A stretch of DNA of 64,000 nucleotides. Origin: a virus. Its lineage: Duplodnaviria > Caudoviricetes. How positions within the stretch are numbered: position 1 is the first letter of the stretch; the number at the start of each line of letters is the position of its first letter. Under the pieces are notes generated by a model, which was not told the DNA's origin, searched no databases, and saw only the letters and a list, made by a program, of their open reading frames with translations. Both the position numbers and the translations under genes were made by a program. Location: the IMG/VR virus record IMGVR_UViG_3300020577_002484, positions 1 to 64,000 of that record; one strand, written 5' to 3'. Below are positions 1-64,000 of this stretch, in pieces.

Positions 1-150
<150 letters not shown>

Positions 151-161
<11 letters not shown>

Positions 162-369
162 GGTGCCTGTACCTTTCAATCAGCGGCCTAATGACGATGG
201 ACTCATCATTGTAGACCTTTCCTTTGATGTAACCCTCAAAAACTACCCGACCGTTGCTCAACTCGACCGTGTTCAATACCTGATCACCTTCCTTAATACC
301 GTCCAACGACGCTAAGGAAAATCCCTCAGGTAGCTTGAATAGGAATCTCTTCCCGTTCGGTGCTTGCAC
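151..369 (-). CDS. Hypothetical protein
   Basis: ORF packed in the minus-strand operon. Confidence 0.6.
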
Positions 370-556
370 TCGGATCTTGATTGTTTAGTTCCTTTGGTAG
401 AATTTCCTCACGGAAAATTTCAAATCGAGAACCTGCATCCAACCCGATCCTTGCACCGTTACCACGAATTTCCAACAGTGTGATTTTCATCTTCGCTCCA
501 GTTTCCTTGTCGCGAATGATGATTGATTTGTTTATTCTACGATGAAGTACAAGCAT
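326..556 (-). CDS. csrA: CsrA/RsmA-family translational regulator
   Basis: MLVLHRRINKSIII...ITLLEIRGNGARIGLDA...IFREEI matches the CsrA pattern MLVLxRKxGESIxI...VRIGIxAP...IxREE. Confidence 0.8.
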   Translation of the reverse strand: MLVLHRRINKSIIIRDKETGAKMKITLLEIRGNGARIGLDAGSRFEIFREEILPKELNNQDPSASTEREEIPIQAT

Positions 557-560
557 TCCA

Positions 561-977
561 TTACTCCCACTTGTTAATGTAGGCGATCAACCCAGCACCG
601 GCCATAGCCACCAAAGGTAGCTGAGGAATTTGACCGGATGGGATTGAACTCATAACCACACTCTCGGTACTTACCACAATCCCTCTAACCGTATCACGGT
701 TGAAGGTCTTTTGGCTCAGATTATCCACCAAACTATCAACGACCTGATCAATCAACTTCTTCCCGTTCAGGACTTCGTTGTATTGAAGCAGACCACAAAT
801 AACCACAGACGCTAGTTCAAGCCCATTGTCCGCATTAGGTGCGACGTAGAACTTGTTCACAGCTTCTTTGATCTTCCAAGTCCACTCGGGAGGTTCTATC
901 TTCTCCCAAGAGGTACAACGGAAGTCCAGAACAGTCTTGGCCAAGGCAATTTGGCCCATATCAAGAATGTGACTCAC
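561..977 (-). CDS. Hypothetical protein with hydrophobic C-terminus
   Basis: ORF in operon; ATGA-type overlap with its neighbour. Confidence 0.65.
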   Translation of the reverse strand: MSHILDMGQIALAKTVLDFRCTSWEKIEPPEWTWKIKEAVNKFYVAPNADNGLELASVVICGLLQYNEVLNGKKLIDQVVDSLVDNLSQKTFNRDTVRGIVVSTESVVMSSIPSGQIPQLPLVAMAGAGLIAYINKWE

Positions 978-1783
978 TTTGAACTTTCGATTTGAGATTG
1001 AACAGTTTTAGGTAATGATACCCACAAATCCAAACCAGACACTATTTCAATCTCATCAACAGTAACCGTATAGTCTTGGGCCTTCAGGTTTCTCTCGTTA
1101 GGTACCATGTAGCTTACGCAACTGTACTTGCCAGATCCATCAAGGAACAGGCAAGACTTGGCGAAGTGCGTAGGTACCCATACCTTGGGTCCGACCAATT
1201 TGATATTCAACTCTTCCGTGGTGGAATAGTAAATTGGTATCGTTACCACCCAAGCCTTCAGATAACCACCCAGCCTGTACTTGTCCCTAACGGACTTCTC
1301 TATCCCGGCCCAAATACCCCTGTTCAATTCAGGGATTTGAGGAGCGATGTTGTCCATCTGGAAAGTAAAGTACAAACTGTCTCTTGAAGATTGATGATTG
1401 GCCGCAGGGGCCATGTGACCCCTGTCGTAGCCTATACCAATATAATCTTGCTGAGAGACGCGATGTTCATCAGGTAATGCTGGGTTTGGGTGGAACGGAT
1501 TGAATTCCCTAGGGACGTTGCTCTTCAGGATCTCGTCCGTGATCAGTTCGAGTACGAACCTAGGGTTGTGGGTCATGGGATCATAGCCCACATACATCTC
1601 ATTATTGGATGTGTTATACCCATAAACAGGGAGACCAAACCTCAGATCATCTGCCTTTAGTTTACATACACAGAACAATGAGATCCAAAGGGCCACTATG
1701 GCTAAGACTACCTGACTAAGAAGCGAGGAGAGTATTGGAGAGGATTTTCTCACGGATTTCCTTACCTTGATTGTAGTTTTCAA
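974..1783 (-). CDS. DNA/RNA non-specific endonuclease (NucA/EndoG family) with an N-terminal signal or anchor
   Basis: DRGHMAPAA, NIAPQ and LNRGIW motifs; hydrophobic LLSQVVLAIVALWISLFCVC. Confidence 0.9.
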   Translation of the reverse strand: MKTTIKVRKSVRKSSPILSSLLSQVVLAIVALWISLFCVCKLKADDLRFGLPVYGYNTSNNEMYVGYDPMTHNPRFVLELITDEILKSNVPREFNPFHPNPALPDEHRVSQQDYIGIGYDRGHMAPAANHQSSRDSLYFTFQMDNIAPQIPELNRGIWAGIEKSVRDKYRLGGYLKAWVVTIPIYYSTTEELNIKLVGPKVWVPTHFAKSCLFLDGSGKYSCVSYMVPNERNLKAQDYTVTVDEIEIVSGLDLWVSLPKTVQSQIESSK

Positions 1784-2015
1784 TGTTGTAGGACTTCTCC
1801 TGCGGTCGAGCGTAGAAGCCTCTGTTGAACTCCGTCACATAATCCGCACCAAAGTAATCGTAAATTGAATCTTGCTTCAACCCCTTGCTGAGCAGGATGA
1901 CAGACAAAGGGTGGGCGTACCCGTTGCTGATCCCAACAGTAACCGCGGGGGCAAGGTTGGTCTTGGTGTAAGCCTTCACGCAATCAGAAATGGTGATCAT
2001 TAGAACTCTTTCCAA
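1716..2015 (-). CDS. Hypothetical protein
   Basis: Fills the gap between dcd and the nuclease; true start probably MITISD. Confidence 0.5.
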   Translation of the reverse strand: MERVLMITISDCVKAYTKTNLAPAVTVGISNGYAHPLSVILLSKGLKQDSIYDYFGADYVTEFNRGFYARPQEKSYNIENYNQGKEIREKILSNTLLAS

Positions 2016-2566
2016 ATTCCAGAGGGTCTAACCTCTTTACTGTCTTGATACTTTTCACTGTCATAGAGATAACCCGGAGAAACAGTCTGATACCTGATCT
2101 GACAAAGCTTCATTCCGGGATATATCACTACTGGCTGCACACAGGCCAGTTCCAAAGTCCAACAACCCCTGAATCCATTATCACCATAACCAGCGGTCAC
2201 ATGAACGAAAACACCGAGACGACCAATAGATGATCGCCCGTCAATGATTGGTACCAGACCCTCAGTCTCAGTAAACTCGACCGTTTTGGCCAGATACAAA
2301 GTCCCCGGAATTAGTTCCAATCCTGATTTTGGTATTTTATTCTGAATAACATCATTCTCAACCCTAGAGTCCAACTTATAACTCTTGTAACACAGTAATT
2401 CTGTGTCGAGTGTTAGGTTGTAACTGTTAGGATTGAGATTCTGTTCAGAGAAGGGACTGATCCCAATGCGAAGTTTCTCAACATCGCATTGGGATTTCAG
2501 TTCCTTACTTACATCATTCACATTATGGTGAATGATGTTGTAAATGTCAAGACCCGAAAGGATCAA
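2000..2566 (-). CDS. dcd: dCTP deaminase
   Basis: NPNSYNLTL, GRSSIGRLG, TAGYGDNGFRGCWTLE, PGMKLCQI. Confidence 0.92.
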   Translation of the reverse strand: MILSGLDIYNIIHHNVNDVSKELKSQCDVEKLRIGISPFSEQNLNPNSYNLTLDTELLCYKSYKLDSRVENDVIQNKIPKSGLELIPGTLYLAKTVEFTETEGLVPIIDGRSSIGRLGVFVHVTAGYGDNGFRGCWTLELACVQPVVIYPGMKLCQIRYQTVSPGYLYDSEKYQDSKEVRPSGIWKEF

Positions 2567-2877
2567 GGTTTCCCGTTTCCTCCTTTACTGTAAATGTCTT
2601 TCTTACTCTCTAAGCCCAATTCACCTTGAAGAGCCAAACACTCATTCCCAATGGCCTCAACGAGTTTGGCTCTTTGATACTCAGTCAACTCGAAAATCTC
2701 CCCATCACATTTGATGGTAACAACCGACTTCCTTGTACTAAGGTGGCTGAACATACTGGAGATCGTCCTGATCATTTTATGGTTGGCGTAATGCTTGCGG
2801 ACCAGATCCTCATCTACACTCTTCACCTTGTCTCTGGATAACAGATAGGTATTGACGTCAGTGAATACCTCAGCCAC
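2563..2877 (-). CDS. Hypothetical protein
   Basis: ORF coupled to thyX and dcd. Confidence 0.6.
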   Translation of the reverse strand: MAEVFTDVNTYLLSRDKVKSVDEDLVRKHYANHKMIRTISSMFSHLSTRKSVVTIKCDGEIFELTEYQRAKLVEAIGNECLALQGELGLESKKDIYSKGGNGKP

Positions 2878-3841
2878 GATCGGTCACCTCAAAACCAATT
2901 CTCTTGATCTTGTCAAGGAATTCCTTGGACTCCCGTTTGTTCCCACAGTAGTCATATGCACCGATGGACGTACCAAGGATAAGCTTGTAAAGCTCCTCGA
3001 CCTCCGGGGCACTGAACGTGAGGGAATTCATCCGGTAGTCTGTGAACGCTTTCCAGACGTTGGGGTACAGTACCGAAACGATGTGCCCAATGTGGTTGGC
3101 GTACTCCCGAATCTCTTTCTGGGCGTGGCTGTCCATCCGAAGACCAAGGTAATGGAGAAGATTGTGGAGGTTAATCTTCCAATAAGCCTTGGTGTAGGTG
3201 GACAAGGGGAGATCCTTACGGGCCTGTTCACGGGCAACTCCGAGGGCGATTCTCTCTTCGTAAATCTCGCGAGTGGCCCCAAGGACCATTTGCTCACATT
3301 CACTCAGGTAGATACCCACACTCTCAGGCTTATCTGGGCCATCATGGATGAGGACATGGGGGTAGTCGGGAATGGAGATTTCCCAATGGTCCTCACTCTC
3401 ATTGTACTTGAAGGTAGTACCTTCGGGCCACTCAGTAACAAGCTCCCCAGAACCCTGTTTGTTGGTCTGGGACTGAGAACGCCACTCGTCATGGTTGGTC
3501 ATCCGAGCTTCGTCGATGGCCTCACTGTATCGGGTTGAATACTCGTTTACAGAGGCTGTACGATGCCGAATATGCTGACGCATGACATCAATGGGGAGGT
3601 AGATGAGGAACTTCAACTCAACCATTTCAAAGGGAGTCGAATGTCGGTGTCGCAACAAGTAGCGAATCAGGGTTACGTCGTCAGAGACGGACTTGGTACC
3701 CTCACCGTAAGAAACGCGGGCGGCCTGCACAATGGCAGATTCGTCGCCCATGACATCAACCAGTGACACAAAACCAATTTCATCATTGGTGAAGAACTTG
3801 TGCCAACGCAGTTTATCCAGTTCAAGAGAAAAAGCAGTCAT
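2870..3841 (-). CDS. thyX: Flavin-dependent thymidylate synthase
   Basis: QAARVSY, HSTPFE, RHRTASVNEYSTRY, EQARKDLP, AQKEIR. Confidence 0.95.
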   Translation of the reverse strand: MTAFSLELDKLRWHKFFTNDEIGFVSLVDVMGDESAIVQAARVSYGEGTKSVSDDVTLIRYLLRHRHSTPFEMVELKFLIYLPIDVMRQHIRHRTASVNEYSTRYSEAIDEARMTNHDEWRSQSQTNKQGSGELVTEWPEGTTFKYNESEDHWEISIPDYPHVLIHDGPDKPESVGIYLSECEQMVLGATREIYEERIALGVAREQARKDLPLSTYTKAYWKINLHNLLHYLGLRMDSHAQKEIREYANHIGHIVSVLYPNVWKAFTDYRMNSLTFSAPEVEELYKLILGTSIGAYDYCGNKRESKEFLDKIKRIGFEVTDRG

Positions 3842-3883
3842 TCATTGACCCTCTTAATAGGTAATTAGAAATGTGAAACAAAC

Positions 3884-3920
3884 CCTAGGCACCTCGAAGG
3901 GTTGGCATTAGGTGCCTAGG
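3884..3920 (-). terminator. Hairpin/terminator upstream of thyX
   Basis: CCTAGGCACCT-N15-AGGTGCCTAGG, followed by GTTTGTTT on the minus strand. Confidence 0.55.
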
Positions 3921-4026
3921 AAGGGAGGTTGTCGCTCCTTGACAATTAGCAACTGACAACATGCCAACTCATACAGTCAAGCTGCCATCCAAATGCTTGC
4001 ATTAGTGGAAGAAGGACATGTCCGGC

Positions 4027-4239
4027 TCAGGGGGTATAAGAGAATTTCTTCTTTTTGGCGTTGGGATCTTTTGTATCAGTAAAGGATAAAGGTACGTATA
4101 CCGTTCTCCCACGCCAACTCACGACAAGATGATCACCCTCCACCGAGGTCACACTCAACTTGATGCCAGACTTCATGGCACCATAATTACAACATAACCA
4201 GAACTGCTTCTTCAACGCGGGTCGTTGCAGTCGATCCAT
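4027..4239 (-). CDS. Small hypothetical protein
   Basis: ORF directly downstream of the CSD gene. Confidence 0.4.
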   Translation of the reverse strand: MDRLQRPALKKQFWLCCNYGAMKSGIKLSVTSVEGDHLVVSWRGRTVYVPLSFTDTKDPNAKKKKFSYTP

Positions 4240-4751
4240 CTTTCACCTTCCTTGTATTGAATGGTAAGAGCTGATTGTTCTTCGTTGTGGATACAGTTGT
4301 GGAACGAACTTCTCGGGAATTTCTTCCGGAGGTCGTTGATGTCAATCCCCTCCCACAGAGTCTCGTATCGAGCTTGACCCTCTCTGAACAGGCGACCAAC
4401 CTTAATAAACCCTGTCCTTCTATACAAACGATAGACTGGTCGGTTGGCGATGTCCTTCTCAGCCTGTAAAAAGGATTCAGGAAAGGCCCATTTGACAGCA
4501 CGTTTCTTTCCTGCAACCTCCTCCAAGACGTAGAGGATCTGATCACCTTGTTTCGGACACCTCAGATTTTGGCCGTCACCAGCGTGTCTGAACACTGGTT
4601 CATTACCACCATTGCAGACGTACTCCCCACCCTTTTGGATGTGGAAATATACATCCTTCTCACCGTCGATGATAAATCCATACCGCCGGGTAGGCTCCTC
4701 GAAAAATACCCGAACCTCTCCTGTTCTGACTTCTTCGTTATCTCCAGACAT
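4212..4751 (-). CDS. Cold-shock-domain (OB-fold) protein with C-terminal extension
   Basis: GEVRVFF...RRYGFIIDGEKDVYFH resembles the CSD RNP1/RNP2 motifs; start set at MSGDNEE. Confidence 0.7.
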   Translation of the reverse strand: MSGDNEEVRTGEVRVFFEEPTRRYGFIIDGEKDVYFHIQKGGEYVCNGGNEPVFRHAGDGQNLRCPKQGDQILYVLEEVAGKKRAVKWAFPESFLQAEKDIANRPVYRLYRRTGFIKVGRLFREGQARYETLWEGIDINDLRKKFPRSSFHNCIHNEEQSALTIQYKEGERWIDCNDPR

Positions 4752-4773
4752 ACGACACTTTCTACACCCAACA

Positions 4774-5172
4774 CTATGGGGTTTCAAGAAACCAAAGACG
4801 ATACTCTCTAGTTGCTGATGCCTCGGAATCTGATGAATGCACCAAGTTTCGAGGCCCAATAGCTGCTCCGTTCAGGAATCTTTCCCTCACACTAGAGGCA
4901 ACCTTACGACCCTTCGTAACCGCGGACTTGCCTGTGAATGAACAGGCGATCAATGGTTTACCTTCCATAGAACTGATCAGTCTCTCGAAGAACTCTCTGA
5001 GTTTGTGTTCTTCATAGTGCAGTTCGAGTAGTTCTCTTGGTGGGGATACCATTTTCATTCTTGACAGTTTCAAACCATGAGCCTCAAACTGAGAGATAGT
5101 TGTGCCAACTATATCCCTTTCAAGACAGTCTGGTTTCAACAAAACAACAGTCTTCAATCTGTCACTCCTCAT
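4774..5172 (-). CDS. ndk: Nucleoside diphosphate kinase
   Basis: TVVLLKPDC...G.I..FE and RNLVHSSDS with catalytic His; ATGA coupling at 5169-5172. Confidence 0.9.
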   Translation of the reverse strand: MRSDRLKTVVLLKPDCLERDIVGTTISQFEAHGLKLSRMKMVSPPRELLELHYEEHKLREFFERLISSMEGKPLIACSFTGKSAVTKGRKVASSVRERFLNGAAIGPRNLVHSSDSEASATREYRLWFLETP

Positions 5173-5447
5173 TTGCGAACTACCGGCAACCAGTGTTGGT
5201 AACAATCATCGTGAACTATGAACAACTTGTTGAAGCTGCTAACGTACTCACGAACCTTGTGACCATGCACAAACCCACAATGGCAAAGCTGACATTTTCC
5301 AGGATGGTGGTCTACCACCTTGACTGGAGAAGAACCCCAACGATCCATCATGTCAGCAGAACCAAGCCCCGCTGGGCCTATAATCTCATGCGTCTCTTCA
5401 GATTGCGGGGCGTAATCTGTGAAACCTAGCTTCCTTAGGGATGCCAT
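5169..5447 (-). CDS. Hypothetical protein, possible Zn-binding (CQLC...HDDC)
   Basis: Coupled ORF. Confidence 0.55.
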   Translation of the reverse strand: MASLRKLGFTDYAPQSEETHEIIGPAGLGSADMMDRWGSSPVKVVDHHPGKCQLCHCGFVHGHKVREYVSSFNKLFIVHDDCYQHWLPVVRK

Positions 5448-6468
5448 CTCTGGTCAATTCCCTGTAGGTGAACGTAACATTCATCCCCCTTTTGAAGTGT
5501 TTAGCCTCAATCCAGTCAGGCATAACCTCATCTGGATTGTTTGAGGCATAAGCAGTTGCCAATGGTGAGGCGAACTCCCTTTCCTCATTGGTCAACCCTG
5601 AAAGTAAAAGTCGATGACCATTGAAGTTAAGGATCAAAGCTCCAATGAGTCCAAGTAGCTTTGAACCTTTGTCAGTCTCCCTACCTGAAGTATATCCGGT
5701 AATGATACCCTCAGCATCGTCCTCCTTTTTGATCTTGACAATGTTGTGCATCCTGTGGGGCATCCAATACCCCAAAGGACAACGAACAATCAGCCCTTCA
5801 CCACCCTCAACCGTGATCTTGTGGCAAAGTTCCATAGCTTGCTCAACAGCCAAATCATGGTCTGGCAACAAACCAAACTGATCGTGAACCTCATACACAT
5901 CATTCTGTCTGAAGGTCAACAGTAGGCTGTGCCTGTCTCGATAATCATAATGATCCCGAGCTACTTTCCCAGAGAACTTGGTAGCCCACCAATCATAAGC
6001 TGTCGCTGGGATAAACTTACTGAAGTTGGTGTTATCAATGTACCTTTGTCCCAACAAGTTTTTCATGTTGGGAATGTCAAAGGCCATGAAACGAACCTTC
6101 CCCCAAGCCTCTTCATCCCTGTTCTTGGGAAACTTTCTGATGCAGGACTGAAGGTCTTGGAAACCTTGCCGCCCCATCCAAAGTTCACCATCCAATGGCA
6201 CGTTGGGCAGTTCGTCCAACCACCAGTCAGGGGCATGGTAGACGTTACCATATCTGGTCCAAAGACCCGTGGCCACAATGGGTTCACTGTGAATATGATC
6301 CTTCTCAGTGTTGGCCCAAGGGACATCCTTAGATAGGATACCCCTACTCACACCTCCATCCCAGAAGGCTCGTCCGCCATCCAATTTCTCAGAAGCGTAG
6401 TACCCACCTATCCTGTGCTTCTTGGGGTTGAAGGGGTGGGCGAGCATGAGGAATTCATCTTTCGACAT
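5398..6468 (-). CDS. ATP-dependent DNA ligase
   Basis: SEKLDG (adenylated Lys), LDGELW, FMAFDI, EGLIVR, KIKK motifs and OB domain. Confidence 0.92.
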   Translation of the reverse strand: MSKDEFLMLAHPFNPKKHRIGGYYASEKLDGGRAFWDGGVSRGILSKDVPWANTEKDHIHSEPIVATGLWTRYGNVYHAPDWWLDELPNVPLDGELWMGRQGFQDLQSCIRKFPKNRDEEAWGKVRFMAFDIPNMKNLLGQRYIDNTNFSKFIPATAYDWWATKFSGKVARDHYDYRDRHSLLLTFRQNDVYEVHDQFGLLPDHDLAVEQAMELCHKITVEGGEGLIVRCPLGYWMPHRMHNIVKIKKEDDAEGIITGYTSGRETDKGSKLLGLIGALILNFNGHRLLLSGLTNEEREFASPLATAYASNNPDEVMPDWIEAKHFKRGMNVTFTYRELTRDGIPKEARFHRLRPAI

Positions 6469-7178
6469 CGAATACTCCTAAAGACTTTGTTGATCTCTTC
6501 AAGCATAATGCTACGAACCGCGTCTTTGTCGGTCAACTCAACAGACTTCATGTGTACCAAATCTTGACTACGAACCTCATCATACACCTCCAGTAAACCC
6601 GAGTTCTCACGAGGTATATCAATCTGATCAGGATCACCAAGAATCACACATCTACTGTTACTGTCCAGTCTGCTCAACACCATGTACAATTGCTTTCCTG
6701 TCATGTTTTGTGCCTCATCCACAACTACAAATGAGTTGCGAAAGGTGCGACCACGCATGAAGGAGAGTGGTATGATCTCAATATTGTACATGTTTTTGGT
6801 AGGTTGGGAACCCTCGGTCTTATTCTCACCCGACAGGGTGTGAATGTGGGAGAGTGCTTCTACCATAGGTTGCATATAAGGCTCGGTCTTATCCGCTATT
6901 GGGCCGGGCAAGTAGCCCATGCCTGCATCAGCCTCAATGAGAGGTCTGGTAAAAATAATCTTAGCAACCTTACTCTGTCTTGCGGCCTCACAAGCTAGAG
7001 CGACGGCTAGAAGTGTCTTACCAGTACCAGCTACACCTTTACACACAACTATCCTAGTATTTCTAACTACCTCTGCAAAGTTCCTCTGTCCTTCAGAGGC
7101 AAATTTCAACTTAATCCTCCCGGTAAAGATACCTTCACGGGAGGCGTCGAAGGGGTTCATCTCAGGATCGGTTCCCAA
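6408..7178 (-). CDS. phoH: PhoH-family ATPase
   Basis: GVAGTGKT, RPLIEA, MGYLPG, FMRGRTF, VDEAQN, GDPDQID. Confidence 0.95.
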   Translation of the reverse strand: MGTDPEMNPFDASREGIFTGRIKLKFASEGQRNFAEVVRNTRIVVCKGVAGTGKTLLAVALACEAARQSKVAKIIFTRPLIEADAGMGYLPGPIADKTEPYMQPMVEALSHIHTLSGENKTEGSQPTKNMYNIEIIPLSFMRGRTFRNSFVVVDEAQNMTGKQLYMVLSRLDSNSRCVILGDPDQIDIPRENSGLLEVYDEVRSQDLVHMKSVELTDKDAVRSIMLEEINKVFRSIRCRKMNSSCSPTPSTPRSTG

Positions 7179-7375
7179 AGGGTTTTTCCTTTAGCCACAG
7201 TGACTGGCCTTAAGAGTTGTTCAGGTGTCATATCAACCTCTGTACAAGCCTTTACCGCTTCACCTAAGTCTTGGAAGAAACCCTTGAAAGGGTGTAGCCA
7301 CCAAGTCTCAAAAGATTCAATGTTCTCACCCAAGTCCCCTTGAGTGATGGTATGATTGACTAAACTAACGGACAT
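7157..7375 (-). CDS. Hypothetical protein
   Basis: Coupled ORF. Confidence 0.6.
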   Translation of the reverse strand: MSVSLVNHTITQGDLGENIESFETWWLHPFKGFFQDLGEAVKACTEVDMTPEQLLRPVTVAKGKTLWEPILR

Positions 7376-7574
7376 TCTGTCCGCCTAGGTCAACCTTTGA
7401 GTTAACTAAAGTGTTCTCCGAACCAGCAAAGTCCCTGAAGAACTTTTGCTTTTTCTCCTTAGTCAGAGACATTGTTGACTTATTGGAGAATGGGACAGGC
7501 AAGGTAGTGACACCATTTGCCTTGGCCCAATCCACAATTCGTCTCTCACTATCAGGAAACGTGATCGTGTACAT
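7365..7574 (-). CDS. Hypothetical protein
   Basis: Coupled ORF. Confidence 0.55.
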   Translation of the reverse strand: MYTITFPDSERRIVDWAKANGVTTLPVPFSNKSTMSLTKEKKQKFFRDFAGSENTLVNSKVDLGGQNVR

Positions 7575-7881
7575 TCTGTTCTTCCCTGGGTTTTACCTGA
7601 AGCATGTGATCGTTAACCTCGACAACTTCAATGATCTCCTCCTCACCACCCTCATGCTTGATAGTGATCACAGACCCCGGTACGAGAAGTATCATAGATA
7701 CCTCTGCATTGGGCAAATGTTCTACCTTGAACCGCATAAGGGCATCAGGGGAAATCTTTACATGCTTTGATGCTGGCAAACGAACCACATCCACCATACC
7801 TTGATCAATACACTTTCTGAGCAAGTTTGGTGAGATACCAAGCATCTCCGCGGATTCATTAACTGAATAGCTCTTTGACAT
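7552..7881 (-). CDS. Excisionase/MerR-like HTH DNA-binding protein
   Basis: YSVNESAEMLGISPNLLRKCIDQG. Confidence 0.75.
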   Translation of the reverse strand: MSKSYSVNESAEMLGISPNLLRKCIDQGMVDVVRLPASKHVKISPDALMRFKVEHLPNAEVSMILLVPGSVITIKHEGGEEEIIEVVEVNDHMLQVKPREEQNVHDHVS

Positions 7882-8413
7882 GACTTTCTAATCTCTCAAA
7901 TGCGTTGTCGCAATGAGGATGATTCGCGTTCCATCTTCTAGCATACAAGTGGACCAACCCACCTGCTTCTGTGAAATCCTTCACGTTGTGATCACCGTCA
8001 TCGACCAACAAAGAAGTAGCTCTAGCACAAACGTGCTTACAGGCACCCAACAGGTTTCTCTTTCTTGTGAACTGCGGGAAGTGCTTGTGGAGCCATCTGT
8101 GCTTACCAACCATTGTTTCTGGCTTGCTTCCGGGCGTTGACAGGATATAGATGCGACTACCAAAATAACCCTCTAACAATCTAACAATGTCGTGGGCTTC
8201 CTCGGTAGGATCGAGGTTCTCGAAGAAGTCTGCATCGACCCCTTTCCAGAACTGGTTATCACTGATCCCCCATAACTTGGCCATGCTCCACTCGCCGAGT
8301 GCTTCATGGTTTCCGTCGTGGTAAGGATAAGGGAGCTGTCTAAGCTCACATATGCCTTTAGTGAAATCAGCAATGACACCATCCATATCCAGAACGCACA
8401 TATCAGGTTTCAT
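7859..8413 (-). CDS. 5'(3')-deoxyribonucleotidase (HAD family)
   Basis: DMDGVIADF, GKHRWL, LLVDDGDHNV. Confidence 0.85.
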   Translation of the reverse strand: MKPDMCVLDMDGVIADFTKGICELRQLPYPYHDGNHEALGEWSMAKLWGISDNQFWKGVDADFFENLDPTEEAHDIVRLLEGYFGSRIYILSTPGSKPETMVGKHRWLHKHFPQFTRKRNLLGACKHVCARATSLLVDDGDHNVKDFTEAGGLVHLYARRWNANHPHCDNAFERLESHVKELFS

Positions 8414-8766
8414 TCGATCTTTCTTTTGATGTTGTTCGGATCTCTCCAGTCGCCGAACATTTCCACAATCATATCATCAACCTCCTTTGACCCTGTACTA
8501 GGACTCTTCACCATTTTCAATTTGTCATATGAATTGCTCAAGAAAGCAATCTTACGTTTTTGGGCATCCTTCTCTATCTCAAGAAGGTTTTTCTCTTTGG
8601 AACTGATCTTTGGTTTGGATTTTTGTTTCTTCCTTTTCATCTTCTTAGGTGGGAGTGAGGGGAGGTAGACGAGTTCACGATCTTCCTTTCGGAAGCAAGC
8701 TGGACAATGTGGTAGCCTACCTTTATCCTGACAGGTCATACACATGATCATGCTACCAACCTCCAA
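8410..8766 (-). CDS. Hypothetical protein (CMTC...CPAC, Lys-rich)
   Basis: Coupled ORF. Confidence 0.55.
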   Translation of the reverse strand: MEVGSMIMCMTCQDKGRLPHCPACFRKEDRELVYLPSLPPKKMKRKKQKSKPKISSKEKNLLEIEKDAQKRKIAFLSNSYDKLKMVKSPSTGSKEVDDMIVEMFGDWRDPNNIKRKIE

Positions 8767-8787
8767 ATGATTACTAACACGGTAAGA

Positions 8788-9222
8788 TCAAAGCAAACGG
8801 CCCAAAGGACCACTGGACCTACTACCGGGTCGCTCTCGTAACCCACGGCGGCGAACCTTACACACAGTGACACCATGATTGTAACGCTCCTTGTTACTAT
8901 AACTCACCTCACGGACCAGTTTGAGACTGAGTTCATTGTCGGTCAGTCTGATCACTTCAAGATACAGTCTATGGTTCTTTGCAGAACTATCTGCACCATA
9001 CTCGACCATGTGCCCAACCTTCAGGTAAGAAGGTATGATGTACATGGTCCGAGCAGGTGTACGCTCAAAGAACATCCTGTTAAGAGATCCCCTTTTGGAG
9101 GGATCGAACTGAACGAGAGCCATCCAGTTCTTTGAACCCTTGCCAAGCTGGAAGCAAGGGTGTTGAACTGCTCGATCGTAAATCTTGAAGATCAACAGAC
9201 CATCACTTAACGTGAAAGACAT
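8788..9222 (-). CDS. Hypothetical protein
   Basis: ORF in operon. Confidence 0.65.
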   Translation of the reverse strand: MSFTLSDGLLIFKIYDRAVQHPCFQLGKGSKNWMALVQFDPSKRGSLNRMFFERTPARTMYIIPSYLKVGHMVEYGADSSAKNHRLYLEVIRLTDNELSLKLVREVSYSNKERYNHGVTVCKVRRRGLRERPGSRSSGPLGRLL

Positions 9223-9235
9223 TCCATGACCTTTC

Positions 9236-9946
9236 TTACTCGTTTGGTACCTGACTCCTCAGTAACGCAGCACAGATCAGGCAATCACCAAGTGCATCGT
9301 GAACTGACCCGTCGATCCCTGCTCGTTCGCAGCATTCCGTAGTGTTGGGAACCCATTTGTCAATACCCGGACGGAAGAACACGGACCCAACGTCCAGCAC
9401 TCGGTGGGCAATTCGTCTGACTACCAACTCTTGGTTCCAGTCCGTGAGTTCAAAGTCCCAAAGGCCACCAACCATGTAATGAGCCTTGAGAAAGGGAAGA
9501 TCGAACATCGAAGCGTTCTTACCGCAGAGACGGACTTTTTCCTCTGGACCGATACACTCGGTAATGAAGTCGTTAATAATCGGTGCAGCATCCTCCAAAG
9601 TTTGAACAAAGTAGTTGTATCCAGACTTGTAGAAGGGTTTATATTGTATTGGGTTCACAAGATCCCAAATCCGACCCTTGCTACACACCAGAGAAGGAAC
9701 AGACCAGTCTTTGGTCAGCTTCTTGAGATCGTTCATGTAGACCAGTTTGTCCCAATTCATCTGGACAGCAGTAAAGTCACCCATGATGAATCTCGGCATG
9801 GACATGATGTTGAGCCTTGGTAGACTCAACAGTGATGATTTTGCAGCGATGTCTTTCTGGCTATCTGCCAGAAGGGCAAACTCAATGACCTTACCATTAC
9901 TCGGGTCCAAGGACGTGGTTTCAATGTCAAGATAAAAGAAGTCCAT
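9236..9946 (-). CDS. DEDDh 3'-5' exonuclease (DnaQ/oligoribonuclease-like)
   Basis: YLDIETTSLD, NASMFDLPFL, HDALGD. Confidence 0.85.
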   Translation of the reverse strand: MDFFYLDIETTSLDPSNGKVIEFALLADSQKDIAAKSSLLSLPRLNIMSMPRFIMGDFTAVQMNWDKLVYMNDLKKLTKDWSVPSLVCSKGRIWDLVNPIQYKPFYKSGYNYFVQTLEDAAPIINDFITECIGPEEKVRLCGKNASMFDLPFLKAHYMVGGLWDFELTDWNQELVVRRIAHRVLDVGSVFFRPGIDKWVPNTTECCERAGIDGSVHDALGDCLICAALLRSQVPNE

Positions 9947-9955
9947 GGTAGTCCC

Positions 9956-11095
9956 TTATACACAAAAGAGTTGTAGTTGAGCACACTGAAGATTGGACTT
10001 GCCCCACATGTCCCAACCTTTCCAAGTACCATCTGAAAGGTACTCGGCATGGGCATTGGGCCACAAGGGAGCATAACCGAATGAAGCCCCATCTCTTATT
10101 GGGTAGACCTCATAGGAACCTGTGGTGCAGGACAGTTGGATATTAAGTTCGGCTCTTGAGGGGAGCTTGAGTTGAGAAGGTAGTGCGAACCTAACCCATT
10201 CATGACCGATTCTAAGTTTGTCTCTGGTTACGGGTTGTGGAATGATACCAGTTGGGGTTGATGTCCTGATGGTACCAGTACCTTGCTTCAGGTACAGTAC
10301 CAAATCTCCCGGAGCAAGCTGACACATCCTAACGTAGATGATTGAGACAGATGTGTCTTTGTCCAAAGTGAAGACTTGACGGACACTATTCGATTTGTCA
10401 ATCGGCCTTGCATTGGTCACCCAAGACTCCATCCCGCTGTAACCCGGTACGGCCACCTTGTCCCCATCAAACATAGAAAAGATCGGAATGGCATCCAGAT
10501 CAGGTTTGAACATTTCCCAAGGTTGATTCTTACCTTGACGGTACAGAACAACCAACTCTTGAGGGTTTGGGGCAACTGTCTTTGGAGGTAGGAGACAAAG
10601 CATTGTGTCCACAGAAACGTGGTTATGCTCGGGATCTTCATCATAGTTGGTAAAGGTGAGCAGATAGGACTCAGCCTTCTGAAGCTTCACAGCTTTGTCA
10701 AAGATGAGCTTGAGCTGCTTATCTTGTTGCAATGGGGATGGTACTCGGACCTGAGTGAGGACCGTCCCATCCAACTTGGTAAGCTCGATGAGCAACTTAC
10801 CACCGGTACCGGCGTGGTAGCCGGGTTTGGTTGTTGACCAAGTATTGAAGTAAATGAATCTGTCTACTCTACAGTCATTGAGACAGGTAAAGTGGTAAGC
10901 GGCTTGGAACTTTTGGTATCCAATCCGTAGATTGGCCAAAGCGTCACCAGCATAATGATTACCAAACATCTTCTGCAACCTCCTAATTTGCTTGTCCGAA
11001 AGATCCACTGAACCATAGATTGAATGGTAAAATCTAAGTTTACCATCTTCATATTTATCCAAAGGTCTTGGCCCACCCTTCTGCTGAGTAGCCAC
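9956..11095 (-). CDS. Hypothetical protein, predicted beta-rich
   Basis: 379-aa ORF in operon. Confidence 0.75.
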   Translation of the reverse strand: MATQQKGGPRPLDKYEDGKLRFYHSIYGSVDLSDKQIRRLQKMFGNHYAGDALANLRIGYQKFQAAYHFTCLNDCRVDRFIYFNTWSTTKPGYHAGTGGKLLIELTKLDGTVLTQVRVPSPLQQDKQLKLIFDKAVKLQKAESYLLTFTNYDEDPEHNHVSVDTMLCLLPPKTVAPNPQELVVLYRQGKNQPWEMFKPDLDAIPIFSMFDGDKVAVPGYSGMESWVTNARPIDKSNSVRQVFTLDKDTSVSIIYVRMCQLAPGDLVLYLKQGTGTIRTSTPTGIIPQPVTRDKLRIGHEWVRFALPSQLKLPSRAELNIQLSCTTGSYEVYPIRDGASFGYAPLWPNAHAEYLSDGTWKGWDMWGKSNLQCAQLQLFCV

Positions 11096-11294
11096 TGATC
11101 AGGAACTCCCTGTCACCAGAGGACAACTCTGGAAAAGCATCTTGGATGAGGCTACCCTCTTCATACCTTCGGAGTCCTTCCAAAGGTACTGTTACCGAGA
11201 CTTCTTCCCCGGTCACGATACATTTCCCGGTGAAGGTCGTGGTTCGGTTATCTTCGTTGGTTGTGCGGGCACAGTTATTGAACGCGTAAAACAT
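11055..11294 (-). CDS. Hypothetical protein (IQDAFPELSSGDREFLISG)
   Basis: Start set at MFYAF, overlapping the upstream stop. Confidence 0.6.
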   Translation of the reverse strand: MFYAFNNCARTTNEDNRTTTFTGKCIVTGEEVSVTVPLEGLRRYEEGSLIQDAFPELSSGDREFLISGYSAEGWAKTFG

Positions 11295-11613
11295 TGTCAT
11301 CTCCAAAGAGTATTTTGTCATGTAACACAGCTTCCTTAGGGTCCAAACCCTCCGGAAAGCATGTGTAGTGCAGGAGTTGGCAGGTCCAGTATGTGTTGGT
11401 GATGGCCAACAAGACCCCTCCAATTGTACTGAACCACTGACCCAACGACGGGTAGTAATAGATGTTCCACCAACCCCAACAGGTGAAGAACGAAACTGAG
11501 ACCCAACTAACTCCGTGAACCATCTTGTCCTTATTCAACTTTAGGATGTTGAGCAGGACGAAGATGGAACCGGATAACTCAAAAGCACCATTGATCAGAT
11601 CGGCAATACTCAT
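11275..11613 (-). CDS. Small multi-TM membrane protein, PQ-loop/SemiSWEET-like
   Basis: Three hydrophobic segments; KDKMVHGVSW linker resembles K.K.V.GVS of PQ-loop proteins. Confidence 0.55.
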   Translation of the reverse strand: MSIADLINGAFELSGSIFVLLNILKLNKDKMVHGVSWVSVSFFTCWGWWNIYYYPSLGQWFSTIGGVLLAITNTYWTCQLLHYTCFPEGLDPKEAVLHDKILFGDDNVLRVQ

Positions 11614-11673
11614 AGTAGTATCCTCAAAACTAACCTGACCATGATGTAAGCTAGGAAGATGGTCAGGAGGTCT

Positions 11674-12327
11674 TCAAAGTGAACCGCACTGATTAACCAT
11701 TGACCCAACCATGAAGTTGAACTCTTTTTCATAAAGTTCGTTGAAGAACCTTTCGAGGGTAACGTCACCATGTGTCAGAAGCTCCCAGTCATACCCAGTG
11801 TACTGGTAAGCTGCGTAATGGAACGCACCTAGTGGAGAGAAGTGGTATGACGCAGGATCAGCCACCCCTGTCGTCGGCTGGAAGTCTCTGTCATAAGCGT
11901 CCCAATGATTGAACTGGTAGATCCGCTCTGATTGGGAGAGTGTGTTGACGATATGGGAAATGGCCTTCATGTCTTGTGCGGACATTTCCCTCGGGTGAGC
12001 AATACAAGGTCTTGGTTTCTCTGTTTCGATCTCCACCACTTTGACGGGGTTAGACTGGACATTGTCGGACTCGAAGTTTCTTGCCCCATCCCCGACGAAC
12101 CGTGGGGTGTTACTCGGGATCTTCTCCCCACGAACGGCGAGGATCTCTTCTGCGTACTTAGCGGCGATCAGGATTGAGAGGAAAGCTTTCTTTTTGCCCC
12201 TGTGATTCTTAATGAAGGTTTTACCTTCTTTGATGGAGAACGATTTAGTCTCTGCGACCCGCTGGAGGCGGATACCAAATTGCTTGTTGATGTACAAATC
12301 ATTGTTGACCTTGGTAAACTGCAACAT
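11674..12327 (-). CDS. Hypothetical protein
   Basis: 217-aa ORF with an upstream GGAG RBS. Confidence 0.7.
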   Translation of the reverse strand: MLQFTKVNNDLYINKQFGIRLQRVAETKSFSIKEGKTFIKNHRGKKKAFLSILIAAKYAEEILAVRGEKIPSNTPRFVGDGARNFESDNVQSNPVKVVEIETEKPRPCIAHPREMSAQDMKAISHIVNTLSQSERIYQFNHWDAYDRDFQPTTGVADPASYHFSPLGAFHYAAYQYTGYDWELLTHGDVTLERFFNELYEKEFNFMVGSMVNQCGSL

Positions 12328-12363
12328 AACTCTTCACTCCTTCAATCTAACGAATGGTAAAAG

Positions 12364-12407
12364 ACAGGGTGGGAGCGTCCACGTTGAAATTTCAACTCCC
12401 ACCCTGT
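12364..12407 (-). terminator. Probable intrinsic terminator after the Cys-rich peptide gene
   Basis: ACAGGGTGGGAG / CTCCCACCCTGT 12-bp stem, then CTTTT on the minus strand. Confidence 0.65.
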
Positions 12408-12441
12408 TGACGTTGCCTAGCCCATCAGGGCATTGGCCAGA

Positions 12442-12588
12442 CTACTTGCAGCAATGGCACTTGACGGTGCACCGACATTTGCTCTTGCAGCAAGACACCT
12501 TGGTCTTGCTCTTGGTCTTCTGGACACACGCAGCGTCAAGAGGGACCGCGAGAAAAGCCAAAGCGATCAGACACATTAGGAATCTCAT
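12442..12588 (-). CDS. 48-aa secreted cationic Cys-rich peptide (MRFLMCLIALAFLAVPLDAACVQKTKSKTKVSCCKSKCRCTVKCHCCK)
   Basis: Hand-translated; AGGA RBS 6 nt upstream; signal-peptide-like N-terminus; terminator downstream. Confidence 0.75.
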   Translation of the reverse strand: MRFLMCLIALAFLAVPLDAACVQKTKSKTKVSCCKSKCRCTVKCHCCK

Positions 12589-12664
12589 GATTCGTCCTTC
12601 TGAAGGAACTATGTAACGGGATCACACCATGTGACGCCGTTTTGTAATTGCCACATTCTGTGGT

Positions 12665-12839
12665 CTTTCTTCCTCTAGGGTGGACCGTGCATCGCCACCC
12701 TTCTTATAAATCTAGATTTGGTTGAGAAAGTGGTCACCCGTAGGTGGATGGCTTTCTGCCCGGACGAAAAGCTAGTGTCCGGGGCTTTGGTAAATTCTCC
12801 TCCGGCAATTGTTCAATGCACGGGGTCCAGAGGAGAAAG
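12665..12839 (-). ncRNA. Structured ncRNA candidate (~175 nt; paired ends and two internal hairpins)
   Basis: Long-range end pairing, cUACGg tetraloop hairpin on the minus strand, no convincing ORF. Confidence 0.55.
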
Positions 12840-12877
12840 TAAAGGAATGTTGTTAGCAATCCGCCCCTTTCTTCATC

Positions 12878-13966
12878 TTACTGGCCGGTTTCGGCGGGGC
12901 TTTGGGCTTGGTCTTGGGCGGGGCTTTGGACTTGCTCTTGCTCATTGGAATCTTCTTTCGTAACAACACCTTCTGGGATGTAAATCTTGCACGGCTCAGA
13001 GGTAGTCTTACCATCCAACCGTTCAAGTGTACGCTCAGCCGTCCTATCGAGAGTTTCCATCCGTTGCTTGTTTTCCTCAAAACCCATGTCATCGAAGACT
13101 AGGCCAGTCTCAATGGCGTTGTGAACCTTGTGGAACCGATCGAATGTAAACTCTTGGAACTCTTTAGACACCTTGGTACGGTGTTCTGCAATACGAAGTT
13201 GAGGATATATACCACCCATGTTCTTACCAACGATCTGGTCGATACAGGTGACAAACTCATCCCCAATCTCAGCACCACAGAGCCAACCATAAGTGGCAAC
13301 CTGCTCAGCCCAACCCTCATTGACGCATTCGAGAGTTGTGGCTGTGTTGATGATCATCCCTTGGTACTCACCCAAAACACAGTTCTTGTGAGCTTTACCG
13401 GGATCATTCTCTCCACTACCGTTTCTCAACCGGACATAGCCGGGGCTTGGGGAAGTGTTACCATTCCCACAGTACCCATTGACCTTCCAATCGAGAATGA
13501 CAATCTTGCCGTGTTTGTTCATGAAGAACACGTCAGGCTTCCCAAGGATGGAAATACCCTTAGTAGCACGAACACGCTCCGCACCCACACGACTCTGAAT
13601 CTCAATCTCAAACCTCGGGTTACCAACTGCTTGATTAAGCTCAAGCATCAAGTCTGCAAGTGCACCAGACCGCTTATAGCACTCGTAGACATACTTCCCT
13701 GCGTCCTTTGCCCAAACCCGATTGTGTTTTTCCACCTGAGACTCGAACAAGGTGGTGAACTCGAAGCGAGGATCAGCACCCTTACCGAACAGGGTCTCAT
13801 GTAGGTAAGCCTTGACGTAAGCGTCAAAGGCTGAACCAACAGACATTGGACGAGTCTGTGGGTCACGAGGGACTTTGAAAGGGGACAAATACTGAATGTA
13901 CCACGCTTCACGATCTTCAAAGAACAACTTGACGTTCGACGGCGAAAGGTAAGCTGGCTTACGCAT
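12878..13966 (-). CDS. PD-(D/E)XK nuclease (RecB/Cas4-like)
   Basis: YLSPS, GSAFD, GKPDVF...ILDWK, QVATY. Confidence 0.8.
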   Translation of the reverse strand: MRKPAYLSPSNVKLFFEDREAWYIQYLSPFKVPRDPQTRPMSVGSAFDAYVKAYLHETLFGKGADPRFEFTTLFESQVEKHNRVWAKDAGKYVYECYKRSGALADLMLELNQAVGNPRFEIEIQSRVGAERVRATKGISILGKPDVFFMNKHGKIVILDWKVNGYCGNGNTSPSPGYVRLRNGSGENDPGKAHKNCVLGEYQGMIINTATTLECVNEGWAEQVATYGWLCGAEIGDEFVTCIDQIVGKNMGGIYPQLRIAEHRTKVSKEFQEFTFDRFHKVHNAIETGLVFDDMGFEENKQRMETLDRTAERTLERLDGKTTSEPCKIYIPEGVVTKEDSNEQEQVQSPAQDQAQSPAETGQ

Positions 13967-14246
13967 TAAGAGCTTTACCAACCATCTTGAGAACGTAGAG
14001 GGAGGAGTAGATCATGAATGGTAGCAGCACCAAGGTCCGAAGGAAGTAGAGTGCATCAACCGGCACTCCAATGTTGACGTACAGGCCAATGATGCAGATG
14101 AGGGAGGACATCATGATCGAGTAGCTGACCAGCGGAGTAAGCTTCTGCCGGTCAACCCTTCTCCTCTCTTCATTTGCCTTACTGAAGGCACTTACAAGTG
14201 CATCAGTGATGGAACCTTTGTCATTGAAGCTCACAGGATCATCCAT
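13959..14246 (-). CDS. Two-TM membrane protein
   Basis: Two hydrophobic helices; start set at MDDPV. Confidence 0.6.
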   Translation of the reverse strand: MDDPVSFNDKGSITDALVSAFSKANEERRRVDRQKLTPLVSYSIMMSSLICIIGLYVNIGVPVDALYFLRTLVLLPFMIYSSLYVLKMVGKALNA

Positions 14247-14288
14247 AATTTGTCTTTCATTTGTTTGTGGTAATGTTACCAAGTACAG

Positions 14289-14362
14289 TAGCAGAGACAG
14301 GGATCGAACCTGCGACCGACGGATTAGAAGTCCGTTGCTCTATCCAACTGAGCTACTCTGCC
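14289..14362 (-). tRNA. tRNA-Arg(UCU), no encoded CCA
   Basis: Cloverleaf GGCAGAG...ACGGA-CTTCTAA-TCCGT...GGTTCGATCC...CTCTGCT-A; A20 present. Confidence 0.95.
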
Positions 14363-14366
14363 AAAC

Positions 14367-14558
14367 TCATCTCTTTTTGTTGTTACCAGACCTAGGATTC
14401 CAACCCTCACTTTGACCTAACTTATTAAGTTCATTTCTGGCTTTATTAACGTCTCTTTTATCCTTTTCTTCTTTTAGGCGACGTTTTAGAGTGTGTACTG
14501 AAATACCTAAGTCCCTAGCTTGCTCCTCTAGCGTTTTCTTTTGCATTGGAACCTTCAA
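14367..14558 (-). CDS. Small HTH-like protein
   Basis: LEEQARDLGISVHTLKRRL. Confidence 0.55.
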   Translation of the reverse strand: MKVPMQKKTLEEQARDLGISVHTLKRRLKEEKDKRDVNKARNELNKLGQSEGWNPRSGNNKKR

Positions 14559-14863
14559 ACGGTATGCGTACCAAGCACACCACGACTATCCCGTTCGTTG
14601 GCTCGTTGTGCCAACGCCATCAGGGCGAGATTGAGATGGCTGATAGCTAGTTTGTTGGCTTCGTTGGCGAACTGAGTAGTCTGGAAGTGTTCCAGCCGCC
14701 CTTTGGCTGCTTCAATGATGTCAGAGACAAAGGCTCCATTTTGAGGAAGTTTGTTAGGCTCCCGGCCCAAAGGACCATTTTGCCAACCAATGGCGAATCC
14801 TGGGCCAAAGGTAGTGCCACCACTAGGTTTCCCATCAATCAGATTGTGATACTGTTCGATCAT
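14555..14863 (-). CDS. tad1: Tad1-like anti-defence signal-sponge protein
   Basis: WQNGP...QNG..SDIIE....RLEHFQ...F...AN..A..HL..AL....QR...R..RGVLGT matches the recalled Tad1 consensus; ATGA coupling at 14860-14863. Confidence 0.75.
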   Translation of the reverse strand: MIEQYHNLIDGKPSGGTTFGPGFAIGWQNGPLGREPNKLPQNGAFVSDIIEAAKGRLEHFQTTQFANEANKLAISHLNLALMALAQRANERDSRGVLGTHTV

Positions 14864-15474
14864 GCTTCGCCTTTCTTTGGTTTGAACTCCCCACACCATC
14901 CGTTTTTATATGTGTGGGGGAACTCAGCGTTCAGTGGGCTGATGTAACCTTTGAATACAACTTGAGGAGGGTATCTCCTACAGTCTCCAGCCCTGCCACC
15001 ATCCCTCATCGTATTAAGGAAGAAGATACAGTCTTTACATTGACCACTCATGGTTTGTGTCCTAGCAGTTGCTAGGATCTGATCCTGATGGTCCTTCCAC
15101 TCTAGGCCCACACTCTCGTGGGCACTGTCCTCTTTGGTATGGTCATAGTGTTTGCACTCATAGGGCTTGACAGTATGGATGGTACAGAGACCATCTTTGA
15201 GGAAGGTGCAGACACCGGTTGGGTCTTCAGGGTACATACCACCCTTAACTGATTTGTCTGAAGCTGGGGCAAGGACATAAATGTTGGGAATGTCTACCCA
15301 ATAGTCCACCGAGAGATGTTTCTGGAAGAACTCCTCCAAGGTCATGTTGAGATAGGCTGCGGCTTTCTCGGCCTCTCCGGGTGCGAACCAACCCGGTCTA
15401 TGGGAACAGGCTGATTTACAATCATCACATTGACACTCAATAGTATCGTCGAGAACAGGAAGGGTCATGGTCAT
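14860..15474 (-). CDS. YkgJ-like Zn/Fe-cluster protein with a second Cys-rich domain
   Basis: CQCDDCKSAC, CTFL...LCTIH..KPYEC; C-terminal CKDC...CRRYPP...WCGEF. Confidence 0.7.
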   Translation of the reverse strand: MTMTLPVLDDTIECQCDDCKSACSHRPGWFAPGEAEKAAAYLNMTLEEFFQKHLSVDYWVDIPNIYVLAPASDKSVKGGMYPEDPTGVCTFLKDGLCTIHTVKPYECKHYDHTKEDSAHESVGLEWKDHQDQILATARTQTMSGQCKDCIFFLNTMRDGGRAGDCRRYPPQVVFKGYISPLNAEFPHTYKNGWCGEFKPKKGEA

Positions 15475-15713
15475 ACCTCCAAATTTTTGTGTATATCCTG
15501 AAGGGACTTAATGAGTAACTTGAGTTGGTCCTTGGTAATGTAGGCTGAGTGCTTGCCATCGGTCACTAAGCAAGCACCTAGGTAAGGTTTGAAGTCGAGC
15601 AAACTTACTCGATCCACCGTTTTCTCTTCTGAGTCTCGGAGGAGGATGTTAATCCTAACATGCTCCTGATCATCCTCAAGTCCAACTTCAATGCCAAGTG
15701 GTTTTATACTCAT
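15471..15713 (-). CDS. Hypothetical protein
   Basis: Coupled ORF with GGAGG RBS. Confidence 0.65.
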   Translation of the reverse strand: MSIKPLGIEVGLEDDQEHVRINILLRDSEEKTVDRVSLLDFKPYLGACLVTDGKHSAYITKDQLKLLIKSLQDIHKNLEV

Positions 15714-15750
15714 TCTGCATCCTCCTCTAAATGTGGTAGTGTCACCATAG

Positions 15751-15824
15751 TGGGAAGGGTGGGACTCGAACCCACAACCAACAAATTATGAGTTTGCTGC
15801 TCTGACCGATTGAGCTACCTTCCC
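15751..15824 (-). tRNA. tRNA with CAU anticodon (elongator Met or lysidine-type Ile2)
   Basis: GGGAAGG...GCAAA-CTCATAA-TTTGT...GTGGG-TTCGAGT-CCCAC-CCTTCCC-A. Confidence 0.92.
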
Positions 15825-15897
15825 AAACCCACAACGACGCTTAAGCTATGATCGTTGTGGGGCCATCTTGACAGAGAATTCTCTGACAAGACGGTAG

Positions 15898-15989
15898 TGG
15901 AGAGGGTGGGAATCGAACCCACAACCCACACAATTAGGTTAATCGGAAGGGAACCTAATCGTGTGTTCTACCGTTTGATTTACCTCTCC
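15898..15989 (-). ncRNA. tRNA-like element with an 18-nt expanded anticodon arm
   Basis: Perfect acceptor stem and T-arm; degenerate D-stem; 14-bp anticodon hairpin with 11-nt loop. Confidence 0.75.
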
Positions 15990-16135
15990 AGAGTGTAGCG
16001 TGGTACGCAACCTAAGCTGCAATAGCTTTTGATAGATACATCACGCTACATCTGACCATCACCAAACTAACTTTTCCCTGTGAGTGTCCTCAAGACCTCA
16101 CACGTAATAGGTGGGAGGTGATGATCCTCGCGAGT

Positions 16136-16786
16136 TTACTCTTTCCGAAACTCATTGAACCTCATCTCGATAGCATAAAGTGTATTACACACAAGAGACG
16201 TTGAAACACCCATTTGGTAGGCTACCTCTTTTTGAGTGTAGCCTTGCTTAAGTAGCTTGATGATCTGTAACTCACGATAGTTTTTGATTGAGCGATCCAA
16301 ATCCTCAAGCAATTCTTCCGTATTACCATTAGATAACCCGATGTCAACCTCGTTAGGGTCAACGTAGGTTATCTTGACTGGACAATGATCCCCTCCCTTG
16401 CTGTTCAATAATAAGCTCCTGTTGCCAAGAATCTTATTATTCATGAACGCTACGAAGTCTTTGCACCTAGTGTGCATCTTCGCAACTGCAAAACCAGTGA
16501 AGTTATCATCGTACATTTCTTTTATCAGGTCGCAAGCCTGACAGACACCAGTTACTGCTTCTGACAGCAGATCATTACCAAACTTTGGGTAGAAGAAGGA
16601 ATACTGTGAGGCCACAACGAAACAAAGTCTCAAGTGTCCTTGGACCAGATCGGACTTTGCGGTACTGTCGCCACTCTTCAATCGGAGCACCAAACTCTTA
16701 ATCTGTTCTTCTGTTAGGTCTTTGATCTTGTCACTTAGAGGGCTTCTTATGCAACCCTTGCGTGACTTGCGTCTGAATAAGTACAT
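16136..16786 (-). CDS. Sigma70-family RNA polymerase sigma factor
   Basis: GDSTAKSDLVQGHLRLCFVVASQY (region 2) and YTQKEVAYQMGVS (region 4 HTH). Confidence 0.8.
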   Translation of the reverse strand: MYLFRRKSRKGCIRSPLSDKIKDLTEEQIKSLVLRLKSGDSTAKSDLVQGHLRLCFVVASQYSFFYPKFGNDLLSEAVTGVCQACDLIKEMYDDNFTGFAVAKMHTRCKDFVAFMNNKILGNRSLLLNSKGGDHCPVKITYVDPNEVDIGLSNGNTEELLEDLDRSIKNYRELQIIKLLKQGYTQKEVAYQMGVSTSLVCNTLYAIEMRFNEFRKE

Positions 16787-17214
16787 CAGGGCAGCTTGGC
16801 ACTTCTCCTTGTGTTTTCTAATTTATCTCTGATCTTTGACCAGTGGTTTCCTGTCTCTGTGATGCCCATTTCGTAGGATCTTGTTACCATTCTTGAGGCA
16901 ACCTCTATCAGGGCAGCACGGAAGTTTGTCCAACCGTACTTCTTCACCAACTGATACACCTCTTGAATGAGAGGTGTATCAAGGTTGGACGACATGGTAT
17001 TCAGTTTGGATCTCTCAGACATAGCTGCCATAAACCTTTGGTATTCGGCAGCTACGTTTGGGTCTGATCGAATGTACTTGTTGAACACTGTTTGGTACTG
17101 TACCCCGATTGGAAGATCGAAGAAAGAATCATGTTCTTTGGTGTGGATAAGACTCCACAGTTCGTGGTTTGAAGCCAAGAACTTTGTCATCGTTTCCGCG
17201 TGGTACAATACCAT
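16786..17214 (-). CDS. Hypothetical protein, first gene after a sigma70 promoter
   Basis: AGGA RBS; TGATG coupling to the sigma gene. Confidence 0.7.
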   Translation of the reverse strand: MVLYHAETMTKFLASNHELWSLIHTKEHDSFFDLPIGVQYQTVFNKYIRSDPNVAAEYQRFMAAMSERSKLNTMSSNLDTPLIQEVYQLVKKYGWTNFRAALIEVASRMVTRSYEMGITETGNHWSKIRDKLENTRRSAKLP

Positions 17215-17227
17215 GATTCATCCTAGA

Positions 17228-17267
17228 GGTACGATTACCAAATGTGGTACTGGCCGCCGTACCATTT
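17228..17267 (-). promoter_or_regulatory. Conserved 40-bp double-palindrome element, copy A
   Basis: 31/40 identity to 31265-31304; TGGTAC-N8-GTACCA plus TGGTA-N4-TACC. Confidence 0.8.
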
Positions 17268-17315
17268 CCAAGAATCCAGTACCATGCGGCCCGAACGAAC
17301 CAAAATCCCTCCTCC

Positions 17316-17344
17316 ATTATATCGACCTCTCGCACGGCATGCAA
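17316..17344 (-). promoter_or_regulatory. Sigma70-type promoter
   Basis: TTGCAT-N17-TATAAT on the minus strand with an upstream T-rich UP-like tract. Confidence 0.75.
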
Positions 17345-17434
17345 GCTAAGAAAACGGAAAAAATTCAGAAAGTTAAGAAAGTTTTGAAAGATACGCACAA
17401 GGTAAACAAAAATGGTACCGATACCAGTACCACT

Positions 17435-17866
17435 TTACAAGAGCACCACTTGTACTACTTTCAGATCATTGGGTGTTCTTTCTCGACGGGAAGGGTCGTA
17501 TACCTTTTGTCCGTCCCAAGCCACAGCGTGAGTGGGTTCAATGATAACACACTTGCCGTGGGACATGTACTTTTTCACCCGATCATCATTGTTGTAAACG
17601 TCATGATGTGTACTTTTGTCTGGGGTCCAAAGACGCACTTTCGCAGGGACCATCATGGCTTTGATACCAAAGCTGAACCAGCAGAAGTCGAACATTTCAG
17701 AGGTGTGAAACCCTCTTCTATTCATTGGTTCGTGCAAGTCTGGAAACCAAATCTCTGAGCCATCATGCATCAGATAATCCGTGATCTTCTTCACATCAAT
17801 GTCAAGAGCAATAGCGAAAGCTGTAGGCAAACAACTCCACATATTGGGTTGAGTCTGCATTTTCAT
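17435..17866 (-). CDS. Papain-like (C39-like) peptidase
   Basis: QTQPNMWSCLPTAFA (Q...C) and THAVAWDG (H...D). Confidence 0.65.
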   Translation of the reverse strand: MKMQTQPNMWSCLPTAFAIALDIDVKKITDYLMHDGSEIWFPDLHEPMNRRGFHTSEMFDFCWFSFGIKAMMVPAKVRLWTPDKSTHHDVYNNDDRVKKYMSHGKCVIIEPTHAVAWDGQKVYDPSRRERTPNDLKVVQVVLL

Positions 17867-17868
17867 AT

Positions 17869-18081
17869 TTATAGTTCCAGTAGTTCGTGGAAAGGGTTTA
17901 CCTGAAGCTCCCAACACTTGATAAAGAAGGAGATTGGTAAATCATCATCTCTATATGGACTGGCTTCAACGTATGAACAAACGAAGCAATAACCAGGTGA
18001 ACACTTAACTGAGCCAACACCTACATCAACGTATTCTCCATCCTCAAAGGTATCGTTACCACAGACGGGGCATGTTAGCAT
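17869..18081 (-). CDS. Zn-ribbon protein
   Basis: CPVCG...CFVC; start set at MLTC. Confidence 0.6.
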   Translation of the reverse strand: MLTCPVCGNDTFEDGEYVDVGVGSVKCSPGYCFVCSYVEASPYRDDDLPISFFIKCWELQVNPFHELLEL

Positions 18082-18130
18082 GGTAAAAGAAAAAAGGGTG
18101 AATGAGATTACTCCCATCCACCCTTTATAG

Positions 18131-18652
18131 TTACTCCTGTACAGTGGTGGCTTTGGCCTCTTCGAGACACTCAGGAGTGATCTCGATACAGGTGTCAGCC
18201 ACAGCACGCAGTTCGCGAGGAATGCCACAAGACACGATAGTACACTTTTTACCGCGTGCTTTGACGTACTCAACGATCGGAGCAAGTTCAGGATCGGACG
18301 AGCAAATAGCAACAATGTCCAGCTTGTCAATCATATTGACAACATCCAGAGCAATGCTAACATTCCAATTCGTCTTAATAAGACGAACTACTCCATCCCC
18401 TCCTTGTCTTGATCTCGGTTGTTTGTACTTAGGCTCAAAGCCAATCTTCTTCAGACAAGTTATGAACTTGGTTGCTTCATCCTTGGCCTGAACACCATAA
18501 GCCACAGCACGGTAAATGGTATCACTACCTACAACTAACTCTCGCAACTGCCCATAGTCCAACTTCCTGTCAGGGAATTTCTTCCCCACACAGTAGAACA
18601 GACTACTAACATCAGCAAAGATACCGACAGTTTTCATACTCAGATTTGACAT
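18131..18652 (-). CDS. NYN-domain (LabA/DUF88, PIN-fold) protein
   Basis: IFADVSS, IALDVV, SSDPELAPIVEYVKARG, LRAVAD. Confidence 0.85.
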   Translation of the reverse strand: MSNLSMKTVGIFADVSSLFYCVGKKFPDRKLDYGQLRELVVGSDTIYRAVAYGVQAKDEATKFITCLKKIGFEPKYKQPRSRQGGDGVVRLIKTNWNVSIALDVVNMIDKLDIVAICSSDPELAPIVEYVKARGKKCTIVSCGIPRELRAVADTCIEITPECLEEAKATTVQE

Positions 18653-18677
18653 CTTTTCTGTCTTTCAACAATAAAGC

Positions 18678-21600
18678 CTACCCTACGTTAATCTGACACT
18701 GTGGTCCATCACAGTAGAGTTCAGCTTCCGGGTTTGAATTTGTTAGTTCACTCCAGTCGATAGGTTGTATCTGTTTGATACGGTGGTTATATTCTTCTTC
18801 TGTGATACCCTCTTCAGGCATTTGCTGGTAAACACCAGCAGCCGTATGAGGCAACAAAGAAACAGACTTGGTGAGAGGGGCAATTGAAGACAACACATTC
18901 TCAATGTCATCTTCCTCGTGTTTGATATTGTAGGTATACAACTTGACATCGACAGGGGTTCGAGTCTCGTTACGAGTTACCTTAATCTTGTGAAAAGAGT
19001 TCTCACTCTCATGCTCGATCTCATCGAAATCGAATCCATAGTCGTGAGCAATCTTTTTCGCAGATTGGAGGGTATCAGCAGTAAAAAGGTGTTTTACCAA
19101 TACCCACTTAGGCTTGAAGTATAAAGTGTTTGATACGGCGTTATCCGCCCACTCTCTCTGAAGAACAATGATGTTATTTGATTGTTCCCAAACAGTAACT
19201 TCCTCCGCTGGCTTGGCTGGGCCTTGGATGATTGGGAACTCGAAAACATAAGTTCTCGTCGGATCAGTAACATCAGGTTCATGCGGAACTCCAGCCTTCA
19301 CCAACAGTTTGAAGATAGGCTGGAACGTGGCGACTCTGACTCTGCGAACCGTCCACTTGAACGTAGGATAACCAGCACCTGAAGTCTTGCCAGCCAGTTT
19401 TGGTGTAGTACCACCTGGCTTGCAAGTTGTCTTACGAATAGCCTCAGGAACTCCGGCCTCTCCATTGGCCCAACGGTTCGTGTCACAAACAACCTCGTAA
19501 CCTTTACGCAACAATGCAACAACCTTGTTCAACTCCGAGTTGTGTTTCCAACCTGTGAAGTCGACCAAGGACACGCCGATTCGGCGATTCTTGGCGACAA
19601 CCTTGTTTGTAGACTTCCTGTGCGTCGGTAGCAGCGACACTGTTGAGCAGTAGAAGGTAGCATACTCACAAGCTTTGAGCCACTGTGCATCATTGTTGCA
19701 ACGTGTGGGCAAAGTTTCAGCCAGATTACACACTTCACGATGCTCAAGTGGTATTTCACCACAGTTAGAAACATTGCATCCTTGGGCCCAGAAAGTATGA
19801 CTCGGACCATTGACAGTAATGTCCCAAGTCTCTTCCTCGCCAAGATACTCCTCAGACAAAATCTCATAAGTCAATTTTGACTTGTTGTTTTTACCAGTAC
19901 CATTTACAATTTTCTTGAGCTTTTCAGTTTTGTAGTTCTGAATGAACCCAATGTATTTGTAGAACACATCTCTGTCTGTAGAGATTTGAAGATTCCAAGA
20001 GTCTCGGCAAAGATAGGTACCATTACCAAACTCAATAATCTTACCTTCTTCCTTGGTATAGTATGATCTGATCCCTAAGGCGGACAGCATCATCTGAGCA
20101 GCTTCAATCACTTTGAATGATGAAGCCTTCAGACATACTCTACCACGAATCACTGAACCATTGGCAGAATACAAACCACGAAGGAACCCAGCCATCTTGG
20201 ATGGGTTACAAAGGTAGAACCTTCCATCAATAGTCCGTTCATAGGTAAGCGGCAGCCTATGGATAGTAGTCTTAACCTTGTGACAGTAGTCCTTCGAGTA
20301 GGATTCACCAATCAGGTGTGCCACCTCACTTAAGAAGTAGTCATGGTCATTGGCACCAATGTTTAGGCAGACATGGTTATTCTCTTGAGATCCATCCCCA
20401 ACCACAAGACCGTCCATAATATCTTGAGGGTCAAGCTGATCGGTAGCAATACCGGCTGGGCCTTCCAGAACATCAATTCCAAAGGCATCCTTAACTTCAA
20501 CCTTCATACCTTCACAAACTACTCTATGGTTAGCTGTCCCATAGAATACATTTGCGTTGGTCCTATAGGCAAAGACAGGGTTGACACCTGTTGACCACTT
20601 TTTCTCAATAGTAACCCATCCATCTTCTGACCAAATCTTGGAGCCAACGTCAACCTGATCAAAGGTAGTAATACCATTTGGAGTTAGTACCTTTGATGAC
20701 GCTCTTAGGCAAGGGTTCATACCAGTGGCATAGTCCTTCCTTGCATATTCTGTCTTACCAATGCGTCCCAAAGGGAGGTTCATCGAATTGATAAAGCCGG
20801 GTTCACCATTCTTAATCACTCTACGAGCGATCTCACCCAACTGTTGAAAATCCTCAGGTTCTTCAAGCTTGACAGAATTGTTACTCATGTAACCAACTTC
20901 TGCACGGTGTGGGAACGTCGTGTAATCCTTGAGATTCATAAAGGTCTCATCATAGATGCTACCACTAAGGATCTCAGCACTACGTCTTACGTTCCCAGAT
21001 ACCACGCAACAGCCTGTGGCATTCATAATGTCAGACTTGAGCAAGATGGTATCATAGTATGGATCTTCCAGATACATACGCATGTACTTGTCAATCCTAT
21101 TATGAAGTTCAATCAAGGGTCCGGGACCAGAAGCGACCCCGCCAAATCCTTTGATAGGTTCACCCTCAGGTCTGATCTCATCATAGATGAATCGTGGTCG
21201 TGAGCAACCCTTGGTAAGATAAGACTCAATAAGAGACTTAGTAGAGTCGCACCACCCTTCGCGAGAGTCTTCGACGACAAAGTCTCGTCCATTGCTCTTT
21301 GGTGAGAATACCTCAAGACCGGATCTGAGTGGTTGGGCACCAACTCCAACTCCATTCATTAAGCAGTCCATGGCCCAATGGATGTCGTCACCAATCACAT
21401 CAGTGAGATTGGTGAAAGCACAATTGTACAGAGCCATCGCACCACGTTGATAAACGAACTCTGTTCCCATAGCCCACAGTCCACGTCCCGGCGGGAGCCA
21501 ATACATATTGAACATGGAAATGGCAAAACCCAAAGCATAATGCTGCCACTGAAAGTCATCCCAGAACAGATGATTCTTGATGTAATGGTCCTTACGGATG

Positions 21601-21788
21601 GACATTACACCTTCAGTAACACGAATTACACAATCAGCCCACGACTCCATCTTACCATTTAGCATCATCCTTGAATAGTGTTTATAGAAGATAAATTCGC
21701 TGAACTGACCATACCCGAAGTTCGCGGACATGGAACGAATTGTATCTTTAGTTTGTTCTGCAAGCACAAACCTCTGCGTTACATACAT
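18678..21788 (-). CDS. nrdJ: Class II (B12-dependent, RTPR-type) ribonucleotide reductase containing an intein
   Basis: PPGRGLW, LYNCAF, GNVRRSAE, NP/CGEIPL, KPGGT. Confidence 0.92.
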   Translation of the reverse strand: MYVTQRFVLAEQTKDTIRSMSANFGYGQFSEFIFYKHYSRMMLNGKMESWADCVIRVTEGVMSIRKDHYIKNHLFWDDFQWQHYALGFAISMFNMYWLPPGRGLWAMGTEFVYQRGAMALYNCAFTNLTDVIGDDIHWAMDCLMNGVGVGAQPLRSGLEVFSPKSNGRDFVVEDSREGWCDSTKSLIESYLTKGCSRPRFIYDEIRPEGEPIKGFGGVASGPGPLIELHNRIDKYMRMYLEDPYYDTILLKSDIMNATGCCVVSGNVRRSAEILSGSIYDETFMNLKDYTTFPHRAEVGYMSNNSVKLEEPEDFQQLGEIARRVIKNGEPGFINSMNLPLGRIGKTEYARKDYATGMNPCLRASSKVLTPNGITTFDQVDVGSKIWSEDGWVTIEKKWSTGVNPVFAYRTNANVFYGTANHRVVCEGMKVEVKDAFGIDVLEGPAGIATDQLDPQDIMDGLVVGDGSQENNHVCLNIGANDHDYFLSEVAHLIGESYSKDYCHKVKTTIHRLPLTYERTIDGRFYLCNPSKMAGFLRGLYSANGSVIRGRVCLKASSFKVIEAAQMMLSALGIRSYYTKEEGKIIEFGNGTYLCRDSWNLQISTDRDVFYKYIGFIQNYKTEKLKKIVNGTGKNNKSKLTYEILSEEYLGEEETWDITVNGPSHTFWAQGCNVSNCGEIPLEHREVCNLAETLPTRCNNDAQWLKACEYATFYCSTVSLLPTHRKSTNKVVAKNRRIGVSLVDFTGWKHNSELNKVVALLRKGYEVVCDTNRWANGEAGVPEAIRKTTCKPGGTTPKLAGKTSGAGYPTFKWTVRRVRVATFQPIFKLLVKAGVPHEPDVTDPTRTYVFEFPIIQGPAKPAEEVTVWEQSNNIIVLQREWADNAVSNTLYFKPKWVLVKHLFTADTLQSAKKIAHDYGFDFDEIEHESENSFHKIKVTRNETRTPVDVKLYTYNIKHEEDDIENVLSSIAPLTKSVSLLPHTAAGVYQQMPEEGITEEEYNHRIKQIQPIDWSELTNSNPEAELYCDGPQCQINVG
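19764..20711 (-). mobile_element. Intein (316 aa) with LAGLIDADG homing endonuclease
   Basis: CLRASSKVLT...TWDITV..PSHTFWAQGCNVSN/C; DGLVVGDGS and GFLRGLYSANG blocks. Confidence 0.92.
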
Positions 21789-21797
21789 GGGCTATTC

Positions 21798-22175
21798 TCA
21801 CTTCATTCTTAATTGTTGTTTCAGGAAATACTCCCTCCAGTTGTGAGGTTTCCTAAGTTTGTCTATCTCAGAATCAGAAGCACCAACCAAGATCCATATG
21901 GCTGCACCGTGTGCTTCAAAGATTGGAAACCACTCACATTGGGCAGGGGTAAAGACATGCTTCTCAGGATGTTTTACCTCTACCCACCTTTCACCGTATG
22001 TCTTGTGCCGACAGTACAAGTCAGGGAAGCCAGCTTGGAACATGCTACCATGAGTAGGTTTCACCAACCATTCTCGGTACCTTAGTTCCCTTATAATGGC
22101 TTCCTGAATATCAGCTTCTGACTCTTTGTGCTTTTTTAGTGACCCCATTGGCTCCATTGACGGTCTCCATAGCAA
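21798..22175 (-). CDS. VRR-NUC-family nuclease / resolvase
   Basis: EADIQEAI, GFPDL, WVEVK, TPAQCEW. Confidence 0.85.
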   Translation of the reverse strand: MLWRPSMEPMGSLKKHKESEADIQEAIIRELRYREWLVKPTHGSMFQAGFPDLYCRHKTYGERWVEVKHPEKHVFTPAQCEWFPIFEAHGAAIWILVGASDSEIDKLRKPHNWREYFLKQQLRMK

Positions 22176-22380
22176 GTGACAAAGTGATCATTTGAACGAC
22201 GTTGTGCAAGGACTCAACTTTCTTCGTTTGCTTGTACTCGTTGAGGTACTCCTCAGCACGGATCAAACAATACTCTGGGCTACTGTTGGCAATGGCTGTT
22301 CTGAACAGGATAGCGGTCGGGTCGAAAATGAATTGACGAATGATTTCTTTGATGAGGGTTTTGGTAACACGTTGTTTCAT
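22111..22380 (-). CDS. Hypothetical protein
   Basis: ORF in operon. Confidence 0.6.
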   Translation of the reverse strand: MKQRVTKTLIKEIIRQFIFDPTAILFRTAIANSSPEYCLIRAEEYLNEYKQTKKVESLHNVVQMITLSLAMETVNGANGVTKKAQRVRS

Positions 22381-22389
22381 GGTTTTCTT

Positions 22390-22710
22390 TCACATTTTCA
22401 TAATTTTGAGGAAGTCACGTTTCAACTCTTCAAGGTGCCCCTTGATGAGATTCTGTTCTTGCAGTCCAGTAATCTCATGAAGAAGGTACATCTGCCAAAC
22501 TGATGAGGTCAGTCCCGGAAGTGTCCAGACTTGGTTCGCTTGGGTCCAAGGACCATCATAAAGGTACTTTACCGCAAGCTCGATCAAATCTTTGTTTTGC
22601 CTCGGTACTATACCATCCAACACATCTTTCAATCTCTCAATGAAGATTGAGTCTACGCCCGAGTAGAGTAGAATCTCAACCATGTTGTCTAGCATCTCAG
22701 CAAAAGACAA
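22390..22710 (-). CDS. Hypothetical protein
   Basis: ORF in operon. Confidence 0.6.
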   Translation of the reverse strand: MSFAEMLDNMVEILLYSGVDSIFIERLKDVLDGIVPRQNKDLIELAVKYLYDGPWTQANQVWTLPGLTSSVWQMYLLHEITGLQEQNLIKGHLEELKRDFLKIMKM

Positions 22711-22714
22711 TTCT

Positions 22715-22954
22715 TCACTCGTCTTGATCTGATTCAGTTTGGTCCTCTATTCTTACATTTTCTTGATCTTGAAGAAGTCTCAAAGCCTTATTGTACGAGG
22801 CAACGAACTCGCAGCATTCTCTGTACACAATATACTCACACTCCGATAAGGTCTTACCCTCAGCACGCATATAAGACATACGCATGATGATATTGTAAGC
22901 CATAACGTAGGATTCGCTTATTTGGACGCCCAACTTTTCATCCCCATCTTCCAC
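22715..22954 (-). CDS. Hypothetical protein
   Basis: ORF in operon. Confidence 0.55.
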   Translation of the reverse strand: MEDGDEKLGVQISESYVMAYNIIMRMSYMRAEGKTLSECEYIVYRECCEFVASYNKALRLLQDQENVRIEDQTESDQDE

Positions 22955-25215
22955 TCCATCCCAATGAGAGGGATTAGAGGTCTGAATGACTCTACTGTGT
23001 CACTCACGATCTTCTTTACTTGAAGTTCATAACCCCATTTTACTGGGCACAAGATTTCGTCATGAATGTTCATGGGCATGACAATCCATTCATTGATACC
23101 AGAAGGTTGAATCTGCCAAATCTTCTCTTGCACAATCTTAGTGATCCCTGCACCAGTACCTTGAATCTCATGGTTGGTAGCTGATCTCACATTAGACTGT
23201 TGCAAGGCGAAAGCTGCACCAAACAAAGCTGACCGTGCTGCACCTTGTTCGGTCTGTTGACTTCCATCCCTGCGTCTGTTGACCTTTGCTTTGAAGGTCA
23301 ACCAAGACTTGGGAGGGTCGTTACCCAGATCAAACAAAGCCTTGCAAATCATGTTTTCTAGGGTATAGTACCTTTTGAAGCCAAGCAAGGTTGGCATGAA
23401 CTCAGCAGGCTCTTTCCAGATGATCCTGCTACCTATACCACCCACCTGTCTCATGGACTGGAACATATTGGTAACACGAATCTGGGCACGAGCCACACCC
23501 TCATAGGTCTTGGCCCAATTCTCCATCGTGTTATCAGCCATCTCTTGACTGAGACCAATATTGTTTACAAGAGAGTGGGCAGTACCACCATACAAAGAAC
23601 TGAACAGTCCAGACTTACCCTTTTTGTATTTGTCATTCTCAGTATGCTGAGAAAGCAAGATACTATCGTAGGTCTCTTCGGGAAACATGGCCTGTGCGAA
23701 CAGAGCATGGATCTTTTTACCAGACTTAAGTTCCTCTGTGAGCTTAGGATCATCGTAAATTGAAACTGCAATACCAACCTCAAACGAATCGAAGTCACCT
23801 CCACAAAGACTCATGCCCGGCCAATTTAGGTAAAAGCATTCTCGAACTTCTTTGGTAGCTTTGATACCTTGAGGGTTCAGTCCGTCGGCCCCAGCCATAC
23901 GACCAGACAGGGCACCAATGATTTTGAATGAAGCGTGAAACCGTTCAGCTTGGAGAAGTTTGTCAAACAGTTCACGTTCTTTTCCAGCGGTCCGTGCAGC
24001 AGTAACAGCCTTTGCACGTTTAGTGATCTCATTGTCAATGGTACCGGTACCACCACAAGTCTTGCACTCCTTATCAGGTTCCCCTGACACTAAGGTGCAA
24101 TCACATTCATCACCCCAAGTGGCCATCTCTTCCATAGTTACCTTATCGGTGCTATTCTCGGTGACAGCTACTTGTTCTGGAGTCAACAGGGGGAAGATCC
24201 ATCTCTTCACATAGTGATGGTCCGTTGGGGCGGACTTTTCCTTCTGCTCGGCAATCTGTCTCTGCTTTTCTATCTTAGTGGTATCAACCCTGAAACCACG
24301 CCAACGTATTGCAGCGACAGCACAAGCAAGATTACTGTCCACATCTCCCACCTCAGGTCGTCCGAAATAGTCGTAAAGACGCCGGGTATAATCCACATCT
24401 TTTCTGGCGTACGTTCTCGCAAGTTCATTATACTCCCAATGGTCTATGTGTAACTTGATCATTTGGGGCCATGTCCCCTGCCAGTTTTTCTTACTAGCGA
24501 AAGGAATGGCCTTGGCATAAGGAGCGTGTCCTACCTCTTTAGGTAGGAACTTCCTGTCCACCTCAATGTCAGAGAAACGAAGAATATCATCTTCCTTCTC
24601 ACCCAAAGCATCTATGGCTAAGACCTTCAAAGCTGTTGAAGGCTTGAACTTCAGGACGACATCTTTGAAGTCTGGATTAACGTGTCCATCACCATCGGTG
24701 ACATCATATACTTGCCACCGTTTGTTGGTATCACCACCACGAGCGAAGTAAATGTCTTTGAGCGGTATACGTGCTTCAAGTTCATCGGCAAGCTGGAAGG
24801 CAATGGCTGTAGGAACCCTCTTGATACGAATATCATGACGGTCCATGCACGATTGGTATGGGCCTTTGCGAGCTTCAAGGAACAAGTCGCACGCTTTGAC
24901 CGGCTTAAGGCATAATCCATCTCTGGCATAAGGTTCAAGCTCACCAAGTTCATCAATCAGATCAACAGGGTAAGCGTCCCAATCATCAATGAGTGAGAAG
25001 ACAGTATAGGCTTTGCATAGTTGGAAATGGTCGAATGCAAGGTTGAACCCGACCACCCCTGTCTCATGCTCCATGAACATCTTGATTAGGCGAAGGTTAT
25101 CTCCAATGGTATTGTACCAGAAGTTATGAAGATAAATATCACCATCATTTACTGCATATTGCAGTAAGACTGGCATTCCGTGCAGGCCGCAAGTTTCTGT
25201 ATCATAGAAGATCAT
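22918..25215 (-). CDS. polA: Family A DNA polymerase with 3'-5' exonuclease domain
   Basis: YDTETCG, FNLAFD, SGRM, DFDSFE, KSGLFSSLYG, NHEIQGTGA, IHDEI. Confidence 0.92.
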   Translation of the reverse strand: MIFYDTETCGLHGMPVLLQYAVNDGDIYLHNFWYNTIGDNLRLIKMFMEHETGVVGFNLAFDHFQLCKAYTVFSLIDDWDAYPVDLIDELGELEPYARDGLCLKPVKACDLFLEARKGPYQSCMDRHDIRIKRVPTAIAFQLADELEARIPLKDIYFARGGDTNKRWQVYDVTDGDGHVNPDFKDVVLKFKPSTALKVLAIDALGEKEDDILRFSDIEVDRKFLPKEVGHAPYAKAIPFASKKNWQGTWPQMIKLHIDHWEYNELARTYARKDVDYTRRLYDYFGRPEVGDVDSNLACAVAAIRWRGFRVDTTKIEKQRQIAEQKEKSAPTDHHYVKRWIFPLLTPEQVAVTENSTDKVTMEEMATWGDECDCTLVSGEPDKECKTCGGTGTIDNEITKRAKAVTAARTAGKERELFDKLLQAERFHASFKIIGALSGRMAGADGLNPQGIKATKEVRECFYLNWPGMSLCGGDFDSFEVGIAVSIYDDPKLTEELKSGKKIHALFAQAMFPEETYDSILLSQHTENDKYKKGKSGLFSSLYGGTAHSLVNNIGLSQEMADNTMENWAKTYEGVARAQIRVTNMFQSMRQVGGIGSRIIWKEPAEFMPTLLGFKRYYTLENMICKALFDLGNDPPKSWLTFKAKVNRRRDGSQQTEQGAARSALFGAAFALQQSNVRSATNHEIQGTGAGITKIVQEKIWQIQPSGINEWIVMPMNIHDEILCPVKWGYELQVKKIVSDTVESFRPLIPLIGMEWKMGMKSWASK

Positions 25216-25223
25216 AGGTTGCC

Positions 25224-25424
25224 TTAGTTATTGCTTGGGTTGATCCCGCCACGCTTCCACGCCTCACCATCGTCTTCATCCTTAGGAGGGGTGTAAGTGA
25301 AATCATCAGAAGGTAGTTTCTTAACTACACCGTGTACTATCACCGTTGCACAGACTGTTGCAACACTGAAGCACACAGTAGCAAGGAAAGCTAATGTCAT
25401 AACAAGATCATTCAGATTGTTCAT
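25224..25424 (-). CDS. Small single-TM membrane protein
   Basis: Start set at MNNLND; hydrophobic helix. Confidence 0.55.
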   Translation of the reverse strand: MNNLNDLVMTLAFLATVCFSVATVCATVIVHGVVKKLPSDDFTYTPPKDEDDGEAWKRGGINPSNN

Positions 25425-26367
25425 CGCTTGTGAGTTCCTTGAGTCTGATGGCACGATCGCGGATTTCCTGCGGCATCTTCCACTCTCTACCGAACCCCTC
25501 TGCGTAGGATTCGATCTCCTCAAGAAGTTCAAACGTGTTCACATGACCGGCCACCCAACCAAGGACTCTAGCTTCCAAGCAAGGTCCAACAGCCTCCATG
25601 ATCATGTCTTGAATGGAATAAATCTCATTCAATGATCGTATCTTGTTAGAGAGTGGGTTAGACACCTTAGCTTCAGAAATCTTCTTGGCCTTACGGTTGA
25701 TGGTAGACTCACCGCGAGCTTTCGATTCCTTCAAACAACGGTAGGTTGCGTAAAGGTCTTCTTTGACCCCAACAAGAGGGAGCAGGGTTTTGGCTTGCTC
25801 AAAGGTGATCGTACCAATTGACAACTCATCCTGAATGTCTTGTGGCAACTGAAGAATGTCGATTCTGTCCTTGACCCAAGAGCCAGAGAAACCTACCATC
25901 TTACCGATGGAAACGTAGTCCATTCCAAGAACTCTAAACCTTTTCATGAACTCGGCAATCTTGATCAGACTAATATCCTTACGGTGGATATTCTCTGCCA
26001 AGTTGTGACGCATGGCATCAAGTTCTGAAAGTCCAGTTCTGATGGATGCACGAATAGTGGGGAGGCCGAGGTGCTTGCAGGCTGTATATCGTCTGTGGCC
26101 CACAACGATCTTATATTTGTACTTACCGTTCGGGTCATTGAACGGCTGGACAAGGATGGCTTGCAACAGGCCATCCCTCTTAATCTCTGCCATCAGATCC
26201 ATCACATCAAACTTGGTAATGTCACCACGACAATTGAAACTCCCGTCGCAGAAGATTTCTGCAATAGGGAGTTCCTGTTCAGTAATGTGGTCACCATTAT
26301 TGAATGTGACAGGTTCAAGCTCCCGCTTGAACTCATCAGATACTTCTTGTTGAGTGTACTCAGACAT
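25408..26367 (-). CDS. ParB/Srx-like protein 1 (ParB N-domain plus HTH)
   Basis: GLLQAILV, IVVGHRRYTAC, ENIHRKD, YVSIGKMVGFSGSWV. Confidence 0.85.
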   Translation of the reverse strand: MSEYTQQEVSDEFKRELEPVTFNNGDHITEQELPIAEIFCDGSFNCRGDITKFDVMDLMAEIKRDGLLQAILVQPFNDPNGKYKYKIVVGHRRYTACKHLGLPTIRASIRTGLSELDAMRHNLAENIHRKDISLIKIAEFMKRFRVLGMDYVSIGKMVGFSGSWVKDRIDILQLPQDIQDELSIGTITFEQAKTLLPLVGVKEDLYATYRCLKESKARGESTINRKAKKISEAKVSNPLSNKIRSLNEIYSIQDMIMEAVGPCLEARVLGWVAGHVNTFELLEEIESYAEGFGREWKMPQEIRDRAIRLKELTSDEQSE

Positions 26368-28378
26368 AGATTGCCTCTTCCAGTTGTCCTAATGAGATGT
26401 CTTGAAGTTCTTTCTTCTTCCGAAGATTCTCAAGGACCAATTGATCTGATGGTAAATGGATGAGGTCAATGATGGTTGCACCTTTGTTCACATCCATACT
26501 GATACGATGAATACGATCTTCTGACTGCATTCTTGCGTCAGCCGAGAAAGTGTTGGAGTAGTACAAAATGGTAGGAGATTTGGTCAGGGTAAGTCCAGTA
26601 CCGGCAGCTTCAGGATTCCCAATGAAAACTACTCTGGGGACTTCTTCCAGCTTCTCCTGAAACACGTTAAGCAGGTCCGTTGGGCTGAGTTGAGTATTGA
26701 AGGAACTTCTGTACCCTCTACCATCAACTGCAATCCACTCCCACTTCATAGACTTTGCGATTTCAATGCAGCGGTCCACAGAACCCATGAACCCCGCAAA
26801 GACCACAAGACGACCAACATCCTCATGCTCATCAAGTAAGTCACGAAGATACTGTTCTTTAGGCGTGTCAAGCTGTCTTGCAGTCCTCTCATAAGTCTTG
26901 ATCTCACCAACACCATCACAGTGCTGACAGGCCAGTTGCTCCTGTTTGTAGAGGTTCGGGAATTCAACGCTGTTAATGGTAATTGATTCAAGTTCTTCAT
27001 CGCTGACGAAATCTCTTCCATTGAGAAGGCCAAGCTCCGACATGAACTCAAAGGTCTTTGCAGGGCCACAATACACATCTTGTAGTGTGGTACGGGTACC
27101 TTCGCAGAGTGGGCATGTTTGCTTACCCTTCTCAGTTTCTTCATATAGAAACCCATCAGACAACTCCCTCAGATGTGTCAGAGCTTTGATCGTACTTGAA
27201 GACTTCTTAACCAACAACCGTGCAGCACGCAACGTGTCTGTAGTCGGTGGTAGCTGTACCACTTTGTAAATCTTGTCAGGAAGATTCAGACACTCTTTCT
27301 TCGTCTTGACAATGACCAGACCTTGCATACGCTTGTACAGGTTGGACACCTCATTGACACACTTCTTATAGTCATGACGGTGGAGGTTAGACAAAGAGTG
27401 TTCTATGGAGTCTTTACCTTCTCCGCAAACGTCACAACGTAACTCGTTGTCCCTCCAAGCTTTTCTCTCAGGGTACACCCCTCCTGTACCATTATCCTTT
27501 TGTACAACGATAGCCAATCTGTAGGTGAATTTGTGAATGTCACCCTCCATGATATAGCCGGGGCGGGCAATCTCACACTGGTGGTACCAGTCCACCGGAG
27601 TCTTAGGTGCCGGGGCACCAGACATCTCAATCACATAACCCGCAGGACCATGTTCTCTACGAATGGCATCAGCAATGTACATAGCGGCTTTGGACCGTTG
27701 TGCTGTTGGAGTCTTGAACCTTGCAGATTCATCGAACACAACACCTTGATGGATCAATCGACCGGGAGTCCAATTGTTTGCGTACTTCTCAAGTGAGGAG
27801 CATGTGACAAAGGTAGGATTGACCTTACTGTTCCATTTCTTGAATTCCAACTTGACAGAGTTCAAAGCGGAAGCAGGACCGACCCAAAGCCAATCCTTGA
27901 CTCCGCTTATCTCCATCGCTTCCATAGCTGATAGTGTCTTGCCAGTACCCATCTCACCAGCGATAATCGCGTAGTGTCTCGTGATGAAGTGCTGGATGAA
28001 TTCATACTGATGAGGGTACACGTTCCTACCAGAATGCAGCATGGTAATCATACCATCTGACATCTTTGTGTGCGGGATGTCAATCAGAGGAATGTCATAT
28101 TGGAAGTAAGGATTCTTACCTTCCATGAATTCAATCTGGAACCAGTTGTGGAAGTTATCGTCGCACGACCATTGTTTGACAGGGTTATCATCAAACCCGT
28201 GCCACTTCATACCGGACATACACTTCTTCAGATCGTCAGTCAGCTTCTTGTTGAAGCCATACTGCAACCACAGTTTATTACCTTTCTTGGTAAAAATGAC
28301 AGGAACAGATCGTTTGATCCCATTGTCCATTGTCACGATAAGGTCTGTTCTGTAACTTTCACCATGCTCAAGGATCAT
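26360..28378 (-). CDS. SNF2-like SF2 helicase
   Basis: GEMGTGKT, VFDES, MSGAP, GTGLTLT, QSEDRIHR. Confidence 0.9.
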   Translation of the reverse strand: MILEHGESYRTDLIVTMDNGIKRSVPVIFTKKGNKLWLQYGFNKKLTDDLKKCMSGMKWHGFDDNPVKQWSCDDNFHNWFQIEFMEGKNPYFQYDIPLIDIPHTKMSDGMITMLHSGRNVYPHQYEFIQHFITRHYAIIAGEMGTGKTLSAMEAMEISGVKDWLWVGPASALNSVKLEFKKWNSKVNPTFVTCSSLEKYANNWTPGRLIHQGVVFDESARFKTPTAQRSKAAMYIADAIRREHGPAGYVIEMSGAPAPKTPVDWYHQCEIARPGYIMEGDIHKFTYRLAIVVQKDNGTGGVYPERKAWRDNELRCDVCGEGKDSIEHSLSNLHRHDYKKCVNEVSNLYKRMQGLVIVKTKKECLNLPDKIYKVVQLPPTTDTLRAARLLVKKSSSTIKALTHLRELSDGFLYEETEKGKQTCPLCEGTRTTLQDVYCGPAKTFEFMSELGLLNGRDFVSDEELESITINSVEFPNLYKQEQLACQHCDGVGEIKTYERTARQLDTPKEQYLRDLLDEHEDVGRLVVFAGFMGSVDRCIEIAKSMKWEWIAVDGRGYRSSFNTQLSPTDLLNVFQEKLEEVPRVVFIGNPEAAGTGLTLTKSPTILYYSNTFSADARMQSEDRIHRISMDVNKGATIIDLIHLPSDQLVLENLRKKKELQDISLGQLEEAIYV

Positions 28379-28380
28379 AT

Positions 28381-28905
28381 TTATTTCCTGTGTTGAAGTT
28401 TGAATGTGTTGTCTGGTAGCTGTACCCGGTTATAATCTGAGAACATGGCCCCAAGGCCCTCTGAATCAAATAACTCAATAGCCCTATCCCCAAATGACCT
28501 CAGTGAGAAACTTGCGGAGCCTGTGCAGCTATTTATTACTGCTGACCTCCATTGATCGAGGTCTCCTGAAATTATAGTGAAAAGGAAACCGTCTGATGAT
28601 TTACCCGACACTGTGGAGAGCTTGGTATTTTGTATGACCTCATTAAGCTCATCCAATGTCGAGAACATAGCCACGTTATAGTGGACATGGTCCAACGCAA
28701 AGCCCGGATTCTTACCAACTAAAGAGGGTTTAGAACCGGGTGACTTAATTTCGTGTAAGGTGGTGAGAAACCCTAATGGGATTTCTGGCTTGATGCCTAC
28801 CTCATCAAGTGTCTTGGATACCGAACGGTGGAGAATCTGATTAGCTCCAGCTAAGTAAGAGTTCCAATTTATGTTCGTCTTACCAATGATTATTAGCTTT
28901 ATCAT
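28381..28905 (-). CDS. Probable degenerate ThyX-fold protein
   Basis: ALDHVHY and IISGDLDQWR resemble ThyX SPFEH and TGNLRAWR; no RHRxxxxxxxS motif. Confidence 0.5.
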   Translation of the reverse strand: MIKLIIIGKTNINWNSYLAGANQILHRSVSKTLDEVGIKPEIPLGFLTTLHEIKSPGSKPSLVGKNPGFALDHVHYNVAMFSTLDELNEVIQNTKLSTVSGKSSDGFLFTIISGDLDQWRSAVINSCTGSASFSLRSFGDRAIELFDSEGLGAMFSDYNRVQLPDNTFKLQHRK

Positions 28906-28920
28906 AGATTCCCTAAAAAG

Positions 28921-28960
28921 AAAAAGAGGTTGACCCCTGTGATGGAGCCAACCTCTTTTT
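28921..28960. terminator. Intrinsic terminator (bidirectional type)
   Basis: AAAAAGAGGTTG-N16-CAACCTCTTTTT. Confidence 0.7.
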
Positions 28961-28967
28961 GGTATTG

Positions 28968-29666
28968 TTACCGTGCCCGGTCCGTGGCAGCAGCCGCGGT
29001 GGCATCAACGGACTTCACATCGGTATCGGTGGGGTTGGCGAATTTCTCAGCGATACGAGTGAGTTCAGCATGGTCAGGCAGATTTTCCTGAGCGATGGGT
29101 GTCGAGGACGCAAGGATCTGTGGGGCTTCCCACTTGTACTTTGCATTCTTCGCAAGACGCCACTTCAACAGGATAGCCTTACCCATAGACGATTCCACAT
29201 TGTCAGCTTCGTTACGAGCCGAAGCGTTGTTCATGTGGTAAACCACAAACTTCTTCTGGGTCGGGAGCCAGAGCAGGAACTCGGGGCCGTACATGCAGCC
29301 AGAGTCCTTTTCGCTGGACTTCTCTTTGACCTTCTGGTACTCCGGATTTTCCGGATTGTAGAAGGTCTCGAACACTTGCCCGATGATTCGGACAGCTTTC
29401 CATCGCCAAGAAACAGGAATAGCAACGACCTCTTCGCCAAGGTCGATCAAGACTTGATTCTCGGTGAGGCCATAGTGACCTCTGCTGATGGTGCCCTCCT
29501 TCACTTCGCCACTGTTGCTACCATACAACTTGATGTATGGGAGGAAGCCAGCGGATCGGATCTCGCTCTTGAACACTTCGCGGTTTGCGTGTTGGTTCTG
29601 GGCGAGTCCCGACATAGGAATGAGCGATTGTTCTGCGGGGACTGTTGCGGGAAGGTCAGACGACAT
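28968..29666 (-). CDS. Putative ssDNA-binding/recombination protein
   Basis: LPYIKL near the N-terminus, beta-rich core, flexible tail; position among replication genes. Confidence 0.5.
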   Translation of the reverse strand: MSSDLPATVPAEQSLIPMSGLAQNQHANREVFKSEIRSAGFLPYIKLYGSNSGEVKEGTISRGHYGLTENQVLIDLGEEVVAIPVSWRWKAVRIIGQVFETFYNPENPEYQKVKEKSSEKDSGCMYGPEFLLWLPTQKKFVVYHMNNASARNEADNVESSMGKAILLKWRLAKNAKYKWEAPQILASSTPIAQENLPDHAELTRIAEKFANPTDTDVKSVDATAAAATDRAR

Positions 29667-29703
29667 GAGGTTGTTCTTTCGTTTTGTTTATTGAGAGGGT
29701 AAA

Positions 29704-29730
29704 CCCGGCCCCAAGAATCATGGGGCCGGG
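29704..29730 (-). terminator. GC-rich hairpin/terminator after ParB-like gene 2
   Basis: CCCGGCCCCA-N7-TGGGGCCGGG, then TTT on the minus strand. Confidence 0.6.
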
Positions 29731-29748
29731 TACTGATACCAAGATCGC

Positions 29749-30864
29749 TTAGCCATCAACCTTTTCGGTCGAGGCAGGAGCTTCAGCAGCAGGGGGAGCG
29801 TAGTGGCCCTTCACCCAATGGTGCTCTTTGTCCCACGCCGCCATGGTGGCCTTAACGTCACCACCTTCCTTGATGGTCTTCGCTTCGAGAGCGAACCGTT
29901 CAGCCTTGAGTTCGGCTTCCTTCAGTTGCTTCTCTTTGCGTTCCTTCTCGGAAGTGGTACGCTTCTCAGCGATCTTACGCTGCGATTCCTCGAACTTCTG
30001 CCGAGCGGTGGCAATCGAGTTCGGGTCTTGGTGCAGGCACCACAGCATGGCCAAACGCCAGCCAGCGATGGCGGAAGACTTGTCCGCGATCGAGGCATCC
30101 TGATCAACAAGCAGCTTTCCGATGTTCTGGGCTTCGGATTCTGACTTGATGTCGGTCATCTTCTGGAGTTTGACCACCGGGGTGAACACTTCACCACCAG
30201 CAGCACGTCCAGCACGCTTGGCAGCGGTCAGTTCCTTACGGAACGTATTGGCCGCTTGCAGGAATTCCTCGGGGGAGAGGTTCTGGGCACGTTCAATGAA
30301 CTGGCCCTGATTTTCTTCCGGCAGTTTCGCCAGAGCGTACGCATTGGTCAGCTTGATCATGCCGCTATCGACAAGTTCAGCCGCCTCTTTCGAGAGCTTG
30401 GCCAAGCCAAGCATCTCACCGAACCAAGCGGACGATTTGCCCAACTTGGCAGCCAGATCCCCGGACGTAAGGGTGGGGTTCTGGGCAAGGATGCGGACCA
30501 AGCTGCGAGCATACTCGGCGGGCTTGGTCTCTTTGCGTTGGACGTTGGTGATGATCTGGCTGATCATCGCTTCGTTGTCGTCCATCGCCTTGATGGTCGC
30601 GGGGATGGTATCAAGACCAGCCGCACGACTCGCCGTCAGTCGGTTCAGCCCATCAACGAGGAAATACAGAGGCTCGTTGTTTTCGTTCAGGGCCGGGGTA
30701 CCGTCACCCTCAAGGATCGGTCGGACCAGAACCGAGTTCAAGACACCCTTTTGGGCGATAGAAGCGGTAAGCTCCTTGAAGTCAACCGATTCCGTTTCCA
30801 CTTCGCGGAGGGCGACGGGATTTTCCTTGATCTGTGACAGCTTCAGTGTTGCGAGTTCGGACAT
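29749..30864 (-). CDS. ParB/Srx-like protein 2 with HTH and coiled-coil C-terminus
   Basis: ENPVALR, KGVLNSVLVR, LVDGLNRLTA, NVQRKE, DLAAKLGKSSAW; start set at MSELA. Confidence 0.85.
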   Translation of the reverse strand: MSELATLKLSQIKENPVALREVETESVDFKELTASIAQKGVLNSVLVRPILEGDGTPALNENNEPLYFLVDGLNRLTASRAAGLDTIPATIKAMDDNEAMISQIITNVQRKETKPAEYARSLVRILAQNPTLTSGDLAAKLGKSSAWFGEMLGLAKLSKEAAELVDSGMIKLTNAYALAKLPEENQGQFIERAQNLSPEEFLQAANTFRKELTAAKRAGRAAGGEVFTPVVKLQKMTDIKSESEAQNIGKLLVDQDASIADKSSAIAGWRLAMLWCLHQDPNSIATARQKFEESQRKIAEKRTTSEKERKEKQLKEAELKAERFALEAKTIKEGGDVKATMAAWDKEHHWVKGHYAPPAAEAPASTEKVDG

Positions 30865-30923
30865 AGTTTCTTTCTCGTAAGTTTGTGGTGTGGTACCTTT
30901 ACCCACGCCTGTCGATTGGTTCC

Positions 30924-30992
30924 CGTACCAAAAGTACGCCAGTCGTACCAAAAGGTCGGGTCCGTACCAAAAAGCCGGGGTGCGTACCAAAA
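30924..30992. repeat. Four direct repeats of CGTACCAAAA, 19-20 bp period (iteron/operator-like)
   Basis: Copies at 30924, 30944, 30963 and 30983. Confidence 0.9.
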
Positions 30993-31264
30993 GGACGCTC
31001 CAGCGATCGGACGGCGATAATTTTCCCCTGCAAAAGAGATTAGGATACTTGTCAAAAAAAATTTACTAATTTCGCCAAGTGACTGATTGGATTACTGTTT
31101 ATCCCTTTTCTATTATTGCACTAGGGAAGGGAAATTTTCTCTATCTAGTGCGATAAATAAAATGGGGTTGAGTGGTAAGTTAATCAGGGATCACTGGCAA
31201 TTTTTGGCCAAAAGTATCCTAAGATCAAAAGTAGGGAGGTAAGGTAATCAGTCATGGTATCGAA
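30993..31264. other. Divergent intergenic region, candidate replication origin and promoter pair
   Basis: AT-rich; flanked by iterons and the 40-bp element; inverted AAGTATCCTAA at 31040-31050 and 31212-31222. Confidence 0.5.
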
Positions 31265-31304
31265 AAATGGTACGGCAGGTCGTACCACAATTGGTATCAA
31301 TACC
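31265..31304 (+). promoter_or_regulatory. Conserved 40-bp double-palindrome element, copy B
   Basis: AAATGGTACGGCAGGTCGTACCACAATTGGTATCAATACC, 14 nt before the primase ATG. Confidence 0.8.
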
Positions 31305-31318
31305 CTAAGAGAGGATAA

Positions 31319-34048
31319 ATGGTCACACAAGTAGAAGCAATCAAGAATTTCCTAGTTATGAAGACGCACTCGGACCTAGCGTCCATGTACAGTGAGTGTA
31401 TGGAGGTACAGGTCAATGTGGCCGCGGATGATGGTACACGTATAGAGGATGTGTTCAAAGGACACAAGTGGCACGGTTACACGGATGGTATACAAACATG
31501 GAAGTCTTTCAGGATTCCTAGGAATGCGAAAACCAATCCTGAGTATGGTATGGATACCACGATGGCATATGATCTTGTCAAGCATGCCGAAGGTATTGGT
31601 ATGACAGGATGGGATTGGGTAAATAAGAAGTCACGTTGGGTCGCTTACGACTTCGACGCTATGACAGGCCATAGCGAAAAGCATGATAAGAGACTTTCAG
31701 ACAGTGACCTTGAGGCCATCAAGAATGCTGTCAGCAACATCCCGTGGGTAACAGTCCGAAAGAGTACAGGTGGTAAGGGTTTGCATCTGTATGTGTTTCT
31801 CGATGGTATTGATACCGAAAACCATTCTGAGCACGCTGCCCTCGCACGAGCGATCCTAGGTATGATCGTGGCACTCACAGGCTACGACTTCCAATCTAAG
31901 GTTGACATTTGCGGAGGTAATATGTGGGTGTGGCATCGCAAGATGTCCACAGCTAACGATGGGTTGCAGCTTATCAAGTCTGGGGATGTCCTGAAAGATA
32001 TTCCTATGAACTGGAGAGACCACATTAACGTGGTTTCTGGTAAGCGTAAGCGTGTTGTACCTGACTTTATCGCCAAAGAACAGTCCGAACTGGTCGAGAA
32101 AATGTTTGAGGAGCTGTCGGGCCAACGGTCCCGCACCTCATTGGACGAGACTCACCTCAAACTTATGTCTTACTTGAAGGACAACGGACACTACTGGACC
32201 TTTGATCAAGACAACAATATGTTGATCACGCACACATATAGCCTCAAGTGTGCCCACACTGATCTAGGCTTCAAAGGTGTCTTTGAGACTTTGGCCGAGG
32301 GGTCAGAGAAAGGGGTTGACAAGAACTGCTTCCTGTTCCCCATGCGTAATGGTGCATGGTCCGTACGTAGATACAGTCCCGGTGTTGCGGAGGCACCAAC
32401 GTGGGAGCAGGATGGTCAAGGATGGACCATGTCTTACTTCAATATTGATGCTGATCTGAAGACTGCTTCAAGATTCCACAATGGTCTCGAAGATGACGAC
32501 GGATCATTTATCTTTCGCACCGCTGAGTCAGCGGCCAAAGCCGCATTGATGCTAGGGATCAATGCCACGTTTGACCCGTTGCTTCGCGATCGAGAAGCTG
32601 CTTTGAAGGAGGGTAAAGACGGTCGCATCAGGTTTTCCATCAAATGTGATGACAATATGGTGGCCTCTGATAAGATGTCTGGTTGGCTTCCCAAGAAGGG
32701 TAAAGTGCAGAAGTTATTCAAACCACGATCAGTCGCTAAGGTTGAGGCCGAAAGTGGTAACTACGATGAAGTGGTACGGCACCTTATCACAACAAGCCGC
32801 GAAGACTTTGGTTGGGTCTCTAAGAACAGTGATGGTTGGAACAATGAACCACTAAATCACATCAGGATTTATCTTCAGTCTTTGAACCTTTCTCCTAATG
32901 ATATTAACAGAATTCTTGGTAGTGCTATCATTAACTGCTGGACAGTTACTAACAAGCCCTTCCAACCTGAGTATCCAGGTGATAGGAAATGGAATAAGGA
33001 GGGTGCACAACTCAGATTCACGCCTAGCCAAAATGTCGATTCACTATCATATCCAAATTGGTTATCTGTGTTGAAACATTGCGGTGCTGGATTGGATAGT
33101 GCTGTTAAGGAGAATGTGTGGTGCAAGGCCAATGGTATCCTGAATGGTGCTGACTACCTCAAGTGTTGGGTAGCCAGTCTGTTGCAAAGACCACTTGAAC
33201 CATTACCTTACCTGTTCTTGTATTCCTATGGACAAAACACTGGTAAGAGTATTTTCCACGAGGCACTATCTTTATTGATCAATAGAGGTGTCGCTCGTGC
33301 GGATAATGCCCTTACTAATAACAGCTCCTTCAATGGTGAGTTGGCCAATGCTGTCCTTTGTGTGGTTGAAGAAACTGATCTGCAAAGGAACAAGTTGGCC
33401 TACAACAGAATTAAGGATTGGGTCACAGCCCGACAGATCCCTATCCATAGGAAGCACGAAACCCCTATAACCATTGATAACACGACGCATTGGATTCAGT
33501 GTGCTAATGACGATGCCTACTGTCCAATCTTCCCCGGTGATACCAGAATCACTATGATCAAGGTTGAACCATTATCACCTTTGGAAATGATTCCGAAGAC
33601 AGAGTTACTTACTTTGTTGGAAAAGGAAGCTGCCGACTTCTTAGCTGAGGTGCTTAGTCTTGAGCTACCCAAGTCCAATGATCGTTTGGGTATCCCTGTC
33701 ATTGAGACTCAAGAGAAGACTTCAGCAGCTATGGCCAACAGGTCAGAGTTGCAGACGTTTGTGGACGACTGTTGCTTTGAGGATATTGGAAATTCCATTA
33801 CTTTCGCGGAGTTCGACGCTGCATTCAAGAAGTGGTTAGATCCTAATGAGGCTTACAAGTGGTCCAAGATTAAGGTTGGTAAGGAGATTGTCAAGTATTA
33901 TTCCGGACAATATCCGAAAGGTAGGAGTACCAAGGATGGGACACATTGTATAGGTAACATATCTCTCACTAAACCTGAGAAGGAAAGTGGGAAACCCAAG
34001 TATGTAGTGCATGACGACAAGTTGGTCCACTATACCCAAGGATCGTAA
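31319..34048 (+). CDS. Primase-polymerase / SF3 (D5-like) helicase fusion
   Basis: AYDFD...RKSTGGKGLHLYVF primase motifs; GQNTGKS Walker A and VVEET Walker B. Confidence 0.82.
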   Translation: MVTQVEAIKNFLVMKTHSDLASMYSECMEVQVNVAADDGTRIEDVFKGHKWHGYTDGIQTWKSFRIPRNAKTNPEYGMDTTMAYDLVKHAEGIGMTGWDWVNKKSRWVAYDFDAMTGHSEKHDKRLSDSDLEAIKNAVSNIPWVTVRKSTGGKGLHLYVFLDGIDTENHSEHAALARAILGMIVALTGYDFQSKVDICGGNMWVWHRKMSTANDGLQLIKSGDVLKDIPMNWRDHINVVSGKRKRVVPDFIAKEQSELVEKMFEELSGQRSRTSLDETHLKLMSYLKDNGHYWTFDQDNNMLITHTYSLKCAHTDLGFKGVFETLAEGSEKGVDKNCFLFPMRNGAWSVRRYSPGVAEAPTWEQDGQGWTMSYFNIDADLKTASRFHNGLEDDDGSFIFRTAESAAKAALMLGINATFDPLLRDREAALKEGKDGRIRFSIKCDDNMVASDKMSGWLPKKGKVQKLFKPRSVAKVEAESGNYDEVVRHLITTSREDFGWVSKNSDGWNNEPLNHIRIYLQSLNLSPNDINRILGSAIINCWTVTNKPFQPEYPGDRKWNKEGAQLRFTPSQNVDSLSYPNWLSVLKHCGAGLDSAVKENVWCKANGILNGADYLKCWVASLLQRPLEPLPYLFLYSYGQNTGKSIFHEALSLLINRGVARADNALTNNSSFNGELANAVLCVVEETDLQRNKLAYNRIKDWVTARQIPIHRKHETPITIDNTTHWIQCANDDAYCPIFPGDTRITMIKVEPLSPLEMIPKTELLTLLEKEAADFLAEVLSLELPKSNDRLGIPVIETQEKTSAAMANRSELQTFVDDCCFEDIGNSITFAEFDAAFKKWLDPNEAYKWSKIKVGKEIVKYYSGQYPKGRSTKDGTHCIGNISLTKPEKESGKPKYVVHDDKLVHYTQGS

Positions 34049-34051
34049 CCT

Positions 34052-34261
34052 ATGGGAATAGTAGAAACCTACAACCGACTAACAGACAAAGAAAAAGGTC
34101 TATTGCAGATTGGATTTGAGTCTGGATCAACACAAATTGTCATCTTCAAGGATGGTAGTTTCATCAGTGTCAACTTCGATCACAGAGATGGTTACATTGC
34201 CACCGAGTCCAAGAACCGTTGGACCGTGGGAGTAACTAACGAAAAAGAAAGTGTCTTATGA
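34052..34261 (+). CDS. Hypothetical protein
   Basis: Coupled ORF. Confidence 0.6.
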   Translation: MGIVETYNRLTDKEKGLLQIGFESGSTQIVIFKDGSFISVNFDHRDGYIATESKNRWTVGVTNEKESVL

Positions 34262-34833
34262 TTATTATCGGCTTTGGCCACAGGAAAAGAGTTGGTAAGG
34301 ATACCGCTTGCAAGTTCCTCATGTCACACCTCAGGATGAATACTAAGGGTCTTGCAATTGTCAAAGGTAACCTTGCCTACCCTTTGAAGCAAATCTGTTA
34401 CATGGCCTATGGGTGGGCAGGACTGAATGGTCCAGAGTATTATGACACGGATGAAGGGGCTAAGTATAGAGAGGTCATTCTTCCCAAACTTGGCAAAACC
34501 CCTCGTCAGATCTGGATTGAGGTTGGTAACAAACTGCGAGACGTGTATGAGGACACATGGATCGACTTAACCATCAACCAAAGTAATGCTGATGTACTTA
34601 TCCTAGGGGACGTACGATACCCTAATGAGGTCAACACCATTAGAAGATATGGTGGTGAGGTCCACAAGATCGAACGTGATGCTGCTGAAGTCAGTCACGA
34701 CGTTGCGGACACGGCCTTAAGGGACTATGAAGGTTGGGACAGTGTCTTGAAGAATAATGGTGATCTCGGAGACTTCCACAAGGAAGTTTCCGCACTTGGT
34801 GACAAGATCATTTCTGGAATGAAAGGCATCTAA
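34258..34833 (+). CDS. Deoxynucleoside monophosphate kinase
   Basis: IGFGHRKRVGKDT, TPRQIWIEVG, DVRYPNEV. Confidence 0.85.
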   Translation: MIIIGFGHRKRVGKDTACKFLMSHLRMNTKGLAIVKGNLAYPLKQICYMAYGWAGLNGPEYYDTDEGAKYREVILPKLGKTPRQIWIEVGNKLRDVYEDTWIDLTINQSNADVLILGDVRYPNEVNTIRRYGGEVHKIERDAAEVSHDVADTALRDYEGWDSVLKNNGDLGDFHKEVSALGDKIISGMKGI

Positions 34834-35708
34834 TGGCTAAGAGTCTCTTAGAACTGATGATGGAATCAGAACACCTCGATGAAGTCTCTACTTCATCGAG
34901 AGTGGAGCCGGTACGGGGACCATTTCTCTGGCCCGGCAACAAATTCTCCTCCCTTGAGAATATCCTCCCTATGTTACCACACAGGGAAAGTTTCATTGAT
35001 GTGTTTGGTGGCTCTGGTGCCGTTACCTTGAACAGGAAAGTTTCCAAGTTCCAAGTGTTCAACGATGCGAACTCTGGGGTTTGTGCATTCTTTCGTGTCT
35101 GCCGAGACAAGGATAAGTTGGAACAGTTGTGCGACATTATCAACCTCATGCCACATGCTCGTGAAGAGTTTATGCTTTGTAAGCGAACGTGGGAACAAGA
35201 GCTTGATGATGTGGTCAAGGCTGCCAAGTTCTACTATACTGTTCAGTGTTCCTTCCATGGGGACATGAGAGTGTTTGGCAGAACCAGAACCGGCTCCACC
35301 ATTATCTGGAAACGACTCAGAGACAAGTTACCTGAGTTCCAAAGGATAGCCAATGCGTTTCTCAGTATACAGATTGAGAATCTTGATTGGCGAGTCTGTT
35401 TGAAGGACTTCGATAGCAAGGATACAGTATTCTACCTTGATCCACCTTATGTGAACAAGAACTGCTACCATGATAAGATGACAGTTGACGATCATCATGA
35501 GATGTGTAGGAAGATCATGGGTATGAAGGGGTTCGTTGCCCTCTCAGGTTATGAAAATGAAGTGTACGATCAGTACCAATGGGATCATGTCTACAGTTGG
35601 GAGATCCCTGACAGATTAAGTACACAGATGTACAACGACAACTTCGAGAGTAAGGAAAAAGGTCAAGTGCGTGGTGCGGCTAAGGAAGTCCTCTGGATCA
35701 AAGAATAG
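34833..35708 (+). CDS. D12-class N6-adenine DNA methyltransferase (Dam-like)
   Basis: WPGNK, DVFGGSG, FND, YLDPPY. Confidence 0.92.
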   Translation: MAKSLLELMMESEHLDEVSTSSRVEPVRGPFLWPGNKFSSLENILPMLPHRESFIDVFGGSGAVTLNRKVSKFQVFNDANSGVCAFFRVCRDKDKLEQLCDIINLMPHAREEFMLCKRTWEQELDDVVKAAKFYYTVQCSFHGDMRVFGRTRTGSTIIWKRLRDKLPEFQRIANAFLSIQIENLDWRVCLKDFDSKDTVFYLDPPYVNKNCYHDKMTVDDHHEMCRKIMGMKGFVALSGYENEVYDQYQWDHVYSWEIPDRLSTQMYNDNFESKEKGQVRGAAKEVLWIKE

Positions 35709-35719
35709 AAAGATTAACT

Positions 35720-36400
35720 ATGAGACACTTCAATGGTGATATACCATGTGTTGTGGATACCGAAACTACAGGGTTCGACCCAAGAACCTTTGACATTGTT
35801 AGTATGTGCATTCTACCTTTGCACCCTGAAACTCTTGACATACACCCCAAGATTGGTGCCTTTGATATTCTCATCAAACCCAAGCGACCTGAGAATATTG
35901 ACTTTGATGCTATCCGTATTCAAAGACAAAACAATCATATGGGTGATGCCGATGACATTGTGTTTGTCAAGGAGTACATCGCGAAGATATGCAGAGAGGG
36001 TCTTGAGCCAGATTATGCCAAGACCCTGCTGTATGAGTGGTTCCAGTCATTGAAGCTCCGTCCGACGAAAAGGATTATTCCTATTGCCCACAACTGGCCA
36101 TTCGATCGGGAGCACCTGATTGAATGGTTGGGTTACAATGGGTTTGGATTCATCTTCCAGCACCAATACCGTGATACAATGCCAATCACATTGTTCCTCA
36201 ATGATGTGGCTGATTGGCACGGTAATGAATACCCTTTCCAACATCACAAACTTAATGCCTTGTGCAATGCTATGGGGATCAAGCGTGATAGGAAGCATAC
36301 AGCTTTGGACGATTGTGTGGACACACAGAAACTTTACAAGGCTCTGGTCAAACGAGAAATCCCTCTCAAGGTGAATGTAATTGAACCACTCTCCAGGTGA
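35720..36400 (+). CDS. DEDDh 3'-5' exonuclease (DnaQ-like)
   Basis: VDTETTG, AHNWPFD, HTALDD. Confidence 0.88.
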   Translation: MRHFNGDIPCVVDTETTGFDPRTFDIVSMCILPLHPETLDIHPKIGAFDILIKPKRPENIDFDAIRIQRQNNHMGDADDIVFVKEYIAKICREGLEPDYAKTLLYEWFQSLKLRPTKRIIPIAHNWPFDREHLIEWLGYNGFGFIFQHQYRDTMPITLFLNDVADWHGNEYPFQHHKLNALCNAMGIKRDRKHTALDDCVDTQKLYKALVKREIPLKVNVIEPLSR

Positions 36401-36479
36401 TTTTTACATACTTTGTGGTGTGATCATGTTTGCTCTTGGTTTGATTGGTGTGTTCTTGGCCATGATCAGTAGGGATTAA
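36381..36479 (+). CDS. 32-aa single-TM peptide
   Basis: TTG start; NHSPGDFYILCGVIMFALGLIGVFLAMISRD; ends just before the terminator. Confidence 0.4.
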   Translation: MNHSPGDFYILCGVIMFALGLIGVFLAMISRD

Positions 36480-36482
36480 GAC

Positions 36483-36522
36483 AAAAGCCCACAGATGGTA
36501 CTAATACCATCTGTGGGCTTTT
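36483..36522. terminator. Bidirectional intrinsic terminator between convergent blocks
   Basis: Perfect 18-bp stem AAAAGCCCACAGATGGTA-CTAA-TACCATCTGTGGGCTTTT. Confidence 0.9.
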
Positions 36523-36525
36523 TTG

Positions 36526-36720
36526 TTACACCTCACGGACTAACACTTGATAACCACCATGCACATTGAACTCTGCGGATTCTCCACCCTTCAGAGTCTT
36601 GACATAGTGTTTCTGATCTCCCCCGAAGTATGGTTTACCTTCGGTGGTCACAGGTTCAGCCTCAATCACTCTTTCACTTTCAGGAGACTCGTCATTCTTA
36701 ACTATGATCCTGATCGTCAT
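36526..36720 (-). CDS. Hypothetical protein
   Basis: Last ORF of the late operon. Confidence 0.65.
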   Translation of the reverse strand: MTIRIIVKNDESPESERVIEAEPVTTEGKPYFGGDQKHYVKTLKGGESAEFNVHGGYQVLVREV

Positions 36721-37133
36721 TGGGCCACACTCTTTTGTTCGCCCGGATCTTCATCTTCAACCTGTTCAAGAACCTTGAACTGGAGGTCTCCCGGTTGGTG
36801 CGGAGCAATGGTATCAACCGGAGTGAAGCTCTGAACCTTGGGAAGCGATCTGTTTCCAGCCGCATCAACATCAACCAAGGTCACAGTGATCTTGGTATTC
36901 GCAGGGATCAGGAAGGATTGGGAAGGGGCCGTAGGGGTCAACTTGGTCGTGATAGGGTTTTCATCACCATCGACGGCGACCGAGAACTCACGCGACACAA
37001 CGTCGCTATCAACAACCGGCGGGAGCAGGACTTGGACTTTCAATTTCGTACCCATCAGGGTATCTCCTATCATCATGTACATGTTATCAGGGCAACACGA
37101 TGCTACCCTGCTTATTCCAAACTGTTTGGGCAT
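36717..37133 (-). CDS. Ig/FN3-like beta-sandwich protein
   Basis: ITVTLVDVDAAGNRS...DTIAPHQPG. Confidence 0.6.
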   Translation of the reverse strand: MPKQFGISRVASCCPDNMYMMIGDTLMGTKLKVQVLLPPVVDSDVVSREFSVAVDGDENPITTKLTPTAPSQSFLIPANTKITVTLVDVDAAGNRSLPKVQSFTPVDTIAPHQPGDLQFKVLEQVEDEDPGEQKSVAQ

Positions 37134-37136
37134 AGT

Positions 37137-38165
37137 TCACACCAACGATCTCTTGGGCTTTGTGATTGGTCCAGAGTAGGACCAACGATTATTATAGAAT
37201 CCCTTGTTGAAGTATTGCATATAATCAATCCTGCAACGGTAGATCGCACCAGTCTTTGGGTCTTGACTGAGACGACAGATCCCTCCCCCGACATGGGCAT
37301 CTAATCCTTTCTTACGCATAAACACAGTCTGATCCTGAGTGCAACCTGTTTGAATGGTATGGACACCACGAATCAGATTATAGCTCAACTTATGATAGTG
37401 TCCAATGAGTAGGACTGCTGGTTTCTCCCCTCCTGAGAAACTCTCAACGATCTTCTGAGGCTTGTAGCTCATGGCATAGGCTGAGCCTCCACCGGGGTGC
37501 ATGGAGAGGAGGAACTGCTTCTTCCTTGAATTGACATTGATCAAAGGTATGAAGGCTTCCATGTATCCTGTACATACCCAATCCTCTCTCCCCTCCTTGT
37601 ACATCAAGTCTTCCAATCGACTCCCTACATCTATCCCTTGGTCGTGGGCCCACCATCCTTCGTGGTCATCACCAGTGATAGCGTAGGTAGTGATACCTTT
37701 TCTCTTAGGATAGTTATCGACACAGTATTTCAACTGTCCGTCTATACCGTGAGTATGAATATCATGCTTATTCAATCTGCACTCACCATCCACCCAATTT
37801 CCTTGGTGGTACACCCTAGTTACACCCTCAATCTCAAATACATCATACATGGTATTGAGAACGTCAAGTCTCTCATATTTACTTCCTAAGTGTGTATCCC
37901 CTAGGAAACCAAACGTAAAAGAGTTATCCTTGTCGCTGATGAAGGCATGTTCCTTGTCCACCTGGTTGACAGGTTTGACAGGTAGTTCCTTGGAGATAGA
38001 ATACTTATCTCCATGCTTAACGAGCATGTAGCCCAATAATTTGATGTCCTTCAGAATGTCTCTAACAGCTACCTTAGAAAGTTTGAACCTCTCCGAGAGA
38101 CTAGAGATTGTCTGAGCTTTGGACCTCAGTGCGTTGATCAGTTGTTCCATCTGTACTTTCTCCAC
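37137..38165 (-). CDS. Calcineurin-like metallophosphoesterase with N-terminal wHTH
   Basis: GDTHLG, GNWVDG, GDDHE, HPGG, GHYH. Confidence 0.88.
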   Translation of the reverse strand: MEKVQMEQLINALRSKAQTISSLSERFKLSKVAVRDILKDIKLLGYMLVKHGDKYSISKELPVKPVNQVDKEHAFISDKDNSFTFGFLGDTHLGSKYERLDVLNTMYDVFEIEGVTRVYHQGNWVDGECRLNKHDIHTHGIDGQLKYCVDNYPKRKGITTYAITGDDHEGWWAHDQGIDVGSRLEDLMYKEGREDWVCTGYMEAFIPLINVNSRKKQFLLSMHPGGGSAYAMSYKPQKIVESFSGGEKPAVLLIGHYHKLSYNLIRGVHTIQTGCTQDQTVFMRKKGLDAHVGGGICRLSQDPKTGAIYRCRIDYMQYFNKGFYNNRWSYSGPITKPKRSLV

Positions 38166-38775
38166 TTTCTAAGTAGGGAGGAAGTTTTACCTTCTCATTG
38201 AATTTCCTACAGGGTTCCAACTCGATCTGGTCTCCAAGACAAGAGAAGTTAGAAACATCAGCAGGTGTGGTAATAGATGGGTCGTTTCCGTTCTTGTAGC
38301 CAGCCTCAATCAAAGCTCTCGTAACGAGTTCCGAACAGTGTTGTCCATTAGGATCACTGTCCATGGGCTTATTCAACAAATAACGAATGGTCTTGATAGT
38401 GAATGAACCAAGGACGAGGAACTGATACCAACTTGCGTAGGACTTGGACCAACGCTTCAGAGCATTGGCCGCAACATTGGTCCCAGCAATCCTTGAATCA
38501 GCAATAGATTGCCAGTAAACTTTTCCACCGTGCTTCCAATAGTCATTCTTGAGAACTTCGCTCAGTGGGGCCAAGCGAACACCCTTCATTGCGTGGGACT
38601 CCAAGATCGCAAGTCTATCAACATTTTCATCAGGGAACCTGATCCAAATGGCAATACCAACATGGGTGATTGGACTTCTCGTTACAATTCGAATTACCTT
38701 ACTGTAGAAGGCTGTGCCAGCACAAGTAAGAATATCACCAGTTCTGATCAGCTTCCTTGCATCAATGTATCTCAT
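38101..38775 (-). CDS. Permuted papain-like amidase (YaeF/YiiX, C92)
   Basis: RTGDIL, THVGI (His) precedes HCSELV (Cys); TPAD. Confidence 0.85.
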   Translation of the reverse strand: MRYIDARKLIRTGDILTCAGTAFYSKVIRIVTRSPITHVGIAIWIRFPDENVDRLAILESHAMKGVRLAPLSEVLKNDYWKHGGKVYWQSIADSRIAGTNVAANALKRWSKSYASWYQFLVLGSFTIKTIRYLLNKPMDSDPNGQHCSELVTRALIEAGYKNGNDPSITTPADVSNFSCLGDQIELEPCRKFNEKVKLPPYLESGESTDGTTDQRTEVQSSDNL

Positions 38776-39035
38776 GCTTCTTTCCTCTCTTTACAACCTT
38801 CACAATCACTTGATGAGGTGATGTCTATGGACTTGAGTTTGCACCTTTGAAAGGCACGTAGTTTATTGCAGGGTGTGGGTCTGAAAAACTCTTCACGGTA
38901 TATGCAAGGTTCAAAGATGTAAATGAAGTGGTAAGGGTTCTGAGGATTAGCCTCATACCCCGCTGGAGGATCTTGCTTCTTTCCATTGGCTGGAAGGACC
39001 AAGTCCCCATTCTCCAACTTAATGAATCTTGCCAT
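38772..39035 (-). CDS. Cys-rich hypothetical protein
   Basis: Coupled ORF. Confidence 0.6.
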   Translation of the reverse strand: MARFIKLENGDLVLPANGKKQDPPAGYEANPQNPYHFIYIFEPCIYREEFFRPTPCNKLRAFQRCKLKSIDITSSSDCEGCKERKEA

Positions 39036-41272
39036 TATTCAAGGAAAGTCACTGTGACTCTTGGTTTGGGACCATCAGTGATATTTGAGTAATCGTATAT
39101 TGTCTCTCCGTAACGGTCAGATAACTGTGGCACTACAGCAGTCCAGCCAGATAATTCAGGATGGTATGTATACCCTATCTGAAGGGAGACTTGTGGAATG
39201 TATCCATAATACACACCATTTTTGTAAATATACTTTGACACTGGATCAATGTGGTAGATTGGATTATTATAGTGATTTGTATACTGGTACCCGGATGGGT
39301 ACAATCCATACAAGCCAGGTGGTGGTTCTGTTCCATCAGACTGAATAAGCTGTGGTTTTCCTAGATAGAACTTGTGACCATTAGCTTCACTGTAGTCTAC
39401 CTTGAAGTAGAGATACATCTGAGCATAAGGATTGTACCCAGAATATCCTGCCCACATATTCTGGAAGTAAATGCCAATCAGATCCAGATTGTCTGAGCAG
39501 TTGGGATTGATATAAAAGTAGTCATAGTCGCAAGTTAGACGCTTACGTTCGATGGTAAAGGTACCATTACCTTTAGAGTACACACCTTCGAGATCCTCAA
39601 TCTTTACAGAATATTTGGTTGGTGGCTGATAAAAAAGTTTCGGTATTTTACCGAGCCATTGTTTAGTAGCATATTTCCCAGTCCAGATGTTGAATGTCGG
39701 AGATACTTTCTCTAATGTCACCTGATAATTCAACATCTTAGTTGAATCACTAATCATCACTTCAGGATCTTTTTCTCCAATACCTGTTAGTGAAAACTCA
39801 CAGGTATAGTCTAGGTATCCTGTCGGCTGATTATTATTTGGCAGATTGGTTATGGATGTAACACTGTATCTACTTAGATACTGAAACAAACCATAGGTAC
39901 TACCGTAATAATCAAAGGCTGGATTCTCCCTGTAGCTAGGAGGGCCAGCTATTTGAAAGAGTCTTTCTCTCGCTCCGCGATCCACTAGACAATCAGGATT
40001 ATCCAGAATATCTTCTACATAATTTCCATTTCCATCCAAATGGAAGACCCCTGAGTATTGGTACGGGATATAGTTCGAAGCGGTTTTGGAGATTAAGACT
40101 GGATCTGATTCTTGACCATCAACTGAGAACTTGAATCTCTCAACATTGGGAAGAAGATCACTAATCTTGTACTTTTTCATAAGAGGGAATTTATCAAGCC
40201 TATCTCCAACAGGTATTGGAGTATATCCACCATTAGTGGTACCTGTACCATTAAGTGCAGTATTGGTATTCCATGTTTCCTCAATAATATCTAGTCCGGA
40301 GATATTAAGTTCTTTGAAAGTAGACACACTAAAATCTTGTCTAATATAGACTTCTTCAAGATTGTAGTCTCTCCTCAATATCTCCATCTTATTATTGTTA
40401 TAGTTAGGGAGGCTGAATGACCCACTGATACTTGATGGATTATTAGTAATGTATGTGTATATCTGATTACTTATATCTGAGAATATGAGACCCATAGTAT
40501 TGAATATAGTCGTGGTTGATGCATTTTTGGCTACAGTTTTGCTTGAATCAAATGGACAATCTCTATACCCATTATAAATTTGTCCACCTGATGATGAAGG
40601 TGTTGGATTGATTATAGTGTAGAAGTAGGCACGGTAGGTGCCTTGCATTCTGATTTGATGTTGCCCCACATCTTCATGTTGTCCCCAAACACGCAAACGA
40701 TATTTGTTGTTTGTGAAGGTTTGTTTGGACGTTTCAATTAGTAGTTCAGATCCATCAATGGTACTATCTGTGAAACCTCTATCTCTGACACGCATAAAAT
40801 CTTGTGTATCAGGAAAGGTAATAGTACCAACAAATGATCTTCTTGTGTTATACGGCCAGATTTGTGCATAGCTTGGATTTCTTATAGGCTGCTCTCCTAC
40901 CGATGGTGCACTAAAAGCCAAACCTGAGTCTTGAGAAGGCATTCCAGTACCTGAGCAAACAAGTTCCATGAGGATCTCTTTGTCTGGATCAATATTACCA
41001 TCTAGAATATCCAGATGTAGTACACCTCTCCAAGTACCCCCATCATACTTGAGAGTTCCAATCTCTCTAATCTTAGGAGTCTTAGCCTTGATAATTAGGA
41101 ACTCAGTTTTGCCGGTTCCTTGGACATTCTGATCACCTCTTGTCCTATCATTCACAGCGAACATTTGGAACTTGTAACAGCCAGTTGTGTCGATCTTTCC
41201 ACAACTATGATTGCACTTCAGGCACTTTCCATTAGTCATTTGTTCTCCATTAGTAATCTTCCTGCCCGTCAC
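39035..41272 (-). CDS. Putative tail fibre/receptor-binding or other virion protein
   Basis: 745 aa, Tyr/Asn/Gly-rich, after the tail-tip genes. Confidence 0.55.
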   Translation of the reverse strand: MTGRKITNGEQMTNGKCLKCNHSCGKIDTTGCYKFQMFAVNDRTRGDQNVQGTGKTEFLIIKAKTPKIREIGTLKYDGGTWRGVLHLDILDGNIDPDKEILMELVCSGTGMPSQDSGLAFSAPSVGEQPIRNPSYAQIWPYNTRRSFVGTITFPDTQDFMRVRDRGFTDSTIDGSELLIETSKQTFTNNKYRLRVWGQHEDVGQHQIRMQGTYRAYFYTIINPTPSSSGGQIYNGYRDCPFDSSKTVAKNASTTTIFNTMGLIFSDISNQIYTYITNNPSSISGSFSLPNYNNNKMEILRRDYNLEEVYIRQDFSVSTFKELNISGLDIIEETWNTNTALNGTGTTNGGYTPIPVGDRLDKFPLMKKYKISDLLPNVERFKFSVDGQESDPVLISKTASNYIPYQYSGVFHLDGNGNYVEDILDNPDCLVDRGARERLFQIAGPPSYRENPAFDYYGSTYGLFQYLSRYSVTSITNLPNNNQPTGYLDYTCEFSLTGIGEKDPEVMISDSTKMLNYQVTLEKVSPTFNIWTGKYATKQWLGKIPKLFYQPPTKYSVKIEDLEGVYSKGNGTFTIERKRLTCDYDYFYINPNCSDNLDLIGIYFQNMWAGYSGYNPYAQMYLYFKVDYSEANGHKFYLGKPQLIQSDGTEPPPGLYGLYPSGYQYTNHYNNPIYHIDPVSKYIYKNGVYYGYIPQVSLQIGYTYHPELSGWTAVVPQLSDRYGETIYDYSNITDGPKPRVTVTFLE

Positions 41273-42281
41273 AGTATGTATAAGTTCTTGTTAGTGCCCA
41301 CCGATTCATCACAACCTTAGCAACACCTACACCATTTGTTCCAATTAGAGATTTGTCTGTGAAAGGAAAGCTCGCCCAATAGTTAATAGTCGATGATGAA
41401 GTGATAGATTGTAAAGGTGTATAGATAGGTTCCACACCAACATGCTCATTTTCCCCTAATACCAGATATGTAAGATTGGTAGTATCTATATGAAGGTCTT
41501 TGATAAGTCCTCTAGTGTTGTTGAACTCAGAATAGTTATTATTGACCGTAACAACATAAGCCATTCTATTGGTTGAATATTGTTCGAAATACTGCCCAAT
41601 CTTTATTTGCTTGTTTGCTGAGTTAATAGAGGAAAGCTGCGTTCTTGTTGCATTGTAGGGGATGTCAGGAGTGGTATAATTACCAAGTCGAATCTTGAAA
41701 GTACCACCTGATGCTCCTATCCAGAATACAACGCTCTGAGTTTGGTAATAGGGATAGAATGAACACACCATGTCTTTGCCACAGATAAAGTACCCAAACA
41801 TGGAGTTGCATCTTGGATACAATGAAGGGATCTGTGGTGAGTTGAACTTCTTATTCACATCAGACTTCAGATAGGCTGTAGATTTGTAGATATAGTTTCC
41901 TGTTGCTTTGGCATAGCCCAGACTACCACTCAAGTAGCCATTAGACTCAATCCAAATCCAAGGACCAAGATTAGCAGCTTGAGCAGAAGATACTATAAAA
42001 GCCCCATTGGACCCATTCAACTGGAAGAATGTAGTCTTGGTTTCAGGTTGAGCTATATCTTTGTCTCTATAATAAGTTTCAATGTCCGATTTGATTGGAC
42101 CAGAGTTATCAATAATCTCTTTATGACCAACGTCATAACCACCTTCCGGGTAAGCTATTTGGTCTGAAGGCCAAATATGAAAAGAGTTGTAGGAAGGTTC
42201 TGTGAGGTATATTACCTTATCTTTTCTGATAATGAATGGCTGCAATGGTTTGGATGCAACCATGACGTCTTTCTCAGCCAT
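41250..42281 (-). CDS. Putative tail-associated protein
   Basis: Position and composition. Confidence 0.5.
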   Translation of the reverse strand: MAEKDVMVASKPLQPFIIRKDKVIYLTEPSYNSFHIWPSDQIAYPEGGYDVGHKEIIDNSGPIKSDIETYYRDKDIAQPETKTTFFQLNGSNGAFIVSSAQAANLGPWIWIESNGYLSGSLGYAKATGNYIYKSTAYLKSDVNKKFNSPQIPSLYPRCNSMFGYFICGKDMVCSFYPYYQTQSVVFWIGASGGTFKIRLGNYTTPDIPYNATRTQLSSINSANKQIKIGQYFEQYSTNRMAYVVTVNNNYSEFNNTRGLIKDLHIDTTNLTYLVLGENEHVGVEPIYTPLQSITSSSTINYWASFPFTDKSLIGTNGVGVAKVVMNRWALTRTYTYCDGQEDY

Positions 42282-42282
42282 T

Positions 42283-43203
42283 TTATGTTCCCGGTTCTTC
42301 GTACCAAGTGATCATCCAAGTACCCGCGATCTTCTCAACAATACACTCAGAGTTTGGCTTGATACTGTTTTGCTTTGAGGGGTTCTGGCACTCTTTGATA
42401 GTATCTGTCAGACTAAAGACAGCTTCGTTAGTACATTGGAATCCATACCTATAGGGCGGGGTAGGTACTGCTGGAAGTGGGGAGGTCCAAAGAGCAGGGT
42501 CCATATTAGCATCTGGTACCAGTACCACACGCTTATCCCAAGGAACATCATTAGTAACTTGAAAAATATAATGGTTATTATCGCTCTTGGTGAAATCAAA
42601 TTGTACCCCATGTAGAATGGACATTGCCTCAAGTTTTTGCTTCATCAAAGATGAAGCAGAGCCATAAGGAAATGAAGCTGACTTTTGATTTTCAATCAAG
42701 AAGTACATATCACCATATACATACTCTGGGCTAGAAGGAACTACCGTGCCCCTTGAGTAATTACCTGTAGTTAGTTCAAGCTGCTGGTAGCTCGACCGAT
42801 ACAGTTTGAGTTGAACTGGCCCAAGGCCATTGGGAGCCACACCAGCCGTCGTAACTCCGAAAGAGATATTGCATTCTGGTGATATTACCACATAAACCCC
42901 TGAATATGTGATAACACAAGTTACCCAAGTATTCTTGGGAATAACTAATTCCTGATCTTCTGGTCCTTGTACATTGATCTTGAATTCGTACCTTGGATCA
43001 TCTTCTGGGTGGTCAGGGTCTGCTGGTACGAATACCGAATAGTTCCTATCAAGGTAAACCTCAATAGATTCATGTGGTACAATATCTTCCCCAAGCTGGA
43101 AGTGAATAGCAAAGGGATACTCTTTCACCTTGTTAGCAAAAACAGGAGTCAAAGGTTTTTCGTACTTGGCGAGGTCACTCATTACTTTTGACTCCTGTTT
43201 CAT
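42283..43203 (-). CDS. Putative tail-associated protein
   Basis: Position; directly after the tail-tip gene. Confidence 0.5.
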   Translation of the reverse strand: MKQESKVMSDLAKYEKPLTPVFANKVKEYPFAIHFQLGEDIVPHESIEVYLDRNYSVFVPADPDHPEDDPRYEFKINVQGPEDQELVIPKNTWVTCVITYSGVYVVISPECNISFGVTTAGVAPNGLGPVQLKLYRSSYQQLELTTGNYSRGTVVPSSPEYVYGDMYFLIENQKSASFPYGSASSLMKQKLEAMSILHGVQFDFTKSDNNHYIFQVTNDVPWDKRVVLVPDANMDPALWTSPLPAVPTPPYRYGFQCTNEAVFSLTDTIKECQNPSKQNSIKPNSECIVEKIAGTWMITWYEEPGT

Positions 43204-43214
43204 TATTCAGATGT

Positions 43215-46200
43215 CTAGGAAATACCAGTGTCTGGCCAAAGAAACACTGGAACCTGCATCTGGAACTCTTTTTGATGTTTGTCATAAGATACATAAGCCA
43301 TAGTTCCTCCAGGAATTCTGGAGTCTTTGGCTATCTGCATCTGCCGAACAGAGACTAACCGACCATCTGTCAATCTGACCTTGTAGAACTGCTTAGTAAC
43401 TTCTGCATCACTGTCTGCCTTTTCAGGCATATCAGTTTCAGTACCAGACTTCTCAGTGTCATACTCGATGACTCGTCCAAAAGCTGAGAAGGTAGGTTCA
43501 ATGTTGTTCCATTCCTTGGTTGAATCATTCTTTGGCCTGTCGGCTTCAGCATGACTTTCATTATTAGGAGCATCCTTCTCCACATCTCTATCGTCAGAGA
43601 TTTGTTTGGAACCTGAAGTAGAGGGTGAGGTATAAGTTGTTGTAGTATTATAATCAACTTCCTTGAAGTCCAATGCTGGGTTCTTTGGAAGTTCATCTCC
43701 ATGATCTGACACCTTGATCTGTCCATAAGTCTTAGGGCGATAGATCAACAGTGAAGGATCATTAGGATCATATGGGTTACCAGTTGGCACGTTACTGTTG
43801 ATTGGATTCCCTGCATAGCCACTAACAATATCAGTGATCTTCGGGAAGTAGTTGTTGATAGAGATTCCTGCGGGCCAGAAAAAGTCATAAGGTTCCATGT
43901 CACCCATCCGGATTGGTAACAGTACCTCAAAGTCTACAGAGTTCGTAGAACTATCATACACAGCTTTCTGTATGATTCCATTAACTGGCCCATTAGACAC
44001 ATCAGTACCAACATCCAGTGTGATACAGTCATGCATCTCAAGGTTCAACTTAGTTAGTGGACACTTGAATGCAACTACCTTCCAAGAGTTGCAGTTACGG
44101 ATCATCCAGAAGGTAGCAGACTTGTAAACGAGATCATAAATGTTGTAAGTGAAGAAATTATGAACTTCCTCACTCAGTCCATACCTTGCGACGTTGTGTC
44201 TTAAGATGATCTTGTTCTCTTTATCAAGATGCAGGGACGGCTTCCATGTCGCCACCATCTTAGTATTGATGTCCTCAGTTTCAGTGTGCATCAGCTTGAA
44301 CGTCCCAATGACGATATCATCATTGGTGATTGTGTCCACAGGATCAGGGGTTTCGGCTAGGTAAACCAGTCGAACCACTTGACCCTTTAGATCAACCATG
44401 CAGCGGGCCTGCCAAGCAATGTCCTTAATAAGATCAAGGGCGTTGCGTTGTTCATTGATCACAAAGTTCTGAGGATAGTTAGCAAGGATAGTTCTCACAT
44501 GATCAAAAGAATCATTATCAACAGTCAAGTTGGTATAATTCTCAATGATGTGTTGAATAATGTCAGCCGTGTTAGGGCCAACAGACGAGGTATATGAGAC
44601 AAAGACCGAATCCTCCCACTGTTCATCAACGAAGTCTGAGAGTGGGCGGACCAATGTGATGGTTGTCGCATTGAATAATCCAAAGTTCTCAGATTCATTT
44701 TTGATATAGTATCGAGATGGTATCGGTACCAAGGTACCAACACCTTTGATTGTTCTCCGACCATACACCCCGGTAACAGTAGAAGGTAGTGTGTTTGCTA
44801 CATACTTCTCTTGGAAGTTTGCATTCAGCACACACTGGCTACCAACTTGATTGATCCAAGGGTCAGTTGAGGGGAGTGCATCAATCCGTCGTCTCAGTCC
44901 ATATTCATCCAATGCTCCAAAGTTCGCAACCCATTGTGGTAATATTGCTGGAGAGACTTCACTGATCCCTGTGACATTGAAGCCAGTTAGAAAATACTTT
45001 TCAGTATTATCATCAGTGACATCAATGGGAGTCATTGATCTGACCCACTCAAGATAATGGTAGACTTCCATTTCAAAGAGGTGTTTATATTCATGTTGTG
45101 AGATTGGTGCATATGCCTCTTCCATTACGGACTTAGCATAGTAAATCTTCTTGATCACACCCCAATATTCTCTCACAGTCTCATAGAACGCTTTCTTAAT
45201 GACTTGATAATCGTCATCCGTGAGTTCATCATCATTCATTGCATCCTTCATCTCGTTGTAGGCTTGAAGCATGGCTTTCCTGGCCTTCTTCAAGTTCGTT
45301 CCAAACTCACCTTTGCCTACCACGTTCTTAAGTAGTGAGTCAATCTCCTGAGTGGTATGCTCATGGGCACCTGTGCTGTCTGTGTAGGCAGTAATGAATG
45401 CTCGTTCATCATCCTCCGGTTCAACGAACACATAAGCCTTTTTCCCGTTTGCCTTGAGTAGACTGTTATCAGTAATCTCAATAGTGGCATTGGGGTCAAG
45501 GAAGTGTACGGTCAATGGATCATCAGGGAATACACCACCAGAGAAAGTCACTACTTGACTGTACTGGTTCAAACTACTGTTAATCAGGGCGGCAGAAGCA
45601 TCCCACGGAACAGTGATAGCTGGGATTGTGATATTACTCCCTGAGGAGTTCTGCACAGAGACATTACTAATCTGGAAGGTAAAGGTACCACTAGCAGCAG
45701 TATCCTCCATCCTAATGATGGAATCTCCACACAATCCCTCAGAATCAACTTTCAAGATGGGCATAGGCATCTTGTTGAAAGTGATAGTTATCTCATGGTC
45801 CTTATCAAGAGGTCCACCAGTAACAGTAAACGAGGGTTGATTATTGCCATTACCTGAGTTCAGGAAGTTCTGAACAGAAGGTAGATAGTGCAAAGCATTA
45901 TCTACATCTTGTGCAGTAGCATGTAATGGAATAGGAAGGGATTCAAACTCATCCACACTGATGGTCCACGTACCATTGGTAGGCGTACCATACATCTTGA
46001 TTTTCTGCGTGTTGTTCTGTCCAATCAGCTTTTTCCAAGCAGCTTGGGATAAATCCCTAGGAAAAGTATTGATAATAAAGTTAATCTCGTCAAGTGTCTC
46101 GTCACCTGTCAGGATGTTTCCAAGACCCTCATTGATGGCTGTGGAGTTTTGTCCACTGTACTGAATTGGTCTCTTCTGCATTCTCCTGTTATTAGGATCA

Positions 46201-47621
46201 GACAGAAGTTGAAAAGTACACTTTTGATGCTCTTGAGAAGTAACTTTGATAATGTCACCAGTAGTGAGCAGGCAATACTTATTCTGTAATTGGATATTTG
46301 GATCTACTATGTAGAAGGTATCCTTCTTGTCATCGAGCTTTGGTCCCACTACCACGTTTGTGTATGATGGGATAAAGTTATCAATGGTAAAGGTTCTTCC
46401 ACTCATAACCCCGAGGATCAACATACCTCCAAAGTTCACGTAGATGGGGACATTTTGTGGGAAGTATTCACCTCCAGAAATGAGAACTTGGTTTGAAAGG
46501 AACTGTTGCTGTTGGAGCATTGCCTCTTGGACGAGAGCAATCTCACGATTGATTCTTCCATAATCCTGAATCAATGCAGCAATCTTAGTTCTCAAGCTAC
46601 CAATCACACCAAAGATGTATTTCTCATTTTCACCATCAACCTCTGAGGCTTTCTTTTCAAACTCAATGTCAGAGAGTTTGTTAGTGAAGTTCTTAATTAA
46701 CTTCATGACCTTGTCTCTTTCACCCTTGACCACATCAATGCGATCCTGAATATCCTGCTTCTGCGTGTCATAATCTGGGTCTTCTTCATCCAAATTATAA
46801 TACTCTTCGATCATCGCATCTATCTGCTTGTTGTATTTCTCAACACTGTAGATACGATCTTCGCGGGCTTGCTTGAGTTCATCCTCCTCTTTGATCAAGG
46901 CAATATAAGCATCTTGAATATCGAGAGGTAGTGGGATCTGTTCTTTCACATAGTTGCCGAACGTGATGTATGTCTCAAAAGCATACTGCAACTTGGAGAG
47001 ATCATTTTCCAGCATTTTCTTTTTGAATTGCAGGGTTACATCTGGAAAGCCGAAAAGGGACATAGTTGTCCCTGTACGTGCTGATCCAATTTTCGTAGCT
47101 GGTGAGTGTACCACTCCACCAAACCCTACAGGCCAAACCACGCCAATAAACTCAGGAACGATATTTGCATATTGTCCCTCTTCAATGGCAAACCCAACCT
47201 CACCAGTGTAGATTTGGGTCATAATGCTAAAAGATACGGTTCTAGAATCTCGATCCCATTCAATGGGAGAGACAATCTGACCGTAGAGAATTGGAAAGGC
47301 ATCAGAGATTGGAAGATCCTCAAAATGCTGGTAGACCGTACAAGGTCTTTTGTGCAGAGGATAAGTGTCCATCAGTGCCTTAATGGTTCCATCAGTATCA
47401 TCCAGTGTCACCGAACAAGTCGAGGAACCACCAGTCTTCGCCAGACTGATGATCTCCTCGACTGTGGACATCTGTATGATTTTGGGATTCACTCCAGGGA
47501 TGGCTTTATCGCCATATCTGGTAACAGTACCATCTTGCCATTGAACCTCAATGAAGTTCATAGGACGGGTACCTTGCTCAGTAGCGATCTTTGCCAAAGC
47601 TGTGGAGTTGATATTCCTCAT
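43215..47621 (-). CDS. Large tail-tip/central tail protein
   Basis: 1468 aa; VTLDDTDG...VSFSI and VWPVGFGGVVHSPA N-terminal tail-tip pattern; follows Dit-like genes. Confidence 0.65.
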   Translation of the reverse strand: MRNINSTALAKIATEQGTRPMNFIEVQWQDGTVTRYGDKAIPGVNPKIIQMSTVEEIISLAKTGGSSTCSVTLDDTDGTIKALMDTYPLHKRPCTVYQHFEDLPISDAFPILYGQIVSPIEWDRDSRTVSFSIMTQIYTGEVGFAIEEGQYANIVPEFIGVVWPVGFGGVVHSPATKIGSARTGTTMSLFGFPDVTLQFKKKMLENDLSKLQYAFETYITFGNYVKEQIPLPLDIQDAYIALIKEEDELKQAREDRIYSVEKYNKQIDAMIEEYYNLDEEDPDYDTQKQDIQDRIDVVKGERDKVMKLIKNFTNKLSDIEFEKKASEVDGENEKYIFGVIGSLRTKIAALIQDYGRINREIALVQEAMLQQQQFLSNQVLISGGEYFPQNVPIYVNFGGMLILGVMSGRTFTIDNFIPSYTNVVVGPKLDDKKDTFYIVDPNIQLQNKYCLLTTGDIIKVTSQEHQKCTFQLLSDPNNRRMQKRPIQYSGQNSTAINEGLGNILTGDETLDEINFIINTFPRDLSQAAWKKLIGQNNTQKIKMYGTPTNGTWTISVDEFESLPIPLHATAQDVDNALHYLPSVQNFLNSGNGNNQPSFTVTGGPLDKDHEITITFNKMPMPILKVDSEGLCGDSIIRMEDTAASGTFTFQISNVSVQNSSGSNITIPAITVPWDASAALINSSLNQYSQVVTFSGGVFPDDPLTVHFLDPNATIEITDNSLLKANGKKAYVFVEPEDDERAFITAYTDSTGAHEHTTQEIDSLLKNVVGKGEFGTNLKKARKAMLQAYNEMKDAMNDDELTDDDYQVIKKAFYETVREYWGVIKKIYYAKSVMEEAYAPISQHEYKHLFEMEVYHYLEWVRSMTPIDVTDDNTEKYFLTGFNVTGISEVSPAILPQWVANFGALDEYGLRRRIDALPSTDPWINQVGSQCVLNANFQEKYVANTLPSTVTGVYGRRTIKGVGTLVPIPSRYYIKNESENFGLFNATTITLVRPLSDFVDEQWEDSVFVSYTSSVGPNTADIIQHIIENYTNLTVDNDSFDHVRTILANYPQNFVINEQRNALDLIKDIAWQARCMVDLKGQVVRLVYLAETPDPVDTITNDDIVIGTFKLMHTETEDINTKMVATWKPSLHLDKENKIILRHNVARYGLSEEVHNFFTYNIYDLVYKSATFWMIRNCNSWKVVAFKCPLTKLNLEMHDCITLDVGTDVSNGPVNGIIQKAVYDSSTNSVDFEVLLPIRMGDMEPYDFFWPAGISINNYFPKITDIVSGYAGNPINSNVPTGNPYDPNDPSLLIYRPKTYGQIKVSDHGDELPKNPALDFKEVDYNTTTTYTSPSTSGSKQISDDRDVEKDAPNNESHAEADRPKNDSTKEWNNIEPTFSAFGRVIEYDTEKSGTETDMPEKADSDAEVTKQFYKVRLTDGRLVSVRQMQIAKDSRIPGGTMAYVSYDKHQKEFQMQVPVFLWPDTGIS

Positions 47622-47629
47622 AATTCCCT

Positions 47630-47998
47630 CTAGTTGATTTTAGTTCCCTCAAACTGTACATGAATCGTACAGAATTCAGATCGACCAAGAATCTCAATGT
47701 TTATCGAGTCCTCAATGAAATAAACTACCCAGACTTCATTGTTCCAGTTGGTCAACCTAATAGGCTGGTCATTATAAGCCTTATAAAACTCACGAAGTTC
47801 AATAGCTTTCTCTCTTGTCAAAGAGATGTTATAGGTTAGCTTTCTCCTATTGTTCTTTTTTACATAGGTGAAAGTCTTACCACTAGCTGATCTCAACACA
47901 TTGATTTGACTCTGAGGGGCCAAGGTGTCCCCTAACTCTGCGTTAGGGAACACCGAGGTTGTTTGAATCAGAGTATGTGGTGCTTGCAGGATGATCAT
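47630..47998 (-). CDS. Distal-tail/minor tail protein
   Basis: Position; RRKLTYNI...ELREFY pattern. Confidence 0.55.
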   Translation of the reverse strand: MIILQAPHTLIQTTSVFPNAELGDTLAPQSQINVLRSASGKTFTYVKKNNRRKLTYNISLTREKAIELREFYKAYNDQPIRLTNWNNEVWVVYFIEDSINIEILGRSEFCTIHVQFEGTKIN

Positions 47999-48468
47999 AC
48001 TACTTCACCTTGAAAAGTGAACTCAGCAGTATAGTTGCATTGCTTGCCAACATCTGTAACTACTGAGTCAGGATTCAGGATTATTCCTTTCCACTGTTGA
48101 GATTCATAGTCGAGGTAGCCAATGTCAACACCCAAAGAAGCATCAACAAAAGCCAAGACCTCAAGAACCTTTGCATAAGGTAAAGCACCAATTACAAAGT
48201 TGAGTATATGATTCTGTGGCCAATCCCTGTCATTGAAGATCAGCATATCATTGTTTCGAGTTCTACGATTTACTCTTCGTAGCTGAACTGCCTCCTTATT
48301 CTGAAACTCAGGTGATCTAAGTTCCAAGGTCAAAGTAGGGCTTGTATAAGGGTATGTAAGTATTACTGTGTTTCTTCTGATAAGGGATGGAATAATTGAC
48401 GGGGGCGGGGTTAGGTTGTTATTCCCTGGAGAAATTTGTGGGTTATAATGCTTCAAGTCCATTGGCAT
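47995..48468 (-). CDS. Distal-tail/minor tail protein
   Basis: Position; HILNFV...IGYLDYESQQWKGIIL. Confidence 0.55.
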   Translation of the reverse strand: MPMDLKHYNPQISPGNNNLTPPPSIIPSLIRRNTVILTYPYTSPTLTLELRSPEFQNKEAVQLRRVNRRTRNNDMLIFNDRDWPQNHILNFVIGALPYAKVLEVLAFVDASLGVDIGYLDYESQQWKGIILNPDSVVTDVGKQCNYTAEFTFQGEVV

Positions 48469-48483
48469 GATAAACCTTCCTTT

Positions 48484-49860
48484 CTACAGGATGTAGTAAG
48501 CCACTGTATCTGCGAGTCCAAGTGTGTCCTCTACTTGGATACTTGGGTTAATCCCAATAGTCACAGAATCGTGGAGAATGATTTGGTCGATAAGGTATTT
48601 ATCTTCAACAAACACCCTATCACAGCAAAGATCGAAAGTGACATTGATCTCAAAGTTATCAGAAAGTTCTAGATAATCTTTCAAATTGGTAGGCCACCAC
48701 CAATCAGATATATTGATTGTTTGAGTGACACTAACCTCAATGGCTCTTTGGGCTAGATCCTGAATACCAATACAGTCACAGAGCATTTGGTACGATACCA
48801 AGTTGACCTTGACTGTCTGAGTGATATTGAGTTCATCAACCAAGAACTTCCTACCACTGTCAACAACTCTAACAGTCACAGACTGTCCGAGGCTCAACCC
48901 TTGAGTCATTGGGTCGTACTTCAGATTCCTGAATTCTGCTGTATCACCAAACACCAGAGTGTGAAGTATGTTTTGTTGCTGAAACAGATCGTAGGTCAAA
49001 GTATCAGAGATTACTAAATCTCCAACTACTCTCTGTACCTCGAAGTTGTTAGCAGCAACAAGCTGAGTCAATGCCAAGGTGTGAGTCAAATTTCCTTGTG
49101 GTAAGACTCTGGTGTCATAAGCATCACTTACTGTAATGTTATCTGCTAGGTTGAACTCAAGGTTGTTATAGTAAGTTACTCCCTGTCCAAGGTTCAGAGA
49201 GTGTTGGATACTCTGTTGTTGCAAGTTTCTCTGATCGAAACTGCTCACTAGAGTCAGTGTGTCAGTGAAGCTAAAAGGCAAGATCCTATGCAAAGTGTCA
49301 CTGATAGTGAGTGTATCAATCAGTGATCTTGTCAGAGCTAATGCTGGTTCAGCATTATCACTCAGAGTGAGTGTTTGGCTCACAGATACAGTTGGGTCTA
49401 TCTTCAGAGCCAAATCTGTCAGGCTCAACGAGTCAGACAGGGAGAATAGAAAATTCCTTGTAGCAATATCTGACAAAGCTAAGTAGTCCAACAGTGATGT
49501 CGTAAAGTCAGCATTATACTCAACAGAGTCACTTAGGGTCAGTGTTGAACTTACATCAGTCCTGCCAATGTAGTGAACATCAAAAGCATCAGCCAGTGAG
49601 AGTGTATCTGATAGATCACTGGTGAAGATACCATTTAGATTGATACTATCTATTAGTGACAGTGTATCACTTTTGTCCAATGTGAATACAAAGTTTCCTA
49701 ATAGATCATCAGCCAAAGAAAGATCCGACGAGGCAATGCCAAGTCTATCGGCAGTTGCACTCGTCGAATCAGAAAGACTGAGTAGATGGTAGATATTCTG
49801 AAAAAGACCAGAGCTTAAGCCAGAGATTGGTGCTCCGGAAATCGGATCATGCGATTCCAT
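48484..49860 (-). CDS. Virion protein with tandem ~18-20-aa S/T-D-x-L-x-L-x-D repeats
   Basis: SDTLSLIDS, SDTLSLADA, SSTLTLSDS, SDSLSLTDL, SQTLTLSDN, IDTLTISDT. Confidence 0.7.
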   Translation of the reverse strand: MESHDPISGAPISGLSSGLFQNIYHLLSLSDSTSATADRLGIASSDLSLADDLLGNFVFTLDKSDTLSLIDSINLNGIFTSDLSDTLSLADAFDVHYIGRTDVSSTLTLSDSVEYNADFTTSLLDYLALSDIATRNFLFSLSDSLSLTDLALKIDPTVSVSQTLTLSDNAEPALALTRSLIDTLTISDTLHRILPFSFTDTLTLVSSFDQRNLQQQSIQHSLNLGQGVTYYNNLEFNLADNITVSDAYDTRVLPQGNLTHTLALTQLVAANNFEVQRVVGDLVISDTLTYDLFQQQNILHTLVFGDTAEFRNLKYDPMTQGLSLGQSVTVRVVDSGRKFLVDELNITQTVKVNLVSYQMLCDCIGIQDLAQRAIEVSVTQTINISDWWWPTNLKDYLELSDNFEINVTFDLCCDRVFVEDKYLIDQIILHDSVTIGINPSIQVEDTLGLADTVAYYIL

Positions 49861-49887
49861 TGTTCATTCCTTTCTCTGGCTCTATGC

Positions 49888-50430
49888 TTAGGCATTAACA
49901 GTATAAGTAACCTTGAGTTGGTCACCGTTATTCACAGGGACAACAGAACCGAACGCGGCGGTGGACCAAAGGGTTCCACTCGTGCCACCCTTGGTTGAGT
50001 TGCTTGCCACAAAGATACCTTTGAGGTTAGCAGAACCAGTGATGGAGAACGTAGCAACAGTTCCGTTAGTGATGGCTTTGGATGCCGAAGCGTCCGGACC
50101 CCACGCAACACGAGTGGATTCATTGTAGGTAGTGAACTCAGTCCAACCACTGTGAGAACCCATCGTGTCAGCATCTGCAAAAGCGGTCCAACCAGAGTTG
50201 TTGACCAGTCCAAAGTACCAAGCTGCAATCTGGGTCTGATTACGGAACATGATGTCAAGCAAAGAATTCTTGCCCACATCGACGATACCGTTCTTGAACC
50301 CATAAACATTGAGGAGATTGCCTCTGCTGTCCAAGTGAAGCAAGTTGTACTTGCCACCCATTTTCAATTGGCCTTCTTCAATAGAGTCCGGCACAGTGAT
50401 CGAGGGCTTTTGGAAGTAAGAATTAAGCAT
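49888..50430 (-). CDS. Putative tail protein
   Basis: Beta-rich; directly after the tape measure gene. Confidence 0.6.
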   Translation of the reverse strand: MLNSYFQKPSITVPDSIEEGQLKMGGKYNLLHLDSRGNLLNVYGFKNGIVDVGKNSLLDIMFRNQTQIAAWYFGLVNNSGWTAFADADTMGSHSGWTEFTTYNESTRVAWGPDASASKAITNGTVATFSITGSANLKGIFVASNSTKGGTSGTLWSTAAFGSVVPVNNGDQLKVTYTVNA

Positions 50431-50443
50431 TCTTTAGCCTTTC

Positions 50444-53400
50444 TTAGGTAAGTTTCAAAGTGCCGTTGCGAATGGCACGACGTAAATGGCGACCAATTTC
50501 AACGACTGATTGGGCCGGGGTACTATCACCGTTGACACTTACGTTAATGTCTCCGATGTTAGTGACAGGTCCACCTTCAGAGAAACCACGAGGTGCGTAG
50601 CCACCATTCATTGCAACCAAGGTTGAATAGAATCTTTTGGTAGCTTCACCGTTGACAATAAACTCATCACTTCTGGCTGCAATGATTTGATTATCACCAG
50701 AACCGTACGGGGTTGGTCCTCCTACCATACCACCTCTTGCTCGTCCGGGAATAGGTATGGATTTACCATCTTGGTCTAATACGGTAAGTGGAGGTACACT
50801 ACCAAGTTTGGATATAAGTTCATCAATTTTCTTAATGAGGTCGTTGAGAGACTCATTGCTATTGTTGAACAATTGTTCCTTGGCTTTATTCATTTGTTCA
50901 TAGGCTTCAGTATACTGTACTTGAGCAGTTTTATAAGCTTCAAGGGCTTCGTTGATCTTATCAATATCTTCTTGACCACCAGCATCTGGATTTCTCTCAA
51001 GGATCTTTTTATAAAGTGAGTTGACTTTTGCAGTAGCACCCTTAATACCTGCAGTAGATTGGTCCTTAGACGATCTATTCAGGTAGTCCAAAGCTTCTTG
51101 AAACTCCCTATTCAAGACCTTATCAGGTGTGTCAGCACCACCAACTCCGAAGGGTATCTGTACCCCAACTCCTTTAGAGGACAGATTCTTCGATGCTTCT
51201 ATGAGTATACCAGCAGCCCCGCCTTTAGCAGTTTCTGCCTCGGAAAGCTTTTTCGCTGTATTATCGCCACCTTGTTGCAATTGCTTTTGGGCAGCTAAAA
51301 TTTTCTCTTGTATTTCAAAATACTGTTTGGCTACAGCAACCTTGTTCACAGCGTTGGCATAGCTTTGTTCCTCAAACAGTCTAAGTTGGGCTTCAATCTC
51401 CTTAGCTTTGTTGAGTATAGCTATTCTATCGTTTCCAAGAGTCTGGTTTAGGGACTTTTGAACATCTTTTTGACGTTGCTCCTGCTTATCAATATTTTGT
51501 TCTTCAAGTTCAATTCTTCTATTGTTAATATCTCTCAACTCATCAACTAATCCGTTGACACTTCTCTTACCAGTCCCTCCCTTTTTCTTGTTAAGGGTAT
51601 CTTGTTTCTGGATTGCCTTATCAAGGAAACCATCAGCAAGGTCGAATTGGCGTCTAGCTTCTTCAAAGTCACCTTTGTCTTGGGCTTCGATGCCTTTTTG
51701 CTTGGATTGGGCGGACCTTTGTTTGAGTGCAGAAATCTGTTGTTGGTCGGTCTTACCACCTATTCGTCTGTTGAACTCTCGTTCTTCAAACGACTCGGTA
51801 AGTCTTTTGATAATCCGTTCACTTTCTTGGATACTATCCTTTGTATCCTTGAAAATGTCAAACTTCTTTCCTGCGATCTGATCAATTAACCTACTGGCCT
51901 CATCAAGGTTTGCTCTCGCATCCTCGACGCTACCAGTGAGGGACAGTTGACCCTGTTCGTTCACAGCGAATACGTTATTTGTCTTGTTATAAAGTTCAAG
52001 GAGTTTGTTTTGAAGAGCATTCAGAGTCTCTGAATCAGAGAGACCCTTAATAGAATCTTCAAATGTCTTTTTGTCAAAGTTGACTTGGAGATTCAATTCA
52101 CGGTCAAGACTCTTTTCAATCTCATTCCTGGCCTTCTGAAGGAGTCTCTTCAAACCTTGGGTAATTTCCTCAGAGGAGTTATAAGTCTCTTTTTGAGAGG
52201 TTATAGCTTCATAGATTGATGGCAGGTCTTTGACTCTAGCGGCCAATAGGTCAACAGATTTCAGAGCTTCATCAACTTGATTGGAATAAGCTTCATTTGC
52301 AGGTAAGAACTGTTGGTTCAGGTATTTGTTTCTCTGTTCGGAGAGTTCTCTGTAAGCAGCTATTTGTGCATAGAGTTGCTTATTTCTAAATTCTATGTAC
52401 TCTCGTTGCTTATTTTCAAACTCTCTCTTCTCTTCGCTACCTGCTTTATCCCTCTGATCGGACAGGTAAGCGTAGGCTCCAGCCAATGCCCCAATAGAAA
52501 CAATTAACGCTCCAACTGGTGCTACCAAAGCTACCAAAGCAAGTGAGAACGAAGATAATCCTAAGGTAGCAATACCAACAGTGGAGCCTATCGCAGTTAT
52601 TACAGGAATTGCTAGTCTCAATGCACCGACTGCTGCTGTTGCAGCTATCAAACCGGAGATTGAGCCACCTAAACCTGATATGATTAGTCCAACATTTTGG
52701 GAATTGACTCCTAGGAGTCCAATGGAATTAGCAAGGACATTTATGGCCCCTGTGAAAACCACTAGACCGTTGCTGACTCCAACAATCAAGTCACCGAATG
52801 ATGCCACGATCTTATGCAACCCTTGCATACTGTCAGAGAGTCTTGCAATGGACCTTACAAGATTGTTACCAATATCAATGGCTAAAACATTCTTGATCCT
52901 ATTGATTTCTTGTTCAAACTTGAAGCCAGGATTTGTCAAAGCTATTGCTTTAGCTTTGTTATATTCCTCAAGAGCTTTCTTAGCTCCTTCGGCTGAGCCA
53001 CCAACAGCCACTAGAGCTTTAGCGTATTTCTCTTCAAAGGTAGTGTTACCAGTAAAGGTAGCAATACCTTGGATAGCACGCATATCCTCTAGCTCTTTAG
53101 CTATTTTGCTGATACCACCTTTTTCTATCTCTTCGGCGAATTTTTGCAAAACACCGGAAAATCCAAAGGTAGCAATGGCTGCCTCCCCAGATGTGACCTT
53201 CCATTCACGGAATAAATCTTTCATTTCCTGTGTAGGCTTAATCAACTTCAAGAGGACGTTACGCATCAAAGTGTTAGATGTATCAAATGTAACACCTTGA
53301 ATGGTAGCCACAGCTATGGCAGCAGAAAGCTCTTCAAATCTAACACCAGCAATTGCAGCAAGAGAAGCCGTAGCACCAATGGTGTTTGCCATCTCAGCAG

Positions 53401-54529
53401 CACGAACACGTCCAACCTCAATAGTTTTGAACAGCACAGAGGTAACTCTGTCAGCATCAAGAAGTGAGAGATTGTAAGAGTTCAATATACTGGAGATAAG
53501 ATTAACAGAGTCACCGAGTGAAGAAACTGAGACCTTGGCAAACTCTGAGGCTTTGGCCATGAAGTTTGTCGAGGTAGCAGCATTCACAACCTGATTGGAG
53601 ATTGCTTCGTAGGAACCTTCAGCAACATCAAGAATGTCCAGAGAAAAGTTGTCGCTCAATTGTCTTAAGCTGGCGGACCAGTCTGCTGTACTTCTTGAGT
53701 TTCTTTGAGTAATAGTTTGAATTTCAGCGATCTTAATTTGAAGCTTAACTGATTTATCAGTGGCTTCGCTAATAGCACCAATCAATTGATTGATGAAGAT
53801 GTGTGCAATCTGAATCTGGAAAAGTCTCACAAGGCTTTGCCAAGTGAGCAACAGTTGAGCAGATTGTTGATTAGCTTGTGGATAACCCGATCCACCTCCA
53901 CCACCTCCCGGAGGGCCGGGCGGAGGACCGGGCGGAGGACCGGGTGGTCCCGGAGGCGGCGGTTGAGGAGGTCCGGGCGGAGGAGGTAAAGGTGGCCCCG
54001 GAGGTCTAGGACCGGGCGGTTGGGGTGGCCCCGGAGGTCTAGGACCGGGCGGTTGAGGAGGGTTAGGTGGATTATTTCTCGGTTGAGGGTATTGGTACCT
54101 TATCAAACCGTTCGCACTACTTAGTGAGGCTATTTTATCATGGATTTGTGAAACAGCACGGTCTACTGTGATCAATGCGTTTGAGGTATTTATAGTCAAT
54201 TGGGCAGGTGTTGATATCTCAGCCTTCAAATCTTGAATGGCCCTTTGGACTTTCCTCATAATGAATTCGGATGATCGTAATTTAGAATTAACGACCTCCC
54301 ACTCATTACTGACTCTCTTCAAGACCAGTTCAAGTTGCTTATTATTTGTAGTAAGCAACTTGACTCTAAGGTCAACTAGCTGTCCAGCCTTATCGAACTT
54401 CTCAAAAGTGTCAACTACTTTGAGAATATCTCCACCGGTAGAAGCTAGAACATCCTTAACACCTTTCAACCCAGAAATGAAGTCTTTGGTGTCTACACCT
54501 AAATTGACAATTTCTTCTTTGCCAGCCAT
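50444..54529 (-). CDS. Tail tape measure protein (TP901-like) with a polyproline segment
   Basis: 1361 aa; helical Ala/Gly repeats, TM-like segments, C-terminal ARGG...DEFIV..EAT...FSEGG. Confidence 0.9.
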   Translation of the reverse strand: MAGKEEIVNLGVDTKDFISGLKGVKDVLASTGGDILKVVDTFEKFDKAGQLVDLRVKLLTTNNKQLELVLKRVSNEWEVVNSKLRSSEFIMRKVQRAIQDLKAEISTPAQLTINTSNALITVDRAVSQIHDKIASLSSANGLIRYQYPQPRNNPPNPPQPPGPRPPGPPQPPGPRPPGPPLPPPPGPPQPPPPGPPGPPPGPPPGPPGGGGGGSGYPQANQQSAQLLLTWQSLVRLFQIQIAHIFINQLIGAISEATDKSVKLQIKIAEIQTITQRNSRSTADWSASLRQLSDNFSLDILDVAEGSYEAISNQVVNAATSTNFMAKASEFAKVSVSSLGDSVNLISSILNSYNLSLLDADRVTSVLFKTIEVGRVRAAEMANTIGATASLAAIAGVRFEELSAAIAVATIQGVTFDTSNTLMRNVLLKLIKPTQEMKDLFREWKVTSGEAAIATFGFSGVLQKFAEEIEKGGISKIAKELEDMRAIQGIATFTGNTTFEEKYAKALVAVGGSAEGAKKALEEYNKAKAIALTNPGFKFEQEINRIKNVLAIDIGNNLVRSIARLSDSMQGLHKIVASFGDLIVGVSNGLVVFTGAINVLANSIGLLGVNSQNVGLIISGLGGSISGLIAATAAVGALRLAIPVITAIGSTVGIATLGLSSFSLALVALVAPVGALIVSIGALAGAYAYLSDQRDKAGSEEKREFENKQREYIEFRNKQLYAQIAAYRELSEQRNKYLNQQFLPANEAYSNQVDEALKSVDLLAARVKDLPSIYEAITSQKETYNSSEEITQGLKRLLQKARNEIEKSLDRELNLQVNFDKKTFEDSIKGLSDSETLNALQNKLLELYNKTNNVFAVNEQGQLSLTGSVEDARANLDEASRLIDQIAGKKFDIFKDTKDSIQESERIIKRLTESFEEREFNRRIGGKTDQQQISALKQRSAQSKQKGIEAQDKGDFEEARRQFDLADGFLDKAIQKQDTLNKKKGGTGKRSVNGLVDELRDINNRRIELEEQNIDKQEQRQKDVQKSLNQTLGNDRIAILNKAKEIEAQLRLFEEQSYANAVNKVAVAKQYFEIQEKILAAQKQLQQGGDNTAKKLSEAETAKGGAAGILIEASKNLSSKGVGVQIPFGVGGADTPDKVLNREFQEALDYLNRSSKDQSTAGIKGATAKVNSLYKKILERNPDAGGQEDIDKINEALEAYKTAQVQYTEAYEQMNKAKEQLFNNSNESLNDLIKKIDELISKLGSVPPLTVLDQDGKSIPIPGRARGGMVGGPTPYGSGDNQIIAARSDEFIVNGEATKRFYSTLVAMNGGYAPRGFSEGGPVTNIGDINVSVNGDSTPAQSVVEIGRHLRRAIRNGTLKLT
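53893..54067. repeat. GC-rich PPGP/PPQP repeat inside the tape measure gene
   Basis: 32-nt unit repeated at 53991 and 54024 (33-nt period) within a Pro/Gly run. Confidence 0.9.
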
Positions 54530-54531
54530 TA

Positions 54532-55194
54532 TTAGACTTTCCTTCTGGTTCTAATCCGGATCTTGGGACCATTAACATACCGACTATTCGCACCATAAGT
54601 TATGTTAGTTTCCAAGAAGAAGTCTTGAAATTTAGGTAGATGATCCCTGATGTCAGACATACTTGCGAACCAAGCATCCCTACCGCGTTGTAGTGCGAAC
54701 CAAGGCCCGGTGTTTCCTAAGTTGTGAAATTCTGCTAAGGTGAAATGGTACACCTTAGTTTGAAAGGTGAATTTGATCTTATTACTGTTAAGATCAAATA
54801 GGTCATCTGGTGAGGAGGCATTGGTGGATAATCTAGCCCCAGATTCTGGGGTTTTTCTGATTCTTGGGCCACCACCCGGTGGGTAGTACCACTTGACTAA
54901 TGATCTCCACCTACCACCTTTCCACTTTCTACCCCTGTTTGTACGTCTTTGACTTGTTACTTGCCTCTCCGTGTATGGTAGGGATGCAATTGGTACTGCC
55001 ACCTTTAGCAATCGTCCTAAGTTCAAAAATGAACCTCGTGCCATACCAGTCTGTACGGGGACAAGAGGAATGGCTGCCCGCAGAAAAGCACGGGAAGCCA
55101 CTCGGGATCTAGTAAGAACAGCCTCATTGGTAGCTTTAGTCATATTCTCAACATCGAGACCTAGAATAGTTACAGTAGCTGTGAATCTAGGCAT
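54532..55194 (-). CDS. Tail completion protein (HK97 gp10-like)
   Basis: LVPVQTGMARGS (PVDTG-LR-S-like motif). Confidence 0.6.
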   Translation of the reverse strand: MPRFTATVTILGLDVENMTKATNEAVLTRSRVASRAFLRAAIPLVPVQTGMARGSFLNLGRLLKVAVPIASLPYTERQVTSQRRTNRGRKWKGGRWRSLVKWYYPPGGGPRIRKTPESGARLSTNASSPDDLFDLNSNKIKFTFQTKVYHFTLAEFHNLGNTGPWFALQRGRDAWFASMSDIRDHLPKFQDFFLETNITYGANSRYVNGPKIRIRTRRKV

Positions 55195-55852
55195 TATATT
55201 CCTCTCAATGCTGAGTAAATTTCAGTCTCCTCCATTTGTCGAAGCTGACTGTAAGCTATCAAAGCGGCCTGAGCATCTACATCGCAATCCTCCCACTTAC
55301 CATTTACGTTGGGTGGGAGGATTTTGAACCTCTCGCAAGCACTCCAGACAGCATATCTCTCCGTCCTAGCCGGAGGTAAGATTACTCTGTTGGTGTACTC
55401 GCTAGACCAGCTAAAAAAGATTCTCTGGCCCTCTGAATCTTAGATTCGCTGAGGCCATTCACGATAGTGATGGTATTGAGAAGATACAAAATCTCGCCTT
55501 CAGTCAAGAAGGTTCTGAGTTCATCCTTCCAATCCTTCCAAGTCTGAGGATCTTCATACTTGACCATTTCCCATTCAAGTCCCGGTGTGTCCCGGAGTGA
55601 TGTGAGAATGGTCCAGTCGGACTTCATTTGCAAATACTTAGCGATGTCTTCCTTATACTCATCGCTCTCCACATTTTTGACTACCCTGTTGTCAGGGTAA
55701 CGGATGACCGGAGGTTCTGGTATCGGTACCATCTTCTCAAAGTCTTCATGAGAGAGCAAAGCTTTGCAATAAAAAACAACGTCCCCATCTTCGCGAGGGA
55801 AGATGGCATACTCAACTGAGGGTGCGGATAATTTCCGACCATTGATCTTCAT
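55194..55852 (-). CDS. Tail assembly chaperone GT (-1 frameshift product)
   Basis: T TTT TTA at 55412-55418; -1 frame open for 72 codons after the slip site; its TAA overlaps the next ATG. Confidence 0.8.
55382..55852 (-). CDS. Tail assembly chaperone G
   Basis: Position downstream of the major tail gene; slippery site near the 3' end. Confidence 0.8.
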   Translation of the reverse strand: MKINGRKLSAPSVEYAIFPREDGDVVFYCKALLSHEDFEKMVPIPEPPVIRYPDNRVVKNVESDEYKEDIAKYLQMKSDWTILTSLRDTPGLEWEMVKYEDPQTWKDWKDELRTFLTEGEILYLLNTITIVNGLSESKIQRARESFLAGLASTPTE

Positions 55853-55866
55853 AACTGGCCTTTCAC

Positions 55867-56352
55867 TTATTTGCCCAAGATACCAACAGAAACATTGATA
55901 CTGTTGCTGCCGGGATTTGCGATTTTGAAAATATCCGCAGACGATGCGGTAACGATATAACCACCAACACCACTAAACAAGAACAGACATCCAGTGGGTC
56001 CAACCACAACCTTGTCAGTAGCAGAACCGAGCCAAGCGGCAAAATTGCTGTTACCAACTTCAATGGTGTCACCGGGCGTGGCGTTCAAGTTAATGACGCA
56101 GAATCCATAAACCACAGTAAAGACAGAGGACTGACCAAGGAGGTCAGTCAATGCTCCACTGAGGTCAATGCTCTGGTTACCACTTCCAGAGATTGCGTAC
56201 TTGTTATGGAAGAACAAAGCCGTATCGCTGGGAACCGTCGGGGCAAATGAAAGGAAGAAGTTTTCAACCTGAACAGAACCATCAGTAGAACTTTTGGTTG
56301 ATTTCGCTCCAAAAGTCAAGGACGCTTGCTTATTGTCAAGTGTCAAACTCAT
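55867..56352 (-). CDS. Beta-rich virion protein
   Basis: TAATG coupling with the major tail gene. Confidence 0.6.
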   Translation of the reverse strand: MSLTLDNKQASLTFGAKSTKSSTDGSVQVENFFLSFAPTVPSDTALFFHNKYAISGSGNQSIDLSGALTDLLGQSSVFTVVYGFCVINLNATPGDTIEVGNSNFAAWLGSATDKVVVGPTGCLFLFSGVGGYIVTASSADIFKIANPGSNSINVSVGILGK

Positions 56353-56837
56353 TAGGACGATCTCGCAGCGGTGACCTTAGTAATGTTGCACTTACCAGAG
56401 ATGGACACCGTACCATCTTTGGCGTTGTGATCCAACTTCTCATAGCGGAAGTCAGAGAGGGTAATGGTTTCCTTCTTGATGCCAGCACAACCCGGAGTGT
56501 AGATCACGACAAGATCAACAGCATACGGTCGGCAAGCATCAGTATCAGAAGATGCCCAAGAAGAGGCTCCGCCGGTCTGCTTGAGGGCATCCTCCAAAGT
56601 GGTCTCACCAGTGTCACCAGTGATGAAATCCCACTTCGCGTCGATCTTGACATCCACAGGAACGTCATCACCTTCCCGCACCTCATCAATGACGCCACGA
56701 TTGAGCTTATACTCAATGTTTCGGCTTTCGGTGTAGGTAAGGGTACCTTCACCAATCGTAACGTCAATATGATTCGGGGTCGGAGAAGTTCCGTCCTGAA
56801 TACGAATGACTGCCTTTTTCAGGGAAAATTGGGACAT
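56352..56837 (-). CDS. Major tail (tube) protein
   Basis: GEGTLTYTE, FRYEKLD...GTVSISGKC; position after the terminator gene. Confidence 0.75.
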   Translation of the reverse strand: MSQFSLKKAVIRIQDGTSPTPNHIDVTIGEGTLTYTESRNIEYKLNRGVIDEVREGDDVPVDVKIDAKWDFITGDTGETTLEDALKQTGGASSWASSDTDACRPYAVDLVVIYTPGCAGIKKETITLSDFRYEKLDHNAKDGTVSISGKCNITKVTAARSS

Positions 56838-56839
56838 TG

Positions 56840-57286
56840 CTACTCCTCTATGAGAAGATTATAAGAAGCCTCAATGGTACCACATTGTAGTCCCTTTGGA
56901 GATTCTTGATCGTACCTCTCAGTAATTACGCTTGTTATTTGATCGAAACACCCTAACAGTTCACCATTATCATCCACACCGCTTCCGTACTTGTAAATTG
57001 GTATAGATGTAGTGAAACAGGGCAACCCCTCACCAAGTATCCTATCAAAAGCGTAAAGATCACTTTGGGTCATCTCAACTTGGACTAGCAAATTGATATA
57101 GACTGTAAGAGTGAACCTTCCTTTGGTAGTTTCAGAGATATTAGGACCATCTATCCGTAACTCGTAACGAGTTACATCGGGATGATCGCTTTCACCCTCA
57201 ACTACCAATTTCACTTCTGATGGCAAACTTGTTTGAAAATGTTTTGCTATAGAAGATTTTACCCATCTAGGCCAATGCTTATTCAT
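56840..57286 (-). CDS. Tail terminator-like protein
   Basis: Synteny and size. Confidence 0.55.
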   Translation of the reverse strand: MNKHWPRWVKSSIAKHFQTSLPSEVKLVVEGESDHPDVTRYELRIDGPNISETTKGRFTLTVYINLLVQVEMTQSDLYAFDRILGEGLPCFTTSIPIYKYGSGVDDNGELLGCFDQITSVITERYDQESPKGLQCGTIEASYNLLIEE

Positions 57287-57674
57287 GTGCCTCCGTGGTG
57301 ACTACATAGCCAAAACCCTCAATATCAGTAACATCCTTAATGGCATACTCAATATCTCGGTATTTGACAACATCCCCGATCTTAGGGATAAACTCCATGT
57401 CTTTCCTGTCGATCGCATATTGGGTAGAACCCAAAGTAACTTCAGAGCCAAAACGAAAATGCCTGAATACCGCTCCAAACTCTACGCTTGATGAGGATAA
57501 TTCAGGCATTTTTATAGCTCTCTGGATGTCATAATCCTGATCTGTGACTGCTGCCAGTCCAGTTTCCAAGTTTCTTTGGCCAGATGTTCTTCTGATAATG
57601 GTAACAGGCACACCATACTGTCTTTTCAGACGGTAAAAGGTTTGCTTGATAAACTGTGTTTGATTATTGACCAC
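57279..57674 (-). CDS. Head closure / head-tail joining protein
   Basis: YGVPVTIIR, PKIGDVV...EYAI pattern. Confidence 0.65.
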   Translation of the reverse strand: MVNNQTQFIKQTFYRLKRQYGVPVTIIRRTSGQRNLETGLAAVTDQDYDIQRAIKMPELSSSSVEFGAVFRHFRFGSEVTLGSTQYAIDRKDMEFIPKIGDVVKYRDIEYAIKDVTDIEGFGYVVTTEAHE

Positions 57675-58128
57675 TGGTCCTTCCTTTGGTCTCCAACTTC
57701 AAGACCCTATTAGAAGTTTCCTTTTCCGAGATTTTCAGTTCCTTCATATCATTGAGAATCACATCAATCTTATCTTCCATTCGGATGATAGTCTTGACAG
57801 CATTCTGCAACTCCTTGATGTCGGTCTTAATAGAGGCGACATCTGAGGTGATATAAGGTTTGTCTCTGGACCAAGAGGTTTTATCTATCTCTTTCTGAAG
57901 CTCACCAACCTTATCTTGTAGAATTTCGCGAGTTACGAAAGTCTTCTCAAAGGCTGATAATTGAGCATTCGGTCCGAAAGATAACCATGTTCCTAGACCA
58001 GTGATTAGGGCCGTAAGTAAGACTGCTACAAGTCCAATCAGAACATTGTTAAGCCTATCCTTAGTTCTTTCGTTTCTTTCAAGAATCATTTCCTCAGAAA
58101 ATTCTTGAAAATCTATTGTATCAGTCAT
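57664..58128 (-). CDS. Single-TM coiled-coil protein (possible holin or lysis accessory)
   Basis: VLIGLVAVLLTALITGLGTW followed by a coiled coil. Confidence 0.5.
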   Translation of the reverse strand: MTDTIDFQEFSEEMILERNERTKDRLNNVLIGLVAVLLTALITGLGTWLSFGPNAQLSAFEKTFVTREILQDKVGELQKEIDKTSWSRDKPYITSDVASIKTDIKELQNAVKTIIRMEDKIDVILNDMKELKISEKETSNRVLKLETKGRTSGQ

Positions 58129-58151
58129 CTATGGTCACTTTCTAAGAAAAC

Positions 58152-58183
58152 ACTCAGGGTTGGTATTGCTACCAACCCTGAGT
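58152..58183 (-). terminator. Terminator after the major capsid gene
   Basis: Perfect 14-bp stem, GCAA loop, then GTTTTCTT on the minus strand. Confidence 0.85.
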
Positions 58184-58191
58184 AGAAAGGA

Positions 58192-59592
58192 TTAACCCAT
58201 GAGGACGCAACCCAGATTGGTGTCGAGAACCTTGATGCCGAACAGCATGTCAAGGGTCACTTGAGTACCCTGCTTGGTCGGGTTGTACGACAAGGTCGCC
58301 CGGAGGGACAGACCATTGTAGTTCACGACCGCAGCACGAGCACCAGAACCTGCCGGAGGCAGGGCCAGAGGACGGACAACCAACGCAATTGCGTTGCGAT
58401 GGAACGCAAAGTTGTAGTCACCGGTACCCATCGGGTAGATCGGATCGCTGTTGCTGATAGCAGCCTCCAGCGGACGATCCAACAGAATGGTGTTGTCGGT
58501 GGAATTGGCGTCAACGATCGTGTAGACCGCAGACGAGGCAGAAGTGCCAAACGTAACCATCTGACCATCTTGGAACTTGATAGTCGGGTTGGTCACAGCA
58601 ATGGTCTTCGTCCAACCAGCAGCATATCCACCACTCAGGTTCACGGAGCCGCCAGTGATCGGGGTGATCACAGCGTTGTCAGCAACCGCAGAACGCAGAC
58701 CCGGAGCAGCAATGGTGATACCAGTGGTGTTTCCGGTCGTCAGGGACGAAGAAACAACACGGTACGGATCACTTCCAATCAGGATGAAGCTGTTGGACGG
58801 GATCGCATCACCAGTGAAACCATCAACCACCAGAACAGTCGTACCAACCGCGTAGCTACCAGAGTGATTGACAGCACCGGCAGACCCGGTGGTAACGCTA
58901 CCAATGCTGGCCATGTTCTGACCCATGTAGTGGTCAAAACCGAGCTTGCGGTCAATCATCGCGTTCCGCATTGCAGCACCACCGTCACCGGAGGTATTGG
59001 CCTGAAGGATAATGTCGGCCTTCAAGACGTTAGTCTCGGAGGACGGTGCCCAAACGATGTTACGACCCGAAACGTACGCCTTGTTGATGTTCATCTTGTT
59101 ACGAACATCGAGGATCTTGTCCTTGGCGTTCGAGCTAGTCAGACCACCGGGCGTACCAACAAAGTTGGCATAGAACTGAGAATACTGACCGAGAACGATC
59201 TGATCAATGAACCGGGCCTGAGCGAGCAGGGCCGGAGCGAGGTAAGTGGCAACCAGATCCTTGAAGGACCAAGTTTGTTCCACGTCGCGGATCAGGAACG
59301 AGACTTCAGCATGCTGGTTCAACGGGACAGCCACATTCGTGGAAGTCGCATCTTGCAGCGTGATGTCGTCGTTCGTACCCTTACGCTTCGATTGGAACTC
59401 GCCCGGACGACGGGTGTTTACCGTGTCGCCATAGGCTTGGAGTTGATTCTCGAAATCCCGGTGGACGAGGTTGGTAGCGACCATGTTCTCTTCGAGAATG
59501 GCCAAACCTTCCTGTGCCCAGAGTTCCGGGATGAAGGGATCAACACTGTTGGCGAACACGCGGATAGCGTGGTTGAGAATGGAATTTTCCAT
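58192..59592 (-). CDS. Major capsid protein (HK97 fold, P22-coat-like) with inserted domains
   Basis: FIPELWAQE, GDTVNTRRP, FAFHRNAIALVVRPL, TLDMLFGIKVL. Confidence 0.9.
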   Translation of the reverse strand: MENSILNHAIRVFANSVDPFIPELWAQEGLAILEENMVATNLVHRDFENQLQAYGDTVNTRRPGEFQSKRKGTNDDITLQDATSTNVAVPLNQHAEVSFLIRDVEQTWSFKDLVATYLAPALLAQARFIDQIVLGQYSQFYANFVGTPGGLTSSNAKDKILDVRNKMNINKAYVSGRNIVWAPSSETNVLKADIILQANTSGDGGAAMRNAMIDRKLGFDHYMGQNMASIGSVTTGSAGAVNHSGSYAVGTTVLVVDGFTGDAIPSNSFILIGSDPYRVVSSSLTTGNTTGITIAAPGLRSAVADNAVITPITGGSVNLSGGYAAGWTKTIAVTNPTIKFQDGQMVTFGTSASSAVYTIVDANSTDNTILLDRPLEAAISNSDPIYPMGTGDYNFAFHRNAIALVVRPLALPPAGSGARAAVVNYNGLSLRATLSYNPTKQGTQVTLDMLFGIKVLDTNLGCVLMG

Positions 59593-59604
59593 TAGGGCCT
59601 TTCA

Positions 59605-60459
59605 TTAACCGTTAAGGACTTGCTTTCTGAAATTTTTGCGATACTGTTCAGGAGTCATTTGGGAGGGGTCCATAGTTCCACGAGAACCAGTGTTACCTTG
59701 TCCGCCCACTCCATTGTTCGCAGTATCCTTGAAGAGGTTTCCATACTTCTCAGGGGTGTCTTTCATAATTTTCACGGCCTCTTGTACCGTAATATCGAGA
59801 ATCGCAGGTTTCTTGTCCTTGTCCAAGGTCGGCATTTTGACTTTCGTCTGGAATTCCCCGGTGGGGTTACCTTCTGCGTCTTGGACCTCGACAACGCGGG
59901 CATTGCCGCGAATCATGGCAGCAATCTGATCCGGATCAAAGGCACCACTAGATGCGGCAGCATCTGAAATTTCTCGGGCGATAGTCGATTCCTTGTACCG
60001 TCTTTCCCAAGCTTCTGCCGACTGCTTTGCAGCAGTAATATCCGTGGTATACTGGTTCTTGAGCTTCTCTTGTTCCTTGCGGGCAAGCTCTTCTTTGGAC
60101 ATAAGAGTCTCATTGAGTTCAGTAATCTTAGTCTCAAGAGACTGCTTTTGCTGAGCCGTGAGTCCGTGATCCTTCTTCAACTTTTCCAGTTCCGTAATCG
60201 TTTTACGAGTTGCTTCCTCGCCACGAGTACGTTCCTGTTCGATCATCTTGGCCACCTCTTCCTTGGTGTAGGTCTGAGGGGTGTTGCCACCTTCTCCAGC
60301 ACCTGCTCCAGTTCCAGTTCCGGCCCCAGCACCTGCTCCGGTACCAGTACCGGCTCCAGCACCTGCTCCAGAACCTTCACCTTCCATGATACGATCGAAG
60401 GAATCAGTCACGACACAGTTGATGATAAAGTTTTTCTTCATTAGTTTCTCCGAATTCAA
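59605..60459 (-). CDS. Capsid scaffolding protein
   Basis: Gly/Ala linker, YTKEEV, coiled coil, PEKYGNLF, MTPEQY tail; upstream of the capsid gene. Confidence 0.8.
   Translation of the reverse strand: MNSEKLMKKNFIINCVVTDSFDRIMEGEGSGAGAGAGTGTGAGAGAGTGTGAGAGEGGNTPQTYTKEEVAKMIEQERTRGEEATRKTITELEKLKKDHGLTAQQKQSLETKITELNETLMSKEELARKEQEKLKNQYTTDITAAKQSAEAWERRYKESTIAREISDAAASSGAFDPDQIAAMIRGNARVVEVQDAEGNPTGEFQTKVKMPTLDKDKKPAILDITVQEAVKIMKDTPEKYGNLFKDTANNGVGGQGNTGSRGTMDPSQMTPEQYRKNFRKQVLNG
60298..60369. repeat. 30-nt-period repeat encoding GAGAGAGTGT
   Basis: AGCACCTGCTCC at 60298, 60328 and 60358. Confidence 0.85.
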
Positions 60460-60460
60460 A

Positions 60461-60976
60461 TTAACTTGTCCGACTCACAATCAATGAGCCATGTTGTCTG
60501 AGATACGGTTTGATATACAGCCAAGCCTCTAACGATGGTATACCGGCTAGTATATGGTCAGGAACTTTGTTACGATCGTAGTTAGTATTCACAGGACCAA
60601 TCCTGTGTTGCGTAACTGACAGATCCATTAGTTCCATTTCGGTATCCCTACCATCGAGCAGAGACAGGGCGATTAAGCATGTCGCTATAACGATGTTTTT
60701 AGGGATTGTGGTATCCGTACCACGAGGGAATTGACGAGATTGATTCTCATCAGCTTTTTCACCTAAGAAATTCAACCGATCAATCATTCTAGTGGCTGAT
60801 CTCAGTGCTTTATCTTGATCGGCTTCTGAAGCCCCATCCCAAGCTGCCGTACCGAGCATTTCCAAAAAGACTTGATTAGCGGTATCAATCGAGCAATAAG
60901 GGGAAATACTAACGAAAACTGAAACATTGTCACTTGGCTGAAGGTCATCACTAAGGCTTTGGTCAACATCTGCCAT
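60461..60976 (-). CDS. Head-tail adaptor (DnaT_2/gp15-like)
   Basis: YCSIDTA, DKALRSATRMID, QSRQFPR. Confidence 0.75.
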   Translation of the reverse strand: MADVDQSLSDDLQPSDNVSVFVSISPYCSIDTANQVFLEMLGTAAWDGASEADQDKALRSATRMIDRLNFLGEKADENQSRQFPRGTDTTIPKNIVIATCLIALSLLDGRDTEMELMDLSVTQHRIGPVNTNYDRNKVPDHILAGIPSLEAWLYIKPYLRQHGSLIVSRTS

Positions 60977-62748
60977 TAGTCATTCCTCCCTACATTCTTT
61001 TTACCAATTCCCCGTTTTTCCTTCCCTTGCTTTTCTTTTTGAGAAGCCTTAGGGTCAGTGGAAAGGTCTTTCACACCTCTAGCACCCGGATCTCCACCAA
61101 CAGGACCATTATCGGCTGGTCCCATCTTCGCATCACTTTGTGCTTGTGCAATCTGGGTTGCTCGTTCGATAAATTCCTCTTCAGCCTTGTCAGCTTCACC
61201 TTCAGGGTATCCTCTGAGCTTGCTACCAAGTTCCTTACTGCAAACACCAGCTTCAACATCTTGGATCAAGGTAGCTGGATCACAGACAATATTTTCGAGA
61301 ACATCAATTTCACTGTTGATTCTCTCAAGAGTCTCTGTGGGCACCTTGGATTCAAGAAGTGTTCGCATTGCTGATTTGGCAAGTTCCTTCTTACCAGTTA
61401 ATGAAGGTATACGAGGAATTAAGTCGATGCACTTACTGGCTTCGTCGCGACGTTCGTCATCACTCTTTAGTCTGTAGTTGGTAGGATACCGGATGAAAGC
61501 CTGATCCTCGTTCTCATACATACTCCAAAGTTCAGCCAAACATCGTTCACCATACTCCAACTCCAACCCGATGTAACTAAGACCGTTTTCAAGACTACGA
61601 TCATCAGCTACTTTGCTAGTATCACTAGCTCTCACAGGGTTGAGGTTCATAATGGTCAGGCTCAGCATCAATCTGATCTCAGATTTGAGTTGATCCTGTT
61701 TCTCCATCGAAGCCTTCATTGGTTCAGCAGAAGGATGAATGAATCCCGGACGATCCAAATTCTTGTGGTACACTCTACCACGCATGGACCCGACTTGGAT
61801 TTCTTCATCAGAAGCCTTACCAGCGGACTTTTCAGTACCACTTACAGTAGAATTCTCATCCCTATCTGCGTCAGAATCTCCCATCCTGAGGAACTCAGAA
61901 GTCATCTTCTGGTTCATGTCTTGTTGCTCAGTATAGAAGGTATGATTCGCGTTCATCGCGAAAGACATATCCGATGAGGCAAGATTCAGTAGAGCGATCT
62001 GATAATCCGCAATGTCTTTCATCAAACTGGATGACAGTTCAAGGATAACAAAGGGTATTTTCGTCAAATTGAGTTCGACTGGTTGTGAATATACTGAATT
62101 ATTGGGGTCTTCTCCGTGTAATTGCATCATTACACGACCATTTTCCCCTATCCACATTCGACGGTAAGAGGTATTATACCCTATTGGGAAACCACTCTCT
62201 TCATCGTATTGGTAACCTGTATCTTGGAGCAGAATACTCGAAATGTTGAAACTCTCATCATAGTCCCAACACAGGATCTCTTCAGCTTTGTAGATGTAGG
62301 CATATGGTCTCAGACCAAGATTTGACGCAATATCTGGGCCTCTTTTGGGTGGTTTGTCGAGGAAAATCCCTACTTTACCCATAGAAAGCAGTTCTGGTAG
62401 CACTTTGAAGCCTAAGAAACCGTTCATTGAGTTTCCGCGACGATCAACACCACCGTTATTACCATCAATTACGTCCCTATATGACTTGGGACCACCTCGT
62501 CGAACAATATCTACCATTCTCTGGAAGATAGAGTTCTTAACTTCATCAACTGCAACTTTCGCAAAAGAGGGAGAGTAGCTAATAAGTTTGCGTCTAGCAA
62601 AATCATTAGCATCTTCTCTTTTGCTGAATTGTTGCAGGTATCTATCACGGAAAGTTGAGCCTCCGTAGTAGCACATCCGCCACTTGTCCCAATCCAAAGA
62701 GGATTCCAAGTAGTAGGGATGTCTCAATCCACCTATTCCTTGTACCAT
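60976..62748 (-). CDS. Portal protein
   Basis: 590 aa directly after the terminase; WDKWRMCYYGG...F..R. Confidence 0.85.
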   Translation of the reverse strand: MVQGIGGLRHPYYLESSLDWDKWRMCYYGGSTFRDRYLQQFSKREDANDFARRKLISYSPSFAKVAVDEVKNSIFQRMVDIVRRGGPKSYRDVIDGNNGGVDRRGNSMNGFLGFKVLPELLSMGKVGIFLDKPPKRGPDIASNLGLRPYAYIYKAEEILCWDYDESFNISSILLQDTGYQYDEESGFPIGYNTSYRRMWIGENGRVMMQLHGEDPNNSVYSQPVELNLTKIPFVILELSSSLMKDIADYQIALLNLASSDMSFAMNANHTFYTEQQDMNQKMTSEFLRMGDSDADRDENSTVSGTEKSAGKASDEEIQVGSMRGRVYHKNLDRPGFIHPSAEPMKASMEKQDQLKSEIRLMLSLTIMNLNPVRASDTSKVADDRSLENGLSYIGLELEYGERCLAELWSMYENEDQAFIRYPTNYRLKSDDERRDEASKCIDLIPRIPSLTGKKELAKSAMRTLLESKVPTETLERINSEIDVLENIVCDPATLIQDVEAGVCSKELGSKLRGYPEGEADKAEEEFIERATQIAQAQSDAKMGPADNGPVGGDPGARGVKDLSTDPKASQKEKQGKEKRGIGKKNVGRND

Positions 62749-64000
62749 TTACTCTCTAATATCCTCATTTTCGCCAGCACCTAAAGCGAATCTGAAGGCT
62801 AACTCTGAGTAGTTTCGAGCATGTGCGAAGTGGTCTGCTACCCCTTCACCAATCTCATACCTACCCATAGGGTTACCATCAGCATCTCTTAGGTATCGTC
62901 TGACGGGGGCTTTGATGTGGTCTTTGTACGCTGTAGGAGTGTCAATAGGGAGACTTATTGTCTTATTTTTGAACCTTCCAAGGGAAATATCAAGCCAAGA
63001 AGTTCTATCAACCTTGATAATTGGCTCAATATCGTCATCTTTTGACGTTAAGATCGTTCTTCCGACCTTATTTTGTGTATAGTAACAAACGTGTGCCCGA
63101 CCATAGAATCGTCTAGCAAACTGCAATGACAATCTACGTTCGGGTTGGGCATCAATCACAGCATGGCATATATTGTACCTTTTCATCAACTTGTCCAAGT
63201 CTGAAAAGTCAACTACCGTGCCCATTCTAAGACAAATACACATGCTATCTAAGGCTACATCATTGCTGGTATTCTTCTTAGGAGGCTTCCACCAGTCAAT
63301 CTCGTAGTGGCATTCAGCCCCAACGTCAATTCCCATGGTAATGATACCATCAGGGATTGGGTCGTCGAATCTATTCTTATACCCCTTAATGATAGCGTAG
63401 TCAACCTGTTCGTCGTTGATTCGTGCACCTTCGACAGCATGGGTCAGACCTAGTTTACTGTTGTAGAATTCCTGTTCAACAGTTGGATCTTTCTTGCTGT
63501 CAAAGAACATTTTTGCAATAGCTTGTGGCTTAACGGCTGAAGAATACAGTTGGCTGACTGAAAATCCTCGGCTGAGGGCTTGTGGCTTCCTTGGTACCCA
63601 TACCCCAGAAGCGAGATACTCCCATTTACCATCATGAGAAAGTTTATTTTTACATTCCGTACATTGCAGATAACTATCTACAATTCTAGGATCTTCACCG
63701 TGTTCGGCAGTGATGACCAGTGACTCTGGGAATGAGAAAATAATCTTTCTACTACAACAGGGGCAGGTGAAGAAGAACTGTTCCTTTGTGGATTCTTCAT
63801 GGTACTTGTCGATACCTCTGCCAGCTATGGTAGGAGTAGAGATCATCCAAATCTCTTTTTCCATTTGTCCGGATGTGCGTTCAAGTGCAAGAGCGATATT
63901 CTCTTGCACCATAACCTCAACCTCATCGAGGATGAGAAAGGCCACCGGAACCGATCGAAGCCCAGCTTTAGACTGACTGCCTCTAATCATCATACTGGCA
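62749..64000 (-). CDS. Terminase large subunit, GpA-type (5' part outside the window)
   Basis: LILDE Walker B, ISTPT, FTCPCC, MGIDVG, DHFAHA; frame open to the window edge. Confidence 0.9.
   Translation of the reverse strand, partial: ASMMIRGSQSKAGLRSVPVAFLILDEVEVMVQENIALALERTSGQMEKEIWMISTPTIAGRGIDKYHEESTKEQFFFTCPCCSRKIIFSFPESLVITAEHGEDPRIVDSYLQCTECKNKLSHDGKWEYLASGVWVPRKPQALSRGFSVSQLYSSAVKPQAIAKMFFDSKKDPTVEQEFYNSKLGLTHAVEGARINDEQVDYAIIKGYKNRFDDPIPDGIITMGIDVGAECHYEIDWWKPPKKNTSNDVALDSMCICLRMGTVVDFSDLDKLMKRYNICHAVIDAQPERRLSLQFARRFYGRAHVCYYTQNKVGRTILTSKDDDIEPIIKVDRTSWLDISLGRFKNKTISLPIDTPTAYKDHIKAPVRRYLRDADGNPMGRYEIGEGVADHFAHARNYSELAFRFALGAGENEDIRE

Follow-up and report, generated by a model that had tools for sequence, protein, structure and literature searches.

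What would a phage do with a gene that keeps the acceptor stem and T-arm of a tRNA and carries a long closed helix in place of the anticodon arm? The question is raised by a locus of 92 nt within a window of 64,000 nucleotides, the whole stretch of DNA analysed here, which is part of a 76.9-kb IMG/VR virus contig estimated to be about 82% complete. The contig is that of a tailed phage and encodes an HK97/P22-like capsid, a portal, a terminase, a family A DNA polymerase, a helicase, a primase, a class II RNR with an intein and an NYN nuclease. Its genome is compact, about 91% of it being coding, and the genes surrounding the element lie on the minus strand.

Anatomy and setting of the tRNA-like gene

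The coordinates of the element, of its parts and of its structured neighbours are collected in Table 1, where RNA position p corresponds to window position 15990-p on the minus strand. The acceptor stem is perfect (7/7 bp), the discriminator is the A at 15898, and the elbow and tertiary-contact nucleotides U8, A14, G18G19 and A21 are kept. The D-stem is degenerate, as the initial annotation had stated: only U12-A23 and C13-G22 are paired in the ARAGORN drawing, and C25 and A26 pair with G45 and U44, lengthening the central rod at the expense of the D-stem. The arms of the long helix run from 15965 to 15952 and from 15940 to 15927 around a loop at 15951-15941, and the repeat search gives the same arms. 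This helix consists of 13 Watson-Crick pairs and one imperfect pair, which reads G-U on the minus-strand RNA and A-C on the plus strand and so fits minus-strand polarity. The MFE fold recovers the acceptor stem, the T-arm and the long helix at -37.3 kcal/mol (z = -3.6), and one of 200 shuffles folds equally well. Sequence, fold and repeat search thus agree that the element, first recognized by its perfect acceptor stem and long anticodon-arm helix, is real. It is intergenic and overlapped only by ORFs of 43-47 aa. Its gene-encoded 3' end is A-CUA and not CCA, and the neighbouring tRNA(CAU) likewise lacks an encoded CCA.

Table 1. Positions of the tRNA-like gene, its parts, neighbouring RNA features and its orthologue
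Feature	Position	Strand	Basis or remark
tRNA-like gene, 92 nt including discriminator A	15898..15989	(-)	sequence, fold, ARAGORN with introns, covariance model
Acceptor stem, 5' strand GGAGAGG	15983..15989	(-)	sequence, MFE fold, ARAGORN drawing
D region	15966..15982	(-)	2/4 stem pairs left; ARAGORN drawing
14-bp helix and 11-nt loop replacing the anticodon arm	15927..15965	(-)	MFE fold, repeat search
18-nt insert	15939..15956	(-)	sole register leaving a conventional loop; ARAGORN intron length 18
T-arm GUGGG-UUCGAUU-CCCAC	15906..15922	(-)	5/5 T-stem, canonical T-loop
Acceptor stem, 3' strand CCUCUCC	15899..15905	(-)	sequence, MFE fold, ARAGORN drawing
Hairpin abutting the 5' end of the element	15990..16053	(-)	fold of the gap
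Two hairpins separating the element from tRNA(CAU)	15828..15894	(-)	fold of the gap, repeat search
Canonical tRNA(CAU), closest paralogue	15751..15824	(-)	ARAGORN, Rfam (75.8 bits), covariance model
tRNA-Arg(UCU), the only other tRNA of the contig	14288..14362	(-)	ARAGORN, Rfam
Orthologue in IMGVR_UViG_3300034152_000094	L087 1501-1613; also L146 10240-10353		intact D-arm, about 40 extra nt centrally

A 7-nt anticodon loop on a 5-bp stem is absent from the element as transcribed and is obtained only after removing 18 nt. ARAGORN, one of the checks suggested in the initial annotation, missed the element at default settings and, once introns were allowed, called it at default stringency as a tRNA interrupted by 18 nt of intron, a length equal to the excess originally noted in the anticodon arm. 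The Rfam tRNA model RF00005 (gathering score 29) did not reach it, any tRNA match lying below a 28.3-bit tmRNA match and being suppressed. Excision of 15956-15939 leaves the predicted loop UU-CCU-AA (Arg), and the first three bases of the insert, AGG, pair with CCU. The complementarity of UUAGGUU and AACCUAA leaves more than one splice register possible, with CCU, ACU, AGU and AGG as candidate anticodons; CCU is the only one that avoids A34 while giving U33 and A37. The determinants of tRNA-Arg for ArgRS of the E. coli type are C35 with U36 or G36, plus A20, the latter being a major determinant in E. coli. In the CCU register the element has C35 and U36, and position 20 is a U; the phage tRNA-Arg(UCU) has A20.

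The element lies in a non-coding gap of 422 nt between a 216-aa HTH/sigma-like gene (16136-16786) and an 80-aa ORF (15471-15713). This gap folds as seven successive structured domains (z = -7.4), in the order two hairpins, the element, two hairpins, tRNA(CAU) and a small hairpin before a strong ribosome-binding site. Within 15734-16126 (minus strand), one hairpin directly adjoins the tRNA-like gene at its 5' side and a second lies 2 nt before tRNA(CAU), both being possible processing sites. No promoter or terminator signal above background was found between the structured domains. The product of the 216-aa gene has no homologue among 5.8 billion proteins, and the best homologues of a neighbouring 204-aa product are found on contigs of 0.8-1.6 kb. 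About 1 kb from the element, an ORF of 114 aa (14555-14899, minus strand) shares 37% identity (E = 1e-11) with a protein, encoded by a relative, that bears the Pfam Acb2_Tad1_hairpin domain, and has no direct Pfam match at E <= 0.01; it is the gene described at the outset as Tad1-like, and the relationship held. Neither RNA ligase, RtcB nor Pnkp was found among the scanned ORFs, in which only a T7-like DNA ligase and the NYN nuclease were seen. At 18131-21788 (minus strand), the class II RNR gene with its LAGLIDADG intein is followed by that of the NYN-domain nuclease, a pair that is syntenic in all five relatives fetched (5/5).

Paralogy and relatives

The element is most closely related to the neighbouring tRNA(CAU). 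Their T-arms match at 16/17 positions, the 3' 42 nt are 88% identical, and tRNA(CAU) scores 44 bits against a covariance model built from the element. With the 18 nt removed in silico, 85-92% of the element's length aligns colinearly, at 76-78% identity, with tRNAs for Ile, Met and Lys from phages; with the insert retained, only the T-arm matched. This colinearity identifies it as a class I tRNA, a diverged paralogue of tRNA(CAU). The 3' 24-mer occurs mostly in tRNA-Ser genes and attP sites, yet an origin from tRNA-Ser was rejected on two grounds, the body having no long variable arm and aligning with the class I Ile, Met and Lys tRNAs. Compared with tRNA(CAU), the element has acceptor pairs 3 and 4 exchanged and differs in four of the five anticodon-stem pairs, every change being compensated. 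The duplication proposed initially therefore stands as paralogy and falls as a recent copy, and the compensated differences indicate a long history under structural selection. CAU and CCU are one substitution apart. AGA and AGG make up 31% and 19% of the phage Arg codons (together 50%), and the other two tRNAs read AGA (Arg UCU) and AUG or AUA (CAU), so that an AGG reader would have been sensible historically.

No near-identical copy of the element was found in IMG/VR, in the JGI metagenomes or in GTDB (one genome per species), and exact-pattern scans of IMG/VR, JGI metagenomes and GTDB genomes returned only a single orthologue, chance matches and unrelated tRNAs. The capsid family of the phage comprises more than 570 IMG/VR relatives at 44-57% MCP identity, 70 of which were covered by a covariance-model search. 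Its sole non-standard match is a gene of 113 nt in G017, a phage at 57% MCP identity. A degenerate pattern for the 5' half of the element likewise picks out G017 as the one further record in IMG/VR, and the 3' pattern is present there as well (L146). The acceptor stem of this orthologue is identical to that of the element, the T-arm matches at 16/17 positions and the D-arm is intact. Its central domain is unrelated and non-canonical, an interrupted arm of about 15 bp being followed by 18 unpaired nt, and no single excision or single intron gives a cloverleaf. The flanks of the two genes are not conserved, and the tRNA(CAU) genes of the two phages are unrelated in sequence. Conservation of the long stem in relatives had been put forward as a test; the top half is kept, and the stem itself is replaced by a different central domain. 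Acceptor stem and T-arm are thus nearly constant, and the central domain is free and non-canonical in both members. Only these two members are known, and the perfect 14-bp helix of the element could simply reflect a recent insert.

The element is absent from the other capsid-family records of the 70 searched and from four further relatives sharing the RNR-NYN pair, which makes it dispensable for the clade. Other relatives with this synteny carry ordinary tRNAs only, or none, and the closest syntenic contig (RNR 66% identical) stops before the tRNA region.

Several unusual tRNA loci were encountered in the course of these searches. In L087, the orthologue is followed at about 1676-1732 by a second, degenerate tRNA-like copy, and both contain the insert module CAUGCCC-loop-GGGC..GAU..UGG(G/A)UUAUCAU, which matches no Rfam family. 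Another relative, G001 (IMGVR_UViG_3300028384_001071, L226), has tandem tRNA genes at 70855-70985 and 71054-71178 with inserts of 57 and 42 nt; they head a cluster of seven tRNAs, their inserts have a GG(A/G)UUAUC motif in common with the G017 module, and the anticodons forced on them by ARAGORN (AAG, AUC) are implausible. The module common to G017 and G001 is not present in the window. In a related phage (Logan SRR30862820_62528, L235 21085-21350), a 3' tRNA half made of T-arm and acceptor 3' strand lies 17 nt ahead of its matching 5' half; next come an anticodon stem-loop of canonical form with CCU and an acceptor/T-arm minihelix standing on its own. This arrangement, uncalled by ARAGORN, resembles a tRNA gene that is permuted or split. 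Upstream of the tRNA(CAU) genes of relatives (L235 17861-18600 and L237 17481-18200), long non-coding leaders contain the repeated motif (G)TGAATCTGG, a possible phage promoter or operator. Finally, an unrelated phage contig of 323 kb (IMGVR_UViG_3300043754_000129, L121 5532-6570) has four tRNA genes with anticodon-loop inserts of 50-57 nt, three of which visibly hold a T-arm-like hairpin, as in the introns of Lak megaphages.

Comparison with known introns and tRNA-like RNAs

Group I introns possess a self-splicing core, P1-P9, and typically measure 200 nt or more; the 18-nt insert is far too short for this class and matches no Rfam intron family. The BHB motif consists of two 3-nt bulges at the splice sites with a 4-bp helix between them. 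Archaeal and eukaryal BHB introns resemble the insert in being short anticodon-loop insertions that pair with the anticodon. They are bulged, however, whereas the 14-bp helix of the element is continuous, CUAA running straight into the 3' stem strand, and the element resides in a tailed phage whose features are of bacterial type and in which no splicing endonuclease was seen. The statement that neither group I nor BHB hallmarks are present is therefore upheld. Removal by RNase III was also considered and rejected. If 18 nt are excised around a loop of 11 nt, so that 11 + a + b = 18, the offset b - a is always odd and a 2-nt 3' overhang cannot arise; the conventional CCU register would give a 3-nt 5' overhang, and the helix has only 14 bp against the roughly two helical turns of an RNase III-type hairpin.

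The nearest published parallel is found in Lak megaphages, whose tRNA genes carry 'enigmatic' introns that are too small to self-splice and whose removal mechanism is unexplained (Devoto et al. 2019, PMC6784885). As in the element, these introns interrupt the anticodon loop and are found only by tRNA finders allowing introns. The two Lak inserts seen in Table S6 of that study measure 79 and 93 nt and each contain a T-arm-like hairpin (PMC6784885); compared with these two entries, the insert described here has only 18 nt and no embedded T-arm, does no more than lengthen the anticodon stem, and interrupts a tRNA body whose D-stem is degenerate. It was not assigned to the Lak type.

Among tRNA-like RNAs, the tRNA-like domain of tmRNA (RF00023) likewise combines an acceptor stem and T-arm with the lack of a D-stem and a long helix where a tRNA has its anticodon arm, and the rod of the element, extended by C25 and A26 at the cost of the D-stem, resembles it in this. 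The alignment of the element to the Rfam model scores 28.3 bits, below the gathering score of 47, and the element has no G3-U70, no tag reading frame and no pseudoknots, measures 92 nt and is not called as a tmRNA by ARAGORN, so this class was set aside. A match to YrlA/bacterial Y RNA (RF02553) reaches 36.8 bits against a gathering score of 69 and is an artefact, because it spans the element and the next tRNA with a 76-nt gap. The loop contains no CCUCC that would allow an anti-SD role, nor does it point to an antisense role, since matches to its complement elsewhere in the genome do not exceed 7 nt.

Phage tRNAs also serve in counter-defence: the T5 tRNA-Lys is used against PARIS (PMC11464382), and phage tRNAs are used against retron effectors (PMC11555353). 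The element shares with them its phage-encoded tRNA-type gene, its place in an accessory region and a possible link to host factors that target tRNAs. Those tRNAs are functional decoders that replace cleaved host tRNAs (PMC11464382, PMC11555353), whereas the element has no open anticodon loop and so could act only as a decoy. A literature search for a demonstrated function of tRNA mimics of this design returned only true tRNAs acting against PARIS, retrons and similar systems.

Decay, splicing or mimicry

The features assembled above could be those of a tRNA gene in recent decay, limited to this copy: a CAU-type paralogue and former decoder whose anticodon had become CCU, which lost its function when a few nucleotides were inserted into the anticodon loop and which now drifts, its D-stem eroding first. 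We regard this as doubtful but serious. A D-stem with two of four pairs is rare, one as weak occurring in 3 of 486 predicted phage tRNAs; the Rfam score for tRNA falls short of the gathering score, most relatives are without the element, A20 is absent though the phage tRNA-Arg(UCU) has it, and a 6-nt direct repeat, CGAUUA, flanks part of the insert, as slippage or insertion might leave. The damage is nevertheless confined: the three off-consensus bases, which cost two pairs, all lie in the D-stem (a chance of about 0.002 by our own calculation), none of the 52 other paired positions is disrupted and every tertiary-contact nucleotide is kept. Moreover, at 57% MCP identity and with diverged flanks, the orthologue keeps the acceptor stem and T-arm, which is not expected of neutral DNA, and a compact genome should shed dead DNA. 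Alternatively, enzymes of the host or the phage might excise the 18 nt and rejoin the halves into a 74-nt tRNA(CCU) reading AGG, with the hairpin masking the anticodon until the RNA is processed. The intron-permitting ARAGORN call, the single register with U33, CCU and A37, and the colinearity with real phage tRNAs of the insert-free sequence alone all agree with such a protein-spliced mini-intron; the tidy UU-CCU-AA loop and the weight of AGG among the Arg codons, alongside tRNAs for AGA and for AUG or AUA, fit a spliced decoder, and insert-bearing tRNA genes recur in the phage clade and elsewhere, as published for Lak phages (PMC6784885). We still find splicing unlikely. No known signal is present, the insert being too short for group I, its helix continuous and the embedded T-arm of the Lak type missing; parity excludes the RNase III overhang; the ligation enzymes were not found among the scanned ORFs; the D-stem is weak and A20 missing; and the orthologue, with its different 'anticodon stem', has no single-intron solution.

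A purely cis-acting role is a further, very improbable explanation, in which the tRNA shape would be a cut site for RNase P and RNase Z or a protective 3' structure for the mRNA of the upstream 216-aa regulator. The position of the element among seven back-to-back structured domains between two genes of the same strand, with no promoter or terminator signal above background between the domains, agrees with such a role. A genuine tRNA 72 nt downstream already provides a site of this kind, however, and the sealed 14-bp rod and the exact acceptor sequence of the orthologue would be left unexplained. Among the roles proposed in the initial annotation (decoy, punctuation mark or pseudogene), the choice is thereby narrowed: the conserved top half and the differing core of the orthologue speak for a functional non-decoding RNA and against simple decay. 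A top half that is conserved above a free-running central rod argues against a simple intron as much as against a plain pseudogene.

The reading that we prefer, and hold tentatively, is that of a processed, non-decoding tRNA mimic whose function resides in its top half. From the observed anatomy, paralogy to tRNA(CAU), orthologue and conservation pattern, we infer the following course of expression and processing. Transcription on the minus strand would produce the element as one of the consecutive structured RNAs that separate the 216-aa gene from the 80-aa gene. The intact acceptor stem, T-arm and elbow of the element would allow its release by RNase P and 3' trimming, and since the gene encodes A-CUA instead of CCA, a host enzyme would add the CCA. 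The product would be an RNA of about 95 nt with the top half of a normal tRNA and a rigid 14-bp rod as its lower half, in which the former anticodon CCU is base-paired, so that it could not enter decoding. The top half might then bind or occupy proteins that recognize the acceptor, T-arm or elbow. In its most attractive version, the mimic would draw off host factors directed at tRNAs, as a decoy or sponge encoded in an accessory neighbourhood of anti-defence-like genes, and the setting among small accessory genes, including the Acb2/Tad1-related ORF 14555-14899, points weakly to this role; in a weaker variant, it would serve purely in cis as an RNase P cut mark.

To our knowledge, cut-and-rejoin splicing of tRNAs has not been described for bacteria or their viruses. 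It is quite unlikely that the 18 nt are a genuine mini-intron removed along this route by proteins in a bacterial host; if they were, the gene would represent the smallest form of the route, an anticodon-masking hairpin with splice sites 2-5 bp from the loop, and would point to a tRNA splicing activity new to bacteria. Phage tRNA genes are weapons against host systems that target tRNAs (PMC11464382, PMC11555353). Should the element prove stable, with its top half conserved and its anticodon sealed on purpose, phages would have in it a tool of another kind, a mimic engaging tRNA-binding proteins outside translation. Under either reading, such genes are missed by standard annotation. Given that short inserts were present in about 2% of the tRNA calls across some 1.7 Mb of fetched phage DNA, the tRNA repertoires of phages may be systematically under-read.

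Follow-up and report, generated by a model that had tools for sequence, protein, structure and literature searches.

A composite palindromic element before the primase-helicase and sigma-like operons of an uncultivated caudovirus, and its lineage-specific half-site

The two copies and their surroundings

The window analyzed here comprises the first 64,000 nucleotides of the IMG/VR record IMGVR_UViG_3300020577_002484 (Duplodnaviria; Caudoviricetes), a 76.9-kb record that is 82% complete. It carries two copies of a 40-bp element that consists of an N8 palindrome (TGGTAC-N8-GTACCA) followed by an N4 palindrome (TGGTA-N4-TACC). Copy 1 precedes an operon that includes a gene for a sigma-like protein, and copy 2 precedes the primase-helicase gene, which is transcribed divergently from the gene for one of two ParB-like proteins (Table 1). 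The primase operon also encodes a D12-class adenine methyltransferase.

Table 1. Features of the two element-bearing regions and selected sites elsewhere in the window
Feature	Position	Strand	Remarks
Operon behind copy 1	16136..17214	-	142-aa gene (no family match), then 216-aa sigma-like/HTH protein
TGGTA-N3-TACCA palindrome	17201..17213	.	Overlaps start codon of 142-aa gene
Copy 1, composite element	17228..17267	-	13 nt 5' of ATG of 142-aa gene (start 17214)
CATGGTA half-site	17286-17280	-	Upstream of copy 1
Putative sigma70-type promoter, TTGCAT-17 nt-TATAAT	17316..17344	-	Read by eye
Third TGGTAC-N8-GTACCA	17409..17436 (palindrome 17413-17432)	-	Same gap as copy 1
NYN-domain protein	18131-18652		
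ParB1, ParB_N + HTH_ParB	25408..26367	-	Leftward replication operon, as ParB2
ParB2, ParB_N + HTH_ParB/KorB	29749..30864 (Pfam ORF 29749-30990)	-	Divergent from primase-helicase gene
N4 palindrome	30891..30903	.	27 nt upstream of likely ParB2 start (ATG at 30864)
Four CGTACCAAAA direct repeats	30924..30992	.	Period 19-20 bp, then AT-rich tract; adjoin ParB-like gene
Extra half-sites in primase leader	31238..31259	+	Tandem GGTA-A-GGTA, then CATGGTA (31253-31259)
Copy 2, composite element	31265..31304	+	14 nt 5' of primase-helicase ATG (start 31319)
Primase-helicase, PrimPol-like N-terminus, DUF5906/D5-type helicase	31319..34048	+	First gene of rightward replication operon
N4 palindrome at terminator-hairpin tip	36496..36509	.	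Between convergent genes; one of 79
N4 palindrome at another terminator tip	58161-58174		

As reported in the first-pass annotation of this DNA, the reverse complement of copy 1 and the plus strand of copy 2 are identical at 31 of 40 positions. The mismatches had been placed entirely in the spacers, which is correct for eight of the nine (four in the first spacer and four in the second); the ninth, at position 26, is in the linker between the palindromes, and the first three spacer bases, GGC, are also common to both copies. An AGGAT lies between each copy and its start codon at the distances of 13 to 14 nt originally described, and the additional CATGGTA half-site noted upstream of both copies is present as well. 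Exact TGGTAC-N8-GTACCA palindromes occur three times in the genome, always in intergenic positions, compared with 0.12 in dinucleotide shuffles, so that a chance origin of the likeness between the two copies is excluded. A whole-genome scan on the 31 shared positions revealed no further place with fewer than 11 mismatches, nucleotide searches with both regions against 50,697 phage records returned zero matches, and the sole match in a protein search was a partial one (26%).

The third N8 palindrome, which lies upstream of the putative copy-1 promoter, yields a terminator-like hairpin of 12 pairs (z = -3.95) with a T run where the upstream 160-aa gene ends. It is the only one of the three with the features of an intrinsic terminator; on their sense strands, copies 1 and 2 lack the combination of a GC-containing hairpin and a T run at a gene end. 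The -35 hexamer of the putative promoter matches the consensus at just three of six positions, hence its absence from the output of the promoter scanner. Relative to this promoter, copy 1 would occupy about +45 to +85 of the 5' leader. A consensus search for a copy-2 promoter found none, and promoter positions throughout are consensus guesses. A search for loci related to the 216-aa sigma-like protein likewise found none. In the ParB2/primase-helicase gap, the four direct repeats are built from the half-site of the element; tandem XnX 9-mers, which are typical of the control regions of related phages, are not enriched in the studied genome (G000).

Distribution of the half-site along the genome

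The first-pass annotation had treated the element as a sequence shared by two distant genes. A motif scan of the whole genome widens this reading: since the half-site of the element is found about once per kilobase throughout, the element is not a two-site regulon. GGTA-N4-TACC is present in 79 copies in the 76.9-kb genome, approximately 1 per 957 bp, and 60 of these are within coding sequences, as opposed to 4.4 +/- 2.1 (maximum, 11) in 200 synonymous-codon shuffles; the sites are retained inside genes through synonymous codon choice. The longer form, TGGTA-N4-TACCA, has 24 copies with a spacing of 4 and between 0 and 3 with other spacings. No other 4-mer hairpin is comparably enriched in the genome, which indicates that the sequence is selected and not mere pairing. 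The 79 sites are spread uniformly along the genome, no more regularly than random ones (spacing CV, 0.88), and are not concentrated at gene starts or ends.

Such a distribution could be expected of priming signals, that is, hairpins on the single-stranded template that the PrimPol-type primase-helicase would use to start lagging-strand fragments. The palindromes would then function on both strands, like ssiA/ssiB of RSF1010 for RepB', and the uniform density, the clustering of sites near the primase gene, and the change of the half-site along with the primase lineage (see below) are all consistent with this role. It is nevertheless very unlikely, as the spacing is not regular, the abundance is missing in close relatives with the same primase, a DNA hairpin of 4 to 5 bp is unstable, and the pairs of sites that flank promoters in one relative, G004, would be left unexplained.

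Even less probable is that a drive linked to a methyltransferase or to repair, of the kind suggested for the HIP1 palindrome of cyanobacteria (PMC5861425), gave rise to the palindromes as a by-product with no binding function of their own. The intragenic excess is HIP1-like (PMC5861425), and the D12-class methyltransferase gene lies in the primase operon; however, the motif does not track this enzyme across half-site classes, the methyltransferase being conserved irrespective of the class (no more than 2 of 83 conserved columns with class-linked changes; found in 43 of 89 loci, where flanks of roughly 3 kb restrict the count), and such a drive would not account for the orderly arrangement of sites at promoters and start codons. 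The same column comparison led to the rejection of the methyltransferase as the reader of the sites.

Half-sites in related phages

Relatives were found through the primase-helicase (45 to 57% identity) and are all uncultivated. The GGTAC motif was absent upstream of the primase gene in the 74 relatives searched, which led to the reading of the half-site as lineage specific: the same architecture occupies the same place, the gap that separates the primase-helicase gene from a divergent ParB-like gene, with GATT, GATG, GAGT, GGTT, GTTA, and others as half-sites. The conservation of the element in relatives, proposed as a check in the first-pass annotation, is therefore one of position and architecture, with the exact sequence replaced. 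The divergent ParB2/primase-helicase pair is kept in 72 of 89 related loci; a palindrome of the respective class lies no more than 70 nt from the primase start in 26 of 35 nonredundant loci (4.4 expected) and at the ParB start in 23 of 31.

The half-site of a relative is often hyper-abundant across its own genome, with 25 copies in coding sequences versus 2.55 expected in G003, 23 versus 4.7 in G002, and 9 versus 1.36 in G004. The motif tracks phage lineage and not GC content: G003 (40% GC) and G004 (60% GC) both belong to the GATT class. All three closest relatives in the ParB2 tree have both ParB genes, G026 and G028 with no hyper-abundant palindrome and G029 with a weak one; the presence of ParB therefore does not predict palindrome abundance. 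Endonuclease_NS and ParB3 have no homologs in the relatives examined and so show no link to abundance.

Five sigma70-type promoters of G004 have AATCAAATC on one side, at about -75, and GATTTGATT on the other, at about +40; one of the five precedes the homolog of the sigma-like gene. In G003, sites are also found at the junction before the sigma-like operon, and the position of copy 1 is therefore conserved. The reported placement before the sigma-like and replication operons is thus matched in relatives, where both positions carry lineage-specific sites. Because one G004 arm lies upstream of the -35 hexamer, it is not transcribed, and arms that flank promoters in this manner act as DNA and not as RNA hairpins. 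This arrangement weighs against the twin-hairpin RNA leader that had been offered as an alternative, in which folds of the 5' UTR would determine how well the two mRNAs are translated or how stable they are, possibly via the NYN-domain protein as an RNase. Both copies do lie between a likely promoter and a ribosome-binding site, some N4 palindromes cap terminator hairpins, and the phage does encode an NYN-domain protein. However, the minimum-energy folds of the two copies disagree and have z-scores of only -2.0 and -1.5, compensatory changes are absent, the loops varying while the arms are kept, a stem of 4 bp is marginal, the genome-wide sites are unbiased toward gene starts or ends, and an Rfam search returned no match, so that an RNA function appears quite improbable.

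The gap upstream of the primase-helicase gene could also be the phage origin of replication, with the repeats serving as initiator sites read by the primase-helicase, similarly to P4 alpha, and with copy 1 as a crr-like site. Four iterons, the AT-rich tract, and inverted repeats adjoin the primase-helicase gene, three to four copies of the DnaA-box-like TGTGGATAA are found in this gap in L023, L036, and L050, column 300 of the primase-helicase is changed in 7 of 9 non-GATT lineages, and a local minimum of the cumulative GC skew lies near 29 to 31 kb. The skew, however, follows gene orientation and is hence confounded, copy 1 lies in the leader of an unrelated operon at a position that is kept beside promoters in G004 and G003, and an initiator would not explain the 60 selected intragenic sites. 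As an explanation of the element, an origin is unlikely, although for copy 2 it is compatible with an operator, and both may share the gap.

Candidate readers, mode of action, and known parallels

Taken together, the comparative data favor the part of the earlier proposal that saw the element as a DNA operator for a phage-encoded dimeric regulator. The element is probably a composite operator of a fast-evolving dimeric DNA-binding protein encoded by the phage, whose recognition half-site would be (T)GGTA(C), used in two inverted arrangements, first with arms 10 bp apart and then with arms 4 bp apart. It would sit between the promoter and the ribosome-binding site of the primase-helicase and 142-aa/sigma-like operons, with more half-sites on the far side of each promoter, and would be read as double-stranded DNA. 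By analogy with KorB on RK2, a promoter with the protein bound on both sides could be gated or repressed, either through a roadblock or through bridging. Since the N4 palindrome is also the unit of the 79 codon-kept sites, marking of the whole phage chromosome, or loading onto it, is probably another activity of this protein. A more speculative extension, put forward tentatively, is that of a fast-evolving self-marking system, in which a ParB-fold or other dimer would coat, clamp, or organize the chromosome through a lineage-specific palindrome of 12 to 14 bp maintained about once per kilobase by codon choice, and the composite versions would control the replication and sigma-factor operons. 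If so, such marking might, for example, allow phage DNA to be told from host DNA while the nonspecific endonuclease of the phage is active.

The best candidate readers are two HTH proteins of the ParB/Spo0J/KorB/Noc type whose genes adjoin the control region, both identified by Pfam and both matching the structures of Spo0J, ParB, Noc, and KorB over the N-terminal domain and the HTH (E values of 1e-14 to 1e-16). Of the CTP-binding box-II motif (GERR-like), ParB1 has a canonical-like version (GHRR) and ParB2 a degenerate one (GLNR in G000 and GLHR in most relatives). The recognition helices of the two proteins differ in G000, but their covariation with half-site class is not clean: L009, of the GATT class, shares helix residues with the GATG class, and these residues vary inside the GATT class. 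In a column switch test covering six proteins, ParB did not stand out above the primase-helicase. The known ParB-type sites are uninterrupted palindromes; the predicted site, by contrast, has four unspecified central bases and in this respect is more like Cro/CI-type operators. A search of the 76.9-kb, 82% complete record for a ParA/Walker ATPase (PF13614), the partner in a ParABS system, gave no match. A ParB-dependent system is known in which the ParBs lack a DNA-binding domain, namely, the thymine dioxygenase system (PMC13229309). The conserved 232-aa neighbor is an unlikely reader; its predicted fold (pLDDT, 88.7) gave weak Foldseek matches alone (E values of 0.02 to 0.07), to a phiC31 integrase-RDF fusion and gp32-type single-stranded DNA-binding folds.

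A two-copy operator alone would be routine, and the weight of these observations comes from the wider system: in a group of more than 100 metagenomic phages, none of them cultivated, the replication control region is written with a short palindrome, which in many of them is carried by the whole genome, and the half-site switches between lineages. These phages offer matched protein/site pairs in a natural series, in which the evolution of DNA-recognition specificity can be studied, a testable handle on unexplained dispersed dyad repeats, such as those of Corndog, and a possible new use for ParB-fold proteins in lytic phages without ParA.

Among known systems, the P4 alpha protein reads octamers in ori and crr, and its primase-helicase gene is linked to repeats at two distant loci. 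Short repeats at two distant loci accompany the primase-helicase gene here too, but the second of these is a promoter leader, which relatives have kept in that capacity, and a further 79 sites exist. ParB-fold HTH proteins read palindromes of 13 to 14 bp at many sites (12 for KorB of RK2 and about 70 for Noc of Bacillus), and several operons are repressed by KorB, from sites that are promoter-proximal or distal. The phage ParBs match KorB and Noc by sequence; the differences lie in the unspecified 4-bp center, the far higher density of sites, the lack of a detected ParA, and the degenerate CTP-binding motif of ParB2. The stoperators of Cluster A phages (L5 and Bxb1) are asymmetric, oriented with transcription, located mostly in short intergenic gaps, and found in temperate phages. 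They amount to dozens of repressor sites over the phage genome besides the true operators (PMC4351075, discussion). Dozens of dispersed sites plus operators are common to both systems, but those of the present phage are symmetric and lie mostly within genes, no tyrosine integrase (PF00589) was found in the record, and the gene set looks lytic (nonspecific endonuclease, RNR, ThyX, and ligase).

The closest known parallel is the 17-bp dyad repeat of Cluster O mycobacteriophages such as Corndog, for which a dimeric binding protein and a function outside transcription initiation have been predicted, in a phage that also encodes a protein with a ParB-like domain (PMC4351075). Both are interrupted palindromes with tens of copies per genome in intergenic and intragenic positions. 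The present phage has shorter arms (4 to 5 bp), a higher density of sites (79 in 77 kb), and an unrelated motif sequence; moreover, codon shuffling demonstrates the intragenic excess, the half-site is switched from one related lineage to another, and composite versions occupy conserved promoter and leader positions beside the ParB/primase-helicase pair.

Composite elements before two operons

The source record is 76,857 bp long and 82% complete, and the window is its first 64 kb. In this phage genome (G000), the first-pass annotation described two copies of a 40-bp element that combines an N8 palindrome (TGGTAC-N8-GTACCA) with an N4 palindrome (GGTA-N4-TACC). Direct comparison confirmed this two-copy observation: the copies are identical at 31 of 40 positions, end 13 to 14 nt before an ATG, the intervening bases including AGGAT, and are each preceded by a CATGGTA. 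The mismatches, said to be confined to the spacers, are so in eight cases (four in the 8-nt spacer and four in the 4-nt spacer), but the ninth falls in the inter-palindrome linker. The exact N8 palindrome occurs 3 times in the genome versus 0.12 in shuffles, and nowhere else in the genome are the 31 shared positions matched within 11 mismatches. The third N8 palindrome has the form of an intrinsic-terminator-like hairpin. The N8 form is rare and limited to control regions.

Copy 2 precedes the first gene of a rightward operon, which codes for a 909-aa PrimPol/D5-type primase-helicase and is followed by genes encoding dNMP kinase, a D12 adenine methyltransferase, and exonuclease. Divergent from it is the gene for ParB2 (ParB_N and HTH_ParB domains), the first of a leftward operon whose further products include a 232-aa protein, a helicase, a second ParB-type protein (ParB1), and a family A polymerase. 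Going from ParB2 to the primase-helicase gene, the 450-bp gap contains an N4 palindrome situated 27 nt upstream of the ParB2 start, then four CGTACCAAAA repeats with a period of 19 to 20 bp, an AT-rich tract, additional half-sites, and copy 2. Copy 1 precedes a 142-aa gene without any family match, and then a gene for a 216-aa sigma-like/HTH protein; a putative promoter would put this copy in a 5' leader.

Features of G000 (window positions; genome positions beyond 64,000)
Feature	Position	Strand	Remark
Copy 1	17228-17267	minus	40-bp composite element before 142-aa gene
Copy 2	31265-31304	plus	40-bp composite element before primase-helicase gene
Third N8 palindrome	17409-17436		end of gene upstream of copy 1; z -3.95
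Putative promoter, TTGCAT-17-TATAAT	17344-17316		~50 nt upstream of copy 1; picked by eye
GGAAA(A/T)TTTCC-like tracts	about 31125-31140 and 17355-17368		upstream of both elements
69-aa ORF	34052-34261	plus	directly 3' of primase-helicase gene
Class II ribonucleotide reductase	18678-21788	minus	LAGLIDADG-type domain at residues 532-580
Endonuclease/nucleotide gene group	974-1783 (minus), 2000-2566, 2870-3841, 5398-6468, 7859-8413		endonuclease Pfam E 4e-39
Third tRNA-like sequence	15898-15989	minus	Rfam 38.2 bits; uncalled by ARAGORN
ORF at record's start	1-325	minus	long terminal GAGGAC repeat, giving acidic Asp/Glu run
434-aa protein	73373-74677 (L154 9373-10677)	plus	no Pfam match at E <= 0.01
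Second, clearer sigma-70 family protein	76184-76828 (L154 12184-12828)	minus	regions 2 and 4; near record's end

Half-sites across the genome and among relatives

TGGTA and TACCA are over-represented about threefold in G000. With a spacing of 4 (TGGTA-N4-TACCA) they are found 24 times, where pentamer counts predict 0.54; the other spacings between 0 and 12 yield 0 to 3 each. There are 79 copies of GGTA-N4-TACC in the genome, a set to which the N4 palindrome of the 40-bp element belongs. The coding sequences contain 60 copies, versus 4.4 +/- 2.1 (maximum 11) after synonymous-codon shuffling within genes; the excess is therefore imposed at the nucleotide level. Because no other 4-mer inverted pair in G000 is comparably enriched, it is a particular sequence, not hairpin potential as such, that is selected. 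The sites prefer WWT 5' and AWW 3', are spread evenly (6 to 14 per 10 kb) with no gene-start or gene-end bias and a spacing not more regular than random, and a few cap terminator hairpins.

No relative was found among cultivated phages. Relatives of the primase-helicase are encoded by 149 stretches in IMG/VR and occur also in genome bins from Opitutales and Planctomycetota; 80 loci (45 to 57% identity to the primase-helicase) were kept for comparison. Conservation of the element in relatives does not extend to its sequence: GGTAC is found upstream of the primase-helicase gene in none of them, whereas most carry their own inverted repeats at that position. A scan for enriched interrupted palindromes revealed a half-site X that differs by lineage, with a spacer usually of 3 to 5 bp; the classes are GATT (most loci), GATG, GAGT, GGTT, GTTA, GTTT, AGTT, and ACTT.

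The strength of the genome-wide excess differs among relatives. In G003 (48.5 kb, 40% GC), GATTT-N3-AAATC is present in 35 copies versus 0.36 expected (25 in CDS versus 2.55 shuffled); G002 (59.5 kb, 48% GC) carries GATT-N4/5-AATC (23 in CDS versus 4.7) and G004 (97 kb, 60% GC, with terminal repeats) GATT-N4-AATC (9 versus 1.36). As GATT is common to G003 and G004 despite 20 GC points between them, the motif follows phage lineage, not host composition. Such a palindrome is absent from G026 and G028, the nearest neighbors of G000 in the ParB2 tree, and is weak in G029, although all three encode both ParB proteins. Detectable homologs of the 69-aa ORF are mostly in strongly palindrome-rich relatives (median enrichment z of 18 versus 7.5, confounded by phylogeny and small protein size).

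A common control region and the nature of its sites

In 72 of 89 loci, the primase gene and the ParB2 homolog are arranged divergently. The gap follows a common plan. A short X-N4-X' palindrome lies at, or overlaps, the ParB2 RBS or start; next come an inverted pair of XnX 9-mers in tandem, a promoter-like middle rich in AT, another inverted XnX pair, and finally a short palindrome immediately 5' of the primase start. A class could be assigned with confidence at 35 non-redundant loci. In 26 of these, the class palindrome lies no more than 70 nt from the primase start, where local density predicts 4.4 such loci; a ParB2 gene is present in 31, and 23 of those have a copy at its start. The XnX 9-mers are nearly confined to the gap. 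The 40-bp element of G000 is the GGTA-class form of the primase-proximal module. A GTAAGTCC...GGACTTAC hairpin recurs in the gap irrespective of half-site class (loci L023, L026, L035, L036, L050, and L060).

An origin of replication may well share this gap, given the iterons and AT tract in G000 and the three to four DnaA-box-like TGTGGATAA copies in each of three related loci (L023, L036, and L050); on its own, however, it leaves copy 1 and the 60 intragenic sites unexplained.

The first-pass annotation proposed either a DNA operator or an RNA leader. In G004, the 9-mer GATTTGATT occurs 12 times. Five sigma70-type promoters there have good -35 and extended -10 elements; around each of them, AATCAAATC is positioned near -75 and GATTTGATT near +40, immediately 5' of the RBS. 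The promoter is therefore bracketed by the two arms, of which one is not transcribed. One such promoter, which immediately follows the homolog of the 160-aa gene preceding copy 1 in G000, leads into the homolog of the sigma-like gene. The same junction in G003 has sites that include a short palindrome just 3' of the start codon, as in G000. Copy 1 thus occupies a conserved position at which the half-site has been replaced. The minimum-energy RNA folds of copies 1 and 2 differ, with weak z-scores, and Rfam matches are to tRNAs only. From the bracketing arms and these folding and Rfam results, we conclude that the palindromic sites most likely act as DNA, which favors the operator over the leader. 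GGAAA(A/T)TTTCC-like tracts, which may be UP elements or sites of a second factor, also lie just 5' of the -35 at the repeat-flanked G004 promoters (62745, 72735, 76550, 81860, and 88850). At G004 5040-5140, a GGATCGGGACTTGA-like unit of roughly 14 bp is repeated ~8 times in tandem, with a lone GATTTGAT on one side and an AATCAAATC on the other.

Candidate binding proteins and parallels

ParB1 and ParB2 match the Spo0J, ParB, Noc, and KorB structures across the N-domain and HTH; the GHRR motif is kept in ParB1 and is GLNR or GLHR in ParB2. The G000 recognition helices of both depart from the GATT-class consensus. When more genomes are compared, helix residues do not correspond cleanly to half-site class, and a column test did not set ParB apart from the primase-helicase. 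The 232-aa neighbor has only weak fold matches (phiC31 integrase-RDF fusion and gp32-type ssDNA-binding folds, Foldseek E of 0.02 to 0.07) and is therefore an unlikely sequence reader; the D12 methyltransferase does not track half-site class. Location and family precedent make ParB1 or ParB2 the best candidates for the reader.

Neither ParA nor a tyrosine integrase was found in the 76,857-bp, 82% complete record, and the gene set is lytic-looking (non-specific endonuclease, RNR, ThyX, dCTP deaminase, ligase). The DNA/RNA non-specific endonuclease adjoins dCTP deaminase, ThyX, ATP-dependent ligase, and 5'-nucleotidase in what looks like a module for host-DNA breakdown and nucleotide salvage; the interruption of the RNR is probably an intein or homing endonuclease insertion.

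We favor, with moderate confidence, a composite operator as the best explanation of the 40-bp element. A dimeric phage protein would bind the arms; at both leaders, sites on either side of a promoter could permit roadblock or bridging, which would gate early-to-middle expression of the replication and sigma-like genes. Through the dispersed N4 sites, the same protein might occupy or load along the entire chromosome.

The interest of the finding comes mainly from the family-wide pattern. In Cluster O mycobacteriophages, which encode a ParB-like protein, a 17-bp dyad repeat whose function is unknown is present in >30 copies (PMC4351075). Other parallels are the KorB and Noc site networks and the Cluster A stoperators. 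The present case differs in three respects: the half-site switches across a large uncultivated family, codon-level analysis gives evidence of selection, and a conserved ParB/primase control region uses that half-site in an ordered way.
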